Positions 1-64,000 of a stretch of 64,000 bases of DNA are shown here, piece by piece. The DNA comes from an uncultured Planctomycetales bacterium. Lineage in GTDB: Bacteria > Omnitrophota > Gorgyraeia > Zapsychrales > Aceulaceae. The notes below the pieces were generated by a model. It was not told where the DNA came from and did not search any database. It saw nothing but the letters and a program-made list of their open reading frames with translations. How positions within the stretch are numbered: the stretch's first letter is position 1; each line of letters begins with the position of its first letter. Location of the stretch: assembly GCA_964648665.1 (NCBI GenBank), contig CAZYOA010000001.1, positions 112,128 to 176,127 of the forward strand, given 5' to 3'. The position numbers were made by a program, and so were the translations under genes.

Positions 1-2
1 AG

Positions 3-203
3 AAAGATGCTATTGTTATTGATGTTGGTATTAATCAGGTAGATCAAAAAGTTGTTGGAGATGTTGAGTTTGATGTCGCTAAAGAAAGGGCGTCATTTAT
101 TACGCCAGTTCCTGGAGGAGTAGGGCCAGTAACTGTTGTCATGCTAATGAAAAATGCATTTGAAGCGTTTAAGCTGCAAATAAAGGATGGTTTGACTTTA
201 TGA
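3..203 (+). CDS. folD: Methylenetetrahydrofolate dehydrogenase/cyclohydrolase FolD, C-terminal fragment (5' end lies outside the window)
   Basis: Frame 3 reads [56 protein letters not shown], the canonical FolD C-terminus (DVGIN ... [10 protein letters not shown]). Stop TGA at 201-203 overlaps the next ATG (ATGA). Confidence 0.9.
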
Positions 204-1525
204 AAAAGATTGTTTTGATTGGTAATTCTTTTATGAGCATTGCAGCAATCGAAGAGATTCGTGCTTATGATACAGAGAGCGAAATTGTTCTTTTTTGTCC
301 AGAGAACATTTTGCCTTACGACAGAGAGCGATTACCGTTAATCTTAAATAATACTTTTTCGATTAAAGATATTTATTGTCAGCAGAAAAATTATTTTGAT
401 GAAAAGAATGTTCGCGTTATATTAGACAAAAAGATTATTAAGATTCACCCTAAGAGAAAGCGTCTTATTTTTGATAATAAAGAACAAGAATCTTTTGATG
501 TTTTAATTATTGAAGATTCTGGATCTGTTGAGCCTGCAGATGTTAAGGGTGCAAAGAAGCAAGGTGTATTTTTACTTCATCAAGCAGAAGAAGTTGATCA
601 GGTTTTAAAAGCTGAATCTTTATCAGATGTTATTATTATTCAGCCGCAAAGCCTTGCTATGCTTCAGATTGCAATTTGTCTTAAGAAATCAAATAAAGAA
701 GTTATTGTTGTTTCTCAAGACAATTCATTGTTTTCAGATAGCATTTCTCTAGGAGCTGCAGATTTCTTAGAAAAACATTTAAAAAGTCTGGGGATTCGTG
801 TTATTACGAACAACGCAATTGTTGAAGTTTTAGGTGAAAGCGAAGCTAAAGCAGTTCGGCTTAAGACGGGCAAGGTTCTTGAGAGTCAGCTCGTGATTTT
901 AGAAAAGGCTAAAAAGAGTTTATCGCTTTTTTCTTTAGACGAAACACTTGCTGAAAGAAATAATTTTTATACAAAATTTGAAGACATCTTCATAGATAGC
1001 GATGTTGAAATTTCAAACAAAGAGAAAGATTCAGAAGAGTTTTTAAGAGAGTCAATTGCTTCTTATGAAAAAGGAAAAATGATTGCCTCAGCGATTTTAG
1101 GCTCTGATCAGATATATAAGAAATCATTTAACAAAAAAGATCTCATGTTTGATTCCTTGCGGATGGTTGTTCTCGGGGATCTAGGCCTTAAGGACGCGAT
1201 TGAGTACGAAGAAATTGATCGATTGAAACAATCCTATAGGAAGATTTTTATATTGGATGATGTTATTAAAGGTGTGGTTTTAATTAATTCTGATTGCGAA
1301 TTGTTAAAAATTGAGGGCATGATTAAAAATGAAATAAATATTTCACAATTAACTGGCCATGTATTAAGATTAAACTATAGCGTTGAGTCAGCAATCGTAG
1401 AAAATGTTAATTGCAATTTAACCGAGCAAATTCAAGAGCCGATTGATTCTAAGGATAATCCGCTAGAACCTAGTGAAGAGTTTGAGCCTAACCTCCAAAA
1501 CGATATGTCTAACCCGGAATATTAA
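200..1525 (+). CDS. Pyridine-nucleotide-disulfide-oxidoreductase-like protein with degenerate dinucleotide-binding motifs and an acidic C-terminal tail
   Basis: 441-aa ORF. The layout follows two-Rossmann FAD/NAD(P) oxidoreductases (KIVLIG....EIVLF.PE..LPY.R..L; DVLIIEDSG; second unit [29 protein letters not shown]). Both GxGxxG positions are replaced, by GNSFMS and QPQSLA. Confidence 0.45.
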
Positions 1526-1538
1526 AATACTTGTCAAT

Positions 1539-2399
1539 ATGAAGAAAATATATTATCCTATGTGTATCTATACATCGCCTATGAGAATCTTTTCCTTAAT
1601 CCTTGCCTTATTATTTGTTTCTATTATTTTTCATAACGAAGCTTTTGCGTACAACAAAGAGTTTGAGAAATATCGAGAGGAAGGACTTCGTGCGCAGCAA
1701 GAGGGGCTTCTTCAGGAAGCTTTGAACGATTATAATCGTGCTATTGAAGTCGATTCGACAGATCCAAGAATTTACAATGATATGGGTGTTGTTTATGAAC
1801 GCATGGGTAATTTGTATGAAGCTAAGCGAAATTATTTAAAAGCGCTTGAAATTAATGAACATTTTCTTCCTGCTTGTTCAAATTTGGCGTATCTTTATAA
1901 AAAGCAGGGTGACTTCTTAACATCAATAAAATATTTTAGAAAACGTATGAAACTGGGTGGGCCAAAAGATCCTTGGACTTTGGAAGCTGCTGATCAGCTT
2001 AGACAGTTAAGCGAGTTTTCGCCAGAACTAAAAAGATGGATTATGGCTATTGAAACAGATCTGCTTTCCCAAGAGATTAAAGACGTATCCAATGTTCTTG
2101 CTGAAGTTGAACAAAAAAGATTTGGTCAACAAGTTGTAGATATAAAGAAATATGTTGAACAGGCTCAAAGCCTTGAGCAAGATGGTTTGCATAAGGCTGC
2201 GTTAGCCGAGTGTGATCGAGCCGTGTCACTTGATCCTTATAATCAGAAATTAATGGAATATCGTAAAAGTATTATTTTAAAAATAAAGGCGGAGGAGATT
2301 AGAAGTAAAGTAAACACGGCGTTAAAAAGTTTAGAGTCTGGAGACACCGATTCCTCAGAAAAAGAATTTCGAAAGATACTTACCAATTTCCCAAGATAA
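1539..2399 (+). CDS. TPR-repeat protein with N-terminal signal/anchor
   Basis: The track ORF 1473-2399 overlaps the upstream gene. The Met at 1539 gives a hydrophobic N-terminus (MRIFSLILALLFVSIIFHNEAFA) followed by 34-aa TPR-like repeats (ALNDYNRAIEVDSTDPRIYNDMGVVYERMGNLYEAKRNYLKALEIN...). Confidence 0.7.
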   Translation: MKKIYYPMCIYTSPMRIFSLILALLFVSIIFHNEAFAYNKEFEKYREEGLRAQQEGLLQEALNDYNRAIEVDSTDPRIYNDMGVVYERMGNLYEAKRNYLKALEINEHFLPACSNLAYLYKKQGDFLTSIKYFRKRMKLGGPKDPWTLEAADQLRQLSEFSPELKRWIMAIETDLLSQEIKDVSNVLAEVEQKRFGQQVVDIKKYVEQAQSLEQDGLHKAALAECDRAVSLDPYNQKLMEYRKSIILKIKAEEIRSKVNTALKSLESGDTDSSEKEFRKILTNFPR

Positions 2400-2459
2400 C
2401 AAATCAACTTTCTTTTATATATAAGATATTACAAACAATCATTATAAATCCTTAATCAG

Positions 2460-5033
2460 ATGCCAAAATCTCGTCTTTTTCTAATTGATGCACATGCCCT
2501 TTGTTATCGATCGTTCTTTGCTGTTAAGAGCTTAACGACAAGCTATGGGCAGCCTACAAATGCTGTTGTAGGGTTCTTAAATACGTTGAAAAAGATTTTA
2601 AAAGACTACAAGCCTGAATATATTGTGGCATGTTTTGATGTTGGAAAGAAAACGCATCGACAAGAAAAGTTTTCAGAGTATAAAGTTCATCGACCATCAA
2701 TGCCAGATGATTTAATTAGCCAAATCCCTTTAATTAAGCAGCTTATTCTGGCGCATAATATTCCGGTTTTTGAGCTTGAAGGATTTGAAGCTGATGATTT
2801 GATTGCAACGATTTCAAGAAGCGCAGCAAAAAAAGATGTTGAGGTTGTCATCGTCAGTGGCGACAAAGATATGGTTCAGCTTTTAGATAAGAATATTAAG
2901 ATTTTTGATTATCGAAAGAATCAGATTATTGATCAAGAGCAGGCTCATGATATATATGGGTTTGAGCCAAAGAAAATTGTTGATTTTATAGGTTTGGCAG
3001 GAGATAAGACAGATAATATTCCAGGTGTTATGGGTGTTGGTAAAGTTACGGCAACTCGGCTAATTCAATCCTTTGGGGATCTTGAAAATATTTTAGACAA
3101 CTTGGATCAGCTAAAGTCACAGAAGATAGCAGAAAAAATACGCGATCAAAAAGATCAAGCTATTCTGAGCAAAGAGCTTGCTGTTTTAGACGATGATGTT
3201 CCAATTGATTTTAAATTAGATAATGCTAAAAAGATAGATCCAGACAATGAGCAATTATTTAAATTATTCCAAAAATTAGAATTTCGAAAACTTGCTGAAG
3301 AAGTTAGTGCGCCACAAGATCATACGAAGCCAGTTTTAGTAAAAACAATTGAGAGTAAAAAGGATTTTGATGTTCTTTGTCAGGCGATAAAAAAGAATAA
3401 GGTTTTTTCTTTTGTTGTTATGCAAAAAGAAGAAGATTTGCTTAATTCTGTTGAAATGATGTTAAGCCTTGAGGCGTCATGTTCGTTCTTGATTAATGAT
3501 GGTGATATAAATAATCTCAAAGAAGTTTTTGAATCAACTGATATTGTTAAAGTTTGTTATAACTTTAAGAAGGATTTGAAATTCTTGTTTGAACGTGATA
3601 TCGATTTAAACGGCGAGATTTTTGATGTTCTTTTAGCAGGATATCTTCTTGAGCCAACTCAATCGAATAATGATATTGCGTCATTGCTATGGAAGCATCT
3701 TAAGATATCATTCTCAGAAAAGAATGATATCGCTTCTCAGGCAGGATACTTGATTGATTTATTTATGGCACTTAAAAAAGAGCTTGATGATAAATCTCTT
3801 TTTAAATTATTTAAGGAAATCGAAATTCCATTAGCTCGTGTTTTGTTTTCCATTGAGCAGGAAGGTGTTTGTTTGGATGTGAAGTTTTTAAACAAGCTTT
3901 CATCGAGCATGAGCAAGAAGACAAAAGCTTTGACAGGAGAAATTTATAAGATTGCAGGGGAAGAGTTTAATCTAAATTCTCCTAAACAATTGAGTCATAT
4001 TTTGTTTGAGAAATTAAAGCTACCTGTTATCAAAAAGACAAAGACTGGATTCTCAACCAATGAAGACGTTTTGCATAGGCTTGCTGAAAAGCATGAGCTG
4101 CCAAATTTAATTTTGAGTTATCGTCAGTTGGCAAAATTGATATCGACTTATGTCGATGCATTGCCTAAGTTGGTTGACCCAAAGACATCGCGAATACATG
4201 GCGAGTTTGATCAGACAGGAACTGAGACGGGACGACTGAGTTCAAGAAATCCAAATTTGCAGAATATTCCTATTCGAACAGAATTTGGTCGCCAGATACG
4301 AAAAGCATTTATTCCAAGAGATAGTAATCATATTATTATTTCTGCGGATTATTCACAAATTGAGTTAAGGATTCTTGCACATTTGTCAAAAGATGAGGCT
4401 TTGATCAGTGCATTTAAGAATGATCAAGACATCCATGCGTTTACGGCGAGTTCTATTTTTAATGTCAAAGAAGCTGATATCGATACTGAAATGAGAATTC
4501 AGGCTAAAAGAGTTAATTTTGGGATTGTTTATGGAATAAGTGCGTTTGGATTAGCTAAGGATTTAGGTGTTAATCAGCTTGAAGCGCAAGATTTTATAGA
4601 TAAATATTTCTTACGTTATCCTGATGTTTTAAAATTTATGCAAAGTGAGATTGAAAAGGCAAGAGAAAATGGATTTGTTTTAACGCTTTTTAATCGACGA
4701 CGATATATCCCTGAAATTCATAGTGACAATATGATGATCCGTCAATTTGCTGAAAGACAGGCAATCAATACTCCAGTTCAAGGATCGGCGGCAGATTTAA
4801 TTAAATTGGCTATGATTAATGTTCAAGAAGCTATTGAGCGAAATAAATTGAAATCAAAGATAACGATTACAGTTCATGACGAGCTTGTTTTTGATGTGTT
4901 AAAAAGCGAGAAAGACGAGATGATTCATTTGATCAAAGAAGAAATGGAAGGTCCATTAAAGCTATCTGTTCCTATTAAGGTTAGCATAAAGGCAGGTAAT
5001 AATTGGCTTGAAACGAAGGAGGTTATTGTTTGA
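2460..5033 (+). CDS. polA: DNA polymerase I
   Basis: 857 aa. It has a 5'-nuclease N-terminus (LIDAHALCYRSFFA) and polymerase motifs A (ISADYSQIELRILAH), B (RIQAKRVNFGIVYG) and C (VHDELVF). The Exo I position of the 3'-5' exonuclease-like domain lacks the DxE pair (FSFVVMQKEE), so it is probably proofreading-deficient, as in Bst/Taq-type enzymes. Confidence 0.95.
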   Translation: MPKSRLFLIDAHALCYRSFFAVKSLTTSYGQPTNAVVGFLNTLKKILKDYKPEYIVACFDVGKKTHRQEKFSEYKVHRPSMPDDLISQIPLIKQLILAHNIPVFELEGFEADDLIATISRSAAKKDVEVVIVSGDKDMVQLLDKNIKIFDYRKNQIIDQEQAHDIYGFEPKKIVDFIGLAGDKTDNIPGVMGVGKVTATRLIQSFGDLENILDNLDQLKSQKIAEKIRDQKDQAILSKELAVLDDDVPIDFKLDNAKKIDPDNEQLFKLFQKLEFRKLAEEVSAPQDHTKPVLVKTIESKKDFDVLCQAIKKNKVFSFVVMQKEEDLLNSVEMMLSLEASCSFLINDGDINNLKEVFESTDIVKVCYNFKKDLKFLFERDIDLNGEIFDVLLAGYLLEPTQSNNDIASLLWKHLKISFSEKNDIASQAGYLIDLFMALKKELDDKSLFKLFKEIEIPLARVLFSIEQEGVCLDVKFLNKLSSSMSKKTKALTGEIYKIAGEEFNLNSPKQLSHILFEKLKLPVIKKTKTGFSTNEDVLHRLAEKHELPNLILSYRQLAKLISTYVDALPKLVDPKTSRIHGEFDQTGTETGRLSSRNPNLQNIPIRTEFGRQIRKAFIPRDSNHIIISADYSQIELRILAHLSKDEALISAFKNDQDIHAFTASSIFNVKEADIDTEMRIQAKRVNFGIVYGISAFGLAKDLGVNQLEAQDFIDKYFLRYPDVLKFMQSEIEKARENGFVLTLFNRRRYIPEIHSDNMMIRQFAERQAINTPVQGSAADLIKLAMINVQEAIERNKLKSKITITVHDELVFDVLKSEKDEMIHLIKEEMEGPLKLSVPIKVSIKAGNNWLETKEVIV

Positions 5034-6424
5034 AAGTAATCTTTTGCTCATCAGAGGTAATGCCGTTTGCAAAAACAGGGGGAATGGCTGATGTTGCTGG
5101 GTCTTTGCCTATAGCATTAAAGAATGACAATGTTGATATCTCTATTGTGATGCCGTTGTATCAGTGTGTTGATCAAAAGGCGTTTTCTTTGAAGCCTGTT
5201 ACAAAAAATGTTCTTAAAGGAAAATTAGACAATGTTGATATTTATTTTATTAAAAATGATAAATATTTTTCTCGTGTAGGACTTTATGGAGATTCCAAAG
5301 GAGATTATTCAGATAATTTAGAACGATTTTCATTCTTTTGTAAAAAGACGCTCGATTTTCTAAAGGAAGCTAATTTAAAGCCTGATGTTTTGCATTGTAA
5401 TGATTGGCAGACAGGATTGATTTCTATATATTTGAAAAGTATTTTTGCTAGAGACGAATTTTTCGCCGGAACAAAAACAATCTTAACAATTCATAATTTA
5501 GCTTATCAGGGAGTTTTTAAATCAAAAGAATTTTCAAATACAGGATTAGATGTATCCTTAAATAGTTCTGATGCGTTGGAATTTTATAATCAAATCAATT
5601 TGCTTAAAGGTGGAATTGTTTTTAGTGACATCATAACAACTGTAAGCCCTCAACATGCTAAAGAAATTCGAGAAAAAGAATTTGGCTGCGGTCTCGAAGG
5701 TGTTATCAATCACCGAGGAGATCATGTTTATGGAATTTTAAATGGCATTGATGTCGATACTTGGAATCCAGAGAAAGATGAGATGATTGCTAAGCAATAT
5801 TCTGCACATCGACCTTTGGGCAAGAAAGAAAATAAAAAAGCTCTGCAAGAGCTTTGCGGTTTTGAAGCAAGAGAGGATGTTCCTCTTTTTGGATTCGTGG
5901 GAAGGCTTTCAGCGCAAAAGGGTATTGATTTATTGTCGCAGGCGTTACCCGAGATTTCAAAAATGGATATTCAAATTATTTTTCAAGGAGTTGGAGAGCA
6001 AAAATATATTGATATGTTGAATGCTTTTCAGAAAAAATATCCAAAGAAGATTTCGATTCAAATTAAGTTTGATGAAGTTTTAGCACATCAAATTTATGCA
6101 GGATCAGATTTATTTTTAATTCCATCCGTCTATGAGCCTTGTGGGTTAAGTCAGATGATTAGTTTTCGATACGGCACAGTACCTGTGGTTTATACGACTG
6201 GTGGTTTAGTTGATACGGTTATGCCAATTTGTGAAAAATCAAAGAAAGGTGATGGATTTGTTTTTTCATCATACGATAAAGATGCTGTACTGAAAGCATT
6301 TCAGTCTGCTGTTGAGATGTATGCAAAAAAGAATATTTTTGATGATTTGATTTCCAGGATTATGAAATATGACTTTTCTTGGGCAACTTCAGCTCATGAA
6401 TACAAAAAGATTTATAGCGCATGA
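5030..6424 (+). CDS. glgA: Glycogen/starch synthase (ADP-glucose type)
   Basis: 464 aa with the N-terminal KTGG motif (PFAKTGGMADV) and a GT5 layout with a C-terminal EPCGL-type motif (YEPCGLSQM). ATGA overlap with polA. Confidence 0.9.
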   Translation: MKVIFCSSEVMPFAKTGGMADVAGSLPIALKNDNVDISIVMPLYQCVDQKAFSLKPVTKNVLKGKLDNVDIYFIKNDKYFSRVGLYGDSKGDYSDNLERFSFFCKKTLDFLKEANLKPDVLHCNDWQTGLISIYLKSIFARDEFFAGTKTILTIHNLAYQGVFKSKEFSNTGLDVSLNSSDALEFYNQINLLKGGIVFSDIITTVSPQHAKEIREKEFGCGLEGVINHRGDHVYGILNGIDVDTWNPEKDEMIAKQYSAHRPLGKKENKKALQELCGFEAREDVPLFGFVGRLSAQKGIDLLSQALPEISKMDIQIIFQGVGEQKYIDMLNAFQKKYPKKISIQIKFDEVLAHQIYAGSDLFLIPSVYEPCGLSQMISFRYGTVPVVYTTGGLVDTVMPICEKSKKGDGFVFSSYDKDAVLKAFQSAVEMYAKKNIFDDLISRIMKYDFSWATSAHEYKKIYSA

Positions 6425-7008
6425 ATGTGATAGGTATTACAGGAAGCATGGGAAGCGGCAAGACAACAGCTGCAGATTTCTTTAAAAAAAGGGGGATCAA
6501 AGTTTTTGATGCGGATAAAATTGCAAAAGATTTAATTCGCCCTGGTCAACCATGCTTTAATCTTATTGTGCGTTATTTTGGATCTGAGATTTTAATAGGA
6601 AATGAAATTGATCGAAAAAAGATGGCAGGTATTGTCTTTAGAAGCAAAAAACATTTGAATAAACTTTGTTCAATTGTTCATCCTGAGGTTATTCGAGTTA
6701 TAAAGAAAGAAATTAGAAAGGCGAAATCAAAAAAGAATATTGTTTTAGACGTACCGCTTTTATATGAATCAGGAATAGATAAGTTGTGCGATGTTGTTAT
6801 AGTTGTTCGTTCTACACAAAGTCAACAAGTTGAGCGTGTTCACAAGAAAACAGGCCTTGCGAAATCAGAAATTTTAAGACGTATTCGTATGCAAATGCCA
6901 ATTCAGGCAAAGATGCAAAGGGCCGATTATATCATAGATAATAGAAAAACTTTAAATCAAACAAAAATACAAGCTGAGGATTTATGCAAAAAAGTTCTGA
7001 ACAAGTGA
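6421..7008 (+). CDS. coaE: Dephospho-CoA kinase
   Basis: 195 aa with P-loop [12 protein letters not shown] at the N-terminus. Length and layout are typical of CoaE. Confidence 0.85.
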
Positions 7009-7025
7009 AAAGAGGAGAAAATAAA

Positions 7026-8312
7026 ATGGCAAAACCAGCCAATAAAAACACAGATAAGCTTTTTATCGATGAGTTGAAAGATATGAAGATGTCTGAGCTT
7101 ACGCAAATTGCAAAGGAAATGAAGATTGCTGATCTTAGTGGCATTAAGAAGCAAGATTTGATTCTTAAGATTCTTCAGGCTCAAGCTGAAAAAGAGGGAT
7201 TGATGTTTGGCGCTGGAACCTTAGAGGTTTTATCTGAAGGTTTTGGTTTTTTAAGAAATTCAAATTATAATTATCTTCCGTGTCCAGATGATATTTATAT
7301 TTCGCCATCACAAATTCGCAAGTTTAATTTAAAAACTGGGGATAATGTTAGTGGTCAGATTCGCCCGCCGAAAGAGGGGGAGAAATATTTTGCTCTTCTT
7401 AAGGTTGAAGCTGTTAATTTTGAAAGTCCAGAAAAATGTAAGGATAAGATTCTTTTTGACCATTTAACACCTTTATATCCACAAGATAGATTTTTGCTTG
7501 AGACAACACGTGAAGAAGTTTCAACGCGTGTTATGGATTTGCTTTCTCCTCTTGGAAAAGGACAAAGAGCGTTGATTGTCGCTCCTCCTTATAGTGGAAA
7601 AACTGTTTTGATGCAGAAGGTTGCCAATGCGATTACGCAAAACCATCCTGATGCTATTTTGATTGTTTTGCTTATTGATGAGCGACCAGAAGAAGTTACG
7701 GATATGCAAAGAAGTGTTAAGGGTGAGGTTGTTGCCTCGACTTTTGACGAACCGGCAGAGCGTCATGTTCAGATTGCAGAAATTGTTTTAGAGAAGGCAA
7801 AGCGATTAGTTGAACATAAGAGAGATGTTGTTATCCTTCTTGATAGTATTACACGCTTAGCCCGTGCGTATAACACTGTTGTTCCGCATAGTGGAAAGAT
7901 TTTATCTGGTGGTGTGGACTCAAACGCATTGCATAAGCCAAAAAGATTCTTTGGTGCTGCTCGTAATGTTGAAGAAGGTGGAAGCTTAACGATCATTGCA
8001 ACAGGTTTAGTTGATACAGGAAGTCGCATGGATGAGGTTATCTTTGAGGAATTCAAAGGAACTGGCAACATGGAGCTTCAGCTTGACCGAACGCTGTTTC
8101 AGCGTAGAATATATCCTGCAATCGACATTAAAAGGTCTAATACAAGACATGAGGAACTTTTGATACCAGAAAATGATTTACAGAGAATCTGGCTTCTTCG
8201 AAAAGCTCTTAATGATCTTAATTTAGCGGAAGCAATGGATCTTTTGATTGCAAAGTTAAGAAGGTTTAAATCAAATTCAGAATTTTTAGATAACATGAAC
8301 AAAGCTGACTAA
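7026..8312 (+). CDS. rho: Transcription termination factor Rho
   Basis: Rho N-terminal domain, cold-shock-like RNA-binding motif (GFGFLR), Walker A (APPYSGKT), and Q/R loop region. Start moved from the track's 6984 to ATG 7026, which follows a GAGGAG RBS (7012-7017) and avoids overlap with coaE. Confidence 0.95.
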
Positions 8313-8333
8313 TTAATTAGGAGATAAAAAATA

Positions 8334-8540
8334 ATGAAAAAAGAAACACATCCAAAATACGAAGAAACAACGATTGCATGCGCATGTGGTGAGCTTATCC
8401 ATACGCGATCAACAAGGAAAAATATCCATGTTGAAATTTGCTCAAAGTGCCATCCATACTTTACAGGTGATAAGAAGTTTGTTGATACAGCAGGACGAAT
8501 TGATCGATTTAAGAAACGTTATTCGAAAAAGAATAAATAA
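8334..8540 (+). CDS. rpmE: 50S ribosomal protein L31
   Basis: 68 aa, MKKETHPKY...[10 protein letters not shown], the classic L31 signature. AGGAG RBS upstream. Confidence 0.9.
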
Positions 8541-8548
8541 GTGCATCT

Positions 8549-9610
8549 ATGAATCTTGATAAAATCAAGAAAGCTCAAGATCGATATAAAGAGCTTGAAC
8601 AGCTTTTAGCTGATCCTGATGTTTTTGCAGATAACAAGAAATATCAATCTCTTGCAAAAGAGATTTCTGATCTTACAGAGCTTGTTTCTATCTCAAATCA
8701 ATACCAAAAGTATGTTGATCAAAAGAAAGATCTTGAAGATCTTTTAAAGGAAAAACATGATCAAGAGTTTGAGCAATTAGCGCTTATTGAGCTTAAAGAT
8801 TTAGATGGGCAGATCAAAAGCTTAGAGACAGTTCTTCATAATATTCTTAATCCTAAAATACATGAAAAGGATCGAGACATCATTATGGAAATTCGCGCTG
8901 GTACAGGTGGTGCTGAAGCTGCGCTTTTTGCTGGTGATCTTTATCGAATGTATAGCAAATATGCTGCGATTAAGAATTGGAAATTTGATCTTATGAATAG
9001 TCATCCAGCTGAGGCTGGTGGCTTTAAAGAAATTGTTTTTGGCATTAAAGGAAAAGGTGCTTGGAAGCGTTTAAAATTAGAAAGCGGAGCACATCGGGTG
9101 CAACGCGTTCCGACTACGGAAGCTTCAGGGCGTATTCATACTTCTGCCGCAACAGTTGTTGTTTTATCTGAGCCCGAAGAAGTTGAGCTTAACATTGATC
9201 CTAAAAATCTTAAGATTGATGTTTTTCGTGCATCAGGGCCAGGTGGTCAAAGTGTCAACACGACGGATTCAGCTATTCGCATTACACATCTTCCGACAGG
9301 CGTTGTTGTTATTTGTCAAGACGAGCGATCACAATTAAAAAATAAAATGAGGGCAATGCGTGTTTTACGTGCTCGAATTTTAGACCGCCTTCAACAGGAA
9401 AGTGCAAACAAAGAATCTCAGGAAAGAAAAGCAAAGGTTGGCACTGGAGATCGAAGCGAAAAGATTCGCACGTATAACTTTCCAGATCGTAGAATTACGG
9501 ATCACCGCATTGGCTTTACAACGCATCAGCTTCCTGGTGTTTTGGATGGGAATTTTGACGAGATTGCAGATGCTCTTATTTTGGCTGAAGAAGAAAATGA
9601 GAATGAATAA
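8549..9610 (+). CDS. prfA: Peptide chain release factor 1
   Basis: GGQ motif ([11 protein letters not shown]) and the RF1-type segment [21 protein letters not shown]. 353 aa. Confidence 0.95.
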
Positions 9611-10410
9611 TGAATGAACAGGAATTGATTTTAACGTCTGTTTTAAAGTGTCAGCGAGTTGATTTGTATGCTAAAGATATCGATATGTCTGATTCGCAAA
9701 AACAAGAAATTCAGAAAATTAAGGATCGACGTCTTTTGGGAGAACCTGTTCAATACATTTTAAATTCGAGTGATTTTATGGGAGATCCTTTTTATGTGGA
9801 TTCAAATGTTTTAATTCCTCGTCCAGAAACAGAGATTTTAGTTGAGTCTATTTTAAACAAAATTGAGAATGAAAAATTAAAGAATATACAGATTTTAGAT
9901 ATAGGAACGGGAAGCGGAAATATTATTATAAGTTTAGCGAAACGAATTGAGAGTGCGAACTTTGTTGCTATGGATATTTCTAAAAAAGCTTTGGCTGTCG
10001 CACAGCGTAATGCTAAACATCACAATGTTGAAGCTAAAATAAATTTCATTTCTCGGGATATTTTAATAAATCAAGAATGTTTAGAATGGAATAAAAAGTT
10101 TGATATAATAATATCAAATCCACCGTATGTTCGTTCAGATGATATTGCTGGTTTATCAAGTGAAGTTCAGAATGAACCTCGACTTGCTTTAGATGGTGGA
10201 GATGATGGTCTTAAATTTTACAGAGTGATTGCTAAGAAATCTACTAATTGGTTATCGGATCGAGGCGAGGTTTTTTTAGAAATTGGAGATGGTCAGGAAA
10301 AAGATATTGAATCAATTTTTTGTGCTGACAAATCTTTTGTTTTAAAGAAATCTATTAATGATTATATGAATATGAACCGTATTTTGATTTTGGAGAAAAC
10401 ACATGCATAA
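9610..10410 (+). CDS. prmC: Release-factor glutamine N5-methyltransferase
   Basis: SAM-binding LDIGTGSG and catalytic NPPY (IISNPPYV). TAATG overlap with prfA, the conserved prfA-prmC pairing. Confidence 0.85.
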   Translation: MNEQELILTSVLKCQRVDLYAKDIDMSDSQKQEIQKIKDRRLLGEPVQYILNSSDFMGDPFYVDSNVLIPRPETEILVESILNKIENEKLKNIQILDIGTGSGNIIISLAKRIESANFVAMDISKKALAVAQRNAKHHNVEAKINFISRDILINQECLEWNKKFDIIISNPPYVRSDDIAGLSSEVQNEPRLALDGGDDGLKFYRVIAKKSTNWLSDRGEVFLEIGDGQEKDIESIFCADKSFVLKKSINDYMNMNRILILEKTHA

Positions 10411-11671
10411 AATAGTCATTGAGGGTGGAAGACGATTAAAAGGCGAAGTTAATGTTAGCGGGGCAAAAAATTCTGCTTTGCCAATTATGGCGGCAACGCT
10501 TTTGACAGATGATGCGTGTATTATTCGAAATGTACCAAAGTTACGTGATACAGAGACAATGGTAAAGCTTCTAGAATCTTTAGGGAAAAACGTTGATGTC
10601 AGGGGTAATATTGTTAAGGTTTCTTCTAGGGGGCCTTTAAAAGATACAGCGTCTTACGACCTTGTTTCAACAATGCGTGGTTCTTTTTGCGTCTTAGGGC
10701 CCTTGCTTGCAAAATTAAAACGTGCGAAAGTTTCTTTGCCGGGTGGATGTGTTATTGGCGTTAGACCTGTTGATCTGCATCTTAAGGGACTCAAAGCTTT
10801 AAATGCAAAGATTGAAGTTGAAAACGGATATGTTTTAGCAAGAACGACAAAGCTCAAAGGAGCTCGAATTTATTTAGGTGGAGTTTTTGGTTCTTCAGTT
10901 TTGGCAACGGCAAATATTTTAATGGCAGCTGTTTTGGCTGAAGGCGTTACAATCATCGAACCTGCAGCGTGCGAGCCAGAGATTGAAGATTTGGCTAATT
11001 TCTTGATTCAGATGGGAGCTAATATCCAAGGTCAGGGTACGCCAAGATTGACTGTTATTGGTGTTAAAAAACTTCACGGAACAGATCATCGTATTATCCC
11101 TGATCGCATTGAAGCAGGAACTTTCATTTTGATGGGAGTTGCAACAAAAAGCGATATTCTTGTACGTGGCGCTTGCCAAGATCACCTTTTGGCATTGATT
11201 GATACTCTAGAGAACGCTGGTGTAAAGTTTGAATTTACCGAAGATACAATTCGGGCAAAAGTGATAACAGACATTTTGCCAACAAGCATTACAACATATC
11301 CTTATCCCGGTTTTCCTACGGACTTGCAAGCGCAATTTATGGCATTGATGGCGCTAACTCCTGGTGTGAGCGTTATTACAGATAAGGTTTATCCAGATCG
11401 ATTTATTCATATTGCAGAACTTAATCGTATGGGCGCAAATATTAGACGAGAGGGAATGAATGGAATCATTCAAGGTGTAAAAACAATTTATGGTGCCCCT
11501 GTTATGGCGTCAGATCTAAGGGCTTCAGCTGCACTTGTTATTGCTGGTCTTGCGGCAAAAGGAACGACTGAGATCCAACGTGTTTATCATCTTGAAAGAG
11601 GATATGAAAATCTTGAAAAGAAATTAATTGCTCTTGGGGCAAAGATTTCAAGGAAGAAAAGTAAGATATGA
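10403..11671 (+). CDS. murA: UDP-N-acetylglucosamine 1-carboxyvinyltransferase
   Basis: 422 aa with the N-terminal [12 protein letters not shown] motif and the active-site Cys loop [15 protein letters not shown]. Confidence 0.95.
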
Positions 11672-12231
11672 TTTTAATGATCGATAATTATGATTCGTTT
11701 ACATATAATCTTGTTCAATATTTTGGTGAGCTTGGTGCAAATCTTGAGATTTTTCGAAATGATAAAATTACAATTTCAGAAATTAAGAAAAAGAAGCCAA
11801 GTCGTATTGTGATTTCTCCTGGACCAGGTCGACCAGAAAATGCTGGCATTTCAATTGAGTTGATTGAACAATTTTCTTCTAAAATTCCTATTTTAGGTGT
11901 GTGCTTAGGACATCAAGCTATTGGATCTGCATTTGGAGGGAAAATTATTCATGCCAAGAAATTAATGCATGGAAAAACATCTCTTATTTATCATAATGGC
12001 GAAGATATTTTTAAAGGTTTGACAGATCCATTTGAGGCAACGCGATACCATTCTCTAGTCATTGATCCAAAAAAATTACCTAAATGTTTAGAAGTTATAG
12101 CACAAACTCAGGATAAAGAAATTATGGGTATTCGTCATAAACAGTTTCCGCTTTGGGGTGTTCAGTTTCATCCAGAATCTATTTTAACTAAAGAGGGAAA
12201 ATCTCTTTTAAATAATTTTTTATCTCTTTAA
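11668..12231 (+). CDS. trpG: Anthranilate synthase component II / aminodeoxychorismate synthase glutamine amidotransferase
   Basis: Class-I GATase triad context (GVCLGHQ ... VQFHPES). 187 aa, directly followed by trpD. ATGA overlap with murA. Confidence 0.85.
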
Positions 12232-12238
12232 TCTACCG

Positions 12239-13249
12239 ATGAATCAATATATTCAAAAAATAAGAAATGGTGAAAATTTAAGCTCAGAGCTTATGCAATC
12301 TGCGATGAAGGAAATTATGTCCGGAGAAGCTTCTCCTGAGGATTTATCTTCGCTATTATTAGCGTTAAGAGAAAAGGGTCCTAGCGTTGAAGAAATTACT
12401 GGTGCGGCTTTAGCTATGCGCCAATTTTCAATTAAAGTTAATAGTGATCAGTATAAAAATATTTTAGATACGTGTGGAACCGGAGGTGACAAGCTTGGCA
12501 CGTTTAATATTTCAACAGTTTCAGCATTTGTTGTCGCTGGTGCTGGTGGGATTGTTGCAAAGCATGGGAATCGATCGGTTTCTAGTAAATGTGGAAGCGC
12601 TGATGTTTTAGAAGAGCTTGGCATAAATGTGCAGATGGATGTAAACCGTTTAAGTGATTGTCTTGATAAAGTTGGGATTGCTTTTTTATTTGCACAAAAA
12701 CTGCATCCGGCGATGAAATATGCGGCTCCTGTACGTAAAAATCTTGGTGTTGAAACAATCTTTAATATTTTAGGTCCACTTACAAATCCTGCGAATGCAA
12801 CACATCAAATGATGGGAATTTATGACGAAAACTTTGTTGAACCAATGGCTCATGTTTTAAAGAATCTTGGACTTAAAAAGGCACTTGTTGTTCACGGTAT
12901 TGATGGACTTGACGAAATTACAACAACAGCAAAAACGTTTGCAAGCGAATTTGATGGACATGAAGTTAAAAATTACATTATTTCTCCCGAGAAATATAAT
13001 ATTAAGTATGCGTCATTAGAGGATATCGTTGGAGGAGGTCTTAAGGTTAACGCTGAAATTGTAATGGCTATTTTAAATGGAGAAAAAGGATCAAGAAGAG
13101 ACATTGTTGTTTTAAATGCAGGTTATGCATTATATATTGCCGATATTGCAGAAAGTGTTGAAAAAGGTATTGAGATTGCTCGTCAGTCAATTGATTCAGG
13201 TAAAGCTTTGAGTAAGCTTAAACTTTTAAAAGAGTACACAAATCAATAA
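12239..13249 (+). CDS. trpD: Anthranilate phosphoribosyltransferase
   Basis: DTCGTGGDKLGTFNIST and KHGNRSVSSKCGSADVLE motifs. 336 aa. Confidence 0.9.
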   Translation: MNQYIQKIRNGENLSSELMQSAMKEIMSGEASPEDLSSLLLALREKGPSVEEITGAALAMRQFSIKVNSDQYKNILDTCGTGGDKLGTFNISTVSAFVVAGAGGIVAKHGNRSVSSKCGSADVLEELGINVQMDVNRLSDCLDKVGIAFLFAQKLHPAMKYAAPVRKNLGVETIFNILGPLTNPANATHQMMGIYDENFVEPMAHVLKNLGLKKALVVHGIDGLDEITTTAKTFASEFDGHEVKNYIISPEKYNIKYASLEDIVGGGLKVNAEIVMAILNGEKGSRRDIVVLNAGYALYIADIAESVEKGIEIARQSIDSGKALSKLKLLKEYTNQ

Positions 13250-14037
13250 TGAATGATTTTCTTAAAAAAATTCTATCTCATAAAAAAGGTTTAATTGAGA
13301 AAAAAAGAGCTTTCTATGACAATCTTAAAAATAAGCTTCAAGGGGGAGATCATTCGCGCTATTCACTCTTTAAGAGAATTATATCTCACCCAGGAGAAGT
13401 TAATTTAATCGCAGAAATTAAAAAAGCTTCTCCATCAAGAGGGCTTATTTGTAAAGAATTCAGCGTGCCAGGGCTGGCTCGAAAATATGTGAATAGCAAA
13501 GCGGTTGCTATATCAGTTGTGACGGAAGAAAAGTTTTTCCTCGGGAAACCTCCGTATGTTCGCGATGTTTCAGAATATTTTAAAGTTCCGGTTTTAGCTA
13601 AGGATTTTTTTGTTGATGAGGTGCAAGTTTATGAAGCATTCGCTCATGGCGCGAGTGCGATTCTTCTGATTGTAGCGATTTTAAGTGATGATGAAATAAA
13701 GAGTTTGAGTAAGATTGCAGAAGGTCTTGATATGGATTGTCTTGTTGAAGTTCACGACGATCAAGAGCTTGGTCGTGTTATTGATCTTGGGTGCAGTATT
13801 ATAGGAATTAATAACCGAAACCTTAAAACATTTGAAGTTGATTTCTCAACATGTGAAACTTTGATTCCAAAAATTCCAAAAGATCGAATTATCGTTGCTG
13901 AAAGTGGAATTAAAACGCATGATCAAATTGAAAAACTTAAAACCTTAGGTGCTCATGCGGTTTTGATTGGAGAAACATTTTTGCGATCAGGAAATGTTGA
14001 AGAAAAAATAAAAGAGGTTATGCATGGTTCGAATTAA
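13249..14037 (+). CDS. trpC: Indole-3-glycerol phosphate synthase
   Basis: IAEIKKASPS.G and IGINNRNL.TFEVD motifs. 262 aa. Confidence 0.9.
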   Translation: MNDFLKKILSHKKGLIEKKRAFYDNLKNKLQGGDHSRYSLFKRIISHPGEVNLIAEIKKASPSRGLICKEFSVPGLARKYVNSKAVAISVVTEEKFFLGKPPYVRDVSEYFKVPVLAKDFFVDEVQVYEAFAHGASAILLIVAILSDDEIKSLSKIAEGLDMDCLVEVHDDQELGRVIDLGCSIIGINNRNLKTFEVDFSTCETLIPKIPKDRIIVAESGIKTHDQIEKLKTLGAHAVLIGETFLRSGNVEEKIKEVMHGSN

Positions 14038-14635
14038 AGTCTGCGGATTAACAAATAAAAAAGATGCTTTAGCCGTTGTTAATTTAGATGTTTGGGCTGT
14101 TGGATTTATTTTTTATAAAAAGAGTTCACGATATGTTGAGCCTAAAGATGTCAAAAAGATTATTGATGCGTTGTCATCTAAGACGCTAACTGTTGGTGTC
14201 TTTGTTAATCAAGAAGAGCAAGAGATCAATGATATTGTTAAAACTTGCGGTCTAAAAGCTGTTCAGTTTCATGGTGATGAAACACCAAAAGAATGCATGA
14301 AAATTAAAGGTGTTAAAACGATAAAAGCTATTCGTGTTAAAAATAAAAAGGATATCTTAAAAGCTGCAAAATATAAAACAGATTATTTGCTTTTTGATAC
14401 GTTTAAAGAAAAAGTTTTTGGAGGAACCGGAAAAGTTTTTGATTGGAATTTACTAAAAGATAAATCTTTGAATAAAAGAAAAGTTATTCTTTCAGGTGGA
14501 TTAAATCCAAAAAATATTGTTGAGGCAGCATCTTCAGTTAAAGCTTATGCTTTTGATGTTTCAAGTGGTGTTGAGCGACGACCTGGAAAAAAATGTCATC
14601 GACTTCTTAAAACATTCTTTAAACAGATAGATTAG
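14024..14635 (+). CDS. trpF: Phosphoribosylanthranilate isomerase
   Basis: 203 aa. IKVCGLT N-terminus, VQFHGDE, and a C-terminal FDVSSGVE motif. Position after trpC. Confidence 0.8.
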   Translation: MVRIKVCGLTNKKDALAVVNLDVWAVGFIFYKKSSRYVEPKDVKKIIDALSSKTLTVGVFVNQEEQEINDIVKTCGLKAVQFHGDETPKECMKIKGVKTIKAIRVKNKKDILKAAKYKTDYLLFDTFKEKVFGGTGKVFDWNLLKDKSLNKRKVILSGGLNPKNIVEAASSVKAYAFDVSSGVERRPGKKCHRLLKTFFKQID

Positions 14636-14652
14636 TAAGAGGAGAGGGCAAT

Positions 14653-15321
14653 ATGAGCCGAATTGTTTTTGATATTGAAACGTTTGGGCAAGATTTTGAT
14701 TCTTTGGATGAGAAATCTCAAGAATATTTTCTGCGATTTGCTAAAACAGATCAAGACATTGAAGATGCCAAAAACAGTCTTTCATTTTATCCTGTGACTG
14801 CTCAAATTGTTACTATTGGTATGCTTGATGTTGATAGCAATAAAAGTTTTGTTTTTTACCAAAATGAGGGAGCTCCTGAGAAAATTCAAGAAGACAATGT
14901 TACGTATATTTCTGGAAACGAAAAAGAAATTTTAGAGCATTTCTGGCAGTTGATAGATAAGGCTAGCGTTTTTGTAACTTTTAATGGACGTGCTTTTGAC
15001 TGTCCATTTATCATGATTCGCTCAGCTGTTAATTCTGTAAAAGCAACTAAAAATCTAGTACCATATCGTTATGGGAAAGGGCCACATGTTGATCTTATGG
15101 ATCAGTTAACGTTTTATGATGCTATGCGAAGAAAGTTCAGCCTTGATATGTGGTGTAAAGCTTTTGGTATTAAAAGCCCTAAAGAAGAGGGTGTTACGGG
15201 TCTTCAGGTTAAAGATTTGTTCAAAGAAGGCAAACATATGGATATTGCACAATATTGCGCCAGAGATCTTTTAGCTACCAAAGAACTATATATATATTGG
15301 GATAAATATATAAAGAATTAA
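14653..15321 (+). CDS. DEDDy-type 3'-5' exonuclease, RNase H-like fold (PolB-exonuclease-like stand-alone protein)
   Basis: Exo I IVFDIETFG (DxE), Exo II FNGRAFDCPFI, Exo III YCARDLLAT (YxxxD). 222 aa. GAGGAG RBS 17 nt after the trpF stop. Confidence 0.65.
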   Translation: MSRIVFDIETFGQDFDSLDEKSQEYFLRFAKTDQDIEDAKNSLSFYPVTAQIVTIGMLDVDSNKSFVFYQNEGAPEKIQEDNVTYISGNEKEILEHFWQLIDKASVFVTFNGRAFDCPFIMIRSAVNSVKATKNLVPYRYGKGPHVDLMDQLTFYDAMRRKFSLDMWCKAFGIKSPKEEGVTGLQVKDLFKEGKHMDIAQYCARDLLATKELYIYWDKYIKN

Positions 15322-15334
15322 AATTCCTCCTACC

Positions 15335-15362
15335 TTGTTATTTACTATTTATATGCTATATT
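15335..15362 (+). promoter_or_regulatory. Sigma-70-like promoter with extended -10 (TTGTTA-16 nt-TATATT, TGc upstream of -10)
   Basis: TTGTTA at 15335-15340. TGCTATATT at 15354-15362. The same TATGCTATATTT 12-mer recurs at two other promoter-like sites in the window. The structured RNA begins about 7 nt downstream. Confidence 0.45.
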
Positions 15363-15368
15363 TGAAGT

Positions 15369-15567
15369 GAGCCGATAAAGGTAAACCCGAGGAAACTCGG
15401 GGACACAAAACCGCAGGCCTAAGTTGTCTGAAACATTGCGCGTCCTTTGTCCAAGTGGCACAAGGATGATTCTGAACCGATTAGGTTGAAGTGGATGGCA
15501 AGATGGCGGCTGGGTTACCGAAGGCAGTTCAAGGTTGAGGGGCAAAAATCCCAAACTTTGTCGGCTC
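15369..15567 (+). promoter_or_regulatory. c-di-GMP-I (GEMM-I) riboswitch-like structured RNA with an enlarged receptor helix, closed by a 12-bp outer helix
   Basis: AAGGUAAACC-CGAG-GAAA-CUCG-GGGACACAAAACCGCAGGCCUAAG...GAUGGCGGCUGGGUUACCGAAGG parallels the Vc2 aptamer pattern GGCAAACC-stem-GAAA-stem-GGGACGCAAAGCC..GGCCUAAAC...GCGGGGUUACCGAUGG. There is a GAAA-capped 6-bp hairpin at 15386-15401. The tetraloop-receptor halves are CCUAAG (15418-15423) and GAUGG (15502-15506). The outer helix pairs 15369-15380 with 15556-15567. Called from memory of the family consensus, not from a covariance-model run. Confidence 0.6.
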
Positions 15568-15593
15568 TTTTCTTCTTCATCTTCGTTAATATT

Positions 15594-15622
15594 AGCCCTG
15601 ATAATTTCAGGGTCTTTTTTTT
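15594..15622 (+). terminator. Rho-independent terminator ending the structured RNA
   Basis: Stem CCCTGA (15596-15601) pairs with TCAGGG (15607-15612), 5-nt loop, then a run of 8 T (15615-15622). Confidence 0.75.
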
Positions 15623-15811
15623 GCTGGTTTTCAGCGCCAAATGTAGAAAAAGCAGCTAGAGAATCCCTTAGAGTGGGATTTAGAGGCAGGATTTCTGAAA
15701 TTTTTCACGTTATTTCGATAAAACCTTGATTTTATTATATATTTTTTTAGATTAGAGATTTAAGTTAATTATTTTAAATAGATTATATCTTATCGTTCTT
15801 AGGCTTTAGAC

Positions 15812-15839
15812 TTGAATTTTTAAAAAAGTATGCTATATT
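15812..15839 (+). promoter_or_regulatory. Sigma-70-like promoter with extended -10 in front of the first giant gene
   Basis: TTGAAT (15812-15817), 16-nt spacer ending TGc, TATATT (15834-15839). It would give a ~140-nt leader before the AAGGAG RBS and ATG 15983. Confidence 0.4.
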
Positions 15840-15982
15840 TTAATAACTATTTAGCAGTAAGTCATTTTTTATTGTTTTTATTCTTTTATTTAATTCCCGC
15901 CACGGAAAAATATTTGATCAATCTTCGTCTTTGAAGGCATGATTTGACGTTTTTCAACTTCTAAAACTACAAGGAGAGCCAA

Positions 15983-18900
15983 ATGTTCCAACGCTTTAAA
16001 AATCCTAAACAAAAATCTTTGTCCAACATTGTATCTATTTTTATTATCTTTTGTTTTTCGCTAAGCTCGGTTGCTCCTAGCTACGCCCAGAGTCTGTCTG
16101 TGCTTCCAGCTCCAGGCACGATGATCATGCAAACACCTGGATTTTCTCCAGTTCTTGTTCGAGCTTTGGAAATAAGCCCTGAAAATCCATTGCAATTTGG
16201 ATTTATTGTTGATAACGGGGATACTGGATTTGAAGGTGAGGAGCTGACGCAAGAGACGAAAAAATTAATTCGTTATTTTTTAGCTTCTTTAACAACGCCA
16301 GAAAAGGACATGTGGGTCAACCTTTCTCCGTATGAAGAAAATCGCATTATTGCTGATAATTTTGGCGAGACACAGATGGGTCGTGATCTTCTGGCACAAG
16401 ATTATATTTTAAAGCAACTTACGGCATCTTTGATTTATCCAGAAGATGAACTTGGAAAGAAATTTTGGGATAAAATTTATAAAACAGCTTATGAAAAGTT
16501 TGGAACGACAGATATTCCTTTAAATACGTTTAATAAAGTATGGATTGTGCCAAAGACAGCAGAAATTTATGAGCACGATAACAAGGTGTTTGTTATTAAT
16601 AGCGAGCTTGAGATTATGATGGAAGAGGATTATCTTTCCTTGGAAAAGAATCTTAATCGTGAAGATTTAGGCGCCAAGCAGACAAATAAAGCAGAAGCTA
16701 AGAGTGTAAGCGCGATTTCTTCCGAAATTGTTCGCGAGATTGTTATTCCAGCGATTACAAAAGAAGTTAATGAGGGAAAGAATTTTGCTAATCTTCGCCA
16801 GATTTATAATGCTATGATTTTAGCAACGTGGTACAAAAAAAATCTTAAAGAGAGTCTTTTGGGAAAAGTGTATGTGGATCAAAGTAAGAATAAGGGCATT
16901 GATTTAAAAGATAAGCAGGCTTCTCAAAAAGTCTATGACCAGTATATCGAAGCGTTCAAGAAAGGCGTGTATGATTATATAAAGGTAGAGAGCGATTCTA
17001 AAACTGGAAGAAATATTCCTCGTAAGTATTTTTCAGGTGGAGCTCTTGCTGTTTCTTCAATGAGGAATGTTATTCCTGATAGTAATGATTTAGCCCCAAA
17101 TGGAGATGTTGTTCAGAATTATAAATTTGAATTAGTTGAAAATGCGAATGAAGGTGAAGCGGGTCCGGCAGTTATATCTTCAAACATGATGATTCAGAAT
17201 ATACTTTCTCAAAAAACTTTAACAAGAGAGGGATTGCATACAGTTTTGTCTGCCATTATTAGTGAAGCCGAAAAAGATAAATCATTTGAAGAAAATGAAA
17301 GAAGGGATCTTGTTTTTATACGAGATGATGGCCAAAAGATTGGGCTAAAGTTTCTTTCTGAAATGGATATAAAGGTTGGGAAAGCTCTTTTGGGTGATGA
17401 AATGAGCGGAAAGTTTAAAGAAGTAATAGTTGAGTATAAAAATAATGGAACTTTCTTTCGACTTCTTATTGGTACCAAATCCCCGTTTCTTACAGACAGC
17501 TTTTGGGAAGTTGCTTCAGATAATGAAGGGCAAAACGAAGCGCTTAAAAAAGCTATTCAAAATGTTTTAGGGCTAAAAAAATCTGTAAGACATAAAATTA
17601 GAGTGTCTAGCAATCTTGTTTCACAGATAAACAAAAAGATTGGTACGCAACTTCCTGGATCTTTAACATCAGAAGATGCACAAAAAAAGGCATGTGAAAT
17701 ACTAGAGCGCTTTAGTCCTCACGCTGTAACTAAGACGGCTTTTGATATTAATGGAAATATGGAATTTGCACATTTTGAAGTTGTTGATGGTTTTTGGATA
17801 GCAGTAAGTGGTGGGGATTTTAGTAGTATGAGTTCAGGTGATGGCGTTCAGACAACAGCTTCGTCAACGCTTGCTTCTGTTAAGACAATCCAAGATATTG
17901 CGCCTCTAGCTATTGAATTACTTAAAAATAACACTACAGCTTTACATGTTAGTTTGTTAGATGATGGTCTGGTTTCAGCTGGATATCTTCCCTATAAGGA
18001 GTTTTTAAATAATGCGCCTGAAGATATGGAGGCTTTGCCTTTGGCAAGATATATACAGATTGATCTTAATTTTAACTCTATGTTTTATGATAGTTTGATT
18101 ACATTCCAGATTGATGATGAAGGGGGAGTTGTGATTCATGAAGTCTCTTCTCCTAAAGCGGAAAATCAAAAGACGATAAGAAAAATTTTCCAAGGAATTT
18201 TAGATGGTTATGTTGGAAATCTTCCAGAGATACAAGGAGACGGTTACACTGGAATATCTAGCTCAAACTTAAAGGTAAGAATAAATAAGCAAATTGAAGG
18301 AGATGAAAGTATTTCTCCTGATCTTTCACCTCGAGAAGCTCAACAAAAAGCCATGGAGAAGATTGAAGGGCTTCAAGCTGGCGCTCTTGGCGGCAATTTC
18401 TTTGATGCTTCTGACAAGCTTGGAGACTATCGCTTTTCTGTTATAGATGGTTTTTGGAAAGTTACAATTGTAAATGAAAAGCCAGCAAAAAATCAAATTA
18501 AAGCGTCTAACAATCTTAATGCAAATAATATTCAAAAGATATCTTCTCAAAAAACTATGAACTCTGCAGCAACAGAAGCCGAGAGGCTGGTTAAAGCGGC
18601 TCTAAATCCTAGAATTAAAAGTTTAAAAGATTTTCAGAAAGTTTCTTGGAGCAATGATCTCAGAGATAGCGGATGGACAGGTATTGATGACTACATGCAC
18701 GAAAGTTATGCACCTTGGAAAGTAAAACAGAGATTAGGGCAACTATCGATAGAAGAAAATGCCGTATTTATTGATACGGACAATAAGAAAATTATACAGG
18801 CTAAAGATATCCTTCCTTTGTTTGGAGAAGTTGATCATCCTGAAGTTTACCGAATCTTTTTTAAAGACGGATCTCGTATTTCTTTGTTAAGCAAAGGGTC

Positions 18901-21900
18901 CGGAGCCTCTGCTGGTGCTGGTCAGAAGAATTCTTTGGTAAGCACTCTTGGAACTGCTAAAGATATTCAAAGTAATATTAAAAAGCAGATTTTCTTTAAA
19001 AAGAATAGTCTGTCTAAAAAGGTAAAATTGGGTAAAACAGAAGTAGCTGATCCGAAATCTATTCAGACTAAACTTCTTGAAGCGCTGGGTAAAACGCAAA
19101 ACGACACTGAGGATAGTAATCTTGAAAGTGATTGGGTTTATATGTCATTAAAGAATGGTGATTTCGTTGAGATGAAAAAGTCTTCAAAATCTCCCGCTTG
19201 GAAAGTTAGGAAAGAAAATCTTTCTGAGACGGCACGAGAGCAGGTAATGGTTGATCAAGCTCAAAGTATTAAAAATATATTTGAAGATGAAAAGGCAGAA
19301 ATTAATGTGAAAGATGGTTTTGCATTCAATGGTTCTTTGGTGCAAATTTATTCTCCTGCTAACGAACTTACGCTTGTCGCTTATGCTTCGACAGTTAACA
19401 ATGAAGTTGATTCTGCATTTTTGCATAAAGGAAAAATAACTGAGGACATTCCTCTTATCAGAAAGAGTTTTACTCCTAAAAAGATAGAAGCTCCTGCTGT
19501 CGGACTTCCTCTTGGTCCTGAAAAGAAACCACTTGTTGGTGCTAATTTTATTGTTCCAGATATGCATATGACGTTATCTGCAATTCTAAATGCTGCACAA
19601 GTGCGCAAGGCAAGTTCAACATTATCTTTGAAATATCCAGGACCATTTAATGTTAGCAGTTTTGTCGCTCAATTAAAAGCTTCGCTTGAGTTTCCAACCT
19701 ATTTTCTTATTAAAGTTGGCAAGAAAGAATATACAGAAGGTGAACTTTTAAAAGAAGAGTTATCTTTGAAGACTGGTGAAATATTAGAATTAAGTTTTTC
19801 TGAGAATCGTTTTTCAGCTCGGCAGATTAATCTTTCAATACAGAAACAAGATGGTTCTGTATTAATTAGCGCTAAAGCGCTTGCGCAGGTTGGGGAACCT
19901 AGTTTTATTTCTTATCCTAAAATTAATCAACAGGTAGCTAGAATTCTTGATTTCGAAACAGCATTCGATTATCTGCAATCTTTAAAAGCAGTTAACCCTC
20001 CTAGTGGGAGGGCTATATATGATAGGCATGCCGAGGCTTCTAAGAAAGCAACTCAGAATAAGCAAACGAGTTCGAATCTTAATACTAAAAAGTATGAAAT
20101 TAAGGCTCTTAATCATGCGCAATTTCTTGAAATTAAAGAAAAAGCTAAAAAAGGTATTGATATCTTAGGGATTAAAGATTTTAAAAAGGCAACCTGGCTA
20201 GATCTTCTAAAGGCAGTATTTCTTAAAGTTAGCTTTGATGTCTCTGATCGTATATCAAGTAAATTTTATAATCTGAAAGCGCTAGCAGATGGTATATTTA
20301 ATTTTGAATTTTTAGAGAATGACAAAATTGTTGTTGAGGTAAGCGGGGCAAATGATCTTTCGCGAGAATATTCCTTAGGTATTCTTAAAAAAGAGCTTGG
20401 TCTTCAAGATGATCAGATTTTTCTTAAAAAGACATCGAGTTCAAATATGAAGTTGACGCAAAAGTTTATTAATACTTTTCGTCGTGAAGTTTCTGATATT
20501 GATGAGCTTCTCAATTTTAGACGTTTTAAAATCAGTTTATCTAAAGAGCAAGTTGATGGAATTAAAAAGGCTTTGGGTACAGAATCTTTAAAATCTATGG
20601 GAATGATTTCAAGCGGAAAAGATCGTCAGTTAAGCGATGATTTTAATCAACCTACAGGCGAGGATTCTTTTGTTGAGTTTTATGTTGAAACGTCTGATTC
20701 GAAATGGTCTGAGACTGTTATGAAAATAAAGTCTGAAGGTGCTTATCTACGCTTTATGGTTGAGCTTTTTAATAAAAATTCAGATTTAGCGAGAGAAGTT
20801 ATTAAAGATATGCTAAATCAGAAATCTGTTAAATATTTTGAGTTTATGGTTAATTTTATTAAACATTTAGAAAAAAGATTTCCCGATAATAAATTAATGT
20901 TACAGATGAATAGCGCCGAGAAGCTTGAGGGTAGCGCGGGCTTTATAAGCAATAGAAATAAATTTATAAATGGAATCGTTGAAAGAAGTACTATTGGAAT
21001 AAGTTTTGAGCTGAATGATGAAGAATTAATTACAGTTATGTCTGCGCAAGGAGAATACATAGTTACAGAGTATGGTTCTTGGCTTGAGAAGTACGGACTT
21101 CCTAACCTTGTTTACGGTTTGGTTGATTATAATGATGATATGAATCTTAAAAAGAAATCGACTTCAAGTAATATTAAAAAGGATACCAAAGAAATTGCTG
21201 GTGGTTCAAGGCTTGAGAGTACTTTTGATCCCGTAGCAGTAAAGACAACACATCAGTTTAAAAATGGTCTTCATGTCGATTGGACGTTTGAAGAAAAAGG
21301 AGATCACGCATATGATTCATCTGACCAGATTTTTGATAGCAGAGAGGCCGGGATGAAGAAAAGAAAGGGTAGCTCGGTGATGGTGAAGCAAGAGTTTTCT
21401 GTTTCTCGAGCAGGAAAACAAGGTATTTTAGACATGCGAAGTTCAATTAAAAAGAACCCTCGTACTATTGCAGGCAATATTGCAAAAGTCGCAAGGCTAA
21501 AGGATGTTGATCTTAGAGGTCTGGATGATAATTTGTATGGTGATGAATTAGGGTTTTCTTTTAATGGGGGGTCTTTAACAGTTAATTATAGCAAGAGTCT
21601 AGGTAATTCAGCAAAGATTACAGTTCAAGTTAATGAAGGGGAAGAATCAGAAGTCACTATTAATCGCATTTTTGCTGCAACCTGCGAAGTTCTTTCGCTT
21701 TATAAGAGGAGTGCCAGCTCGGCGATGGTGATTAAAATGTATAAAGCAAAAAATCGTGCTAGCAAATGGACTTCTATTGATGATGAAGATGTAAAAGAAG
21801 GAAAAGAAGTATGGTTTGCAGGGCAAATCATTGATAATACGGAGGCTGATGGAGGATGGGAGAGAATTGTTAATTTTAGAAATAAGAGTAGCCTTGTTAT

Positions 21901-23176
21901 TTACAGGGAAAGCGACGGCTTGCTAAGTTTTGTTATTAGTGCTGATAGCGATGATATCCATAAATCTATTTTAGAAGGAGTTATGGATGAGTTTGGCCTC
22001 TTGAAAGAAGAAATTGGTGAAACAGTTCCAAAGAAAGCGGGTTCGAATATTAGTACTATAATGTATCAAGTAAAAGAGCTTAATTCGGATCAGCTGGCTA
22101 TAGTTGTCAATGAGATTAAGGCTGGTTCTCTTTCATTTATTAATCCAAAAAGCCTCGTAATGAGTATTGCTGCGAGATTAAATTTAAAACCAGCCTCAAC
22201 TATAGGCAATAGTTTCGTGACTGACAAAATAATGGATGTAAAAATGAATTTTTGGGATTCAATCGCGGATGGACATCAGAAGGTTAAGATTGCGATCGTT
22301 GATGAAAAGGAATTGCTTATTACGGTTGAAGCTACGGATGATCAAAAGCACAAGCTTCTTTTAGATGCAGTTAAGTCTGAGCTTAGGCTTGATGATGATC
22401 AAATGGATTTAAAAAAGACAGCGAGTTCAGATATTGTGGGGTACAGAAAAGGGCCTGGGGAGGATCAAGGTAAGATTGTTAAGCCGATTGCTCCGGGATT
22501 GCCACAAGGACATCGGACAGTTAGTGGATACAGCAATAGAATTGTTAAGCCTGCGACACCAGGTTTGCCGCAAGAACATCGAACAGCTCTTAAGAAGAAA
22601 TCGAGCTCTCAAGCTATTGTTAAGCAAGTAAATGCGGGTATTGGTAATCAGCTTCGAGGAGAAGATTACACTTCAGAGGAAGCTATGAAATCGGCAGCTC
22701 GAATGTTAGGTTATGAACCTTTTGTTTTCAAAAATTATGGTTTTCAGATTAGGAAAGATGGGGTGTATGTATCTTTTGATCTTGATGAAGGTGTTTATAG
22801 GGCAGTACATGCTGCTACGATTACCGACCAACAGCTTAAGGAAATGGGAGATCCTGATCTAAGAAAAAGGAACGAGAAGGCTTCTTCTAATCTTGGTGGT
22901 ATTAGACTTGATTCTAAATATTTAGATCTTCAAATTAAGAGAGATGGAAAGGGCATTGCTCTTCCAGTTTCAAGCCAACCACTTGAAAGTTTCAATATTC
23001 AAGGGTTTTCATTCTATATCATGAGCATCACCGCTGTTCCAAGTTTACTTTTAATGTCTGGAATTTCGGATTCAGATAGCCGAGAGGCAAGCTTAGATTC
23101 AGAGTTTGATTTGCAGGCTAAGGCTGTAAATCGATTTATAGTAGGCGATTCACGAAGAATGAGCATTCTTGCATAA
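15983..23176 (+). CDS. Giant secreted modular protein 1 (2397 aa): signal peptide, conserved head, ~15 SS[NT][LIM]-delimited modules, conserved tail. Function unknown
   Basis: Uninterrupted 7.2-kb ORF with a strong RBS (AAGGAGAG). The signal peptide ends SYA/QS. Head residues ~37-355 are homologous to the 28872 ORF. It contains internal module families (see repeat features) and a C-terminal SSNLGGIRLDS... tail. Terminator follows at 23198. Confidence 0.9.
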   Translation: MFQRFKNPKQKSLSNIVSIFIIFCFSLSSVAPSYAQSLSVLPAPGTMIMQTPGFSPVLVRALEISPENPLQFGFIVDNGDTGFEGEELTQETKKLIRYFLASLTTPEKDMWVNLSPYEENRIIADNFGETQMGRDLLAQDYILKQLTASLIYPEDELGKKFWDKIYKTAYEKFGTTDIPLNTFNKVWIVPKTAEIYEHDNKVFVINSELEIMMEEDYLSLEKNLNREDLGAKQTNKAEAKSVSAISSEIVREIVIPAITKEVNEGKNFANLRQIYNAMILATWYKKNLKESLLGKVYVDQSKNKGIDLKDKQASQKVYDQYIEAFKKGVYDYIKVESDSKTGRNIPRKYFSGGALAVSSMRNVIPDSNDLAPNGDVVQNYKFELVENANEGEAGPAVISSNMMIQNILSQKTLTREGLHTVLSAIISEAEKDKSFEENERRDLVFIRDDGQKIGLKFLSEMDIKVGKALLGDEMSGKFKEVIVEYKNNGTFFRLLIGTKSPFLTDSFWEVASDNEGQNEALKKAIQNVLGLKKSVRHKIRVSSNLVSQINKKIGTQLPGSLTSEDAQKKACEILERFSPHAVTKTAFDINGNMEFAHFEVVDGFWIAVSGGDFSSMSSGDGVQTTASSTLASVKTIQDIAPLAIELLKNNTTALHVSLLDDGLVSAGYLPYKEFLNNAPEDMEALPLARYIQIDLNFNSMFYDSLITFQIDDEGGVVIHEVSSPKAENQKTIRKIFQGILDGYVGNLPEIQGDGYTGISSSNLKVRINKQIEGDESISPDLSPREAQQKAMEKIEGLQAGALGGNFFDASDKLGDYRFSVIDGFWKVTIVNEKPAKNQIKASNNLNANNIQKISSQKTMNSAATEAERLVKAALNPRIKSLKDFQKVSWSNDLRDSGWTGIDDYMHESYAPWKVKQRLGQLSIEENAVFIDTDNKKIIQAKDILPLFGEVDHPEVYRIFFKDGSRISLLSKGSGASAGAGQKNSLVSTLGTAKDIQSNIKKQIFFKKNSLSKKVKLGKTEVADPKSIQTKLLEALGKTQNDTEDSNLESDWVYMSLKNGDFVEMKKSSKSPAWKVRKENLSETAREQVMVDQAQSIKNIFEDEKAEINVKDGFAFNGSLVQIYSPANELTLVAYASTVNNEVDSAFLHKGKITEDIPLIRKSFTPKKIEAPAVGLPLGPEKKPLVGANFIVPDMHMTLSAILNAAQVRKASSTLSLKYPGPFNVSSFVAQLKASLEFPTYFLIKVGKKEYTEGELLKEELSLKTGEILELSFSENRFSARQINLSIQKQDGSVLISAKALAQVGEPSFISYPKINQQVARILDFETAFDYLQSLKAVNPPSGRAIYDRHAEASKKATQNKQTSSNLNTKKYEIKALNHAQFLEIKEKAKKGIDILGIKDFKKATWLDLLKAVFLKVSFDVSDRISSKFYNLKALADGIFNFEFLENDKIVVEVSGANDLSREYSLGILKKELGLQDDQIFLKKTSSSNMKLTQKFINTFRREVSDIDELLNFRRFKISLSKEQVDGIKKALGTESLKSMGMISSGKDRQLSDDFNQPTGEDSFVEFYVETSDSKWSETVMKIKSEGAYLRFMVELFNKNSDLAREVIKDMLNQKSVKYFEFMVNFIKHLEKRFPDNKLMLQMNSAEKLEGSAGFISNRNKFINGIVERSTIGISFELNDEELITVMSAQGEYIVTEYGSWLEKYGLPNLVYGLVDYNDDMNLKKKSTSSNIKKDTKEIAGGSRLESTFDPVAVKTTHQFKNGLHVDWTFEEKGDHAYDSSDQIFDSREAGMKKRKGSSVMVKQEFSVSRAGKQGILDMRSSIKKNPRTIAGNIAKVARLKDVDLRGLDDNLYGDELGFSFNGGSLTVNYSKSLGNSAKITVQVNEGEESEVTINRIFAATCEVLSLYKRSASSAMVIKMYKAKNRASKWTSIDDEDVKEGKEVWFAGQIIDNTEADGGWERIVNFRNKSSLVIYRESDGLLSFVISADSDDIHKSILEGVMDEFGLLKEEIGETVPKKAGSNISTIMYQVKELNSDQLAIVVNEIKAGSLSFINPKSLVMSIAARLNLKPASTIGNSFVTDKIMDVKMNFWDSIADGHQKVKIAIVDEKELLITVEATDDQKHKLLLDAVKSELRLDDDQMDLKKTASSDIVGYRKGPGEDQGKIVKPIAPGLPQGHRTVSGYSNRIVKPATPGLPQEHRTALKKKSSSQAIVKQVNAGIGNQLRGEDYTSEEAMKSAARMLGYEPFVFKNYGFQIRKDGVYVSFDLDEGVYRAVHAATITDQQLKEMGDPDLRKRNEKASSNLGGIRLDSKYLDLQIKRDGKGIALPVSSQPLESFNIQGFSFYIMSITAVPSLLLMSGISDSDSREASLDSEFDLQAKAVNRFIVGDSRRMSILA
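17603..17812 (+). repeat. Giant protein 1, module family A, copy 1 (protein-level repeat)
   Basis: VSSNLVSQINKKIGTQLPGSLTSEDAQKKACEILERF....FEVVDGFWIAV aligns with copies at 18254 and 22601 (SSN-x-INK.IG...S.E(E/D)A..KA....L.....F.V.DGFW.V). Confidence 0.7.
18254..18472 (+). repeat. Giant protein 1, module family A, copy 2
   Basis: ISSSNLKVRINKQIEGDESISPDLSPREAQQKAMEKIEGL....YRFSVIDGFWKVTIV. Confidence 0.7.
20069..20446 (+). repeat. Giant protein 1, module family B, copy 1
   Basis: SSNLNTKKYEIKALNHAQFLEIKEKAKKG ... KIVVEVSGANDLSREYSLGILKKELGLQDDQIFLKKTSSSN aligns end to end with the copy at 22037. Confidence 0.7.
22037..22432 (+). repeat. Giant protein 1, module family B, copy 2
   Basis: GSNISTIMYQVKELNSDQLAIVVNEIKAG ... 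ELLITVEATDDQKHKLLLDAVKSELRLDDDQMDLKKTASSD. Confidence 0.7.
22472..22585 (+). repeat. Two copies of a Pro-rich ~16-aa motif, 6 aa apart, inside giant protein 1
   Basis: KIVKPIAPGLPQGHRT (res 2164-2179) and RIVKPATPGLPQEHRT (res 2186-2201). The nucleotide copies are diverged at synonymous sites. Confidence 0.8.
22601..22807 (+). repeat. Giant protein 1, module family A, copy 3 (more diverged)
   Basis: SSSQAIVKQVNAGIGNQLRGEDYTSEEAMKSAARMLGY....VSFDLDEGVYRAV. Confidence 0.55.
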
Positions 23177-23197
23177 GAGAAGGCTTATGGGTTTGTT

Positions 23198-23228
23198 GGG
23201 CCTCTGGGAAATCAGAGGCCCTTTTTTT
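23198..23228 (+). terminator. Rho-independent terminator after giant gene 1
   Basis: Perfect 9-bp GC-rich stem, GGGCCTCTG (23198-23206) with CAGAGGCCC (23213-23221), 6-nt loop, then 7 T. Confidence 0.85.
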
Positions 23229-23313
23229 GGCTCAAAATTTAAGTTTGTGATATAATGCTCAATTGTTGGGTCGTATAATTTAAAATAAATAAATTAAATA
23301 TTAAGAGAAGATT

Positions 23314-23619
23314 ATGAGCGAAAAGTTAATTCGTATTTATAAGAAGTTTCATGTTGATGAAGTTAAAGAGCATGTTTTGGTCTGCGGAGATTTGTCTGCG
23401 AATTGCTCTAAATGCAGCGCTGTTGGTATTAAAACAACGGCTGACAAATGTCCTGAATGCGCGACCACGTTTAAATATGTCACTTTTCGAAATATTAAAG
23501 GTAATATGCCAAAGATTCAGAAATTGATTAATGAAAAATCAGATTTAGTTTTTATTGATTATGATGATTTTAAAAAGGCAACAGGATCTCTAAAGATTGA
23601 AGAGTTGTTTAATGATTAA
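23314..23619 (+). CDS. Small zinc-ribbon-containing hypothetical protein
   Basis: 101 aa with two Cys pairs, CSKCS....CPEC. An extended -10 promoter-like TGaTATAAT lies at 23248-23256. Confidence 0.55.
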   Translation: MSEKLIRIYKKFHVDEVKEHVLVCGDLSANCSKCSAVGIKTTADKCPECATTFKYVTFRNIKGNMPKIQKLINEKSDLVFIDYDDFKKATGSLKIEELFND

Positions 23620-24751
23620 CGAAAAAAGATTGATTAAGTTAACGCAAAAAGTGTTGCAGATTAATTCTGAAAATCCGCCAGGACGAGAGTTCGCATTATC
23701 AAAGTTTATTGAAAATGATATGCGCTCATTGAATCTTGCCGTTAAAACGTACACATTTGCAAAAGTAAGACCTAATGTGGTTGCGATTTTAAAAGGAAAG
23801 AATAAAAAGAATGCATCAAAGAAAGCCATTTTGATTACGCCGCATTTTGATACTGTTCCTGCTGGCAAGGGGTGGAAGTTTAATCCTTTTGGTGGCGATA
23901 TTATTAATGGCCGTATTTATGGGCGAGGCGCTTCGGATGATAAAGGAAATTTGGCTTGTGCAATGGAAGTTATGCGTAGCCTTGTAGAGGATAAAGTAGA
24001 ACTTAATTATGATGTTATTTTTGCGGCAACTGTTGATGAGGAGACAGGAAGTCAGTTTGGCATTATCCCGTTGATTGAAAAAGGAATTCTTAAGCCAGAG
24101 GCGGCTTTAGTTTTGGATTCTGACGAGTTCCGTTCGATTATCGCACAAAAGGGATTGATGCACGGACGTGTTCAGGTTTTTGGTAAGAAATCTCACGGAG
24201 CCTATAATTGGAGAGGGATCAATTCGATAGAGATTTGCTCTAAGATTATTCAAGATTTCAAAGCTCTTAAATTTAAACATAAAAAACATAAATACTTGCA
24301 TTCGCCAACGATGAATATCGGAACAATTACAGGTGGAGATAAAGTGAACATGGTTGCAGATTTTTGTGAATTCTCTTTTGATTTTCGCTTTATGCCGGAT
24401 ATGGATTCAAAAAAATGTATTAAGAAATTTAAGTCTGTAATTGCTAATCATGCTAAAAAGTCAAAATTAATTATTGATGATTTGCAAATGCCGTATGAGA
24501 TTAGCTCTAAGCACAATCTTGTTAAGATTTACCAGGAAACATGTAAAAAGAAAAGACGGCCAACGACACTGATGGGAAGTGAAGGGGCAACTGTTATTAC
24601 GTTTTTCCAAAAAAAGAAGATTCCTGCAATTGCGACTGGATACGGTAGCAGCAAAACAGCGCACACAAACGATGAATATGCTCATGTCAAAAAGCTTTAT
24701 GACGGCACGCGCGTTTTAGAACAATTTTTAAAGGATTTTGATGCTCGATGA
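23597..24751 (+). CDS. M20-family metallopeptidase (ArgE/DapE-like deacylase)
   Basis: ITPHFDTVPAG.GW.F.PFGG....GRIYGRGASDDKG signature and VDEETGS metal-ligand region. The real start may be Met at 23612. Confidence 0.75.
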   Translation: MKSCLMINEKRLIKLTQKVLQINSENPPGREFALSKFIENDMRSLNLAVKTYTFAKVRPNVVAILKGKNKKNASKKAILITPHFDTVPAGKGWKFNPFGGDIINGRIYGRGASDDKGNLACAMEVMRSLVEDKVELNYDVIFAATVDEETGSQFGIIPLIEKGILKPEAALVLDSDEFRSIIAQKGLMHGRVQVFGKKSHGAYNWRGINSIEICSKIIQDFKALKFKHKKHKYLHSPTMNIGTITGGDKVNMVADFCEFSFDFRFMPDMDSKKCIKKFKSVIANHAKKSKLIIDDLQMPYEISSKHNLVKIYQETCKKKRRPTTLMGSEGATVITFFQKKKIPAIATGYGSSKTAHTNDEYAHVKKLYDGTRVLEQFLKDFDAR

Positions 24752-25452
24752 AAAAAATACTTTTTAGTATATTCTTAGTTATTGTTTTGTTTTCTCCAAG
24801 TTATGCTGATCAAAGTGATTTATATGATCAATTTATCGGCGAGAAGATTACTTACCGCATAAAAAGTTTGGGTGTTCATGCGGCGAATGCTGATCTTTCG
24901 TTTGAGGGAACAGCTAAAATTGATGGCCAAGATGTCTATCTTTTAACGTTTCATGCGAAGGGTGCGAATTTTTTAGATATAGAGAAAATTTATGTAAATA
25001 AGCAAGATTTCTATCCTGTGCGCGTTGAGCGTGATTTAAACATATTAGGTTCTAAGGAAAAGATTACAGAAAGTTATGATCAAGAAAATTTTGTTGTGAC
25101 GATTGAAAAGAAGGTTGAAGATAAAGAGAAGGCTGAAGAAAAAGTTATCAAAAAAACAGGTAAGATTGATAACATTTATTGTTTCATCTATCGGTTTCGT
25201 GCCGAAGAAGAATTTGAGATCGGAAAATCTTTTGAAATGAACTTGCCGACAAAAGATGTTTCGATTAAGATAGCAAAGAAGACAAAAGTTAAGGCTCTCA
25301 AAAAAGTTTATGAGGCATATTATTTTCAAACAGTTCCAAGGCAATATGAGGTTTGGTTTGATGTCTCAAGCGATAAAATTCCAATCCGAATCGATAAGCC
25401 TGCTATTATTGGTGGAACATCAATGGTGATGACAGAGTATAAAAAACAATGA
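24748..25452 (+). CDS. Secreted DUF3108-like protein
   Basis: Signal peptide [20 protein letters not shown], then [24 protein letters not shown]..., which resembles the DUF3108 N-terminal pattern as I recall it. ATGA overlaps on both sides (M20 and trpB). Confidence 0.45.
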
Positions 25453-26645
25453 AGAATATGAAGCGAAATAATCAACCTGACAGCCAGGGGCATTTTAATA
25501 ATCTTGGTGGACGTTTTGTGCCCGAGACATTAATGTCCTTAGTCGTAGATTTAGAAAAAGAATTTAAAACGCTTATAAAAGATAAAAAGTTTAAAGAAGA
25601 ATTTTCTTTTTATCTTAAGGAGTATGCGGGACGACCAACAAATTTATATTTTGCATCACGATTAAGCAAGCGGTTTAAAAATCTTAAAATATACTTGAAG
25701 CGTGAAGATCTTCTTCACACTGGTGCGCACAAGATTAATAATACGTTAGGGCAAATTTTAGTTGCGCGTCGTATGGGAAAGACTCGTATTATTGCAGAAA
25801 CTGGTGCAGGTCAGCATGGTGTTGCCACAGCGACGGCTGCAGCATTATTTGGCCTTAAGTGTGATGTGTATATGGGAGCTAAGGATATTAAGCGTCAGGC
25901 GCTTAATGTATTTCGCATGAAATTATTGGGTGCAAATGTGATTCCTGTTACGAGCGGAACGCAGACGCTAAAAGATGCTATGAACGAGGCGATTCGTGAT
26001 TGGGTAACGAATGTTGAAAATACATTTTATATTATTGGTTCTGTAGCTGGTCCACATCCGTATCCTGTGATGGTTCGAGAATTCCAGAAAATTATTGGAC
26101 TTGAAGCAAGAAAGCAATTTCTTGCAAAAGAAAAGAAATTACCTGATTACTTGGTTGCGTGCGTTGGTGGCGGATCAAACGCGATGGGACTTTTTTATCC
26201 TTTCTTAAATGATAAAAAAGTAAAAATGATTGGTGTTGAGGCCGCAGGATTGGGACTTAATACAGATAAACATTCAGCGGCTTTGATTAAAGGAAAAATT
26301 GGAGTCTTGCATGGAAGCAAAAGTAAACTTTTGCAGACAGAGGATGGACAAATCAGAGAAGTTCATTCAATAGCAGCTGGATTAGATTATCCAGGTGTTG
26401 GTCCTGAACATGCATATTTTAAGGAAATCGGAAGAGCCGAGTATGTTGGCATTGATGACAAGCAAGCGGTTAAAGGATTAAAGCTACTTTGCGAGACTGA
26501 AGGCATTATTCCTGCGCTGGAAACATCTCATGCAATTGGATATCTAGAAAAACTTTCTAAGAAAGTTAAAAAGAAATCAAGTGTGATTGTTTGTTTGTCT
26601 GGTCGTGGAGATAAAGATGTTTATGAGCTTAGGGAAATAATTTAA
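25449..26645 (+). CDS. trpB: Tryptophan synthase beta chain
   Basis: [13 protein letters not shown]-lysine context [11 protein letters not shown], and GGGSNAMG motif. 398 aa. Confidence 0.95.
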
Positions 26646-27442
26646 TGATAATTAATCGTGTTGATCAAAAGTTTAAGGACTTAAAGAAGCAAAAGAAAAA
26701 AGCTTTTATTGCGTTTGTAACAGCTGGAGATCCGGATTTAAAAACAACGGAAAATCTTGTTTATGCGCTTGAGCAAAGTGGAGCTGATATTATTGAGCTT
26801 GGTGTTCCGTTTTCAGACCCATTGGCTGATGGCCCAACGATTCAAGAAGCTTCTTATCGGGCACTTAAAAATAAAGTAACGATTCCAAAAATTCTTGATC
26901 TTGTTAAACGAATACGAAAAACGTCTCAAGTTCCGATTTGTCTGATGACGTATTATAATCCTGTGTTTTATTTTGGCGAAAAGAAGTTTGTTCAAGAAGC
27001 AAGTAAGGCTGGTGTTGATGGGGTGATCATTCCAGATCTTCCACCTGAAGAGGCTGAAGTGTTGATAGGGCAAGCAAGGAAGAATAACTTCTCAACAATT
27101 TTCTTTTTATCGCCGACGACAAAGAATGAGCGAATTAAAGTTATTGAAAAAGCGTCAAGCGGTTTCATCTATTATGTCTCTATTGCAGGTGTTACGGGTA
27201 TGCGTCAAGCGCTACCAAAGAATTTGAAAGAAAATCTTAAAATTATAAAGCGTATTGTCAAAAAACCTCTATGCGTAGGATTTGGTATTTCTAGTGCAAA
27301 TCAGGCGAAGGATATTTCAAAATATTGTGATGGGGTTATTGTTGGCAGTGCCATCATAAAACAGATTGTTAAAAATAAAGGTAAGGCAAATTTAATTTCA
27401 AACATAAAAAGATTCGTGAAAGGTCTATCTAAAAATGTATAA
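26645..27442 (+). CDS. trpA: Tryptophan synthase alpha chain
   Basis: ELGVPFSDPLADGPTIQ motif and GFGIS near the C-terminus. TAATG overlap with trpB. Confidence 0.9.
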   Translation: MIINRVDQKFKDLKKQKKKAFIAFVTAGDPDLKTTENLVYALEQSGADIIELGVPFSDPLADGPTIQEASYRALKNKVTIPKILDLVKRIRKTSQVPICLMTYYNPVFYFGEKKFVQEASKAGVDGVIIPDLPPEEAEVLIGQARKNNFSTIFFLSPTTKNERIKVIEKASSGFIYYVSIAGVTGMRQALPKNLKENLKIIKRIVKKPLCVGFGISSANQAKDISKYCDGVIVGSAIIKQIVKNKGKANLISNIKRFVKGLSKNV

Positions 27443-28703
27443 AAGAACAGATTTAAAAAACAAGTTAAGAATTATTACGCATCAAATGGATGATCGAAAT
27501 AGCGTTTCTATTGGAATATGGGCAGGCGTTGGTGGTCGTTATGAATACGATAAGAATAAAGGCGCAGCGCATTTTCTAGAACATATTTTATTTAAAGGAA
27601 CAAAAAAATATAAGTGTGCTGAAGTCAAAGAGTTGATTGAAGGCGTTGGGGGAAGCTTGAACGCGTTTACGTCTGAAGAATGTACATGTTATTTTGCGAA
27701 AGTTCCGTCTAAGAATGCGGCAAAAACGTTTGATATTTTGTCTGATATGGTTATTCAGCCTTTGATTACAAAAAAGGATGTTGATAAGGAGCGGGGCGTT
27801 ATTCTTGAAGAGATAAAAATGTATTATGATCTGCCTCAGCATTTAGTGCGAGATTTTTTAGATGAGCTTCTTTGGCCAGGTCATCCGCTGGGTCAGAATA
27901 TTGCAGGAAGCCTGGAGTCGGTTTCTGCTATGTCGTATAAAGATTTAAGAGATTTTCATAAGAATTATTATATTCCTTCAAATGTTGTTGTTTCTGTTTG
28001 TGGGGACATTTCTCATAAAACTGTTCTTAATTTAGCAAGTAAGAAATTTGGAAAAATTAAAAAGTCTAATGCTATTCTTTGTCAAAAAGTTAAAGATCGA
28101 GGTTTAGAGCCTAAATTTAAGTTTTTTAAAAAGAATATTGAGCAAATGCATTTAGCTTTAGGTGTTTTAGGTTTTGGTCGAGAACATAAGGATCGCTATG
28201 CTCTAGGTGTTTTAAATGTTATTTTGGGCGGAAATATGTCGAGTCGTCTTTTTAATGAAGTGCGTGAAAAAAGAGGGCTTGCTTATTCTGTATCTTCTGG
28301 CGTTAAATCCTTAAAAGACACAGGAGCTCTTATTGTTCGCGGTGGTGTTCATAATGCTAAGGTTGTGGATGCTGTTGATGTAATCATAAAGGAGCTTAAG
28401 AAAATTGGGCAATCCAAAGTTAGCTTAAGCGAGTTTAAGAGAGCCAAAGATTATCTTTTAGGCCAGACGCTTTTGAGCCTTGAAGATACCGGTGAGCATA
28501 TGTTTTGGATTGGTGAATCTATGGTTTCTACAAATAAGGTCGAAACGTTAAGGTCTGCTATCAATATGGTAAAAAAAGTTACTCGCGCAGATGTTCAGCG
28601 CGTTGCAAAGCTTTTGTTTGCTAAAAATCGGATGAGTTTGGCTATTGTCGGACCAATCCAACCTGCGCAAGAAAAGAAGATCCGTAGCCTATTTAAATCT
28701 TAA
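27435..28703 (+). CDS. M16-family (pitrilysin/insulinase-like) zinc peptidase
   Basis: Inverted zinc motif HFLEH (GAAHFLEHILFKGT). 422 aa in the two-domain M16 layout. Confidence 0.85.
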   Translation: MYKRTDLKNKLRIITHQMDDRNSVSIGIWAGVGGRYEYDKNKGAAHFLEHILFKGTKKYKCAEVKELIEGVGGSLNAFTSEECTCYFAKVPSKNAAKTFDILSDMVIQPLITKKDVDKERGVILEEIKMYYDLPQHLVRDFLDELLWPGHPLGQNIAGSLESVSAMSYKDLRDFHKNYYIPSNVVVSVCGDISHKTVLNLASKKFGKIKKSNAILCQKVKDRGLEPKFKFFKKNIEQMHLALGVLGFGREHKDRYALGVLNVILGGNMSSRLFNEVREKRGLAYSVSSGVKSLKDTGALIVRGGVHNAKVVDAVDVIIKELKKIGQSKVSLSEFKRAKDYLLGQTLLSLEDTGEHMFWIGESMVSTNKVETLRSAINMVKKVTRADVQRVAKLLFAKNRMSLAIVGPIQPAQEKKIRSLFKS

Positions 28704-28757
28704 TCTAAGATTTTTTATTGAGTTTTCTTATAAAAATATCAAATATATTGTAAGTTA

Positions 28758-28778
28758 TTGCAAGATAATAGCTTGCAA
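28758..28778 (+). repeat. 7-bp inverted repeat (TTGCAAG-N7-CTTGCAA) between the M16 gene and giant gene 2. Possible operator or weak terminator
   Basis: Read directly from the sequence. No T-run follows, so a terminator role is doubtful. Confidence 0.3.
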
Positions 28779-28820
28779 CGCTTTGAAAAACCTTCCTTGG
28801 GTAGCTTTTTCCCTTTCATG

Positions 28821-28829
28821 TGCTATACT
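28821..28829 (+). promoter_or_regulatory. Extended -10 promoter element TGCTATACT upstream of giant gene 2
   Basis: Same TGCTATA(T/C)T core as the promoters at 15354, 15831 and 47169. No good -35 at 17 nt. Lies 43 nt upstream of ATG 28872. Confidence 0.35.
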
Positions 28830-28871
28830 TTATCAAAATTCACTAGAAGTTCACAACATTAATATTTACAA

Positions 28872-31800
28872 ATGGTTCAGAAAATTAAATCAAAAAAACT
28901 AAATAGTTTCTTTAGGGCAACAGCTTTATGTGTGCTTATTTCTTTTACGCAGACATCGGTTGCTCCTATGGGCTTAACAAGTGTTTATGCTCAGCAGTCT
29001 TTGCTTGGATTGCCAGCACCTGGGGCAAGTGTGCCTTTGACGCCTAGTTTTGAGCCGATTACGCTTATTGGGCTAAAGGTTTACCCTGAAAATCCATTTC
29101 AAGTGGATTTTGTTGTTGATAGTGGCGACTCTGCGCTTTCTGATGATAATTTTGAAAGTGAATCAGAAAAGCTTATTAAGTATTTTTTATCTGCGTTAAC
29201 TATTCCTGAAAAAGATCTTTGGGTTAATCTTTCACCTCATGAAGAAAATCGAATTATTTCATCCAATTTTGGTCAGACTGAAATGGGAAGAGACTTGTTG
29301 GCGCAAGATTATATCTTAAAGCAAATTACGGCTTCTTTGATTTATCCAGAGAATGATCTTGGAAAACAATTTTGGAATCGCGTTTATAGCCAGGCCTACG
29401 AGAAATATGGGACAACAGATATTCCTATCGATACATTTAATAAAGTTTGGATTGTTCCTAAAAAGGCTGTTATTTATGAAAATGAAAATAAAGTTTTTGT
29501 TGCTGATAGTGAGCTTGAAGTTATGTTGGAGCAAGATTATTTAGCTCTTGAGAATGTAAATAATAAGGATATTAATAGTCAAGAGAACAGCTCGCTTGCA
29601 TCAAACATTGTGAGAGATATTGTAATTCCACAACTTCAAAAAGAAGTGAATCAAGGTGTAAACTTTGCACAATTAAGGCAAATTTATAATGCAGTTATTT
29701 TGGCGGCATGGTTTAAGGAGAACTTAAGAAATTTTGTTTTGACTCGTAATTATGCTGATCAAAGTAAAATCTTAGGCGTTGATGTTAAAGATAAGCAAAT
29801 TTCTGAAAAGATTTATCAAAGATATTTAGATGCATTTAAAAAGGGTGTTTGCAATTTTGTTAAAGTTGAATATAGCGAGCATGATCAAAAAAATATTCCA
29901 CGAAGATATTTTTCTGGTGGAACGGATTTGGCGGTTTCATCGTCGGGAATTCTTGAAAAAACAAAACAATCCTCTTCTGTGATTCCAAAAGGAAATTGTG
30001 CTGTAATTAAGCAAAAATTTATTGTATCTTCACAGCTAAATACTAGAAATGCACGTAGTTCGGATGAGCCTTTTTCAAGTCTTTTGAAAGAGAATTTTGA
30101 TGACAATTTGCCAATTTTAAAGAATATTTTGCGCAATATTAATATGAATTTTGCAGAAAGCGAAAAAGATCTCTTAAATCTTTCTAAATTTGTTTCTGTA
30201 AGGGAAGTTACTGATGAGCTAATCAAGATGCTAGACAAGCACGGAGGCGTGAAGAAAGAAATAGATCTTAGGGATTTTGGTTTTGAAACATCTGTTGGCA
30301 GTGTGAAGCTTCAAGAAAATGGTGTTATTTCTATTGTTCATCCGCTGTTTAGCGATAGCGCGATTAATATTCAAAGCTATCCAATTGTTATTTTTGCAAA
30401 GAATGTTGCCGATTCTGTTTATGAGCAAACACGAATTCGTCTTTGGATCAATTTTTTTAGAGAACGTGAGCGACATTCAGGTATAGCCATTCAAGATGGA
30501 CTTTTTGCTCAAACAATTAGGTTTTGGATTGAAGGTGCAGGTATTCTTGGTAAAAAACGATTGGAAGTTGTTGATGATCGAATAAAAGAATATAGAACGA
30601 GTGCATTTGAATTTCACGCAAAATGTGTTGCGGCGCAAGAAGCTTTTCTAGGGATTAAAGCTAGCAGGTCCTCTCTGGCGAATGGGAGTAGAGATATCGA
30701 TTTTGAATATGATGATGCTTCCGTTGTTGATGCGGCGCTAGAGGTTTCTCCATCGGATATGGATAAATTTTCTCATAATCAATTGCTCGAGAAATTTGTT
30801 TATTTGTCTAAAATGTTACGGGGTAAGAATATAGAGCAAATGGATTTTTCTACTTCTCGCAACGGAGAGCCCATGTGGATGGACTTTCGAACAGAAGAAG
30901 CTGCTGAAAAAAATCTCGAATGGTTCAAGGTCTTTCTTGCTCAAGTTCTTGAAAAAGAAGGGCATAACGAAAAAATTTCTCCATATAAAAGCTATTTTTT
31001 CTTAAAAGGGCAAAGTGGTAATAATCTAAACGGCAAAACATTTTTTACGCCACGAAAGATTCCGCTTACGATTGATAAGAAGCTTTTAAAAAATTTTGTA
31101 AGAAAATATAAAGAAAAGTATTCTAGTCAGAATGAAGATAAAGATCTTACCGATATAGATGAAGATGCTTTAAAAATGTTTTATGTTCTTTCTTTGTGGG
31201 TTGATCGAACAATTGAAGTTTTTGAGAAAGAAAAAGTTGTTGTAAGGAGAGACCGTTTTGTTGTTGATAAAGAGAAATTTTTAAGCGGGAGTGCTTATTC
31301 AAAAGATTTTTCGTCTTTTGTTAGCGAAAATTCAGAGAAGAATATTTTTATTAATCTTGATGGAACAATTGCTATTTTCGATAATCGTGGAGGAAAAAAA
31401 AGCTACTTATTTCAACCGAATGCTGATGAAATTTTTGATGAGCTTAAGACGCTAAAAGATAGTGGATTTAATATTATTCTTTGGAGTTCGAATCGGGAGT
31501 GGTTTATTCGTCATAATTTTGTTCGCCAGCCTGACAATGAAAAATGGGTAGATCTTTTTGATTTAATTATTACGCAAGAAAATTATAAGTCGCCAACGGA
31601 TGAAGAGCTTGCAGAAGCTTATTCAGAAGAAGAATTTAGTGATGCACAAAAGCTTTATGAAAATTTTAATTCTTTAAAAGATGTTTCAATGTTTGGTCCT
31701 TTGAGTCGCATTATTTTAAGCTCGCAACCTATGTATTTCGAACAGGGCACGCCTATTGAATCTAGGATTGAAGGTCAAACTTTTGTTACCGGGTATACTA

Positions 31801-34800
31801 GGGCAGGCGTTTCTGGCATGGCCAATAAGATTTTAGATGAAGTCTCAAAAGAAGAAAAAAAGATTAATAAAAAAAGACAAGGTGAAGAAGAGATAAAGTT
31901 TAACGAGCATCGAAAAAAAGAGTTATCAAGTTTTTCTCCTGGATATAGTCAGGAAATAAATGCTTCGCTTGAAATTATAAGTCTTATTTTTAAACACTTC
32001 GATAAAGATAATGCTCTTTTTGATAAATTTTTAAATATGTTTGATCTAAGCGGTCCAGAGGATGAGGATTATAGATGGGCTATGAATTTCTTTATTAAAT
32101 CAATGGCTTTGCATATTAAGAATTTTTCTATTCGATCTGAAATTACTTTGGATGAATATATAGAGATGTTTAGGGATGCTATCAAAAAAGGCCTCAAAGA
32201 TATTTCTCGAGATCAAAAAGAAGAGACTAAGGCGATCTTAGAATTAGTTAAAGACATGCTTTCTGGAAAGGTTATCGCTGATAAGATGAAGCCGGCAGAG
32301 ACTCGTGGTAGAAATTATGGAGCTTCTGATGTTGGATATTTCTTTGGATCTGAGCATTGGACTGAAGATGCAAAAGTTTTTTGGAAAAAGACTATTTCGC
32401 AGCGTTGGGAAAAGTTTGAAGAAACTAGTGATCCAAAAGAATTATTCTTACAATCAAGTCATCTTGTTGGTCATAAAGGAAAGCTGGCTTATTCTGAGGC
32501 ATTTATTATTAATGAAGCTTTGCGGAAGATTTATTCTGAAAAGAATTTAAGAGGTGAATATAAGAGTTTTGAAGAATGGAAGGCGAAATGGAATATTCGT
32601 ATTCATTGCTTTGAAACAAATTTAACAGATCTGCAGGATGCGTATTGGGGAGTTCCTATAACACAAAAAGAATATCTAAAGACACCAAATAAAACTCTTT
32701 TTCAATATGTAAAAGATGAAAATCTTTATTATCCAAAAGAAGAATATCGAGAGTGGATTCAATTTCTTCATTTAGACCCAAATAATCTTGAACAAATGCG
32801 ATTGTTTGACGCGCTTGAAGATGATGCGCGCTCGTTTATTTATGTTCTTCATAATTCTTCTGATTCAATACATGCGGGAAAGATGATAAATGCGATGATT
32901 TCTCAAAAAGAGGGCTCATCGTTAAAAAGATTTTTAGTTGGGAATACGTTCTTTTATATTGGAAAGAATTCTGGCAATGAAGTGTTTTCTCTCGAGATCG
33001 GAGATGGTTCAAAAACGCTTTTTAAGAGCGCGAAAACGCTGAAGGGTCAATTAATTCAGAATCTTAACGATAATGGAGGAAAGCTGTCTAACGTTCCGAA
33101 GTATTGGGCATTGATGGCTTTATTTTTTCTCGGTACAGAAGAGGATCTTGCCTTGGTTGAAAAAATTAATAAATCTGTTGAGCCAGCGCTGAAAAATCGT
33201 ATGACTAATGAAGTTGATTTAGATGCGATAAAAGGGATACGCCTTATTTCTTATTATATTGCTGCTTCTCTTAAAGGAGAGAGTTTAGAGAATGCAAATC
33301 TTGATTTAATTCCAAGTGATCTTCGAAAGGCTGATGTTGTTGTGTTGCGAAAATCTTTTCCAAGTTTTGAAAAAGGCGACCGTTTTGATGGGGTTGATTT
33401 ACCTCTTCTGCTTTTATCAGGACATATTTCTTTTGGTGTTGCGGATATGATTATACAGAACGAGCCAAATGTTGCGATGAGTAAGCATGCTTATGAAACA
33501 TATAAAGCGCTGTATAAGCTTATACATGATAAGGCCATTGAAGATAAGATTATTGATATTGCTCCTTTTCCAGCAGAAGGTTATCTTGAGGCACAAAAAA
33601 AGCTTTCTAATAGTTTTTCAAAGCTTATTAAGATGATCGCTTCTATTGATGCAGAAAGCATAAATGGTACATTTATTTCTGATTTAATTGTACAGTTTTT
33701 TGATAAAGTTTCTTTATCAGCAGATGTTATGAGCATGAAGCAAAAATATCTTATTAAGCAAGTCCAAGACTATAGAAAAGAATATTTTGATAAACATAAA
33801 GAATTTCCTATTGTTTATATTGTTAAGAATGATGATTATGAACATTCGGATATTGTTATCGAGCGAAACGATAGCGAGGAAACGATTGTTAAGAAGATTT
33901 TAGGTGAGAGTTCTTTGCCTGTTTTTGGTCTTAATGGTTTGTTGGCTCAGAATTTTGTTTTTCAAGAAATTGAAACGAGTGATTTGAATCTTGATAATGT
34001 TAAAGAAAAGCTTACCCCAGCGTTAGCCTTTGAAATTTTAAATACTTTACCTTTTCAGGGTGAGCGAACTGCTCGAGGTATTGAACTTTTAAATTCTATT
34101 GCCGAGCAAATTAATACAGATGAGAAATTTAAGAATTTGATTAAAGAGATTGGAATTTATCGATCGCTTTTTCACGAAGGGTTACGTTCAGGAATACAGA
34201 AGTGGATTGTTGATAATGATTATGCTAGCAAAGATGATTTAGAGCTTGTTTTTGGACCAATAAACTTTAGAAATGATCAGCATCCATATTTTGATTCTAA
34301 AAATATTGAAGTCCACGATGTTTTATCGGATGAAGCAATATCAAAGAATGTTTTGCTTGATTATGAATTTTTATCTGCTGAAAAAAGAATTGTTTATCAA
34401 AGAACAAATAAAGGGTTGGTGCGATTTGAATTTTCTTCAGACAGTCTTGTTGCGAAGTATGCTCTTGATAAAACAGCAAAAATTCGAAAATGGAAAGAAG
34501 AAGCCGTTGAGCTGAGTATTGTGGCGCGAAGGATTAAGGAGGCGATAGTAAATACTGAGCCTGGATCGCAATTAGATAATTTAAAGAGACAGAGAGAAAA
34601 TTTAAATAATATTTTAAAAGAACTGATCGAAGTTCGTAATAATTCTTATGCGGCTTTGACGCAAGAAATTAATAATCGCGCTTTATCTTTAAATAAAGAA
34701 TTTGGTGATGAGTTAAAGAATTCAAAGGTTTCAACGAAAATTAATTTTTATATTATGCAAAGTCAAATTGAAAATAATCCAGAAACAAAAGATTATCTCA

Positions 34801-36311
34801 GAGCTATGGTTGATGGTGTTCTTAATGCATATCCATTAGTGCAAATATCAATTGTGAGTATTGGGTCGGTTGAGCCTTTACGGCTTAAAGCCGATGAACG
34901 TATTACGCAAATTGTTGTTGATTCTGAAAAGGAGATTGAAGAGCTTTTAAAAAATGAACAAGATGTTCATGTGGGTGTTAATTATAAAGATTTTCATATG
35001 ATTGCAAATTCTGAAAGAGATATCATTACGTATCTGCCTCAACATGTTCATGAGATTGAAGGCCCGAGTGTTTGGTATCATCAGATGAAAGCTTGGACAG
35101 ACATGGCAAGTCCGTTTGGAACAGTTCCTTTTGATAGTATGCTCTTTGGCAACAAGCAAAAACGAGACATGATGACTCAAGCAGAGCTCGCATCTGCGCG
35201 CCAAACATGGGATGCGCAGAATTTAACCAAGGAACAAAGAGATGCTGTGCAAAAATTAAGTCAATATGGAGAAAAATGGTATTCTGATATTTCGATTAAA
35301 TCTTTTGCTGAATTTTATGATCCTCAACATTTTCTTGCTGAAATGGACAATCTGATTTTTGCGCTCAAAGAAGGATATATTCAAGATTTGTTTGTTCAGA
35401 AATTTAAGAAGAAAAATAAGATAAGAAATGGAAATCAGATTATCATTCATCTTCAAGCGAAAGATACAGATATCATTAAAGAGCTCGTTGATAAAGGGTT
35501 TTCTGTTATTGATCAAAAAGGTATTATTCATAATAAGGGACAAGAATATCCTGTGACCGTTATTCTGCAGGATTTTATTAAGCCAGCAGCAATAAAAATA
35601 TTGATGTCAAAGCTTTGTGGAACTTGTTTGAAGAGAAAAAATAAGAAATTGAAAACAACTGAAAACGAGGAAGGTGAGTTTTTTGTTGATTTTCCAATTT
35701 GCATTAAAGCCTCAAATTGGTTAAATTCTATTGCTGGTAGAAATTTAGCTATTTTTGATAATTCTAAGCTTGACGGAATGGAAAATGTGATTTTAGCGAC
35801 TCTTAAGAAACAGTTTATGGTGCAATATGCTGATCAGAATAAAGTTGAATTGGCAGAGAAAAAAGCTGTTGTTGCCTTAGAGGATTGCTTGATGGGAGGG
35901 AAAAGTGCTGGTGAAGAAGATGCGAAAGAGTTTGGAGATGAATTTGCGTTCTCAAAATATTATGATTTAGAGTCACAAACAGTACAAAAAAATTTTTATA
36001 CATCTGTGATGTTATTTTTTGATTTGAACGATGATATTTTAGCTGAGATTGATGAGCGAATTCACGATGATGAGCTTATTGCTGAAGACCCAAAAGAAGA
36101 GACTCTTCAAAATAAATCAAGTAGCAATATTGGAGGTATTAGTTTGAAATCAAGCGCAGAGGTGCTTCAGCGGCACGGACAGGCCTCTAATTTTGATACC
36201 TTGAACCAGTCTGTGGATATTCATTGGGCGAACATTCCAGGCCTTACTCCTGTTATTTTAAGCATTGTTCCGATTTCAGATTTTCATGGATTTGTTTTGA
36301 GTGTTAGGTAG
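28872..36311 (+). CDS. Giant secreted protein 2 (2479 aa): signal peptide, conserved head, unique ~2050-aa middle including an FCP1/HAD-like module, conserved tail. Function unknown
   Basis: Uninterrupted 7.4-kb ORF. The signal peptide ends VYA/QQ. Head residues ~41-350 are homologous to giant 1. The tail is KSSSNIGGISLKS...NIPGLTPVILSIVPI. No clear SD before the ATG, so the exact start is less certain than the ORF itself. Confidence 0.9.
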   Translation: MVQKIKSKKLNSFFRATALCVLISFTQTSVAPMGLTSVYAQQSLLGLPAPGASVPLTPSFEPITLIGLKVYPENPFQVDFVVDSGDSALSDDNFESESEKLIKYFLSALTIPEKDLWVNLSPHEENRIISSNFGQTEMGRDLLAQDYILKQITASLIYPENDLGKQFWNRVYSQAYEKYGTTDIPIDTFNKVWIVPKKAVIYENENKVFVADSELEVMLEQDYLALENVNNKDINSQENSSLASNIVRDIVIPQLQKEVNQGVNFAQLRQIYNAVILAAWFKENLRNFVLTRNYADQSKILGVDVKDKQISEKIYQRYLDAFKKGVCNFVKVEYSEHDQKNIPRRYFSGGTDLAVSSSGILEKTKQSSSVIPKGNCAVIKQKFIVSSQLNTRNARSSDEPFSSLLKENFDDNLPILKNILRNINMNFAESEKDLLNLSKFVSVREVTDELIKMLDKHGGVKKEIDLRDFGFETSVGSVKLQENGVISIVHPLFSDSAINIQSYPIVIFAKNVADSVYEQTRIRLWINFFRERERHSGIAIQDGLFAQTIRFWIEGAGILGKKRLEVVDDRIKEYRTSAFEFHAKCVAAQEAFLGIKASRSSLANGSRDIDFEYDDASVVDAALEVSPSDMDKFSHNQLLEKFVYLSKMLRGKNIEQMDFSTSRNGEPMWMDFRTEEAAEKNLEWFKVFLAQVLEKEGHNEKISPYKSYFFLKGQSGNNLNGKTFFTPRKIPLTIDKKLLKNFVRKYKEKYSSQNEDKDLTDIDEDALKMFYVLSLWVDRTIEVFEKEKVVVRRDRFVVDKEKFLSGSAYSKDFSSFVSENSEKNIFINLDGTIAIFDNRGGKKSYLFQPNADEIFDELKTLKDSGFNIILWSSNREWFIRHNFVRQPDNEKWVDLFDLIITQENYKSPTDEELAEAYSEEEFSDAQKLYENFNSLKDVSMFGPLSRIILSSQPMYFEQGTPIESRIEGQTFVTGYTRAGVSGMANKILDEVSKEEKKINKKRQGEEEIKFNEHRKKELSSFSPGYSQEINASLEIISLIFKHFDKDNALFDKFLNMFDLSGPEDEDYRWAMNFFIKSMALHIKNFSIRSEITLDEYIEMFRDAIKKGLKDISRDQKEETKAILELVKDMLSGKVIADKMKPAETRGRNYGASDVGYFFGSEHWTEDAKVFWKKTISQRWEKFEETSDPKELFLQSSHLVGHKGKLAYSEAFIINEALRKIYSEKNLRGEYKSFEEWKAKWNIRIHCFETNLTDLQDAYWGVPITQKEYLKTPNKTLFQYVKDENLYYPKEEYREWIQFLHLDPNNLEQMRLFDALEDDARSFIYVLHNSSDSIHAGKMINAMISQKEGSSLKRFLVGNTFFYIGKNSGNEVFSLEIGDGSKTLFKSAKTLKGQLIQNLNDNGGKLSNVPKYWALMALFFLGTEEDLALVEKINKSVEPALKNRMTNEVDLDAIKGIRLISYYIAASLKGESLENANLDLIPSDLRKADVVVLRKSFPSFEKGDRFDGVDLPLLLLSGHISFGVADMIIQNEPNVAMSKHAYETYKALYKLIHDKAIEDKIIDIAPFPAEGYLEAQKKLSNSFSKLIKMIASIDAESINGTFISDLIVQFFDKVSLSADVMSMKQKYLIKQVQDYRKEYFDKHKEFPIVYIVKNDDYEHSDIVIERNDSEETIVKKILGESSLPVFGLNGLLAQNFVFQEIETSDLNLDNVKEKLTPALAFEILNTLPFQGERTARGIELLNSIAEQINTDEKFKNLIKEIGIYRSLFHEGLRSGIQKWIVDNDYASKDDLELVFGPINFRNDQHPYFDSKNIEVHDVLSDEAISKNVLLDYEFLSAEKRIVYQRTNKGLVRFEFSSDSLVAKYALDKTAKIRKWKEEAVELSIVARRIKEAIVNTEPGSQLDNLKRQRENLNNILKELIEVRNNSYAALTQEINNRALSLNKEFGDELKNSKVSTKINFYIMQSQIENNPETKDYLRAMVDGVLNAYPLVQISIVSIGSVEPLRLKADERITQIVVDSEKEIEELLKNEQDVHVGVNYKDFHMIANSERDIITYLPQHVHEIEGPSVWYHQMKAWTDMASPFGTVPFDSMLFGNKQKRDMMTQAELASARQTWDAQNLTKEQRDAVQKLSQYGEKWYSDISIKSFAEFYDPQHFLAEMDNLIFALKEGYIQDLFVQKFKKKNKIRNGNQIIIHLQAKDTDIIKELVDKGFSVIDQKGIIHNKGQEYPVTVILQDFIKPAAIKILMSKLCGTCLKRKNKKLKTTENEEGEFFVDFPICIKASNWLNSIAGRNLAIFDNSKLDGMENVILATLKKQFMVQYADQNKVELAEKKAVVALEDCLMGGKSAGEEDAKEFGDEFAFSKYYDLESQTVQKNFYTSVMLFFDLNDDILAEIDERIHDDELIAEDPKEETLQNKSSSNIGGISLKSSAEVLQRHGQASNFDTLNQSVDIHWANIPGLTPVILSIVPISDFHGFVLSVR

Positions 36312-36337
36312 GGAAAATGTTTTATGATGATTTTGAT

Positions 36338-36366
36338 TTGACAAAGTTATCAATATTAGATAAACT
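36338..36366 (+). promoter_or_regulatory. Sigma-70-like promoter (TTGACA-17-TAAACT)
   Basis: TTGACA at 36338-36343, 17-nt spacer, TAAACT at 36361-36366. Lies upstream of the small ORF at 36405. Confidence 0.4.
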
Positions 36367-36404
36367 CTATGCAATTACATTACAGCTAACTGAAAGGAGT
36401 TCCA

Positions 36405-36575
36405 ATGGAAGAGTTATCCTTCTACGATGTTAAGACAAAAGCAAAATTTACAGCTTCAGAATATGAGGTGAGAGAAAAAAGTGGTCGTTTCTTTGCTGTT
36501 ACTAAATCTTTACAAGGGACACATGAATGCTGGAGAGTCCTTTCAAAAGATCAAGCAGCAAAATCAAAGAAGTAA
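36405..36575 (+). CDS. Small basic hypothetical protein (56 aa), absent from the supplied ORF track
   Basis: My translation is MEELSFYDVKTKAKFTASEYEVREKSGRFFAVTKSLQGTHECWRVLSKDQAAKSKK. AAGGAG RBS 6 nt upstream, own promoter-like element, stop TAA at 36573-36575. Confidence 0.5.
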   Translation: MEELSFYDVKTKAKFTASEYEVREKSGRFFAVTKSLQGTHECWRVLSKDQAAKSKK

Positions 36576-36646
36576 TTCGGTAAAACAAACTATTAAAGGT
36601 ATTTTAATTTTTTTAAGGCTAAATTGTGTATAGATTAGGTTGAGAA

Positions 36647-37030
36647 GTGACAAAAAAATCTCCTATTACAGTTAAACAAACCCAGCGGACAGCAAAGAAG
36701 ACCATTCAATCGATTGCAGAGTTTGCTTTAAGCAAAAAGGCTGAAGAGATTGTTGTGCTTGATGTTCGAAAAGTGGCGAATTTCTGTGATTATTTTATTA
36801 TTTGTTCTGGAAATTCTGATCGTCAAGTTAAAGCTATTGCTGATGGGATACGCGAGGGTCTTTGTGAAGAAGGCACTTCAGTGGCGCGTCCACAAGGATA
36901 CAAAGATGCAAATTGGGTTATCCTTGATATCGGTGATATTGTAATCCATGTTTTCGAGAAACAATCACGAGAATTTTATGGTCTTGAGCATCTCTGGCAG
37001 GGTGGGAAAAAGATTGACTGGCAAAAGTAA
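36647..37030 (+). CDS. rsfS: Ribosomal silencing factor RsfS (iojap family)
   Basis: 127 aa. EEIVVLDVRKVANFCDYFIICSGNSDRQVKAIAD and WVILDIGDIVIHVF...R.FY.LE.LW are typical RsfS signatures. GTG start. Confidence 0.85.
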   Translation: MTKKSPITVKQTQRTAKKTIQSIAEFALSKKAEEIVVLDVRKVANFCDYFIICSGNSDRQVKAIADGIREGLCEEGTSVARPQGYKDANWVILDIGDIVIHVFEKQSREFYGLEHLWQGGKKIDWQK

Positions 37031-37039
37031 TTTTAAAAA

Positions 37040-38713
37040 ATGCTAGCAAACTTTAAGATTCAACTACAAGATTTAATTCAAACATCGCTTCAAGGATCCC
37101 TAAAGGGTTCCTTTGAGCTTCCTTCTGTTGTTCTAGATAAACCTAAAGAAAAAACACATGGAGACTTTTCTTGTAATGTTGCGTTGCGATGTGCAAAGAT
37201 TTTAAAGAAAAATCCTGTTGCAATTGCGAAAGAGTTTGAAGAGCTTATCATAAAAGCTTTAGAGATTTCTCCTTTGAAAGCTAAAATCAAGTGCGTTGAT
37301 GTTAAGGCGCCAGGGTTTATCAATTTCTTTTTATCTAGTGAATCTTATTCTGATATTCTCGAAGACATTTTAAATGTTGGAAGTAAATTTGGAAAATCTG
37401 ATTTAGGAAAAGGGCAAAAGATTCAGATTGAATTTGTTTCGGCAAATCCAACGGGACCTTTAACAGTTGCGCATGCACGTCAAGCGGCTGTTGGAGATGC
37501 TCTTGGCAATATATTGAATTTCTTAGGATACGATGTTACTAAAGAATATTATATTAATGATGAAGGTAATCAAATTAAAATTTTAGGTCGATCGATTTTT
37601 CTAAGAGCTCAAGAGCTTTTGGGTAGCCCTATTGATTTTCCTGAAGATCATTATCAAGGTGACTATATCAAGACTATTGCAAGTTTATTTTTAGAGAAGA
37701 ATCAAGTTAAAGATATTGATGCGCTTTTAAAGAGACGAGAGAAAGATTTTGAAAAGTTTGGCGTTGATTATCTTTTGTGTGAAATAAAAAATGATCTTAA
37801 AAATTTTGGTGTTGAATTTGATGTATGGACATCACAGGCTAAAGTTGCGACACAAGATAGTATTAAAGATGCGCTAAAAGCGATAGAGGAAAAAGGATAT
37901 ATTTATCAGAAGGATGATGCAACGTGGTTTCGTACAACGGATTTAGGTGACGACAAGGATCGTGTTGTTAAAAAGTCAGATGGCCAATATACGTATTTAT
38001 CGCCAGACATCGCGTATCATAAGAATAAATTTGAACGTGGTTTTAATCGCGTTATTAATATCCTGGGCCCAGATCATCATGGATATATCCCAAGGCTGAA
38101 GGCAGCTGTTTGCGCTCTTGGATATGATCCAAAAAATTTAGATGTTTTGATTGTTCAGTTAGCAACACTTTATCGACAAGGAAAGCCTTTGTCTATGTCG
38201 ACGCGCAAGGGTGAGTTTATTAGTCTTCGCGAAGTTATTGATGAGGTGGGTGTTGATGTATCGCGCTTTTTCTTTCTGATGCGTCATATTAAAATTCATT
38301 TGGATTTTGATTTAGAACTCGCTAAAGAACAATCACCAGAAAATCCTGTTTATTATATTCAGTATGCGCATGCGCGCATTAAAAGTATTTTTATTAAAGC
38401 TAAGGAACAAAACCTAAAAGCTTCAAAGGCAAAATTTTTATCTCTTCAGACTCCTGAAGAGATTGAATTGATTCAGAAAATGGCTTCATTCGAAGATGCG
38501 CTTAGTATATGTTTGGCTCAGCTTGATCCGTTTGGCATGGTTTCTTACTTAATGGATTTGGCAGGTTGCTTTCATAAGTTTTATGATAAACATAAGGTTG
38601 TTTGTGATGATTCAAAATTATCATCTGAACGACTTGCTCTTCTCGAGGCTGCTCGAATTGTTTTTGCTAATGGATTAAAGCTTTTAGGTGTTAGCGTTCC
38701 AGAAAAGATGTAG
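37040..38713 (+). CDS. argS: Arginine--tRNA ligase
   Basis: Class I HIGH-region equivalent (SANPTGPLTVAHAR), MSTRKG (KMSKS-like), and a C-terminal anticodon-binding domain. 557 aa. Confidence 0.95.
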   Translation: MLANFKIQLQDLIQTSLQGSLKGSFELPSVVLDKPKEKTHGDFSCNVALRCAKILKKNPVAIAKEFEELIIKALEISPLKAKIKCVDVKAPGFINFFLSSESYSDILEDILNVGSKFGKSDLGKGQKIQIEFVSANPTGPLTVAHARQAAVGDALGNILNFLGYDVTKEYYINDEGNQIKILGRSIFLRAQELLGSPIDFPEDHYQGDYIKTIASLFLEKNQVKDIDALLKRREKDFEKFGVDYLLCEIKNDLKNFGVEFDVWTSQAKVATQDSIKDALKAIEEKGYIYQKDDATWFRTTDLGDDKDRVVKKSDGQYTYLSPDIAYHKNKFERGFNRVINILGPDHHGYIPRLKAAVCALGYDPKNLDVLIVQLATLYRQGKPLSMSTRKGEFISLREVIDEVGVDVSRFFFLMRHIKIHLDFDLELAKEQSPENPVYYIQYAHARIKSIFIKAKEQNLKASKAKFLSLQTPEEIELIQKMASFEDALSICLAQLDPFGMVSYLMDLAGCFHKFYDKHKVVCDDSKLSSERLALLEAARIVFANGLKLLGVSVPEKM

Positions 38714-38714
38714 T

Positions 38715-40397
38715 ATGCTTAAGAAATGGATTGTTAAAACACCTAATCCTCACCTTCAAATTCAGCTAAGCGATGCATTGGGTGTCCATCCTGTTGTTTC
38801 CCAGCTTTTAATTAATCGTTGTATTGAAACGCCTCAACAAGCTAAAGAATTTTTGTCTAGCGATTTTAAAGATCTGCATGATCCTTTTTTATTAAAAGAT
38901 ATGGATAAGGCTGTTGAACGTATCAAGCAAGCAAAAGAAAACAATGAAACCATTCTTATTTTTGGGGATTATGATGTTGACGGTGTTACGTCATCAACGA
39001 TTTTAATAAAAGCTATTAAAAAGATGGGAATTAAAGTTTTAAATCATATTCCACATCGAATGACAGATGGTTATGGGCTTAATCATGAAATTGCAAAAAA
39101 AGCTAAGTCTAAGGGCGTGAGCCTTTTAATTTCGGTTGATTGTGGAATAAGTGCAATTGATGAGGCGCAAACTTTAAAGCAAGAAGGTATTGATCTTATC
39201 ATCATTGATCATCACGAGCCTTTGGGTGGAAAGATTCCTGAGGCTATTGCTGTTATTGATCCAAAGCGTAAAGATTGTTCGTATCCGTTTGGAGGGTTGG
39301 CTGCTGTTGCTTTAGCGTTTAAACTTGCGCAGGCTTTGCATGGGAAGCAGTATATTGATGATCTTGATTTGGTTGCTTTGGGTACAATTGCTGACATTGC
39401 TCCTCTTCATGGAGAAAACCGTATTTTTGTAAAGTCAGGTTTGCCGTTTATTCAAAAAACAAAAAACTTTGGACTTCAAGCTTTGCTTCAAGGCGCGCGT
39501 ATTGGAAAAAAGAAATTAACGCCAAGGCATGTTGGTTTTATATTAGGTCCACGCATTAATGCTATGGGGCGTATTGATTCTGCGCAGAGATCGCTTGATC
39601 TTCTTTTGAGTGAAAGTTTAGAAGAAGCGATTGGCATGGCGCAAGTTTTAGAAGATTATAATCGCCAAAGACAAAAAACACAAACGTCAGTTGTTGATGC
39701 CGCATTAAAAAAAGTTGAGCAAGAAATTAATTTTAAAGAAGAACGCGTTATTATCGTCGGAGAAAAAGGATGGCACAAGGGCGTTGTTGGTATTGTTGCA
39801 TCAAGAATTATGGATACGTATTATAGACCTACGATTGTTTTATCTATTGAGGATGGTGTTGCAACGGGATCTGCGCGTTCGATTAAAGGATTTCATCTTT
39901 TTGATGCGCTAAGTGAGTGTTCATCTTTACTTGAAAATTATGGCGGGCATAAATATGCTGCAGGGTTAACTATAAAAGAAGAAAAGATTCCTGAATTGCG
40001 TAAGAAAATTAATGAGATTGCTAGGGATGTTTTGACTCCTGAAGATCTTGTGCCAAGTCTTTCTATTGATTGCGAGATTCCTCTTGCAAGTGTGAACATG
40101 GAATTGGTTGAGCTTGTGAATCGCCTCGAACCTTATGGAGAAGGAAATCCTGAGCCTATATTTTGTTCACGCTCTGTTACTGTAAAAAGTCCTCCGGTTG
40201 TTTTAGGGAGAGGGACTTTGAAATTTTGGGTAACAGATGGAATTAATGTTTTTTCAGCTGTTGGATTTGGTATGGAGTCTTATCGAGAGATTGTTAATCA
40301 AGGAAAAAAGATAGACCTTGCTTATAAAGTTTCGATTGATGATTGGAATAAAAAGCCGACAGTTCAATTAGAATTAAAAGATATTAAAGAAGTTTAA
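38715..40397 (+). CDS. recJ: Single-stranded-DNA-specific exonuclease RecJ
   Basis: DHH motifs (IFGDYDVDGVTS, DCGI, IIIDHH) and a DHHA1 region (GGHKYAAG). Start moved to Met at 38715, just after the argS stop. Confidence 0.9.
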   Translation: MLKKWIVKTPNPHLQIQLSDALGVHPVVSQLLINRCIETPQQAKEFLSSDFKDLHDPFLLKDMDKAVERIKQAKENNETILIFGDYDVDGVTSSTILIKAIKKMGIKVLNHIPHRMTDGYGLNHEIAKKAKSKGVSLLISVDCGISAIDEAQTLKQEGIDLIIIDHHEPLGGKIPEAIAVIDPKRKDCSYPFGGLAAVALAFKLAQALHGKQYIDDLDLVALGTIADIAPLHGENRIFVKSGLPFIQKTKNFGLQALLQGARIGKKKLTPRHVGFILGPRINAMGRIDSAQRSLDLLLSESLEEAIGMAQVLEDYNRQRQKTQTSVVDAALKKVEQEINFKEERVIIVGEKGWHKGVVGIVASRIMDTYYRPTIVLSIEDGVATGSARSIKGFHLFDALSECSSLLENYGGHKYAAGLTIKEEKIPELRKKINEIARDVLTPEDLVPSLSIDCEIPLASVNMELVELVNRLEPYGEGNPEPIFCSRSVTVKSPPVVLGRGTLKFWVTDGINVFSAVGFGMESYREIVNQGKKIDLAYKVSIDDWNKKPTVQLELKDIKEV

Positions 40398-40469
40398 GTT
40401 TGCAGAGTGAAGCGATGCAAATTTTAGCTGAGATTATTCTGAATTTGTTTTAACAAAGAAGTAAAGAAG

Positions 40470-40700
40470 CTATTTAGCTTTTGTAATTTTTCCGCACTTG
40501 ATACATTTCGTACAGACAGAAGCTTTTTTGTTGGAGCCGTTTAGGACAATTCTAATATTCTGGAGATTTGGAGTAAACGTGCGTGGAGACTTTCCGACGA
40601 TTTTTTGACCTGCACCGCCTTTTCGCACTGCCATACCGCGTCTTTTGTATTTACGTCCAGCTACTGCGGTCTTTCCACAGATTTCACATATTTGTGCCAT
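40470..40700 (-). CDS. rpmB: 50S ribosomal protein L28
   Basis: MAQICEICGKTAVAGRKYKRRG......TFTPNLQNIRIV....VCTKCIKCGK. The L28 pattern begins at the internal Met of the 102-aa track ORF. Confidence 0.85.
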   Translation of the reverse strand: MAQICEICGKTAVAGRKYKRRGMAVRKGGAGQKIVGKSPRTFTPNLQNIRIVLNGSNKKASVCTKCIKCGKITKAK

Positions 40701-40879
40701 AATTTTTCCTTTAATTAATAACTCCCACTTTGGTGCGGGGTAGAAATAGAAGTATACTAAAAAATGACAGTTTGTCAAGAGGGAAATTCTTAGGATTTCT
40801 CAAAACTAAAGTTTTTTTATTGAGCGATATCTGTTATAATTTTTTTATTAGAAATCTTAAAAATAGAAAGTAGGAGAAT

Positions 40880-41071
40880 ATGAAAAGAAAATTAATTTGG
40901 ATTCTTATTGGTCTTTTAATTTTGGGAACTATTGCTACTGTTTTTGTTAGGCGCTCAATGTGCATGGCCACATGCATTGAGAATTTTGAAGGCGCTTATC
41001 CTGAAATTGCTTGTAAATATGAATGCTCCGTTTTAAACAAGTTTAAGAAACCTTCAAAGATTGTGAAATAA
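40880..41071 (+). CDS. Small membrane-anchored Cys-containing hypothetical protein
   Basis: 63 aa, AGGAG RBS, one TM segment (LIWILIGLLILGTIATVFV), four Cys in the soluble part. Confidence 0.45.
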   Translation: MKRKLIWILIGLLILGTIATVFVRRSMCMATCIENFEGAYPEIACKYECSVLNKFKKPSKIVK

Positions 41072-41079
41072 TTTTAGAT

Positions 41080-43995
41080 ATGCCTAGTTCTGCCGCTTCA
41101 AATCTTAATTCTGAACAAAAGAAATCTGTTGTTCATGGTGATGGTCCGCTTCTCATTATTGCAGGAGCGGGAACCGGAAAAACAACTGTAATTACGCAAC
41201 GCATTGCTCATTTGATTGTGGATAAGAAGGTGAAGCCAAGTGAAATATTGGCTCTAACGTTTACAGATAAAGCTGCTTACCAAATGCAAGAAAAAGTAGA
41301 CGTTCTTGTTCCTTATGGATTTACGGATACTTGGATCTCAACATTTCATTCTTTTGGTGATCGAATTCTTAGAGAAAATGCGCTAGAAATTGGTCTTGAT
41401 CCAGATTTTAAAGTTTTAACACGTCCTCAGGCCGCAGTCTTTTTTCAGGAAAATCTTTTCAAATTTAAATTAGAATATTTTCGTCCTTTAGGAAATCCAA
41501 CAAAATTTGTTGATGCGATGATTTCGTTATTTTCACGTGCTCGCGATGAAGATGTTTCAACTAAAGAATATTTGGCTTATGCTCAAGGATTAAATATCGC
41601 ATCCTTAGAAAATCCTAAAGATGATGCATTAAAAGAAGAGTCTCAAAGGCAAATGGAGCTTGCGCGTTGCTATCAGGGGTATCGAGATTTATTGATTAAA
41701 GAAGGAAAGCTTGATTTTGCAAATCAATTTTATTTGGCGCTAAAACTTTTGCGCGAGCATCCAAGTGTATTAAAAAGATATCAAAATCAGTTTCGTTATA
41801 TTTTAGTGGATGAATTTCAGGATACGAATTATGCGCAATTTGAACTTGTTAAAATTTTAGCTGGAGCCCATCGTAATTTAACAGTTGTGGCTGATGATGA
41901 TCAGTCTATTTATAAATGGCGAGGGGCGGCTGTTAGTAATATTTTAAATTTTGTGGATCTTTATCCGGAGAGCGAGAAAATAGCTTTAACGCAAAATTAT
42001 CGCTCAACACAAAAGATTTTAGATTCATCATATCGATTGATTTTAAATAACAATCCCGATCGATTTGAAGTTCAAGCTAAGATTGATAAGAAATTGGTTG
42101 CTCAAGATAAAGCTGGGCAAGAGCCAAAGCATATGCATTTTGATACGTTGTCGGCTGAATCAGATTGGGTTTCAGAGTATATCGATCAATGTGTAAAAGA
42201 TAAGAAATATGCATATAATGACTTTGTAATTCTTGTTCGTTCAAATGCGAGTGCAGATCCTTTTATTCGGGCACTTAATATGCGTAACATTCCATGGCAG
42301 TTTAGCGGGAATCAAGGTTTGTATTCTTTACGAGAAGTGCGTTTGTGTATTTCATTTTTGAGGGTTGTTGCTAATCCTGCGGATTCCTTAAGCTTATTTT
42401 ATTTGGCGACGTCTGATATTTACAATATTCCGATTGTTGAGTTGACGCAGGTAATGCATTGTGCGAGACGAAGACGTTGGGATTTATTTTTTATTTTAAA
42501 GCATCTTGATCAAGCGGAAGAACTTTCAAACTTATCTGATGATTTCTCAGAAAAGAAAGAGTCTTTTTTAAAGGAGATCGAAGGATTTATAGAGTCTTCA
42601 AAAGATTATACAACGGGAAGATTGTTGTACACGTTTTTAATGCAAACAGGTTTTGTTGCAGGCCTTGTTAAAGAACAAAATGAAAAGAATGAAGATATTT
42701 TAAGAAATATTGCAAAGTTTTTTGATGTTGTAAAAGATTTTGAGCATGTCACAAATGAAGATCGTGTTTTATATTTTATTCAATATTTAGAAATGATGAT
42801 TAATGTTGGTGATGACCCTGCTGTTGCTGAAGCAGATATTGATTCATCGGCGGTTCATGTGATGACATTTCACAAGGCTAAGGGCTTAGAGTTTCCTGTT
42901 GTTTTTATGGTGAGTTTGATCGAAAAGAAATTTCCGTGTTTGAAAAGAAGTGATCCGATTGAACTTCCTGGTGACTTAATTAAAGATACTTTACCTTTAG
43001 GTAATTTTCATATTCAGGAAGAAAGAAGACTTTTTTATGTTGGCATGACGCGAGCGCAAAAAGAATTGTTTTTGACATCAGCAGTGGATTACGGAACAAA
43101 GCAACCTCGCAAGGTAAGCCGTTTTGTCGCCGAATCAGTTCAAGAGAAAAGAGATGTAGAAACAATTAAGACAAGTGCTTTGCAAGCTATTGAGAGAAAT
43201 GCGCCAAATGATAGTTTGGCGAGTTCTAGAAAAATGATAATTGAAGATGATCAAATTTTAAAATTAAATTATTATCAGATTGATGATTATTTAACATGTC
43301 CGTTGAAGTATAAATATATTCATATTCTACGCGTTCCGCTCATGACACATCATACGATTGCATATGGCAAAGCTCTTCATGATGCTGTTCAGCTTTATCA
43401 TCAGAGAAAGATGGAAAATAAAATTGTCTGTGCGGATGATGTTATTTCTGCTTTTGAGAATTCATTTAAAAAACAAGGATTTCTTTCTAGGGAGCATATT
43501 GAGCTTCGTGTTTCGAATGCAAAGAAAGCACTTAAGAATTTTTATGATCAGCAGGAGAATTTAAAAGTTATTCCTTCATTTGTTGAAAAAGAATTTTCAT
43601 TTATGATTGAAAAGAGTCGTATTGTTGGCCGATGGGATCGCGTTGATGTTATTAATGGCAAAGCAACAGTGATTGATTTTAAATCGTCTGAAATAAAAAA
43701 ACAGGAAGACGCAGATAAAAAAGCAAAGGGAAATCTTCAGCTTAATCTATATAGTCTTGCTTATGAAAGAATGGCAGGAGCTCTTCCTGTGTTTAAAGAG
43801 CTACATTTTTTAGAAACAGGACTAATCGGTCGATCAAAGGTTACGGATAAGGATATTGAAAAAGTTTTTAAAGCTGTTGATGAAGCTTCGTGTGGCATTC
43901 GAAAGGCAAGCTATGATCCAAAACCAGGATATTTGTCATGTCTATATTGTGCATATAATCAAATTTGTCCGAAAGCTGAAATTAAAGGGCTTTAG
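41080..43995 (+). CDS. UvrD/PcrA-family helicase fused to a C-terminal Cas4/AddB-type PD-(D/E)XK nuclease with a Cys cluster
   Basis: Walker A AGAGTGKTT, motif II VDEFQDTN, and the C-terminal nuclease core GRWDRVD....VIDFKSS. The four Cys are C..(CPLKY) plus CLYCAYNQIC (CxxCx5C), typical of the Fe-S nuclease domain. Confidence 0.85.
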   Translation: MPSSAASNLNSEQKKSVVHGDGPLLIIAGAGTGKTTVITQRIAHLIVDKKVKPSEILALTFTDKAAYQMQEKVDVLVPYGFTDTWISTFHSFGDRILRENALEIGLDPDFKVLTRPQAAVFFQENLFKFKLEYFRPLGNPTKFVDAMISLFSRARDEDVSTKEYLAYAQGLNIASLENPKDDALKEESQRQMELARCYQGYRDLLIKEGKLDFANQFYLALKLLREHPSVLKRYQNQFRYILVDEFQDTNYAQFELVKILAGAHRNLTVVADDDQSIYKWRGAAVSNILNFVDLYPESEKIALTQNYRSTQKILDSSYRLILNNNPDRFEVQAKIDKKLVAQDKAGQEPKHMHFDTLSAESDWVSEYIDQCVKDKKYAYNDFVILVRSNASADPFIRALNMRNIPWQFSGNQGLYSLREVRLCISFLRVVANPADSLSLFYLATSDIYNIPIVELTQVMHCARRRRWDLFFILKHLDQAEELSNLSDDFSEKKESFLKEIEGFIESSKDYTTGRLLYTFLMQTGFVAGLVKEQNEKNEDILRNIAKFFDVVKDFEHVTNEDRVLYFIQYLEMMINVGDDPAVAEADIDSSAVHVMTFHKAKGLEFPVVFMVSLIEKKFPCLKRSDPIELPGDLIKDTLPLGNFHIQEERRLFYVGMTRAQKELFLTSAVDYGTKQPRKVSRFVAESVQEKRDVETIKTSALQAIERNAPNDSLASSRKMIIEDDQILKLNYYQIDDYLTCPLKYKYIHILRVPLMTHHTIAYGKALHDAVQLYHQRKMENKIVCADDVISAFENSFKKQGFLSREHIELRVSNAKKALKNFYDQQENLKVIPSFVEKEFSFMIEKSRIVGRWDRVDVINGKATVIDFKSSEIKKQEDADKKAKGNLQLNLYSLAYERMAGALPVFKELHFLETGLIGRSKVTDKDIEKVFKAVDEASCGIRKASYDPKPGYLSCLYCAYNQICPKAEIKGL

Positions 43996-43998
43996 ACC

Positions 43999-44280
43999 AT
44001 GATTGAGAATTTGGACGAAGGCCGATATGATTTGCTTCAATCTGAGCAAGAAAAAGACTGGGAAAGTAGATGTTTTCATTGTGGCGCATGTTGTGGAACT
44101 AAAGATGGAGATCCTTGTGAGCATTTGCACATGAGTAAGGAGGGAACGTCTCGTTGTGATATTTATAAAAATCGCTTTGGACTTCACAAGACAAAAAGTG
44201 GGCGCGAATTTAGGTGTGTTCCTATCAGAGATATTCTTCACAAAAATTGGCCAGGGGATCACCGGTGTGCATATAAATAA
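43999..44280 (+). CDS. YkgJ-family (CxxCxxCC) cysteine-cluster protein
   Basis: 93 aa containing CFHCGACCG plus further Cys/His residues. Confidence 0.6.
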   Translation: MIENLDEGRYDLLQSEQEKDWESRCFHCGACCGTKDGDPCEHLHMSKEGTSRCDIYKNRFGLHKTKSGREFRCVPIRDILHKNWPGDHRCAYK

Positions 44281-44289
44281 GCACGAATC

Positions 44290-44318
44290 TTGACAGAATC
44301 TTATTCTCACTCTAGAAT
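44290..44318 (+). promoter_or_regulatory. Sigma-70-like promoter (TTGACA-17-TAGAAT) upstream of the two-component cluster
   Basis: TTGACA at 44290-44295, 17-nt spacer, TAGAAT at 44313-44318. Confidence 0.45.
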
Positions 44319-44447
44319 AACCTTTACTACTAATATAAATAGTTGCAGATGGTGTTACGAAAAAGCGAATATAAGGAAAATTATTGTGAGTTTTACAAAA
44401 GTTTAGTAAGTATGGAAATATAATAACTTAAAAATAGCGGAGGTTGC

Positions 44448-44831
44448 ATGTCTGGAAAAAAAATTGTTATTTTTGATGATGAAGTTGATATGCTGACTGT
44501 AACGGAAACGATTTTAAAAAGTCGTGGTTTTGAAGTTGCGACATTTGATTCATCTAAAAATGCGATTGAAGACATTAAAAGAGAAAAGCCAGATCTCATC
44601 CTCTTGGATATCAACATGCCTCATAAGGACGGCTATCAAGTCTGTGATGAGATTCGCTGTGATGATGAGATTAAGCATATCCCCGTTATTGTATTTACGG
44701 CTCAGCCGATTGAAAAAGATTTGATTGACAAGGCGCATCATTTTTATGGTGCTAATGATTATGTTATCAAACCTTTTGAGTCTGATGATTTAGTTGAGAA
44801 AATTGAAAAGAATATTTCTGAAAACGAGTGA
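44448..44831 (+). CDS. Single-domain response regulator (CheY-like receiver only)
   Basis: 127 aa. DD pair (IFDDEVD), phospho-acceptor context LILLDINMP, and conserved T and K (VFTA, IKPF). Confidence 0.85.
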   Translation: MSGKKIVIFDDEVDMLTVTETILKSRGFEVATFDSSKNAIEDIKREKPDLILLDINMPHKDGYQVCDEIRCDDEIKHIPVIVFTAQPIEKDLIDKAHHFYGANDYVIKPFESDDLVEKIEKNISENE

Positions 44832-45214
44832 TGGAGGAAGTAATGTACAAGATTTTAATTATTGAAGATGATGTGGATCTTGCAACAGTTTTGCAAATGA
44901 ACCTTGTATCTAAGGGGTTTGATGTTTTTGTTGCACACGACGCTATTCAGGGAACAGCGTCAGCACATCAGAAGAAACCAGATTTAATTATTCTAGATAT
45001 TAATTTGCCTGCAGGTGGTGGCTTGTCAATATTGAATAATGTTAAAGCATCTGTAAACACAAAAATGATCCCGATTATTATTTTATCAGGATCAGATGAT
45101 GAAAAGCTTATTCATGATGTTTTGCATGGGGGAGTTGAAGATTATATTAAAAAGCCATATGATCTTGAAGACCTGTGCACGCGTATTAACCATATTCTTC
45201 ATATCGAAAAATAG
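44828..45214 (+). CDS. Single-domain response regulator (receiver only)
   Basis: 128 aa. IIEDDVD, LIILDINLP, ILSG, and KKPY motifs. The start may be the Met at 44843. Confidence 0.85.
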   Translation: MMEEVMYKILIIEDDVDLATVLQMNLVSKGFDVFVAHDAIQGTASAHQKKPDLIILDINLPAGGGLSILNNVKASVNTKMIPIIILSGSDDEKLIHDVLHGGVEDYIKKPYDLEDLCTRINHILHIEK

Positions 45215-45225
45215 TTTCTAAATTT

Positions 45226-47112
45226 ATGCTTAAAAAACTCAAATTAAGACCTAAGTTTTTCCTTTCTCTTGTTGGTATTTCAATCATTCCTCTGGTTTTT
45301 ATTAGTTTGTTCAATTATTTTCATACAAAAGTTGAGCTCAAAGAAAGTACAGTCGCAAATCTTAGAGTAATTAATGATTCGCGCGTAGCTCATATTAATC
45401 AGTTTATTCAATTACGTCAGGAGCAGGCTAAAGAGCTTGCAGGAACGTATGTTATTCGTCAGATTGATCCGCAGGGTGCCAATACGCCAAGAACGGTTCA
45501 AACTCTTCAAAATGATATTGAGTCTATTTATTCGGAAATCAAGAAAACGCCGCGTAGTGATTATCAGGATATTGATGTTTCTTCATCTATTTCTAATATT
45601 AGTGTTTGGGATATTCATGGCAATATTATTGCTAATACAAATCGTTTGCTCATCGGTAGAAAGATGCCGTTTAAGTTTTTGAATATTTTATATAGCAAAG
45701 GAACATATTTTTTAGGATTTGAAAAAGATTCATTAACGAATGAAAAGTTTTTAACAATTTTAGAAGGTGTTCGAAATTGGCAAACTGGAGAATATTCTGG
45801 TGTAGTTTTTTTAAAAAGTCATGCTAATGTGCTTGATGAGATTACAGCTTCGCGAAAAGGTTTGGGAAAAACAGGTGAGACGTATATTGTGAATCGATCA
45901 GGTCTCATGATTACAGAATCAAGATTTGTTAAAGATGCAATTTTAAACTTAAATGTAAAAACAGAAGCTATAGATTTTTGTTTTTCTGGAACTGAGAAAG
46001 ATCCTCCTGAAGTTTATAAAAATTATAAAGGAGAGATTGTTTTAGGTGTTCAGAAATATTTGCCAGATCAGAAGTGGTGTGTCGTGACAGAGATTTCAGC
46101 AGAAGAAGCTTTTGACCCTGTAACGGCATTTCGTAATCGTATTTTTGTTGTTTCAGGATGTTTAATTCTTTTAATTTTATTCTTAGTTCATGTTGCAGGT
46201 CTTGCTTTTGTGCGTCCAATTTTACAAATTCGTGATGCTTCGTTTAAAGTTGCGCGTGGAAACTATGAGGTAACAACAAGTGTTGATAGTGAAGATGAAC
46301 TTTTTGATCTTTCTCGTTCTTTTAATCAAATGACCAAGGTTTTAGGAAGTACAACTGCACAGCTAAAAGAAAAGAATGTAATTTTAGAAAAGCAGAAAGA
46401 AGAGCTTAAGAAATTAAATGAATTAAAATCTGAATTTGTTTCGATGGTTTCTCATGAGTTAAGAACTCCGATGGCAATTATTAAGGGTAGTCTTTCTCAA
46501 TTGGGTGATGAAACGCTTGAAAATACAAAAGAGATTAAAAGTCGTCTAATAACGATTTCGCTTAAAAATATTAAACGCTTAACGGAGATGATTAATAACT
46601 TATTAGATTTGTCAAAAATTGAGGCAGGCAAGATTGAATTGAATCGACAAAATGTTAATGTCGTTAGTGTTCTTAAAGAAGTTTGCCAAGCTTTTGAGAT
46701 TAAGGCTAAAGAAAGTAAAATTGAAATCCGATATCGTGCTTCAAGTGATGAGATTAACGCTTGTATCGATCGTGATAAAATTATTCAGGTTTTTATTAAT
46801 TTAGTTGGCAATGCCATTAAGTTTACAGCAAAAGGATTTATTGAAGTTTCAGCAGAAGATAAAGAGGATCATGTTTTGTGTATGGTTGAAGATTCTGGTC
46901 CTGGAATTTCAAAAGAAGATCTTCAAAAAGTTTTTGGAAAATTCCAGCAATTTGGCCATAAGGCTGTAAGCGATCCATCTATAAAAGGTACAGGGCTTGG
47001 TCTTTCGATTTCTAAGGGGCTGGTTGAACTCCACGGGGGAACAATTTGGCTTGAAAGTGAAGTTGGCGTCGGGACTAAGTTTATGTTTATCTTTCCTAAA
47101 GAAGTATCCTAA
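45226..47112 (+). CDS. Sensor histidine kinase with periplasmic Cache-like sensor, HAMP, HisKA and HATPase domains
   Basis: Two TM segments flank a ~270-aa extracytoplasmic region. H-box SHELRTPM. N, G1 and G2 boxes (NLVGNAIKFT, DSGPGI, GTGLGLSI). Confidence 0.9.
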   Translation: MLKKLKLRPKFFLSLVGISIIPLVFISLFNYFHTKVELKESTVANLRVINDSRVAHINQFIQLRQEQAKELAGTYVIRQIDPQGANTPRTVQTLQNDIESIYSEIKKTPRSDYQDIDVSSSISNISVWDIHGNIIANTNRLLIGRKMPFKFLNILYSKGTYFLGFEKDSLTNEKFLTILEGVRNWQTGEYSGVVFLKSHANVLDEITASRKGLGKTGETYIVNRSGLMITESRFVKDAILNLNVKTEAIDFCFSGTEKDPPEVYKNYKGEIVLGVQKYLPDQKWCVVTEISAEEAFDPVTAFRNRIFVVSGCLILLILFLVHVAGLAFVRPILQIRDASFKVARGNYEVTTSVDSEDELFDLSRSFNQMTKVLGSTTAQLKEKNVILEKQKEELKKLNELKSEFVSMVSHELRTPMAIIKGSLSQLGDETLENTKEIKSRLITISLKNIKRLTEMINNLLDLSKIEAGKIELNRQNVNVVSVLKEVCQAFEIKAKESKIEIRYRASSDEINACIDRDKIIQVFINLVGNAIKFTAKGFIEVSAEDKEDHVLCMVEDSGPGISKEDLQKVFGKFQQFGHKAVSDPSIKGTGLGLSISKGLVELHGGTIWLESEVGVGTKFMFIFPKEVS

Positions 47113-47147
47113 TATTTAAAAGTTTTGTATAGATATATTTTTTAATC

Positions 47148-47177
47148 TTGACATACCCCCTGGGGGTATGCTATATT
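47148..47177 (+). promoter_or_regulatory. Promoter (TTGACA-18-TATATT, extended -10) with an embedded perfect palindromic CsoR-type operator ATACCCCC-T-GGGGGTAT
   Basis: TTGACA at 47148-47153. The 17-nt palindrome at 47153-47169 fills the spacer. TGCTATATT at 47169-47177. csoR starts at 47198. Confidence 0.65.
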
Positions 47178-47197
47178 TAAGTTGAAAGGAGAAAAAA

Positions 47198-47488
47198 ATG
47201 AAAAATAATTACCCTTGTCATAAAAGTAATCTCGTATCTTTAAAGAGAGTTGAAGGACAAGTTCGAGGTGTTCAGAGAATGATTGAGGAGAAAAAGTACT
47301 GTGTGGATATTCTTATCCAGGTTAATGCTGCGATCGGAGCTCTTGTGCGTGTTCAGGATAAAATTTTAGAAAAACATTTGCGAGGGTGTGTTGCAAAAGC
47401 GGTTATGGGAAAATCAAGCTTAGAAAAAGAAAAAAAATTAGAAGAAGTTTTTGGTTTAATCAGTCGATTTAGAAAAGGGTATAAATAA
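47198..47488 (+). CDS. csoR: CsoR/RcnR-family metal-sensing transcriptional repressor (Cu(I)-type C-H-C fingerprint)
   Basis: 96 aa. L.R..GQ.RG...M pattern. Ligand spacing C-x24-H-x3-C (YCVDIL ... KHLRGC) matches the Cu-sensing CsoR arrangement. Confidence 0.8.
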   Translation: MKNNYPCHKSNLVSLKRVEGQVRGVQRMIEEKKYCVDILIQVNAAIGALVRVQDKILEKHLRGCVAKAVMGKSSLEKEKKLEEVFGLISRFRKGYK

Positions 47489-47497
47489 GGAGGAATC

Positions 47498-47683
47498 ATG
47501 GGAATAAAATTATTTGTTTTAACTTTGGTTGTGTTTTCAGTTTTGTGTGGAGTTACTGTATTAAAGGCAGAAGCTAAAACATGTTGTCTAAAAAAGGCAT
47601 GTGATTGTGTTGTAGCTGAAAAAGATTGTGGATGTCAAAGCAAGATGCCATGTAAAGGGTGTGAATGTAGCAAAGCCAAATAA
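47498..47683 (+). CDS. Secreted Cys-rich metallothionein-like mini-protein
   Basis: 61 aa with a GGAGG RBS. Signal peptide MGIKLFVLTLVVFSVLCGVTVLKAEA. Predicted mature 35 aa has 9 Cys in CC/CxC/CxxC arrangements (KTCCLKKACDCVVAEKDCGCQSKMPCKGCECSKAK). Lies 9 nt after csoR. Confidence 0.6.
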   Translation: MGIKLFVLTLVVFSVLCGVTVLKAEAKTCCLKKACDCVVAEKDCGCQSKMPCKGCECSKAK

Positions 47684-47707
47684 GTTGTTTTAAGCATTTC
47701 TTAGGAT

Positions 47708-47735
47708 GGGCAGCTACGAGGCTTTGTAGCTGCCC
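47708..47735 (+). terminator. 10-bp perfect hairpin after the csoR operon (probable terminator, weak T tract)
   Basis: GGGCAGCTAC (47708-47717) pairs with GTAGCTGCCC (47726-47735), 8-nt loop, followed by ATATCTTATATT. Confidence 0.5.
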
Positions 47736-47797
47736 ATATCTTATATTATATTTTTCTTGTAAAAGAAAAAAGAATATAGATAATATAAGGATAATTA

Positions 47798-48745
47798 ATG
47801 GAGGATTATCTAATGGACGATCTTGTTTCAAGTATTGCTAAGCTAAAGAAAGAACGTAACGCTGTTATTTTGGTTCACAATTATCAGTTGCCGGAAGTTC
47901 AGGATGTTGCTGATTTTACAGGGGATTCTTTAGGGTTAAGCATAGAAGCTTCTAATACAAGTGCAGATGTCATTGTTTTCTGTGGCGTTCATTTTATGGC
48001 TGAGACTGCTAAGATTTTATCTCCGCAAAAAACTGTGTTGATTCCTGACTCAAGCGCTGGATGTCCTATGGCCGATATGATTACGCGTGATCAGCTTAAG
48101 GATTTAAAGAAGCAGCATCCTAATGCTAAAACGATTTGTTATGTGAACACATCTGCCGATGTAAAAGCTGAGTGTGATTATTGCTGCACATCAGCGAATG
48201 CTGTTGAAATGCTTGAAAAAGCTTTTGACGAAAATGATGAAATTTTGTTTGTTCCTGATAAGTATCTTGCTTCTTATGCTGCGTCAAGAACAAAACGTCA
48301 AGTTATTATTTGGCAAGGATACTGTCCGACGCATGCAAAAATATTGCCAGAATATATCCTTGAAATAAAAAAAGATCATCCTGATGCAAAAGTTATGGTT
48401 CACCCTGAGTGCACGGGACCTGTTATTCAGCTAGCTGATGAAGTTCTTTCGACATCAGGCATGTTACGTTATGCTAAAAAATCAAACGCAAAAGAATTTA
48501 TTGTTGGAACTGAAGTGGAGATGATTTATCCTCTTTCTAAGCAAAATCCAGAGAAGAAGTTTTATCCTATTACGGATTTAGCTGTATGCCCAAATATGAA
48601 AAAGACAAACCTTCAAAAGCTTGAGATATCTTTAAAGAATATGGTTCATGAAGTTGTTTTATCCCCCGAGATTATAAGTCAGGCGAAGAAACCAATCGAA
48701 AATATGATTAAATTTAGAGATCAGGCTCAGTTGACAAAAAAATGA
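47798..48745 (+). CDS. nadA: Quinolinate synthase
   Basis: AVILVHNYQ, FCGVHFMAET, and conserved Cys ligands (GCPMA, YCPTH..., VCPNM). The alternative start at 47813 follows GGAGG. Confidence 0.9.
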   Translation: MEDYLMDDLVSSIAKLKKERNAVILVHNYQLPEVQDVADFTGDSLGLSIEASNTSADVIVFCGVHFMAETAKILSPQKTVLIPDSSAGCPMADMITRDQLKDLKKQHPNAKTICYVNTSADVKAECDYCCTSANAVEMLEKAFDENDEILFVPDKYLASYAASRTKRQVIIWQGYCPTHAKILPEYILEIKKDHPDAKVMVHPECTGPVIQLADEVLSTSGMLRYAKKSNAKEFIVGTEVEMIYPLSKQNPEKKFYPITDLAVCPNMKKTNLQKLEISLKNMVHEVVLSPEIISQAKKPIENMIKFRDQAQLTKK

Positions 48746-49932
48746 AAAAACGAAGTGTTTACTTAGATTATAATGCAACAACACCGCTTCATCCTGAGGT
48801 TAAGAAGGCCTTGATAGAAGCTATGGAGAATTTTGGAAATCCATCAAGCATGCATGAGTTTGGACGCAAGGCAAAAGTTCTTCTTGATAGTGCTCGAGAA
48901 AAAGTTTCTGCGTTTATTGGTGCAAGTAGCGATGAGGTTGTTTTTGTTGGAAGCGGTTCAGAGGCAAATAATACTGTTTTGTCAATGATGGCGTGTCCGT
49001 CAAAGCATTGTTGTAGTTTTGACGGCGGAACAAAGAAAATTGTAACGACTAAAATTGAGCATCCATGTGTTTTTGAAACAGCTAAATGTTTAGTTGATCG
49101 AGGAATTGATGTTGAATTTTTAAATGTTGATTCATCAGGAAAGATTGACATCGATCAGTATGAAAAGATTTTATCTGAGGGAGGTGTTTCTTTAGTTTCA
49201 ATTATGATGGCAAATAATGAAATTGGAACCGTTCAGGATATTAAAAAACTTTGTCATCTCGCACATAAGCATGCAGCTTTGTTTCATACAGATGCAGTTC
49301 AGGCTGTTGGAAAAATTCCTATTGATGTTAAAGATTTAAATGTAGATTTTTTAACACTTTCCGGGCATAAGATTTATGGCCCTAAAGGCATAGGTGCTTT
49401 ATATGTTAAAAAAGGTATTCGGTTTTGTCCTTTTATTAGAGGAGGACATCAAGAAAAAGGACGTCGAGCGGGAACTGAAAATGTGCTTGGAATTATTGGT
49501 CTCGGAAAAGCAGTAGAAATGCGCGAAAAGGAAATGGAATCAGAAGAGAAGCGTTTATTAGAGCTTAAGGCGATATTGCGAAAAGGCTTTCAAGAAAAAA
49601 TTCCTAATATTCATTTTAATGGGCATGAAAAAGATTGTTTAGCTGGTACTTTAAATGTATCTTTTTCTGGAGCAGAAGGCGAAGCGATCTTGCTTTATTT
49701 GGACATGGAAGGCATTAGTGTTTCAACAGGATCAGCATGTTCTTCAGGGTCGCTGGATCCATCTCATGTTTTGCTTGCAACTGGAGTTGGGCCAGAGCAG
49801 GCTCATGGCTCTATTCGCATAAGCTTAGGTCGAGAAACAAAAAGAGAAGATATCGATTATCTTATTGATGTATTTCCACGCGTTATTGCTAAAATACGCG
49901 AAATGTCAACCGTTTATCCAAGGAATAAATAA
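48742..49932 (+). CDS. nifS: Cysteine desulfurase (NifS/IscS class)
   Basis: PLP-lysine context SGHKIYGPKG and catalytic Cys loop STGSACSSG. 396 aa. Confidence 0.9.
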   Translation: MKKRSVYLDYNATTPLHPEVKKALIEAMENFGNPSSMHEFGRKAKVLLDSAREKVSAFIGASSDEVVFVGSGSEANNTVLSMMACPSKHCCSFDGGTKKIVTTKIEHPCVFETAKCLVDRGIDVEFLNVDSSGKIDIDQYEKILSEGGVSLVSIMMANNEIGTVQDIKKLCHLAHKHAALFHTDAVQAVGKIPIDVKDLNVDFLTLSGHKIYGPKGIGALYVKKGIRFCPFIRGGHQEKGRRAGTENVLGIIGLGKAVEMREKEMESEEKRLLELKAILRKGFQEKIPNIHFNGHEKDCLAGTLNVSFSGAEGEAILLYLDMEGISVSTGSACSSGSLDPSHVLLATGVGPEQAHGSIRISLGRETKREDIDYLIDVFPRVIAKIREMSTVYPRNK

Positions 49933-50531
49933 TGGAATCAAATTGGGTTTACACAGAAGAAGTTAAGCAGCATTTTATGCACCCAAAAAATGTTTTAAAA
50001 GATGGCGAAAATTTTAAAGTTGATGGAGAGGGCATGGTTGGTAATATAAAATGTGGTGATCAAATGATGATGGCGATTCAAGTTGAGAATGACGCAATTA
50101 AAGATTGTCGTTGGAAAACTTATGGATGTGCATCAGCTATTGCAAGTACATCAGCTCTTTCGGAAATGATTAAGGGAATGAAACTTAAAGATGCCTTTTT
50201 GTTAACGCCAAAAGATATTATGAAAAAACTTGGATCTTTGCCGGAACATAAAATTCATTGTTCTGTTTTAGGGGATAAAGCTCTTCGTGCAGCAATTAAT
50301 GATTATTATGAAAAAAATGACATGACAGATAAAGTGCGCAAAGAAGAGGTAAAAGTAATTTGCCAGTGCATGAACATCACAGATCATGAAATTGAAGATG
50401 CGGTGTTGGAGGGTGCACGAACGTATTACGAGCTTCAAGAGCGAACAAAATTAGGCACAGTATGTGGTCAGTGTGAAGAGCCTGCAAAAAAACTTTTAGA
50501 ACAATATACTAAAAAGCATTTTAAGTTATAA
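49932..50531 (+). CDS. nifU: NifU-like Fe-S scaffold (IscU-type N-domain plus BFD-like [2Fe-2S] domain)
   Basis: Scaffold Cys (KCGD, YGCASAIAS, HCSVLG) and a C-terminal CQCMNITDHEI....CGQC module. Confidence 0.85.
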   Translation: MESNWVYTEEVKQHFMHPKNVLKDGENFKVDGEGMVGNIKCGDQMMMAIQVENDAIKDCRWKTYGCASAIASTSALSEMIKGMKLKDAFLLTPKDIMKKLGSLPEHKIHCSVLGDKALRAAINDYYEKNDMTDKVRKEEVKVICQCMNITDHEIEDAVLEGARTYYELQERTKLGTVCGQCEEPAKKLLEQYTKKHFKL

Positions 50532-50556
50532 ATTATCAAAATAAAAAGGAGGAAAC

Positions 50557-50805
50557 ATGAATAAGCTTGATGCAAAGGCTTTTGGTATTAGCTGCGGGTT
50601 TGTTTGGGGATTTGCTATGTTTTTTTTAGGTATTTTTGATATTTTCTCAACTTGGGGATGCGGCATTACACAGTTAATGTCTTCGTTGTATATTGGCTAT
50701 CAACCAACTTTTATCGGAAGCATCATTGGGGCTCTTTGGGGTTTTGTTGATGCTGGTATTGGCGGTTTCGTATTAATAACGCTTTATAATAAGTTTGCAA
50801 AATAA
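50557..50805 (+). CDS. Small Gly-rich integral membrane protein, unknown function
   Basis: 82 aa with a strong RBS (AAGGAGGA) and predicted TM helices. A terminator follows. Confidence 0.6.
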   Translation: MNKLDAKAFGISCGFVWGFAMFFLGIFDIFSTWGCGITQLMSSLYIGYQPTFIGSIIGALWGFVDAGIGGFVLITLYNKFAK

Positions 50806-50830
50806 AAATAATTTTATTTTGTTATATGCG

Positions 50831-50856
50831 GGCGGCCTTAAAAGGTCGCCTTTTTT
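50831..50856 (+). terminator. Rho-independent terminator
   Basis: GGCGGCC (50831-50837) pairs with GGTCGCC (50844-50850) with one mismatch, then TTTTTT. Confidence 0.7.
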
Positions 50857-50899
50857 GTATATAAATATATATACTTTATTTTCGATCATTTAAAGTTTG

Positions 50900-50908
50900 T
50901 GTTATAAT
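50900..50908 (+). promoter_or_regulatory. Extended -10 promoter element TGtTATAAT
   Basis: Consensus TATAAT at 50903-50908 preceded by TGt. It lies inside the 5' end of the track ORF, which argues that the ORF really starts further downstream. Confidence 0.4.
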
Positions 50909-50944
50909 TGTAAAGATTTAACATATATCTTAAGGAGATACGCT

Positions 50945-52387
50945 TTGAATGCAGCACCAAAAATGAAGTCATTTGCAAAATCATCTTTGATTTCACAATT
51001 TAATATATTTTTTATTTTGATTTCTGTTATTCCTTTAGGAATTCTTTATTATATTTATGTTCAGGTTAAAGATTCAGGAGCTCTTCAGATGACAACTGAA
51101 AGCCTTGCGGTTACATTGGCTCTTGTTGTTTTAGGAATTGCTCTTGGGTATTTTGCAATGAACATGGTTTTACGTAAATTGTTGCGAATAACAAAAGAAA
51201 ATCAAAACACATTAGGTGATTTTTTAGACGAAGGTCAAGTTCAGGCAATTCAATCAAGCGATAACGAAGTTGTCGTTTTAGCTAAAACATTTAATGAAAT
51301 TCGAACAAAGCTTGAGGCAAATGTAAAGAAGTTAGAACTGGCCAAGAAAACTCTTCAAACTGTTTTGTCTAGAGTTGGACAGGGAATTTCTTCTATTCAA
51401 AATATTGATTCATTTCTTGAGCTTATTATTGAAACGGTTGTCGACGCTGTTAGCGGCAAGTCCGGTGTGCTTCTTTTTTTAGATCCCCAAAAAGATGAAT
51501 TATATGTTCGCACGATCTTGGGAGAGAATTTAAAGATTGATAGTAATACTCGCTTTAAGCTTTCTGAGTCAATTTTTCAATCTGTTATTGAAGAAAAAGA
51601 AAACTTAATTGTTCCAAAGCTAGATAGCGCTGCGATGAAATCTGTAATAAAGCAAGATTGTTTTGAATTTCCAATGGTTTGTGCTCCGCTTTTAGTTCAT
51701 GAAAAAGTTTTAGGTGTGATTGTAATTTGTGGACGCAATATAGATGTTAATTTTACGCATGATGATGCTACGTTATTATCAAGTATTGCAATGCAAACGG
51801 CAATTGCGATTGAAAACGATCAATTAAATTTTGATGCTGAAAAAACATATTTTGATATTATCTCTGCTTTAGCGCTCGCTGTTGAAGCTAAAGATCCGTA
51901 TTCTCGAGGACATCTTGATCGTGTTGCAGGGTACGCGATTAAGATTGCAGAGAAATTTGGATTAAATGATAATGATAAAAAAATATTGCGAGATGCAGCT
52001 CGGCTTCATGATATTGGAAAGATTGGGATTACAGACGATATTCTTACGAAGGCAGGACCTTTAACAGAGCAAGAGTGGGTTGTCATGAGAAATCACCCAG
52101 AAATCGGTGAAGGAATTGTTCGAGCTGTTCAGTCGCTTTCTGGGCTTTGTGATGTTATTCGTCATCATCATGAAAAGCTTGATGGATCAGGATATCCCGA
52201 TGGTCTTAAAGGTGATGAAATTAATTTATTAGTAAGAATTCTAGCGATTGCAGACATTACGGATGCGTTGATGACAAATCGTCCTTATCGAAGAGCTTTA
52301 AGCATTGAAGAAACCAAGAAAGCTTTAAGAGATATGGGTGAAAAAATTGATCAGAAAGTTGTTGAAACTCTGATATCAATTCTTTAG
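50945..52387 (+). CDS. Membrane-anchored HAMP-GAF-HD-GYP protein (c-di-GMP phosphodiesterase family)
   Basis: HD-GYP signatures HDIGKIGI and HHHEKLDGSGYPDGL, preceded by a GAF-like region and two TM segments. Start set to TTG 50945, 7 nt after AAGGAG (50932-50937). Confidence 0.85.
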   Translation: MNAAPKMKSFAKSSLISQFNIFFILISVIPLGILYYIYVQVKDSGALQMTTESLAVTLALVVLGIALGYFAMNMVLRKLLRITKENQNTLGDFLDEGQVQAIQSSDNEVVVLAKTFNEIRTKLEANVKKLELAKKTLQTVLSRVGQGISSIQNIDSFLELIIETVVDAVSGKSGVLLFLDPQKDELYVRTILGENLKIDSNTRFKLSESIFQSVIEEKENLIVPKLDSAAMKSVIKQDCFEFPMVCAPLLVHEKVLGVIVICGRNIDVNFTHDDATLLSSIAMQTAIAIENDQLNFDAEKTYFDIISALALAVEAKDPYSRGHLDRVAGYAIKIAEKFGLNDNDKKILRDAARLHDIGKIGITDDILTKAGPLTEQEWVVMRNHPEIGEGIVRAVQSLSGLCDVIRHHHEKLDGSGYPDGLKGDEINLLVRILAIADITDALMTNRPYRRALSIEETKKALRDMGEKIDQKVVETLISIL

Positions 52388-52421
52388 AAATCCAAAATAT
52401 AAATAATTAAAGGAGTTTTTT

Positions 52422-53495
52422 ATGGAAATAGGAATTGTCGGACTTCCTAATGTTGGTAAGTCGACACTATTTAATGCTTTGACTGGTGCTGGCGTTGCGG
52501 CTGAAAATTTTCCGTTTACGACGATTGAGCCAAATATTGGGATTGTTCCTTTGGCTGATCATCGTTTGATGCGATTAGCAAAAGAGTGGGAAAGCCAAAA
52601 GATTACTCCTTCAGGTATTCGTTTTGTTGACATTGCAGGACTTGTAAAAGGAGCGAGCCAGGGTGAAGGGCTTGGAAATAAATTCTTGGCTAACATACGA
52701 TCTGTTGATGCCATTTGTCACGTTGTTCGATGTTTTCGTGATGAGAACGTTGTTAATGCGACTGAGAATTTAAATCCTATTGAGGCGGCTGAAACGATCG
52801 AAACAGAGCTTTTGTTGGCTGATTTACAACAAGCAGAAAAAGCGCATCAAAGATATTTCAAGATGGCAAAATCAGGCGATAGAGAGGCTCAGGCTAAAAT
52901 AGAAGTCTTAGATCTTTTGATGAAGGGATTTAATGATGGAAAATCTGTCCGAACACAAAATGTGTCAGATGAGCTAATTAAAGATTTTCAATTTTTAACG
53001 GCAAAACCAATTTTATATGTTGCTAATATGGACGAAGGGGATTCGTGCGATGATTTGTTAAATCCGCTTAAGGAATTGGCTGAGAAAGAAAAAACGAAAG
53101 TGGTTGTTTTATGCACAAAGTTAGAGGCAGAAATTTTAGAACTTCCTGAAGAGGAAAGATCTAGCTATTATGAATCAGCAGGAATAACAACGCCGGGTTT
53201 AAACATGCTGGCAAAAGCTGGCCAGGAACTTCTTGAGCTTGTTTGTTTTTTTACTGCAGGAGAAAAAGAAACTCGGGCATGGCTTATTCCTAAAGGGACT
53301 GCAGCTTTTAAGGCTGCAGGTAAGATTCATAGCGATATTGAGCGTGGGTTTATTCGTGCCGAGGTGTATAAATTTTCTGATTTAGAATCACTGGGAACGT
53401 ATCAGGCTGTGAAAGAGAAAAATCTTGTAACTTTAGAAGGAAAAGATTACGAGGTTAAAGATGGAGATGTTGTTTATTTTCGATTTAATGTTTAA
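52422..53495 (+). CDS. ychF: Ribosome-binding ATPase YchF
   Basis: [36 protein letters not shown], and a C-terminal TGS-like domain. 357 aa. Confidence 0.95.
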
Positions 53496-53508
53496 AAGGT
53501 GAGGTTAT

Positions 53509-54252
53509 ATGAAAAAAATATCAAGATGGCAAATTATTTTTGGTTTTGTTTTGGTTTTGCTTTCAACAGCGGTTTATGGTGTTCATTTTTTAATTTTTAG
53601 AGATGCTCATCATATTTTTATTTACTTGATTGGTGATATTGCTTTTGTTTTTCTTGAGGTTTTATTTGTGACCTTGATTTTACATCAGGTTTTAAGTCAA
53701 AGAGAGAAGCGTTTAATGCTTAATAAGCTGAATATGCTTATCGGTATTTTCTTTAGTGAAGTGGGAACAGATCTCTTAAGAAAGTTTATTGCATTGGATA
53801 AGGAGTCTCAGTGCATACGAGAAAAGCTTTGTCAGGCTGGAAATCAGACAATTAAAGATTTTTCTATCGCTGTTGAAGATCTTAAGCATTGCAAACATGA
53901 TATTGATCTTAAGGATGAAGAATTGATTGAAATTAAGAATTTACTTGTTTTGAAAAGAAATTTCTTGGTTAATCTTTTGGCTAATCCTAGCATGTTAGAA
54001 CATGATTCTTTTACAGATCTCTTGTGGTCTGTTTTTCATTTTATGGAAGAATTGTCAGAGCGCAAAGATTTGACTTCTCGGTCAGGCTCTGATTCAGCAC
54101 ATCTTGTAGGTGACTTGACACGTGCATATCGCCATCTTCTTTCCGAATGGCTTGAATATATGAAGCATTTGAGAAAGAATTACCCATATTTGTTCTCTCT
54201 AGCGCTTCGAACAAATCCATTTGACCCAAGTCCTTGCATTGAAATAACATAG
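53509..54252 (+). CDS. Hypothetical membrane protein (two N-terminal TM helices plus a helical cytoplasmic domain)
   Basis: 247-aa ORF with a GGTGAGG RBS. No family recognised. Confidence 0.5.
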   Translation: MKKISRWQIIFGFVLVLLSTAVYGVHFLIFRDAHHIFIYLIGDIAFVFLEVLFVTLILHQVLSQREKRLMLNKLNMLIGIFFSEVGTDLLRKFIALDKESQCIREKLCQAGNQTIKDFSIAVEDLKHCKHDIDLKDEELIEIKNLLVLKRNFLVNLLANPSMLEHDSFTDLLWSVFHFMEELSERKDLTSRSGSDSAHLVGDLTRAYRHLLSEWLEYMKHLRKNYPYLFSLALRTNPFDPSPCIEIT

Positions 54253-54295
54253 GCTTCTCTTTAAAATTTCATTGAAATTGCGAAAATCAATTTTC

Positions 54296-54325
54296 TTGAC
54301 ATATGGGCTTGAAAAGAGGTACAAT
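54296..54325 (+). promoter_or_regulatory. Sigma-70-like promoter (TTGACA-18-TACAAT)
   Basis: TTGACA at 54296-54301 and TACAAT at 54320-54325, upstream of the 61-aa ORF. Confidence 0.4.
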
Positions 54326-54348
54326 ATGCGAAAGAAAGAAGAATAAAA

Positions 54349-54534
54349 ATGTGTAAAATACCACTTGAAGAACTTCTTAAAGATAAAAGGGTTGTTGAGG
54401 AGATTCAGCGACATCAATGGTTTGAAAGTGAAAAGAATGGTTGTGATATTGGTTTTGAGGCTGCTGCCAAGGATTGGCATAAGAAATTTGCTCGCGAGTG
54501 GTTAAAATATCATGATTTACAAAACGTAGCGTAA
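54349..54534 (+). CDS. Small hypothetical protein (61 aa)
   Basis: Promoter-like element upstream. Contains H.WFESEKNGCDIGFEAAAKDW, which looks like a conserved motif, but I cannot name the family with confidence. Confidence 0.4.
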   Translation: MCKIPLEELLKDKRVVEEIQRHQWFESEKNGCDIGFEAAAKDWHKKFAREWLKYHDLQNVA

Positions 54535-54656
54535 GATTTGACCCTACTGCAGTTTTTCCGCATAATTAATTAATTCTAAAAAAGTTTAACAAACATTATT
54601 TTTTATGTACAATAGGTAGATATTAATACTTATAGATTAAAAATTGAGGAGTGTGT

Positions 54657-56288
54657 ATGTCGTTAAAGCTTGAGAAGCTAAAGAATTTTAAAGAATATCC
54701 TGGGCCACTTTTGTTTATTATTATGGATGGAGTTGGACTTGGAGAGGAAAATGAGACAAATGGTGTCTTTAGTGCTAAGACACCGTGCCTTGATAAGCTT
54801 TTTAAAAGTAATCTTTTTTCTCAGTTGCAGGCACATGGAAAAGCAGTTGGACTTCCTACGGATAATGATATGGGAAATAGCGAGGTAGGGCATAATGCGC
54901 TTGGTGCGGGAAGGGTTTTTTCGCAAGGTACAAAACTTGTTGATCGTTCAATCGAAAGCGGAGAAATTTTTAAAACACCAATTTGGAAGAAATTAATAGA
55001 AAATCCTTTACAGGGAAAGAGTGTGATGCATTTTATTGGACTTCTTTCTGATGGAAATGTTCATTCTCATATTAATCAGCTTTTTTCTTTAATTAAGCAA
55101 TGCGCAAGTCAGAATGTTAAGGTGCTGCGTTTACATGTTTTGCTTGATGGACGCGATGTGGGAGAAAAAACAGCTATGACGTATGTTGATCAAGTGGAAG
55201 ATTTTTTTAAGACGATTAATGAAGAATTTGGATTTGATTATAAGATTGCATCTGGAGGTGGTCGCATGATCACAACTATGGATCGCTATAATGCTGATTG
55301 GAGCGTTGTCAAAAAAGGATGGGACACTCATGTTCTCGGTAAGGCTCGCATGTTTGGTTCTGCAAAAGAAGCAATTGAAACGTATTACAATGAGGATCCA
55401 AAAATTACAGATCAGTATTTAGAATCTTTTGTTGTTGCACAAGAACAAAAGCCAATTGGTACAATTAATGATGGTGATTCAGTTGTGTTTTTTAATTTTC
55501 GAGGGGATCGTGCTATTGAATTATCAAGAGCGTTTGATGAAAAAGATTTTAGCAAATTTGATAGGGAGCGTTATCCAGATGTTGTTTATGCTGGAATAAT
55601 GGAATATGATGGCGACTTGAAAGTTCCCAAAAATTATTTGGTTAATCCTCCTGAGATTGATCGCACTATCGGAGAATATCTTTGCGCTGAAGGTGTGAAA
55701 TCTTTTGCTTTATCTGAAACGCAAAAGTTTGGACATGTTACGTATTTTTGGAATGGAAATAAATCTGGATATGTTGATGAGAAGTTAGAGAAATATATTG
55801 AAATTCCATCTGACAAGATTCGTTTTGAGCAAGCGCCAAAGATGAAGGTTTTTGAAATTACCGATAAGGCGATTGAGCTTTTAAAAAGCGGAGAATATAA
55901 GTTTGGTCGTATTAATTTTCCGAATGGAGATATGGTTGGGCATACGGGTGTTGTTGATGCCATTAAAATATCCATGGAATCTTTAGATGAATGTGTTTGT
56001 AAGTTGATCAAAGAGGTAAATGATCTCGGAGGTGTTACTGTGATATCAGCAGATCATGGAAATGCAGATGAAATGTTTACAGAAAAGAATGGAAAGCGCG
56101 TTGTGAAAACCGCACATACGCTTAATCCGGTGCCTTTTATTATTGTTGATCAGAATGATCCTGTGTGCTATGAGATGGCTAACCTTGAAAGCAAGGGGCT
56201 TTCAAATGTGGCGGCAACTCTTTTGAATCTTCTTGGATTTGAAAAGCCCGAAGATTATGATCCGTCTCTAATTTCTTTTAAAGAATAG
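54657..56288 (+). CDS. gpmI: 2,3-bisphosphoglycerate-independent phosphoglycerate mutase
   Basis: IIMDG.G, catalytic Ser context MGNSEVGHNALGAGR, and C-terminal ADHGNAD. Start set to ATG 54657, 6 nt after GAGGAG. Confidence 0.9.
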   Translation: MSLKLEKLKNFKEYPGPLLFIIMDGVGLGEENETNGVFSAKTPCLDKLFKSNLFSQLQAHGKAVGLPTDNDMGNSEVGHNALGAGRVFSQGTKLVDRSIESGEIFKTPIWKKLIENPLQGKSVMHFIGLLSDGNVHSHINQLFSLIKQCASQNVKVLRLHVLLDGRDVGEKTAMTYVDQVEDFFKTINEEFGFDYKIASGGGRMITTMDRYNADWSVVKKGWDTHVLGKARMFGSAKEAIETYYNEDPKITDQYLESFVVAQEQKPIGTINDGDSVVFFNFRGDRAIELSRAFDEKDFSKFDRERYPDVVYAGIMEYDGDLKVPKNYLVNPPEIDRTIGEYLCAEGVKSFALSETQKFGHVTYFWNGNKSGYVDEKLEKYIEIPSDKIRFEQAPKMKVFEITDKAIELLKSGEYKFGRINFPNGDMVGHTGVVDAIKISMESLDECVCKLIKEVNDLGGVTVISADHGNADEMFTEKNGKRVVKTAHTLNPVPFIIVDQNDPVCYEMANLESKGLSNVAATLLNLLGFEKPEDYDPSLISFKE

Positions 56289-56366
56289 CTTTATAATAAA
56301 ACAAATAAAATTCTTTAAACTATCTATATAAGACTATATACTGTATATAATTAATAAAGTTAAAAG

Positions 56367-57368
56367 ATGAATAAAAAGAAAAACGAACTTCAAGATCAAA
56401 AATTTAAATTAATTTTCGAGCATTCTCCAATTTCAATATGGGAAGAAGATCTGTCATGTTTTATTAAGCTCAAAGATGATCTTAAAAAGCAGGGCGTTCT
56501 AAATTATCAAAAATATCTACTTCAGCATCCACGCATTGCGGCAAAAGCATTTCAGGGAATCAAAATTTGTGACGTTAACAGAGCAGCATTAAAGCTTTAC
56601 GGGGCAGAAACTAAAAAAGAACTTATAAATCGATTTGGGACAAGTTTAACTAAAGAAGATGTTAAGGTTTTGATTGATGAATTTATTTCTTTGATAAGCG
56701 GTGAGAAAATTTTTGAAGCTGAGTTTTCAACTAAAGGTTCAAACGGGAAGCATTATGATTTATGGCTTCGCGTTGCTGTGCCTAACGAATATGAGAATAC
56801 GCTTTCTCGTGTTATTCTCACAATTGAAGATATCACTGAGCGAAAGAAACGAGAAAATTATCTTAAGCGTATCGCTCAGGAAGATAGCCTTACTGGACTC
56901 TTGAATCACAAGACAATCACAAAGCGCGTTGATGAGGAGCTTAATCGTTGTAAGCGATATAACACGCCTATGGCTTGTCTAATGCTTGATGTTGATTATT
57001 TTAAGCCAATCAATGATAATTTTGGTCATCAGATCGGCGATCGCATGCTTAAGCAGATTGGTGGGTTTTTAGATAAACTTTTAAGAAATACAGATCTTCT
57101 TGGCCGTTACGGAGGAGATGAATTTTTAATTATTTTAACTGGAACTGAGCAGTCTGGGGCTATTGTTGCTGCGGAACGTATTAGAGAGACAATTGCAAGT
57201 AAAGAATTTCAGCTAAACAATAAAAGTGTTATAAAAACAACGCTGAGTATTGGTGCGACATCATATCCAGCCAATCAAGCAAAAAATACCAAGGAATTTA
57301 TTCATTTTGCTGATAAAGCACTCTATCAGGCTAAAGCAGATGGTCGAAACTGTGTTTGCTTTGCTTGA
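56367..57368 (+). CDS. PAS-GGDEF diguanylate cyclase with intact active site and I-site
   Basis: RYGGDEFLIIL (GGDEF), with RNTD (RxxD) five residues upstream. N-terminal PAS-like region (FEHSPISIWEEDLS). Confidence 0.85.
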   Translation: MNKKKNELQDQKFKLIFEHSPISIWEEDLSCFIKLKDDLKKQGVLNYQKYLLQHPRIAAKAFQGIKICDVNRAALKLYGAETKKELINRFGTSLTKEDVKVLIDEFISLISGEKIFEAEFSTKGSNGKHYDLWLRVAVPNEYENTLSRVILTIEDITERKKRENYLKRIAQEDSLTGLLNHKTITKRVDEELNRCKRYNTPMACLMLDVDYFKPINDNFGHQIGDRMLKQIGGFLDKLLRNTDLLGRYGGDEFLIILTGTEQSGAIVAAERIRETIASKEFQLNNKSVIKTTLSIGATSYPANQAKNTKEFIHFADKALYQAKADGRNCVCFA

Positions 57369-57397
57369 GGTATGATATTTTTGAATATATATAAGCC

Positions 57398-57426
57398 TTG
57401 ACTATAATATATATAAATAGTATAAT
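57398..57426 (+). promoter_or_regulatory. Consensus-like promoter (TTGACT-17-TATAAT) for rpsO-pnp
   Basis: TTGACT at 57398-57403, 17-nt spacer, TATAAT at 57421-57426. Confidence 0.5.
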
Positions 57427-57474
57427 GACCAAAATTTAAATCAAGTTGAAAGTAAATAGAAGGAGGATAGGAAG

Positions 57475-57744
57475 TTGGCGTTATTGAAGGATAAGAAAAC
57501 AGAAGTAATAGACAATTTTAAAGTTCATGCGAAGGACACGGGATCTTCCGTGGTTCAGATTGCAATTTTAACTGAAAGAATTAATGATCTTGCAGGGCAT
57601 TTAAAAATCCATAAAAAGGATTTTCATTCCCGTCGAGGTCTTTTAGTGATGATTGGTGCCAGAAGACGTCATTTGGCTTATTTGAAGAAGACGAATTTTC
57701 AAAAATACGAAGAAACAATTAAGAGGCTTAATTTACGTAAGTGA
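57475..57744 (+). CDS. rpsO: 30S ribosomal protein S15
   Basis: 89 aa. DTGS..VQIA.LT.RI..L..HLK.HKKD.HSRRGLL..IG.RR. TTG start after AGGAGG. Confidence 0.9.
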   Translation: MALLKDKKTEVIDNFKVHAKDTGSSVVQIAILTERINDLAGHLKIHKKDFHSRRGLLVMIGARRRHLAYLKKTNFQKYEETIKRLNLRK

Positions 57745-57753
57745 GGTTAGTTA

Positions 57754-59853
57754 ATGAATATTGAACGTATCGAGGTTCCTTTTGGGGATCAAAATATTAT
57801 TATTGAGACTGGTAAATTAGCGAAGCAAGCTAATGGGGCTGTTACGGTGACATGCGGAGGAACTGTTGTTTTGGTTACGGCGTGTATGGCAAAAGAAGCG
57901 CGAGAAGACGCTGGCTTTTTCCCATTAACAGTAGAATACAAAGAAAGAACATATGCTGCTGGACGCATTCCAGGTGGATTTTTTAAACGGGAAGGACGTC
58001 CGTCTGAAAGCGAGATTTTAACTTCTCGAATTATTGACAGACCGATTCGACCGTTATTTCCAAAAGGATTTTTTAATAATGTTCAGGTTGTAGCGCTTGT
58101 TTTAAGTAGCGATGGTGAAAATGCGCCAGATATTCTTGCATTGATGGGGGCTTCTGTGGCTTTATCAATTTCAGATATTCCGTTTGAAGGACCGATTGGT
58201 TCTGTGCGAGTTGGATTGGTTGAAGATGAGCTTGTTTTAAATCCAACGAATTCACAGCGAGAAGAAAGTCCTCTTGATCTGATGATTGTTAGTTCTGAAG
58301 AGGGCGTGGTTATGATCGAAGGCGAATCATCAGAGGTTGCCGAAGACGTTATTGTTAAAGGTATTGCTTTTGGTGCTGAGAAGCTAAAGAATCTAATTGC
58401 AGTACAAAAAGAATTAATGCGTAGCATTGGAAAAGAAAAAACAGTTGTTAAGCTTGTAGAAATTAATCCTGGACTAGTTGCAAAGGTTCAAGAGCTTGCT
58501 TCTAAGAAAATTTCTGAATGTTATAAAATTGCTGACAAAGTAGAGCGACAGGCAGCTGTTGATAATTTAGCAAAAGAGCTGACTGAAGATTTATCTATTT
58601 TTGATGAGTTTAAACCTGAGAAAAAAGATCAAGTTGCGATTTCTGATATTAAAATGGCACTTGAACAAATCGAAGAAGAAGAATTACGACGAATTGCTTT
58701 AGAAGAAAATAGACGCATTGATGGCCGAGCGATGGATGAAGTTCGCGCTATTTCATGCGAAGTCAATGTTTTACCTCGAACACATGGTGCAGCGCTGTTT
58801 ACACGTGGACAAACGCAGAGCTTATCTGTTGTAACACTTGGAACGCGTAGTGATGAGCAAATGGTTGATGCATTAGAGGGAAAGACGAATAAGTCTTTTA
58901 TGTTGCATTACAATTTTCCATCATTTAGCGTTGGAGAAACACGTCCAATGCGAGGACCAGGACGTCGAGAAATTGGACATGGGGCCTTAGCTGAAAAAGC
59001 ATTGCGCTCAATTATGCCAAGTAAAGATGATTTTCCTTACACAGTCCGAATTGTTTCTGAGGTTTTAGAGTCAAACGGTTCTTCTAGCATGGCTACAGTT
59101 TGTGCTGGAACGCTTTGTTTGATGGATGCAGGTGTCCCGATCAAGGATCCTGTTGCTGGAATTTCTGTTGGACTTGTTACAGGTAAAGATAAAGAAATTT
59201 TGATGACTGATATTTTGGGAATCGAAGATCATTTTGGAGATATGGATTTTAAAGTTGCTGGTACACGCAAAGGTATCACGGCTATCCAGCTTGATCTTAA
59301 GATTAAAGGTGTCAGCGTTGAGTTGCTAATAAAGGCTATTGAGCAAGCTAGGCAGGCTCGTTTTGGAATTCTTGATAAAATGCATGCTGCATTGCCATCG
59401 TCTAGAGAATCTGTTTCTGACTATGCGCCTCAAATCATTGAACTTCATATTGATCCATCTAAGATTGGTGAGGTAATTGGACCAGGTGGTCGAGTTATTA
59501 AGAAAATTATTGCTGATACTGAAGCATCGATTGATATTGATGATACAGGAACCGTTCTGGTTTCATCGCCAAGCAAAGAGGCATGTGATAAAGCTGTTGA
59601 AATTATAAACGGCATTGTTGTTGAGCCTGAAATTGGTAGAATATACGATGCAGAAGTTAAGAAGATCATGAATTTTGGCGTCTTTTGTGAATTCTTACCT
59701 GGCAAAGACGGCTTGGTTCATGTTTCTGAATTATCAAGTGAATATATCAAAGACGTGGAATCTGCTGTTAAAGTCGGTGATAAGTTCAAAGTTAAAGTTA
59801 TTAAAATAGACGATCAAAAGAGAGTTAATTTAAGTAAAAAGCAAGCTGAATGA
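57754..59853 (+). CDS. pnp: Polyribonucleotide nucleotidyltransferase (PNPase)
   Basis: Two RNase PH domains, plus KH (GPGGRVIKKI) and S1 (FGVFCEFLPGKDGLVHVSEL) domains. 699 aa. Confidence 0.95.
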   Translation: MNIERIEVPFGDQNIIIETGKLAKQANGAVTVTCGGTVVLVTACMAKEAREDAGFFPLTVEYKERTYAAGRIPGGFFKREGRPSESEILTSRIIDRPIRPLFPKGFFNNVQVVALVLSSDGENAPDILALMGASVALSISDIPFEGPIGSVRVGLVEDELVLNPTNSQREESPLDLMIVSSEEGVVMIEGESSEVAEDVIVKGIAFGAEKLKNLIAVQKELMRSIGKEKTVVKLVEINPGLVAKVQELASKKISECYKIADKVERQAAVDNLAKELTEDLSIFDEFKPEKKDQVAISDIKMALEQIEEEELRRIALEENRRIDGRAMDEVRAISCEVNVLPRTHGAALFTRGQTQSLSVVTLGTRSDEQMVDALEGKTNKSFMLHYNFPSFSVGETRPMRGPGRREIGHGALAEKALRSIMPSKDDFPYTVRIVSEVLESNGSSSMATVCAGTLCLMDAGVPIKDPVAGISVGLVTGKDKEILMTDILGIEDHFGDMDFKVAGTRKGITAIQLDLKIKGVSVELLIKAIEQARQARFGILDKMHAALPSSRESVSDYAPQIIELHIDPSKIGEVIGPGGRVIKKIIADTEASIDIDDTGTVLVSSPSKEACDKAVEIINGIVVEPEIGRIYDAEVKKIMNFGVFCEFLPGKDGLVHVSELSSEYIKDVESAVKVGDKFKVKVIKIDDQKRVNLSKKQAE

Positions 59854-62081
59854 AGTCTCAGTATATCAACGAAATAAAGGGAGTCTTAATACTGGCTGTA
59901 GCTTTGATTCTCCTGGCCAGTTTAGTTTCATTCGACTCTGCGGATCTTTCGTGGTATACGGCACATCCAAACGTTCCAGCTCATAATCTTATTCAGATCT
60001 TCGGTGCTTATTTGGCCGGAGGTCTGTTGTTTGTTATCGGATATAGCGCATATTTTATTGCGCTTTTTTTATTGTTTTGGAGCTGGAATAAGTTTGCAAA
60101 TCGAGAAATGCAGCTTTCAGCTTCCAAGCTTGTTAGCTTTGGTGTTATTTTTATTGTTTTGAGTTCTTTGTTTAGTCTTCTTGGCCCACAAGCTGATAAC
60201 TTGTGTTTTGCCCGTTCGGGTATCACTGGAATATTCGTTTCAAATTTTCTTGTTAAATATTTTGGATTAGTTGGTTCCTATATCATCTTAGGTGCTCTTG
60301 CTATCTTAACTTCTATTGTTATTGGGGAGTTCCTGCTTTATCCTTTTATTTTAAAAGCGGTTGAAGGAGCAAAAGAGTTTGGGGCATTTTTGAAAGAAAA
60401 GATTAAAAAATCGAAGGAAAACAAAGAGCCAAGTTTAGCAGCTCGCCTTCAAGAAAAAGCACGAGCTAAAATGGCACAAGCAAAGAAAGCATTTGTAAAG
60501 TCTAAAGATGAAGATGACGAAGAAGAGTATGAAGAGGAAGATGGCGAGGAAAAAGAATTTTCATCAAAGTCTCGAAAACCGAGGATTCGTATTGCTAAGC
60601 CGGATTCGTTAAAAGCAGATACTTCAAAGGAGCAAGAACCTCAAGTTGCCGGTGAATACAACTTACCTACTTTAAATTTATTAAAAGATCCTCCTTCAGT
60701 GTCATCTGACAAAGCAGAAGAAGATCTATCTGAAGGCGCAAAAATTTTAGAAGAAACACTCGCGCAATTTGGTGTTGCTGTTCGCGTTGTTGATATTGAG
60801 CAAGGTCCAGTTATTACTCGCTATGAGCTTGAACCAGCACCTGGTGTGAAGGTTCAGAGGATTACAGCGCTTTCTGATAATATCTCTCTTGCTATGAAAG
60901 CCCAATCTATTCGTATTTTAGCGCCAATTCCAGGAAAAAACCGGGTTGGAATTGAAGTTCCAAATAGCTCCTCAACGATGGTATATCTTAAAGAAGTTTT
61001 AGCTAAAGGAGATTTTTTATCTTCTAAATATCGACTAGCTCTTGCTCTCGGAAAAGATACTGCTGGAAAATCTATGGTGGCTGATCTTGCAGACATGCCA
61101 CATCTTTTAGTTGCGGGAACAACAGGGTCTGGAAAAACAGTTTGTTTAAATGCTATTATTTTATCAATGCTTTTTAAATATGGTCCTGATCAAGTAAAGT
61201 TTTTAATGGTTGATCCTAAAATGGTTGAGTTGAGTCAGTACAATCCGATTCCTCATTGTTTGTGTCCTGCTGTGACAAATCCAAAGAAAGTAACAGCTGC
61301 TCTTCACTGGGTTGTTGGTGAGATGGAGTCGCGTTATTCTTCCCTTGCTAAAACAGGGTCGCGTAATATTGTCGATTATCATAAAAAAGGCAACGATATG
61401 CCGTATATTGTTGTTGTTATCGACGAGCTCGCGGATTTGATGCAAATTTGTCCAAAAGAAGTTGAAAGCGCAATTACTCGTTTGGCTCAATTATCGAGAG
61501 CTGTTGGAATTCATTTAATTTTAGCAACACAAAGACCGTCTGTTGATGTTATTACCGGTGTTATTAAAGCAAATTTTCCGGCACGTATTTCGTTTAAGGT
61601 TGCATCCAAAATTGATTCGCGTACTGTTTTAGATATGAATGGTGCTGAAAATTTAATCGGAAAAGGTGACATGCTATTTTTAAAGCCAGGCGAAGCAAAG
61701 CCTATCAGAGGGCAGTGTTGTTATATTTCAGATGATGAAATTTCGCGAGTTATTGATTTTATTAAAGTGCAGCAAGAACCTACTTATGATGATACAATAA
61801 TTGCAAAGCAAAAGAAATCTGCATCTGGCATTTCTGAGCAAAAAGATGAGCTTTATGATGATGCTGTTCGATTAGTTATTGAAACAAGTCAGGCATCAGT
61901 TTCAATTATACAAAGACGTATGCGTTTAGGCTATACGCGGGCAGCCAGACTTATTGACATGATGGAACAGGAGGGAATTGTTGGGTCTTATTGTGGAAGC
62001 AAACCTAGAGAGATTCTCGTAAATCGTGAAGAGTGGCTTAGGGATGATATGGAAAAGAATATGGAGAGTGAAGATGGATAA
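59850..62081 (+). CDS. ftsK: DNA translocase FtsK
   Basis: N-terminal TM helices, an acidic linker, the motor domain with Walker A (AGTTGSGKTV) and Walker B (VVVIDELADL), and a C-terminal gamma winged-helix (SVSIIQRRMRLGYTRAARLID). Confidence 0.9.
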   Translation: MKSQYINEIKGVLILAVALILLASLVSFDSADLSWYTAHPNVPAHNLIQIFGAYLAGGLLFVIGYSAYFIALFLLFWSWNKFANREMQLSASKLVSFGVIFIVLSSLFSLLGPQADNLCFARSGITGIFVSNFLVKYFGLVGSYIILGALAILTSIVIGEFLLYPFILKAVEGAKEFGAFLKEKIKKSKENKEPSLAARLQEKARAKMAQAKKAFVKSKDEDDEEEYEEEDGEEKEFSSKSRKPRIRIAKPDSLKADTSKEQEPQVAGEYNLPTLNLLKDPPSVSSDKAEEDLSEGAKILEETLAQFGVAVRVVDIEQGPVITRYELEPAPGVKVQRITALSDNISLAMKAQSIRILAPIPGKNRVGIEVPNSSSTMVYLKEVLAKGDFLSSKYRLALALGKDTAGKSMVADLADMPHLLVAGTTGSGKTVCLNAIILSMLFKYGPDQVKFLMVDPKMVELSQYNPIPHCLCPAVTNPKKVTAALHWVVGEMESRYSSLAKTGSRNIVDYHKKGNDMPYIVVVIDELADLMQICPKEVESAITRLAQLSRAVGIHLILATQRPSVDVITGVIKANFPARISFKVASKIDSRTVLDMNGAENLIGKGDMLFLKPGEAKPIRGQCCYISDDEISRVIDFIKVQQEPTYDDTIIAKQKKSASGISEQKDELYDDAVRLVIETSQASVSIIQRRMRLGYTRAARLIDMMEQEGIVGSYCGSKPREILVNREEWLRDDMEKNMESEDG

Positions 62082-62871
62082 TCGTGCTCAAAAAGGATTG
62101 ATTTTAAAGCAGGCTCGTGAGTCAAAGGGAATCGCCCTTGAAACTATTCATGAGGCGACAAAGATTCCTCTCGATGCTCTCAAGGCTATTGAAGAGGGGT
62201 ATCGAGTTCGTACGATGACAGATTTTTATTATCGTGCATTTATTAAGCTTTATGCAAAATATTTAGAAATTGAAATCACCACAGTATTAGAAGATTATAA
62301 GCCAGAAGAATTACCTGAGCCAACTTCTTTTCATAAGGGTAGAACATTTTGGGAAGACGAAAAATTGCCAATGTTGTCTCCAGATGTTGTTCGTAATATC
62401 GTGAGAGTTGTTGTGGTAGTATTTGGAATTTTTATTATCGTTCGAATTGGTGGTTGTATTTTTAATCGAAAGCCAAATGATAGTTCGAAGAGGATAGAAA
62501 AGGCAAGAGAAGTTAAGAAATCTAAAAAGAAAATAGTTCGAACTGTTGCTTTAAAGCCAGCTGTTAAGAAGGAAGAGGCGAAACAACAAAATGTTCAAGC
62601 GGATCTTGAAAAGAAAGTTAATCTTGTTGTTCGAGCAAAGAAACGAATATGGCTTCGCGTATCAACGGATGGAAGTGAAGTTTTTCGTTCCTCTTTGTCT
62701 AAGGGTGCGGTTGAATCCTGGAGCGCTAAAGAAAAGATTGAATTGTCTGGAAAGAATCTTAATGGTCTCGACCTTGAATTAAACGGAAAAGTTATTAGTT
62801 CATTGTCTAGTGGTGTTCGTAGAGCCCAAAAGATTATTATTACGCCTAACGGCTTTACTGTCGAAGAATAA
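62074..62871 (+). CDS. RodZ-like cytoskeleton-associated protein (HTH, TM, DUF4115-like C-terminus)
   Basis: N-terminal XRE-type HTH (LKQARESKGIALETIHEATKIPLDALKAIEEG), one TM segment, and a C-terminal W.RV..DG......L..G pattern. Start set to Met at 62074. Confidence 0.65.
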   Translation: MDNRAQKGLILKQARESKGIALETIHEATKIPLDALKAIEEGYRVRTMTDFYYRAFIKLYAKYLEIEITTVLEDYKPEELPEPTSFHKGRTFWEDEKLPMLSPDVVRNIVRVVVVVFGIFIIVRIGGCIFNRKPNDSSKRIEKAREVKKSKKKIVRTVALKPAVKKEEAKQQNVQADLEKKVNLVVRAKKRIWLRVSTDGSEVFRSSLSKGAVESWSAKEKIELSGKNLNGLDLELNGKVISSLSSGVRRAQKIIITPNGFTVEE

Positions 62872-62884
62872 CAAAAGCTTTATT

Positions 62885-64000
62885 GTGCAATCCTCTAAAA
62901 TTTCCATTTTTGATCAAATTCCAAAATCATCAAGTATAAGATTGATTAATTTAGGTTGTGCTCGTAATTTAGCAGATGCACAATTAATTTTAGGACGACT
63001 GAAGAAAAAAGGTCATCGAATTACTAGTCGTTCTAAGGCTGATGTTGTTATTTTAAATACATGTGCTTTTATTGAAAGTGCGAAGAAAGAAACAATTGAT
63101 TTTATTCTTGATTTGATTGCCTTAAAGAAAAAAGGAACAATTAAAAAGATTGCGGTTATTGGTTGTTTTTCTGAAAGGTATCCAAAAGAGTTAAAAAAAG
63201 AATTTAAAGAAATTGATTTTATTGATGGAATCCTTCCTCTGGAGAAGGATGAAAAAGAAAGCAAAGTTTTTCTGACGCCAAAATCTTTTGCGTATTTAAA
63301 AATTTGTGAAAGTTGTTATAACCTTTGTCATTTTTGTGTTATTCCAAAAATTAAAGGAAAGTTTAAATCTCGGTCTATGGTTTCGATTAGCGATGAAGCA
63401 AAAGTTCTTGATCGAAAGGGATTTCTAGAAGTTGATATTATTGGTCAGGACATTACAGCTTACGGTATTGATCTTTATAAGCATAAAGCGCTTGTTGAGC
63501 TATTAGAAGGTTTAGTTGCTAAAACAAGTTGCATCAAATGGTTTCGGCTTTTGTATTTGTATCCTGCGCATATTACCGACGAGCTTCTTAGTTTTATGGC
63601 GGCTCACTCACGTATTTGTAAATATCTAGATATTCCTCTTCAGCATATTAATGATCAAGTTCTAAAAAGAATGAATAGAAATTTTTCAAAGAAAAAGATT
63701 ATTTCTCTGATAAAGAAGATTAGAAAAAAGATGCCAGAGTGCTGTATTCGTACTTCTTTTATTGTTGGATATCCAGGAGAGACTCAAGTTCAGTTTGATG
63801 AGTTGTGTTTATTTGTTAAAACAATACGATTTGATAGACTTGGTGTTTTTAAATATTCTAAAGAAAAGGGAACAAAAGCTGCGTGTGAGCAAAATCAAGT
63901 TTCTGAGTTGATTAAACAAGCTAGATATGATATTTTAATGAAAATTCAGCAAAAGATTTCAACGGTTAAACTTAAGAAATTTATTGGAAAGAAGATTTTT
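62885..64000 (+). CDS. rimO: Ribosomal protein S12 methylthiotransferase RimO-like radical SAM enzyme (3' end outside the window)
   Basis: Not in the ORF track because there is no stop in the window. My translation from GTG 62885 is VQSSKISIF...IRLINLGCARNLADAQLILGRL (MTTase N-domain), with radical SAM Cys triad CESCYNLCHFCVIP and then GYPGET. MiaB is the main alternative. Confidence 0.7.
   Translation, partial: MQSSKISIFDQIPKSSSIRLINLGCARNLADAQLILGRLKKKGHRITSRSKADVVILNTCAFIESAKKETIDFILDLIALKKKGTIKKIAVIGCFSERYPKELKKEFKEIDFIDGILPLEKDEKESKVFLTPKSFAYLKICESCYNLCHFCVIPKIKGKFKSRSMVSISDEAKVLDRKGFLEVDIIGQDITAYGIDLYKHKALVELLEGLVAKTSCIKWFRLLYLYPAHITDELLSFMAAHSRICKYLDIPLQHINDQVLKRMNRNFSKKKIISLIKKIRKKMPECCIRTSFIVGYPGETQVQFDELCLFVKTIRFDRLGVFKYSKEKGTKAACEQNQVSELIKQARYDILMKIQQKISTVKLKKFIGKKIF

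Follow-up and report, generated by a model that had tools for sequence, protein, structure and literature searches.

A class-I c-di-GMP aptamer in a putative self-contained transcription unit upstream of a giant gene in an Omnitrophota bacterium

The window analysed here, a stretch of genomic DNA of 64,000 nucleotides, carries upstream of a giant gene an RNA element that, judged by its sequence, is a genuine class-I c-di-GMP aptamer (GEMM-I), a known kind of element; the host is an Omnitrophota bacterium near Ca. Aceula. On balance, and by a modest measure, we favour the reading that this aptamer belongs to an Omnitrophota sub-family of GEMM-I built as self-contained transcription units, in which a ligand-gated terminator, T1, would be followed by a constitutive terminator, T2, and the giant gene would be transcribed mainly from a promoter of its own, P2. 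The likely output of such a unit is a short RNA, and an effect of this RNA on the downstream gene is doubtful, since T2 appears to be constitutive and promoter P2 is conserved.

The RF01051 (c-di-GMP-I) model matches positions 15370-15522 of the + strand, on which all features described here lie, over its full length (model positions 1-87 of 87), and the Rfam scan returned 68.2 bits (E 3.1e-11), nearly twice the gathering score of 35. This was the sole Rfam match in the whole window at gathering thresholds; no other family, c-di-GMP-II included, matched the aptamer region at E<=1, and c-di-GMP-II (RF01786) was absent from the whole window at that threshold. Helix P2 (15381-15406) is closed by the pairs G21-C46 and U22-A45 and contains a hairpin at 15386-15401 (CCCGAG/GAAA/CUCGGG) with the GAAA tetraloop at 15392-15395. 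Helix P3 (15409-15516), placed by the Rfam alignment and backed by family covariation in helices 4-6, holds the two halves of a tetraloop receptor, CCUAAG at 15418-15423 and GAUGG at 15502-15506, and a duplicate of the latter half, GAUGGC, lies at 15494-15499. Thus a GNRA-capped P2 hairpin and an 11-nt-type receptor are both present, the receptor is kept in the family, and docking of the two is predicted. The conserved 3' element of the aptamer reads GGGUUACCGA, and the model alignment places the ligand-contact nucleotides G20, A47 and C92 at 15380, 15407 and 15518, respectively (numbering and roles as for Vc2; PMC11705072); all three are identical in the orthologs L001-L003. The initial annotation, made from the letters alone, had proposed a GEMM-I aptamer with its own promoter and terminator, and the Rfam score, the covariation, the canonical contact nucleotides and promoters kept in four loci bear this out; every sequence feature that it had listed was recovered in place.

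Orthologs of the element, with scores of 62.1, 63.5 and 61.7 bits, occupy the syntenic position in Ca. Aceula lacicola, Ca. Aceula meridiana and a further Omnitrophota MAG; altogether the RNA unit is found at this position in six related genomes, and the RNA family comprises more than 20 loci with strong covariation. Among four orthologs 10 of 52 pairs are compensatory, and compensatory change of both partners is seen at 15 of 34 pairs in 17 loci of the family. In these 17 loci 98.2% of the paired cells can pair, compared with 88.4% in shuffles and 28-47% in controls with slid partners, and the covariation of the family was reached by none of 500 shuffles. The hairpin of helix P2 alone shows compensatory changes in five of its six pairs. 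Homologs therefore support the helices of GEMM-I and not another fold. The two deviations from Vc2 that had been taken for compensatory also proved to be so: the pair at Vc2 positions 22/45 is U-A in the window, L001 and L002 and C-G in the ortholog L003, and for the change of G.U to A-U at the base of P3 the family shows covarying pairs (GU 10, AU 5, GC 2). A 70-aa open reading frame (15447-15659) overlaps the RNA; we did not treat it as a gene, as its conservation merely reflects that of the 3' half of the aptamer.

A lineage-specific insertion of 70 nt at the tip of P3 (15428-15497), an insert state in the Rfam alignment, folds in the consensus of four orthologs as a three-way junction with two hairpins, and among the same orthologs five compensatory pairs fall in hairpin b and three in hairpin c. 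Inserts of 55-75 nt in P3 are also found in 10 metagenome relatives.

A long-range helix can join the extreme 5' end of the RNA to a strand distal to the aptamer. The 5' switching strand, GAGCCGAUAAAG (15369-15380), defined by the Rfam alignment, Vc2 numbering and its pairing to the distal strand, holds C13 and G14 (15373-15374, the 5' strand of P1a), A15-A19 and G20 (15380); the distal switching strand, CUUUGUCGGCUC (15556-15567), is its complement and is invariant in four orthologs. In the window the two form 12 uninterrupted pairs, one of them G.U, with a duplex energy of -18.2 kcal/mol, and in all 17 family loci the helix runs for 9-17 uninterrupted pairs in a register that always covers G20. 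Because loci were collected from metagenomes with a pattern that demands GCCGAUAAAGGYAAAC, the invariance of the 5' strand (GCCGAUAAAGG) in the family is in part built in, and the compensatory evidence for the helix core is limited to the flanks and position 22, where the helix covaries outside the search pattern, and to U.G/U-A alternation. An exact 9-nt complement of the 5' strand is present in 15 of 21 aptamer loci. Among 95 control loci, in which the same 5' 16-mer occurs by chance, only five have it (p 2e-10), and these five proved to be expanded aptamers; Rfam misses expanded members of this GEMM-I family. This exact-complement test replaced an earlier statistic in which the longest run of pairs, G.U included, was compared with that of a shuffled 5' strand (p about 0.005-0.1 per locus); the earlier one was dropped because it is too permissive in AT-rich sequence.

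The helix takes up G20 and one strand, the 5' one, of P1a, and so competes with the ligand-bound fold. In the bound fold two pairs of P1a, a closing helix that depends on the ligand, are possible (CG/CG, 15373-15374 with 15519-15520), extension beyond these two is non-canonical, and their 5' nucleotides are shared with the long-range helix. Long-range helix and ligand pocket are mutually exclusive: the pair probability of the helix falls from about 1.0 to at most 0.12 in the ligand-competent ensemble, and the ligand-competent core can be imposed only at a cost of 11.9 kcal/mol in the window and of 10-25 kcal/mol in the family, in nearest-neighbour energies that leave out tertiary contacts and ligand energy. 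The initial annotation had seen the 12 pairs with their one G.U and had taken the helix for a simple enclosure of the aptamer; the pairing stands, and the helix does more than enclose, as it consumes G20, A15-A19 and C13/G14 of P1a.

Directly 3' of the helix lies the U-rich tract UUUUCUUCUU (15568-15577), and in seven of seven syntenic orthologs six or seven of the first 8 nt after the helix are U. Helix and tract together look like a conditional, ligand-gated terminator, the proposed T1, at which transcription would end when the helix forms; L003 and L096 have no terminator other than T1. The loop of this terminator would be a 175-nt multi-branched domain, which is unusual. In relatives upstream of GH1 genes (L111, L155 and L132) the helix is present and a good U-tract is absent, hence the helix must have a role beyond termination at T1. 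Between aptamer and distal strand lies a variable linker (15523-15555) with a small hairpin (GGGG 15539-15542 / CCC 15550-15552) and a length of 10 to 80 nt across the family. A linker mimic of the 5' strand (CAAGGUU/AACUUUG) occurs in the window and in L101, but in most loci shuffled linkers do equally well; we found no significant anti-terminator role for the linker, and the comparison with shuffles revealed no anti-terminator segment dedicated to capturing the distal strand once it is freed.

The borders of the unit are consensus predictions, though conserved ones, and agree with the two promoter-like sites and the terminator that had been proposed for this region. Promoter P1 (15335-15362), found by a consensus scan, combines a -35 element TTGTTA (15335-15340) with an extended -10 element TGCTATATT (15354-15362) and predicts a transcription start at about 15369; CTTGTTAT and TGCTATATT are invariant in four orthologous loci, and in the metagenome family promoters of a similar extended -10 type precede the RNA by 5-8 nt. 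The intrinsic terminator T2 (15595-15622; placed at 15594-15622 by the initial annotation) is predicted from a stem-loop at 15595-15613 (7 bp, -10.7 kcal/mol) and eight U residues at 15615-15622, and it lies 27 nt downstream of T1. It is, in the computed fold, a strong hairpin terminator that does not depend on the ligand, its pair probabilities being 0.87-1.0 in the free and the ligand-competent ensembles alike. In 12 of 17 family loci T2 follows the distal helix by 10-35 nt. An antiterminator for T2 was rejected, as neither the distal strand nor the aptamer is complementary to the arms of T2 and T2 folds equally in both states. The second predicted promoter, P2 (15812-15839), lies between T2 and the giant gene and was found by the same kind of scan, with a -35 element TTGAAT and an extended -10 element TGCTATATT; CTTGAA and TGCTATATT are kept in four of four orthologous loci. 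Promoters P1 and P2 both carry a TG extension.

Based on these data we propose that transcription would start at about 15369 at the conserved extended -10 promoter, and that the aptamer would be made first, helix P2 and then P3 with its 70-nt three-way-junction insert. Should transcription of the linker proceed without capture of c-di-GMP, the 12 nt at the 5' end would pair with 15556-15567, and this end-to-end helix of 12 bp together with UUUUCUUCUU would act as T1, releasing a closed RNA of about 200 nt that is unable to bind ligand. Should c-di-GMP be captured, G20, A47, C92 and P1a (C13-G94, G14-C93) would be locked, the long-range helix blocked, and polymerase would pass T1, meeting the ligand-independent T2 (15595-15622) 27 nt further on and producing an RNA of about 250 nt. 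The giant gene would be transcribed mainly from its own conserved promoter at 15812-15839, and c-di-GMP would control it in cis only through leakage past T2.

Giant gene 1 (15983-23176), the downstream neighbour of the unit, encodes a protein of 2397 aa with a signal-peptide-like N-terminus. The protein has no Pfam family match; its N-terminal domain of about 360 aa is specific to Omnitrophota, and an AlphaFold model of this domain (pLDDT 70) found no significant fold match in the PDB (best E 0.11). A hairpin motif in the 5'-UTR, UUCC-CGCCAC-GGAA(A) (15894-15908; pattern CYGCCACGGWAA at 15897-15908), for which no chance match is expected in the window, occurs only in the five loci in which the RNA unit precedes an orthologous giant gene, that is the window, L001-L003 and L163. 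In 16 of the 17 family loci the unit is followed by a gene on its own strand, which may be a giant gene or encode a 101-aa protein, a GH1 or a cNMP-patatin protein, and the position of the unit is conserved whatever gene follows. That the unit so regularly points toward a same-strand gene would be consistent with genuine regulation in cis as well.

A classical cis-acting ON riboswitch, in which c-di-GMP blocks the T1 helix and enough polymerase passes T2 to add materially to giant-gene expression, would mean that high c-di-GMP yields more secreted giant protein. GEMM-I commonly controls surface or secreted proteins, the unit lies directly upstream of orthologous giant genes at a short distance and in the same orientation in the five loci just named, and in L003 T1 alone stands between RNA and gene. 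Giant genes of Omnitrophota have, moreover, been tied to c-di-GMP by adjacent pilZ genes and internal GGDEF domains (bioRxiv 10.1101/2023.11.21.568195). Against this stand T2, with its 7-bp stem and U8 and a fold indifferent to the ligand state, the conserved promoter P2 between T2 and the gene, and L096 and L199, two of the six related genomes, which keep the unit at the syntenic site and have no giant gene. Moreover, when giant-gene loci were surveyed for GEMM-I (Rfam on L001-L017, motif scans on all 80), the aptamer was present only in three of the 80 related loci, all of them syntenic orthologs, and in none of 76 others, so that GEMM-I as a general 5' element of the giant-gene family was rejected; the second giant gene in the window has no GEMM-I either. 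The same layout in Bc1 gave no response of downstream genes (PMC11218506). We therefore regard an ON switch for the giant gene as rather unlikely. As T2 is ligand-independent, P2 is conserved, two syntenic genomes lack the gene and 76 giant-gene loci lack GEMM-I, the link between the RNA and the giant gene is weak and likely amounts to weak cis control at most. The initial annotation had left open whether the element feeds read-through into the giant gene or is free-standing; a free-standing or insulated RNA fits better, and strong read-through is disfavoured by T2, P2 and the syntenic units that have no giant gene.

A different view of the unit holds that it is a stand-alone c-di-GMP-binding small RNA whose product is its function, as a messenger buffer, by acting in trans or through ligand-gated stability; termination at T1 would then be irrelevant, and the end-to-end helix would mainly protect the termini or reset the RNA. 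Its own promoter, a helix that begins at the predicted +1, its own terminator and a separate promoter for the next gene are what such an RNA would have, and in GH1 loci the -35 element of P2 even falls inside the 3' arm of T2. The conservation of the unit's position regardless of the following gene and the retention of the helix in relatives that lack the U-tract point the same way, and precedents exist in merRNA (PMC3627812) and in the c-di-GMP-stabilised Vc2-terminated sRNAs (bioRxiv 10.1101/617340). However, a predicted 10-25 kcal/mol separates the closed form from ligand competence, so that it would be a poor sponge unless ligand is trapped during transcription, and the same-strand gene in 16 of 17 loci is not what a stand-alone RNA calls for. 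No trans target was found either: the sole candidate, a loop-loop pairing between an insert hairpin loop (AGUGGC) and the loop of the 5'-UTR motif (GCCAC), is complementary in the window and L001-L003 and absent in L163, and was rejected. We consider a stand-alone RNA of this kind unlikely. We also raise, tentatively and as a minority view of our own, that Omnitrophota may carry a family of autonomously transcribed, c-di-GMP-gated RNAs in which the RNA itself is the output. Capture during transcription would decide between a closed, short, ligand-free RNA and an open, longer, ligand-loaded one with its 5' and 3' strands exposed, and the output could serve as a messenger buffer or as a regulator that acts in trans or is controlled by stability. 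If true, such RNAs would parallel in function the merRNA of Bdellovibrio, itself unexplained.

In the favoured reading of a self-contained unit with a ligand-gated T1, c-di-GMP is the expected ligand, because G20, A47 and C92 are canonical. An A at position 20 is the mark of 3'3'-cGAMP riboswitches (GEMM-Ib), and position 20 (alignment column 12) is G in 17 of 17 family members; the model alignment thus upholds the argument for c-di-GMP over 3'3'-cGAMP that had been drawn from G at 15380, and a GEMM-Ib riboswitch was rejected. Genes for an intact GGDEF cyclase, which has an RxxD I-site, and for a GAF-HD-GYP protein lie in the window as well and give indirect support for c-di-GMP binding. Could the aptamer bind another ligand, 3'3'-cGAMP or the unknown ligand of the GGC/UAU variants, or be a degenerate non-binder? 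RF03167 (c-di-GMP-I-GGC) is the best-scoring model for L003 and several relatives, the large P3 insert is atypical, and some relatives have inserts in P2 too. Yet RF03167 outscores for L003 because it includes P1 and omits the receptor; its consensus GACGCGAA has G at the A47 position, where the window, L001-L003 and all these RNAs have A, and the variant was rejected for L003 and its relatives on this ground. With G at position 20 and C at C92, a core, tetraloop and receptor under purifying selection with covariation, and GGDEF and HD-GYP genes in the same window, another ligand or loss of binding is very improbable. That the resemblance is due to chance, or that the RNA has another fold such as a 6S-like rod, has a practically negligible probability: the whole-region minimum-free-energy z-score is only -1.6 and the termini pair in rod fashion, but the match to the curated RF01051 model has an E of 3e-11, the covariation is structure-specific and collapses when partners are slid by 1-3 columns, and with no 6S or other family at E<=1 and a three-helix GEMM-I fold backed by covariation the rod is effectively refuted.

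As an instance of a well-known riboswitch class the element is unsurprising in itself. RNA-based sensing of c-di-GMP would with it extend to Omnitrophota, a phylum without cultivated members in which a literature search found no report of a riboswitch. The useful part is the architecture: the 5'-terminal 12 nt would belong to the ligand pocket in one state and to a terminator-like helix in the other, and a constitutive terminator and a separate promoter follow. The puzzling layout of Bc1 would then have a second representative, phylogenetically distant from it, and the Bdellovibrio merRNA a candidate functional relative, and the unit could help explain riboswitches that seem not to regulate the downstream gene.

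Comparison with known systems shows which parts are shared. Like the window RNA, Vc2 of V. cholerae (RF01051) has a GAAA tetraloop on P2, a CCUAAG/(U/G)AUGG receptor, and G20, A47 and C92; the CG/CG pairs of P1a can form in the window RNA too. In contrast to Vc2-type GEMM-I, the window RNA has a 70-nt three-way-junction insert at the tip of P3, its P1a, of only 2 bp, has to compete with a long-range helix of 12 bp in which G20 is paired as well, and its host belongs to Omnitrophota. The terminator stem of the pbuE (ydhL) adenine ON riboswitch, which is under kinetic control, invades the 3' half of the aptamer; as in our RNA, the terminator stem uses aptamer nucleotides and the ligand blocks the terminator with no separate anti-terminator, whereas the proposed terminator of the window pairs with the 5' strand and spans the whole aptamer. 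Much alike in layout is Bc1, a GEMM-I element of the Bacillus cereus group in which c-di-GMP unfolds T1 and a constitutive T2, 28 bp downstream, masks T1; both are described as typical rho-independent terminators (PMC11218506). In Bc1 and, by computation only, in the window, two terminators stand about 27-28 nt apart, the upstream one c-di-GMP-sensitive and the downstream one constitutive. Unlike that of Bc1, T1 of the window is a long-range helix between the transcript's extreme 5' end and a distal strand, with the aptamer wholly inside, and a conserved promoter follows T2; the sequence relationship of the two is limited to the aptamer. In the Vc2-terminated sRNAs of V. cholerae an aptamer at the 3' end guards the RNA from degradation when bound (bioRxiv 10.1101/617340), so that, as proposed here, the ligand state of a GEMM-I sets the fate of a non-coding RNA and not just that of a downstream ORF; the window aptamer differs in lying at the 5' end and in that its ligand is predicted to open the terminal helix. 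Finally, merRNA of Bdellovibrio bacteriovorus is a 445-nt RNA with no conserved downstream ORF and a measured extreme abundance (PMC3627812), whereas the window RNA is followed by a same-strand gene in nearly all loci and its closed form is predicted not to bind ligand. In both, GEMM-I resides in a discrete non-coding transcript with its own promoter, a predicted and conserved one in the window. Omnitrophota are putative predatory or host-dependent nanobacteria; the hosts of the two RNAs are thus alike in this respect, and a role as an RNA product is plausible for the window RNA.

The RNA upstream of giant gene 1 carries an aptamer of a defined class. When the whole 64-kb window was scanned against Rfam 15 at gathering thresholds, the single match was RF01051 (c-di-GMP-I) at 15370-15522 (+), scoring 68.2 bits where the gathering score is 35 (E 3.1e-11, model positions 1-87 of 87), as the initial annotation had proposed from the sequence, and a separate permissive scan at E<=1 gave no other match in the aptamer region, neither c-di-GMP-II nor 6S. 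The features it had listed are likewise present: the GAAA-capped hairpin at 15386-15401, both receptor halves (CCUAAG at 15418-15423 and GAUGG at 15502-15506, with a duplicate GAUGGC at 15494-15499), the conserved 3' GGGUUACCGA, an insertion of 70 nt at the tip of helix P3, and a G at 15380, the equivalent of Vc2 G20. In the same numbering C13/G14 fall at 15373-15374, A47 at 15407 and C92 at 15518. In Vc2 the ligand has one guanine paired with C92 and the other in contact with G20, and the P1a helix, including G14 and G94, forms upon ligand binding (PMC11705072). Score, architecture, contact nucleotides and covariation, the points on which RF01051 membership was judged, agree that the aptamer is of genuine c-di-GMP-I (GEMM-I) type, and binding of the ligand is predicted. 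The defining features of the class-II c-di-GMP aptamer, of the cGAMP-type GEMM-Ib and of the c-di-GMP-I-GGC variant are absent. The latter is the best-scoring model for the syntenic ortholog locus L003, yet its defining G at A47 is absent there too, and we regard the score as an artefact.

The 12-bp helix between 15369-15380 and 15556-15567, with one G.U pair, exists as annotated, whereas the role of merely enclosing the element does not hold, the helix being a competitor of the aptamer. It takes up C13, G14, A15-A19 and G20 and is therefore incompatible with the bound pocket. In 17 of 17 family loci an uninterrupted helix of 9-17 bp occurs in the same register, and although the invariance of its core is partly produced by the search pattern, covariation is seen in the flanking pairs and at position 22, both outside that pattern. 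Of 21 aptamer loci, 15 have the 9-nt complement at a distance of 60-330 nt downstream, whereas of 95 loci sharing the 16-mer by chance only 5 do (p 2e-10), and those five controls are expanded aptamers. In the window the ligand-competent core can be imposed only at a cost of 11.9 kcal/mol, and in relatives at 10-25 kcal/mol; the pair probability of the helix then drops from ~1.0 to <=0.12. As the cost and the drop are of this size, the folding model predicts that the finished transcript should be in the closed form, so that any effect of the ligand must be kinetic, exerted while the 70-nt insert and the linker are transcribed. The expression platform is unusual in that it sequesters the 5' strand.

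A consensus scan recovered the expected intrinsic terminator (stem 15595-15613, then U8) together with both promoter-like sites, at 15335-15362 (promoter P1, of the RNA unit) and 15812-15839 (promoter P2, of the giant gene), each TG-extended. The long-range helix starts at the predicted +1, 7 nt past the -10 element, and UUUUCUUCUU follows it directly; 6-7 U occur within 8 nt after the helix in 7 of 7 syntenic orthologs. As L003 and L096, another locus with the RNA, have no terminator besides this helix and U-tract (T1), T1 itself can presumably terminate. A canonical hairpin terminator, T2, lies 10-35 nt past the distal strand of the helix in the window and 11 other loci. That of the window (-10.7 kcal/mol, U8) has an equal fold probability of 0.87-1.0 in both states, and we found no pairing able to disrupt it. 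Promoter P2 lies 3' of T2 and is conserved in 4 of 4 orthologs.

With moderate confidence, and as the best-supported reading, we propose that a genuine c-di-GMP aptamer operates here in an autonomous unit. When the ligand is absent, the 5' strand would shut the long-range helix and transcription would stop at T1; when it is captured during transcription, T1 would be bypassed and transcription would stop at T2, the giant gene being expressed mainly from promoter P2. Against this model, certain relatives keep the helix without the U-tract, and no anti-terminator partner was demonstrable.

Where relatives precede a GH1 gene, the 3' arm of T2 contains the -35 of promoter P2 (TTGGGA). The arm, UUGGGA in the RNA, also provides the -35 element for an extended -10 promoter (TTGGGA, 17 nt, TGTTATAAT) that serves the downstream GH1 or patatin gene, an overlap conserved ~10-60 nt past the RNA unit in L101, L111, L141, L191, L100, L120 and L130. 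In L096 (~3225-3252) a 100-aa gene 3' of the RNA unit begins a few nt past a TGTTATAAT -10 element, which suggests an mRNA that is leaderless or nearly so. At several Omnitrophota loci (L002 ~3880-3990, L003 ~3660-3700, L101 ~2555-2660, and the intergenic regions of L155, L164 and L199), hairpin or MITE-like repeats lie in the interval from the RNA unit to the next gene, with loops such as GGAGCGNAAGCGA and common strings such as GGATAAATTCGC...AAATAACTTATGTCGC.

The RNA unit is positionally conserved and the giant gene is not. Only 3 of 80 loci encoding the N-terminal domain of the giant gene have a GEMM-I-clan match, namely the three closest, syntenic ones (L001-L003; 62.1, 63.5 and 61.7 bits), at the same site between exonuclease and giant gene; Rfam detects no GEMM-I in L004-L017, and motif scans find the core motif in none of L004-L080. 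Alignment of the four intergenic regions (window and L001-L003) reveals conserved blocks that begin with promoter P1 (CTTGTTAT...TGCTATATT) and continue with the 5' strand GAGCCGAUAAAG, the aptamer, the distal strand CUUUGUCGGCUC with its pyrimidine tract, and promoter P2 (CTTGAA...TGCTATATT) with a 5'-UTR motif. This hairpin motif, CYGCCACGGWAA, lies downstream of promoter P2 at 15897-15908 (+), and occurs only in the five loci with a GEMM-I unit 5' of an orthologous giant gene (elsewhere L001 3905-3916, L002 3799-3810, L003 3878-3889 and L163 3234-3245). In L163 the RNA precedes a giant-gene ortholog with 57% identity in the N-terminal domain. In L096 and L199, trpC and/or the exonuclease and the RNA are followed directly by orthologs of the 101-aa protein and the M20 peptidase. 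Giant gene 2 of the window has no such RNA (Rfam, E<=1). Omnitrophota giant genes have been tied to c-di-GMP via pilZ genes next to them and GGDEF domains within them (bioRxiv 10.1101/2023.11.21.568195), which makes such a theme plausible; of the c-di-GMP control of the giant gene that had been suggested this much stands, and the RNA is no dedicated giant-gene leader, since it is kept in L096 and L199 where the giant gene is absent. Genuine ON control of the giant gene in cis, through leakage past T2, is possible though unlikely, the position of the RNA directly 5' of the orthologous giant gene in five loci speaking for it and the state-independent T2 against.

Other family members lie 5' of a GH1 glycosidase or of a cNMP-binding/ParA-like/patatin protein, and in L178 a large ORF a few hundred nt downstream of the RNA is encoded on the opposite strand. 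Such varied surroundings would suit a stand-alone RNA that, by analogy, acts in the manner of merRNA, a reading we consider doubtful and less probable still.

The window has 35% GC and every gene on one strand, in the order trpG-D-C-F, PolB-like 3'-5' exonuclease, RNA, giant gene 1, 101-aa protein, M20 peptidase, DUF3108, trpB-trpA, M16 peptidase, giant gene 2 and housekeeping genes. The trp genes (11668-15321 and 25449-27442) are thereby split, with trpG/D/C/F upstream and trpB/trpA downstream of the block from exonuclease to DUF3108. The N-terminal 360 aa of giant protein 1 (2397 aa, encoded at 15983-23176 (+)) have 1,407 relatives, the named ones nearly all from Candidatus Omnitrophota MAGs, and the domain is found at 443 confirmed loci in species-representative genomes, in several copies per genome. 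The nearest genomic loci belong to Ca. Aceula lacicola, at 77% identity, and to Ca. Aceula meridiana, at 67%. Giant protein 1 has no Pfam domain and the model of its N-terminal domain (pLDDT 70) no significant PDB fold match; the domain is an uncharacterised Omnitrophota-specific family. Giant gene 2 (28872-36311 (+), 2479 aa) encodes a protein like the first only in the N-terminal ~360 aa (56% identity) and a ~90-aa C-terminal stretch. The motif SS[NS][LIM] occurs seven times in giant protein 1 (positions 399, 542, 760, 1363, 1486, 1728 and 2301; shuffling predicts 0.6, with a maximum of 4 in 1000). Mostly it follows basic residues, as though it marked the borders of modules. Giant protein 2 has a single copy close to its C-terminus, within the SSN[IL]GGI region common to both. 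Sub-threshold Rfam matches at 42988-43062 (RF03531, 40 vs 65 bits, inside a UvrD/AddA-like helicase gene) and 50785-50863 (L20 leader, 28 vs 59) probably reflect coding sequence or a chance similarity.

Among the signalling genes of the window are those for a diguanylate cyclase (PAS-like GGDEF, 56367-57368) with intact GGDEF motif and RxxD I-site, a GAF-HD-GYP protein (50897-52387), and two single-domain response regulators with a dCache-HAMP histidine kinase (44448-47112). Judging by the cyclase and the GAF-HD-GYP gene, the organism makes c-di-GMP and probably also degrades it. Beside these genes and the matching contact nucleotides, a different ligand or a dead aptamer seems very improbable.

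A metagenome scan with the 5' 16-mer yielded 120 loci, mostly chance matches, ~20 of which have a GEMM-I core; ten metagenome relatives carry a window-like P3 insert of 55-75 nt. Five further loci, at first sight without an aptamer, turned out to be GEMM-I RNAs expanded by one or two additional hairpin domains in or after P2 (L120 3807-4018, L130 4596-4839, L198, L129 and L132), which keep the common 5'/3' helix frame and are located 5' of GH1 genes. As L120 and L130 have no Rfam match at gathering score, the curated model overlooks part of this lineage. The consensus fold of 17 loci retains P2, P3 and the long-range helix, with 98.2% of cells paired versus 88.4% in shuffles and 15 pairs changed on both sides versus 7.1 expected (reached by 0 of 500 shuffles); sliding the partners by 1-3 columns leaves only 28-47% pairing. 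Among the four orthologs the P3 insert forms a three-way junction in which eight pairs show compensatory changes. Chance or another fold can practically be dismissed.

Our literature search found no riboswitch report for Omnitrophota. The class itself is already known and the window RNA is a further member; what it adds is its presence in this phylum, the unusual part being the platform. The layout, T1 and then T2, matches that of the Bc1 GEMM-I riboswitch of Bacillus thuringiensis, where c-di-GMP unfolds T1, T1 is masked by a constitutive T2 located 28 bp further on, and the downstream genes show no response (PMC11218506). The working mode we propose is closest to Bc1, the action of T1 and T2 being predicted here, whereas in its use the RNA may, by analogy, resemble merRNA (PMC3627812), and the Vc2 sRNAs offer a further comparison for a stand-alone RNA.

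Follow-up and report, generated by a model that had tools for sequence, protein, structure and literature searches.

What would a repressor of the copper-sensing CsoR type control when the only gene that follows it in its transcription unit encodes a peptide of 61 residues? The question is raised by a locus in a 64,000-nt stretch of DNA, hereafter the window, from an uncultured bacterium (GCA_964648665.1, contig CAZYOA010000001.1, 112,128-176,127 of the forward strand; GTDB lineage Bacteria; Omnitrophota; Gorgyraeia; Zapsychrales; Aceulaceae). A preliminary description had read this locus as an autoregulated csoR gene driving a secreted, extremely Cys-rich mini-protein. The answer depends on whether the small ORF is a gene, on what the repressor may sense, and on what the peptide would do outside the cytoplasm.

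Layout of the csoR unit and its regulator

The unit lies between a gene for a dCache/HAMP histidine kinase upstream (Pfam) and nadA downstream (Pfam E = 3e-121), and its features are collected in Table 1. The arrangement of csoR and the 61-aa ORF is found in the sequence as the preliminary description had given it, with the 9-nt gap; the RBS, AGGAGG, lies at 47488-47493. A hairpin had also been correctly placed behind the ORF, although not at its full length: instead of 10 bp at 47708-47735, it spans 47706-47737 with 13-14 pairs (-26.7 kcal/mol, z = -4.6). The hairpin has a weak U-tract (AUCUUAUAUU), and its stem shows an A-U to G-C compensatory change between the window and the related locus L005. 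An Rfam search of 46900-48000 returned sub-threshold noise only. The statement that no copA/copZ-type gene accompanies csoR agrees with the content of the window, as the P-type ATPase motif DKTGT is absent from all long ORFs of the 64 kb and no MxCxxC protein occurs among them.

Table 1. Positions of the features of the csoR unit in the window
Feature	Position	Strand	Remarks
-35 hexamer TTGACA	47148..47153	+	sequence reading and promoter scan
Operator palindrome (putative)	47153..47169	.	perfect; in the promoter spacer
Extended -10 element TGcTATATT	47169..47177	+	promoter scan
csoR, 96 aa	47198..47488	+	PF02583; RBS AAGGAG 47186-47191; stop TAA 47486-47488
RBS AGGAGG of the 61-aa ORF	47488..47493	+	overlaps the csoR stop codon
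61-aa mini-ORF	47498-47683	+	ATG 47498; 9-nt gap after the csoR stop
Predicted Sec signal peptide, 26 aa	47498..47575	+	K4, hydrophobic core residues 5-22, A-E-A
Mature 35-aa Cys-rich peptide (predicted) and stop codon	47576..47683	+	KTCCLKKACDCVVAEKDCGCQSKMPCKGCECSKAK
Terminator-like hairpin	47706..47737	+	13-14 pairs; closes the two-gene unit

The promoter scan gave 11 of 12 matches and a TG extension. The near-consensus promoter with its perfect 17-nt palindrome is present as described earlier, while the spacer measures 18 nt and not 17. The palindrome, ATACCCCCTGGGGGTAT, is centred on T47161 with the half-sites ATACCCCC-T-GGGGGTAT, and no second site with up to 3 mismatches occurs in the 64-kb window (chance expectation 0.01). 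Its layout, ATAC-CCCCTGGGG-GTAT between the -35 and -10 elements, is kept in nine related loci. We found that CATAC...GGGGTATG is invariant over nine related csoR promoters and that the block common to the related loci reads TTGACATACCCC(N1-3)GGGGTATG(C/T)TAT. The -35 element of these loci is TTGACA, TTGCAT or TTAACA, the extended -10 element is also conserved, and the position of the palindrome within the promoter is constant in every one of them.

A G/C tract flanked by ATAC and GTAT is the type-I operator design of the CsoR/RcnR family (PMC5146963). The likeness to CsoR-bound G/C-tract repeats that had been pointed out before thus extends to the ATAC/GTAT flanks and to a position fixed in relatives, and on this pattern the palindrome is a putative CsoR operator of the type-I design. 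Since it lies inside the promoter spacer, repression by occlusion is predicted, together with autoregulation.

The 96-aa protein matches PF02583 (DUF156) over residues 10-88 with E = 8e-25 (87.5 bits, cutoff 22.8). Its best NCBIfam match is the copper sensor RicR, below the equivalog cutoff, and its best PDB matches are 4M1P (Geobacillus GtCsoR) and 4ADZ (Streptomyces lividans SlCsoR), both Cu(I) sensors. Y34-C35, H60 and C64 align with the ligand residues of these two structures, and the spacing C35-x24-H60-x3-C64 is the Cu(I)-type one that had been noted, giving an x-C-H-C set. This set is the Cu(I) fingerprint of BsCsoR-type sensors, whereas the persulfide sensor CstR has x-C-N-C, RcnR has H-C-H-H and FrmR has P-C-H-x (PMC11672702). 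As far as these alignments tell, the regulator is a CsoR-family protein with a Cu(I)-type ligand set; its gene has a dN/dS of 0.03 against L004. In an ungapped register, N3 falls at the W position of RcnR/InrS. His8 is conserved across this CsoR clade, and Cys7 is present in the window protein, P0007 and P0024. By analogy with the Ni sensor InrS, His8 could be an extra ligand, along with Cys7 in the subclade of the window. The metal selectivity of CsoR-family proteins cannot be read with certainty from sequence.

The Cys-rich reading frame and its relatives

The small ORF translates as MGIKLFVLTLVVFSVLCGVTVLKAEA followed, behind the predicted cleavage site after A-E-A, by KTCCLKKACDCVVAEKDCGCQSKMPCKGCECSKAK. 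Both the signal peptide and the 35-aa mature part with nine Cys that had been announced can be read in the sequence, the signal peptide being a heuristic prediction. Its mean Kyte-Doolittle hydropathy is 3.0 over 12 residues, and an n/h/c layout with a small-x-small motif is seen in all eight family members despite sequence drift, likewise by heuristic. The tail after A-E-A has 9 Cys in 35 aa (26%), as compared to 1.05% Cys in the long ORFs of the window (binomial P = 9e-11), and it carries no aromatic residues, no His and a net charge of +4. Across all eight members, the tails are 24-52 aa long with 23-29% Cys, CC/CxC motifs and no Phe, Trp or Tyr. In predicted composition the peptides fit the operational definition of metallothioneins, namely a low mass, about 20-30% Cys, CC/CxC motifs and no aromatics. 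AF2, run on a five-sequence alignment, predicted one helix at residues 2-23 and a disordered tail (pLDDT < 50); this modelled disorder would be expected of an apo-metallothionein and is compatible with a metal-dependent fold, but it is weak evidence. We also considered a lipoprotein but discarded the idea: V-L-C17-G departs from the lipobox pattern L-[AS]-[GA]-C, and the orthologues have Tyr or Phe in place of C17.

Two orthologues of the peptide, P0002 (74% identity) and P0006 (about 50%), are encoded in loci with the same kinase-csoR-ORF-nadA order, promoter, operator and terminator. All nine Cys are invariant in them, as are E-K-D-C-G-C and P-C-x-G-C-E-C. Against L004, omega is 0.17 for the mature part and 0.73 for the signal part, which drifts but retains a basic N-terminus, at least 12 hydrophobic core residues (mean Kyte-Doolittle hydropathy about 3) and the small-x-small motif. 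Against L005, the mature part has a saturated pS of 0.76 and a pN of 0.22, and 5-6 of the 9 Cys are encoded by TGT in one sequence and by TGC in the other. Two 15-Cys long forms, introduced below, have saturated synonymous sites and 10 of 15 Cys codons switched while keeping all 15 Cys, and close variants of the long form give an omega of 0.06. The preliminary description had staked the small ORF on conservation and a coding signature in relatives; both are found, with nine Cys kept and synonymous sites near saturation, and to judge from these substitution patterns the 61-aa ORF is a real gene.

It is extremely improbable that the ORF is a chance, untranslated reading frame. Such a view could appeal to the want of any database annotation or Pfam/NCBIfam match and to gene callers that leave the ORF uncalled (L006, L101) or call an overlapping Ala/Val-rich frame instead (L090, L096), but lineages with saturated synonymous sites have the frame, the length, the RBS and all Cys in common, and the Cys content has a chance probability of 9e-11. 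These missed or misframed calls explain why so few database proteins exist, and the family is probably larger than it appears.

Searches with the peptides returned little. A word-indexed search and a full phmmer run over 1.84 billion representatives, with the 61-aa query, gave two relatives only. A profile built from five members added only variants and one frameshifted copy, a scan of genome contigs with the peptide profile gave no confirmed match, and a metagenome scan with it gave one locus, which was already known. Pfam, NCBIfam and PDB sequence searches with short and long forms yielded nothing significant (no Pfam or NCBIfam hit at E <= 10), and tblastn against 72,556 plasmids gave no match. 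Literature searches returned no such protein in which CsoR, metallothionein and signal peptide come together, and no account of metallothioneins in Omnitrophota.

It had been proposed to look for homologues of the mini-ORF downstream of csoR genes in related genomes. We inspected the downstream regions of seven CsoR lineages of the same clade, at 60-77% identity to the window protein, and found a predicted exported Cys-rich mini-ORF after csoR in five of them (Table 2). CsoR relatives at 62-69% identity precede mini-ORFs other than that of the window, with 6, 9 or 15 Cys. One of the two remaining lineages, P0024, shares the N-P-C-H N-terminus of the window CsoR and sits before a cusCBA-like RND pump.

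Table 2. What follows csoR in the seven inspected lineages
CsoR	Locus	Downstream of csoR
Window, P0002, P0007	window, L004, L005	9-Cys form
P0018	L090	different 9-Cys form, GSCCEKPACTCPAGTDCAGTGCQCGCHGGGCGK
P0035 (an Omnitrophica MAG)	L092	15-Cys form, ...KCCSKEVCKCSKGTCCENGVCKCPSAECCKNGKCICGDGKTCKGCKCS
P0011	L094	15-Cys form, design as in L092
P0017	L101	6-Cys form, ...VCACDPCTCAPKCTCS
P0024	L088	cusCBA-like RND pump
P0022	L102	two predicted exported proteins without family assignment

The distance from csoR to the mini-ORF is 9-18 nt in four of the five lineages and 21 nt in L090, with an RBS in each. A terminator hairpin stands directly after the mini-ORF wherever the downstream sequence was read, for example in L090, L091, L094 and L101. 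The peptide as sole cargo of a terminator-closed csoR unit, as first proposed for the window, therefore holds here and in four further CsoR lineages. The different forms share a CC start, a C-x-G-C-x-C-S end and the promoter/operator. When the two lengths are aligned, each of the nine Cys of the short form is matched by one of the 15 Cys of the long form, which has a 17-residue insert with 6 Cys. A filter for a signal-peptide-like N-terminus plus at least 6 Cys at a content of at least 15% recovered only these mini-ORFs in the csoR loci, and zero mini-ORFs in 80 control nadA loci (796 kb). The neighbours of the unit vary by lineage and include nadA, a formyl-transferase-domain gene (purU-like), a rubrerythrin-like gene, hemerythrin and a convergent ORF of unknown function. 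Since the flanking genes differ in each lineage, csoR is the only constant partner of the peptide gene.

Some copies are inactivated. The mini-ORF of L091 has an in-frame TAG where the otherwise identical L092/L093 has GAG, and L098/L099 carry a 1-nt deletion after the signal peptide. These copies in two lineages indicate that the gene is dispensable in some populations and that selection on it is not universal.

Judged by NadA (74% identity), the named genome closest to the window is that of Candidatus Aceula meridiana, a member of the Omnitrophota, and two CsoR or peptide relatives are labelled Candidatus Omnitrophica. Ca. Aceula meridiana has the orthologous kinase and nadA with five unrelated genes between them, and the csoR unit is absent. 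A link to the upstream two-component system was rejected because the same kinase and nadA flank different genes in this genome. The Omnitrophota are uncultured and mostly ultra-small, and many are predicted anaerobes (PMC10066038).

Possible functions of the unit

The reading that we favour, and hold to be probable, is that of a self-regulated, Cu(I)-derepressed two-gene unit exporting an unmodified metallothionein-like peptide as a periplasmic copper buffer. At low cytosolic Cu(I), a CsoR tetramer would occupy ATAC-C5-T-G5-GTAT between the -35 and -10 elements and block RNA polymerase. Rising Cu(I) would bind C35/H60'/C64' and release the repressor, so that csoR and the mini-gene would be co-transcribed as one mRNA ending at the hairpin, yielding more repressor together with the mini-protein. 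The very hydrophobic signal peptide would direct the mini-protein to Sec export, unfolded and metal-free, and signal peptidase I would cut after A-E-A to leave a 35-residue periplasmic peptide with nine thiols. This peptide may then bind Cu(I), perhaps also Ag(I) or further thiophilic metals, in thiolate clusters and so keep the metal from envelope targets and from returning to the cytoplasm. With good support from the evidence above, we infer a function as a "copper sponge".

The identity of the signal is one point at which the copper reading could fail. The repressor might instead sense persulfide or reactive sulfur, an oxidant or electrophile, or Ni/Co, and the poly-thiol peptide would in that case take up or carry the sensed species in the periplasm, for instance as a polysulfide carrier or a sacrificial thiol buffer. 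Candidate persulfide sensors make up the largest group of the CsoR superfamily, in which W-X-Y-Z does not fully predict specificity (PMC11672702); a further ligand or a reactive residue could come from the conserved His8 and Cys7, and oxidative-stress genes, among them those for rubrerythrin, desulfoferrodoxin, glutaredoxin and Msr, lie near the csoR unit in several related loci. We nevertheless regard a non-copper signal as unlikely. Y34-C35, H60 and C64 are all present and aligned with Cu(I)-bound GtCsoR, whereas characterised CstR proteins have x-C-N-C or x-C-x-C, without the His. In addition, a close relative of the regulator precedes a cusCBA-like copper/silver pump, and no sulfurtransferase, persulfide dioxygenase or sulfide:quinone oxidoreductase (SQR) gene is linked to the unit.

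Other alternatives concern the peptide itself. It could be a RiPP precursor of the bufferin-like or radical-SAM Cys-rich type, with Cys that unlinked enzymes modify either ahead of Sec export or following it. Copper binding in the periplasm by Cys-bearing peptides exported through Sec is known from the bufferins (PMC11626156), and a 48-aa member of the present family matches a radical-SAM-modified Cys-rich RiPP family weakly and non-significantly (E = 0.22). No MNIO/DUF692, DUF2063, DoxX or radical-SAM gene neighbours the unit in five genomic contexts, and a RiPP with an adjacent maturase was discarded on this ground; the peptides also carry no DUF2282 or other Pfam signature, csoR is their sole conserved neighbour, and the units are closed by their own terminator, all of which makes unlinked modification quite doubtful as well. 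We give similarly little credence to a disulfide-knotted, secreted or membrane-anchored peptide with a non-metal role (toxin, signal or envelope component), whose linkage to csoR would then be a coincidence or a matter of regulation only. Disulfides stabilise many secreted Cys-rich mini-proteins, Omnitrophota have been proposed to be predatory or host-dependent (PMC10066038), and the best PDB matches of the peptides are non-significant ones (E = 0.07) to a phospholipase A2 segment. However, the Cys counts are odd (9, 15) and invariant, the CC/CxC spacings are of a kind typical for metal-thiolate clusters and ill-suited to structural disulfides, and neither aromatic nor other residues for a hydrophobic core are present. 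Moreover, the association with the gene of a metal sensor recurs across lineages in which all other neighbours differ.

Apart from these alternatives, some observations speak against a copper buffer as such. In an oxidising periplasm, the thiols of the peptide would form disulfides. Ca. Aceula meridiana is without the cassette, and two lineages have the inactivated copies described above.

Known copper systems and the meaning of the unit

Bacterial metallothioneins are regarded as rare and cytosolic. To our knowledge, two kinds of periplasmic copper buffer have been described, folded proteins (CueP, CusF, Csp1) and peptides modified by enzymes (bufferins). Against this background, the recurring csoR-peptide pair looks like a metallothionein sent outside the cytoplasm, a kind without earlier description.

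The regulatory half of the unit resembles the BsCsoR-type operons of B. subtilis, Geobacillus and S. lividans, with which it shares the PF02583 fold family, the x-C-H-C set with a preceding Tyr, the ATAC/GTAT-flanked operator overlapping the promoter and the repressor gene in first place. The cargo differs: it is a P1B-ATPase/CopA, CopZ or an RND pump in those operons and a single, predicted exported Cys-rich mini-protein here. The conserved N-terminal (C)H and the uncultured Omnitrophota host also set the present unit apart.

By analogy, the nearest conceptual relative is the RicR-MymT pair of M. tuberculosis, in which a CsoR-family repressor with a palindromic operator controls a tiny Cys-rich Cu(I)-binding protein and further small ORFs (PMC3944814). 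MymT, compared here by its description, is cytoplasmic, encoded at a separate locus and confined to pathogenic mycobacteria (PMC3944814), whereas the present peptide has a predicted signal peptide and its gene is predicted to share one transcription unit with the repressor gene. A precedent for the regulatory logic is the Salmonella CueR-CueP system, in which a cytosolic copper sensor governs a periplasmic copper-binding protein; CueP matters under anoxia and takes the place of an absent Cus pump (PMC2919089). In contrast to the unit here, CueR is a MerR-type activator, and CueP is no poly-thiolate mini-peptide but a folded protein of ~19.5 kDa that has one Cys/His site.

Among the exported copper binders, bufferins likewise have a Sec signal peptide (a heuristic prediction here) and a Cys-bearing core, and they chelate periplasmic copper (PMC11626156), as we propose for the present peptide. 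They differ in needing an adjacent MNIO (DUF692) and DUF2063 protein that turn Cys into thiooxazoles (PMC11626156), which are absent here, and in being 60-100 aa long with 4, 6 or 12 Cys and Pfam signatures of their own (DUF2282, BUF_6/12Cys), none of which occurs in the present family. Csp1 is an exported, Cys-lined, high-capacity Cu(I) store, but it is a Tat-exported rigid four-helix bundle of ~120 aa that forms tetramers (PMC7558416); the present peptides have a Sec-type signal without a twin-arginine motif, tails of 24-52 aa and no helix predicted beyond the signal peptide. SmtA/BmtA have the small size, high Cys content and CxC motifs also seen here, whereas they are cytosolic, with a zinc-finger-like fold, His ligands, aromatics and SmtB/ArsR-type regulators. 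We found no similarity to SmtA/BmtA or eukaryotic metallothioneins in Pfam and NCBIfam, and no metallothionein among the PDB hits.

The unit thus belongs to a conserved, unannotated family of an uncultured phylum in which three known kinds of system would be joined, namely CsoR-controlled copper defence, the periplasmic copper buffer and the metallothionein. We put forward, as a proposal with somewhat less than even chances, that these are a new family of natural, unmodified, Sec-exported modular metallothioneins with 6, 9 or 15 Cys, each with its own CsoR, forming the main or only CsoR-controlled copper defence in ultra-small, mostly anaerobic Omnitrophota and missed by gene callers. The findings also show that automated annotation systematically overlooks genes of this sort. 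At their length the peptides can be synthesised, which makes the hypothesis directly testable though the organisms are uncultured, and they could also serve as compact metal-binding tags. If the copper-buffer reading is true, a plain Sec-exported poly-thiolate peptide controlled by a sensor of cytosolic Cu(I) would add a third solution to periplasmic copper, and a very economical one at two genes and about 550 bp. Such a solution would suit streamlined anaerobes, in which Cu(I) dominates, the oxygen-dependent CueO is unworkable and thiols stay reduced.

Cargo and a possible extra metal ligand of the CsoR repressors

Two related csoR loci that lack a Cys-rich mini-ORF, L102 and L088, share the promoter and operator design of the window, with different cargo. 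In the window's CsoR, Cys7-His8 belongs to a P-C-H N-terminal motif that marks its subclade, and most of the relatives have P-D/S-H in its place. His8 is kept throughout the clade and may serve as a further metal ligand.

Decay and annotation of the Cys-rich mini-ORFs

Inactivated copies of the 15-Cys form were found in two lineages. The L091 copy carries an in-frame TAG (CC*NG), and GAG stands at that codon in the otherwise identical L092 and L093; L098 and L099, annotated as Omnitrophica FJZ08_03950, have a 1-nt deletion past the signal peptide and have lost the first Cys. In L006 and L101, the Cys-rich mini-ORF is absent from the automated gene calls; in L090 (41 aa) and L096 (58 aa), an overlapping Ala/Val-rich frame was called instead. 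The family is therefore under-represented in protein databases.

Coordinates of the features discussed
Feature	Location	Content
CsoR Cys7-His8 codons	window 47216-47221
CsoR cargo	L102 3303-4961	339-aa and 209-aa exported proteins, without family assignment
CsoR cargo	L088 4340-8285	OEP/CusB/RND (cusCBA-like) pump
Inactivated 15-Cys form	L091 4300-4524
Inactivated 15-Cys form	L098 21-263
Inactivated 15-Cys form	L099 13-255
Mini-ORF, miscalled	L090 4307-4474
Mini-ORF, miscalled	L096 817-1044
Mini-ORF, missed	L006 751-942
Mini-ORF, missed	L101 1263-1409
nadA upstream region	window 47738-47797	TTGTAAAAGAAAAnAGAATATAGATAATATAAGGATA
8-Cys ORF	window 43999-44280	93 aa; …CFHCGACCGTKDGDPCEH…
Giant ORF	window 15983-23176	2397 aa
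Giant ORF	window 28872-36311	2479 aa
Genes between kinase and nadA	L008 2570-5962	Yip1-like membrane protein, pilin-like protein, exported protein, Rrf2-type regulator, 4Fe-4S protein

Surroundings and possible mobility of the unit

The nadA upstream region is near-invariant among the window and the orthologous loci L004 and L005, with synonymous sites of the adjacent genes near saturation; it had no family match in Rfam and is probably a promoter with a regulator site. Elsewhere in the window, the conserved 8-Cys ORF, also called in L001, had no significant Pfam match and may encode a small metal- or cluster-binding protein. The two giant ORFs have hydrophobic N-termini and agree with the very long proteins reported in Omnitrophota.

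Ca. Aceula meridiana (L008), the closest named genome, has both the orthologous histidine kinase and nadA, and the csoR-peptide unit is not between them. Because five different genes take its place there, the unit behaves as a movable cassette.
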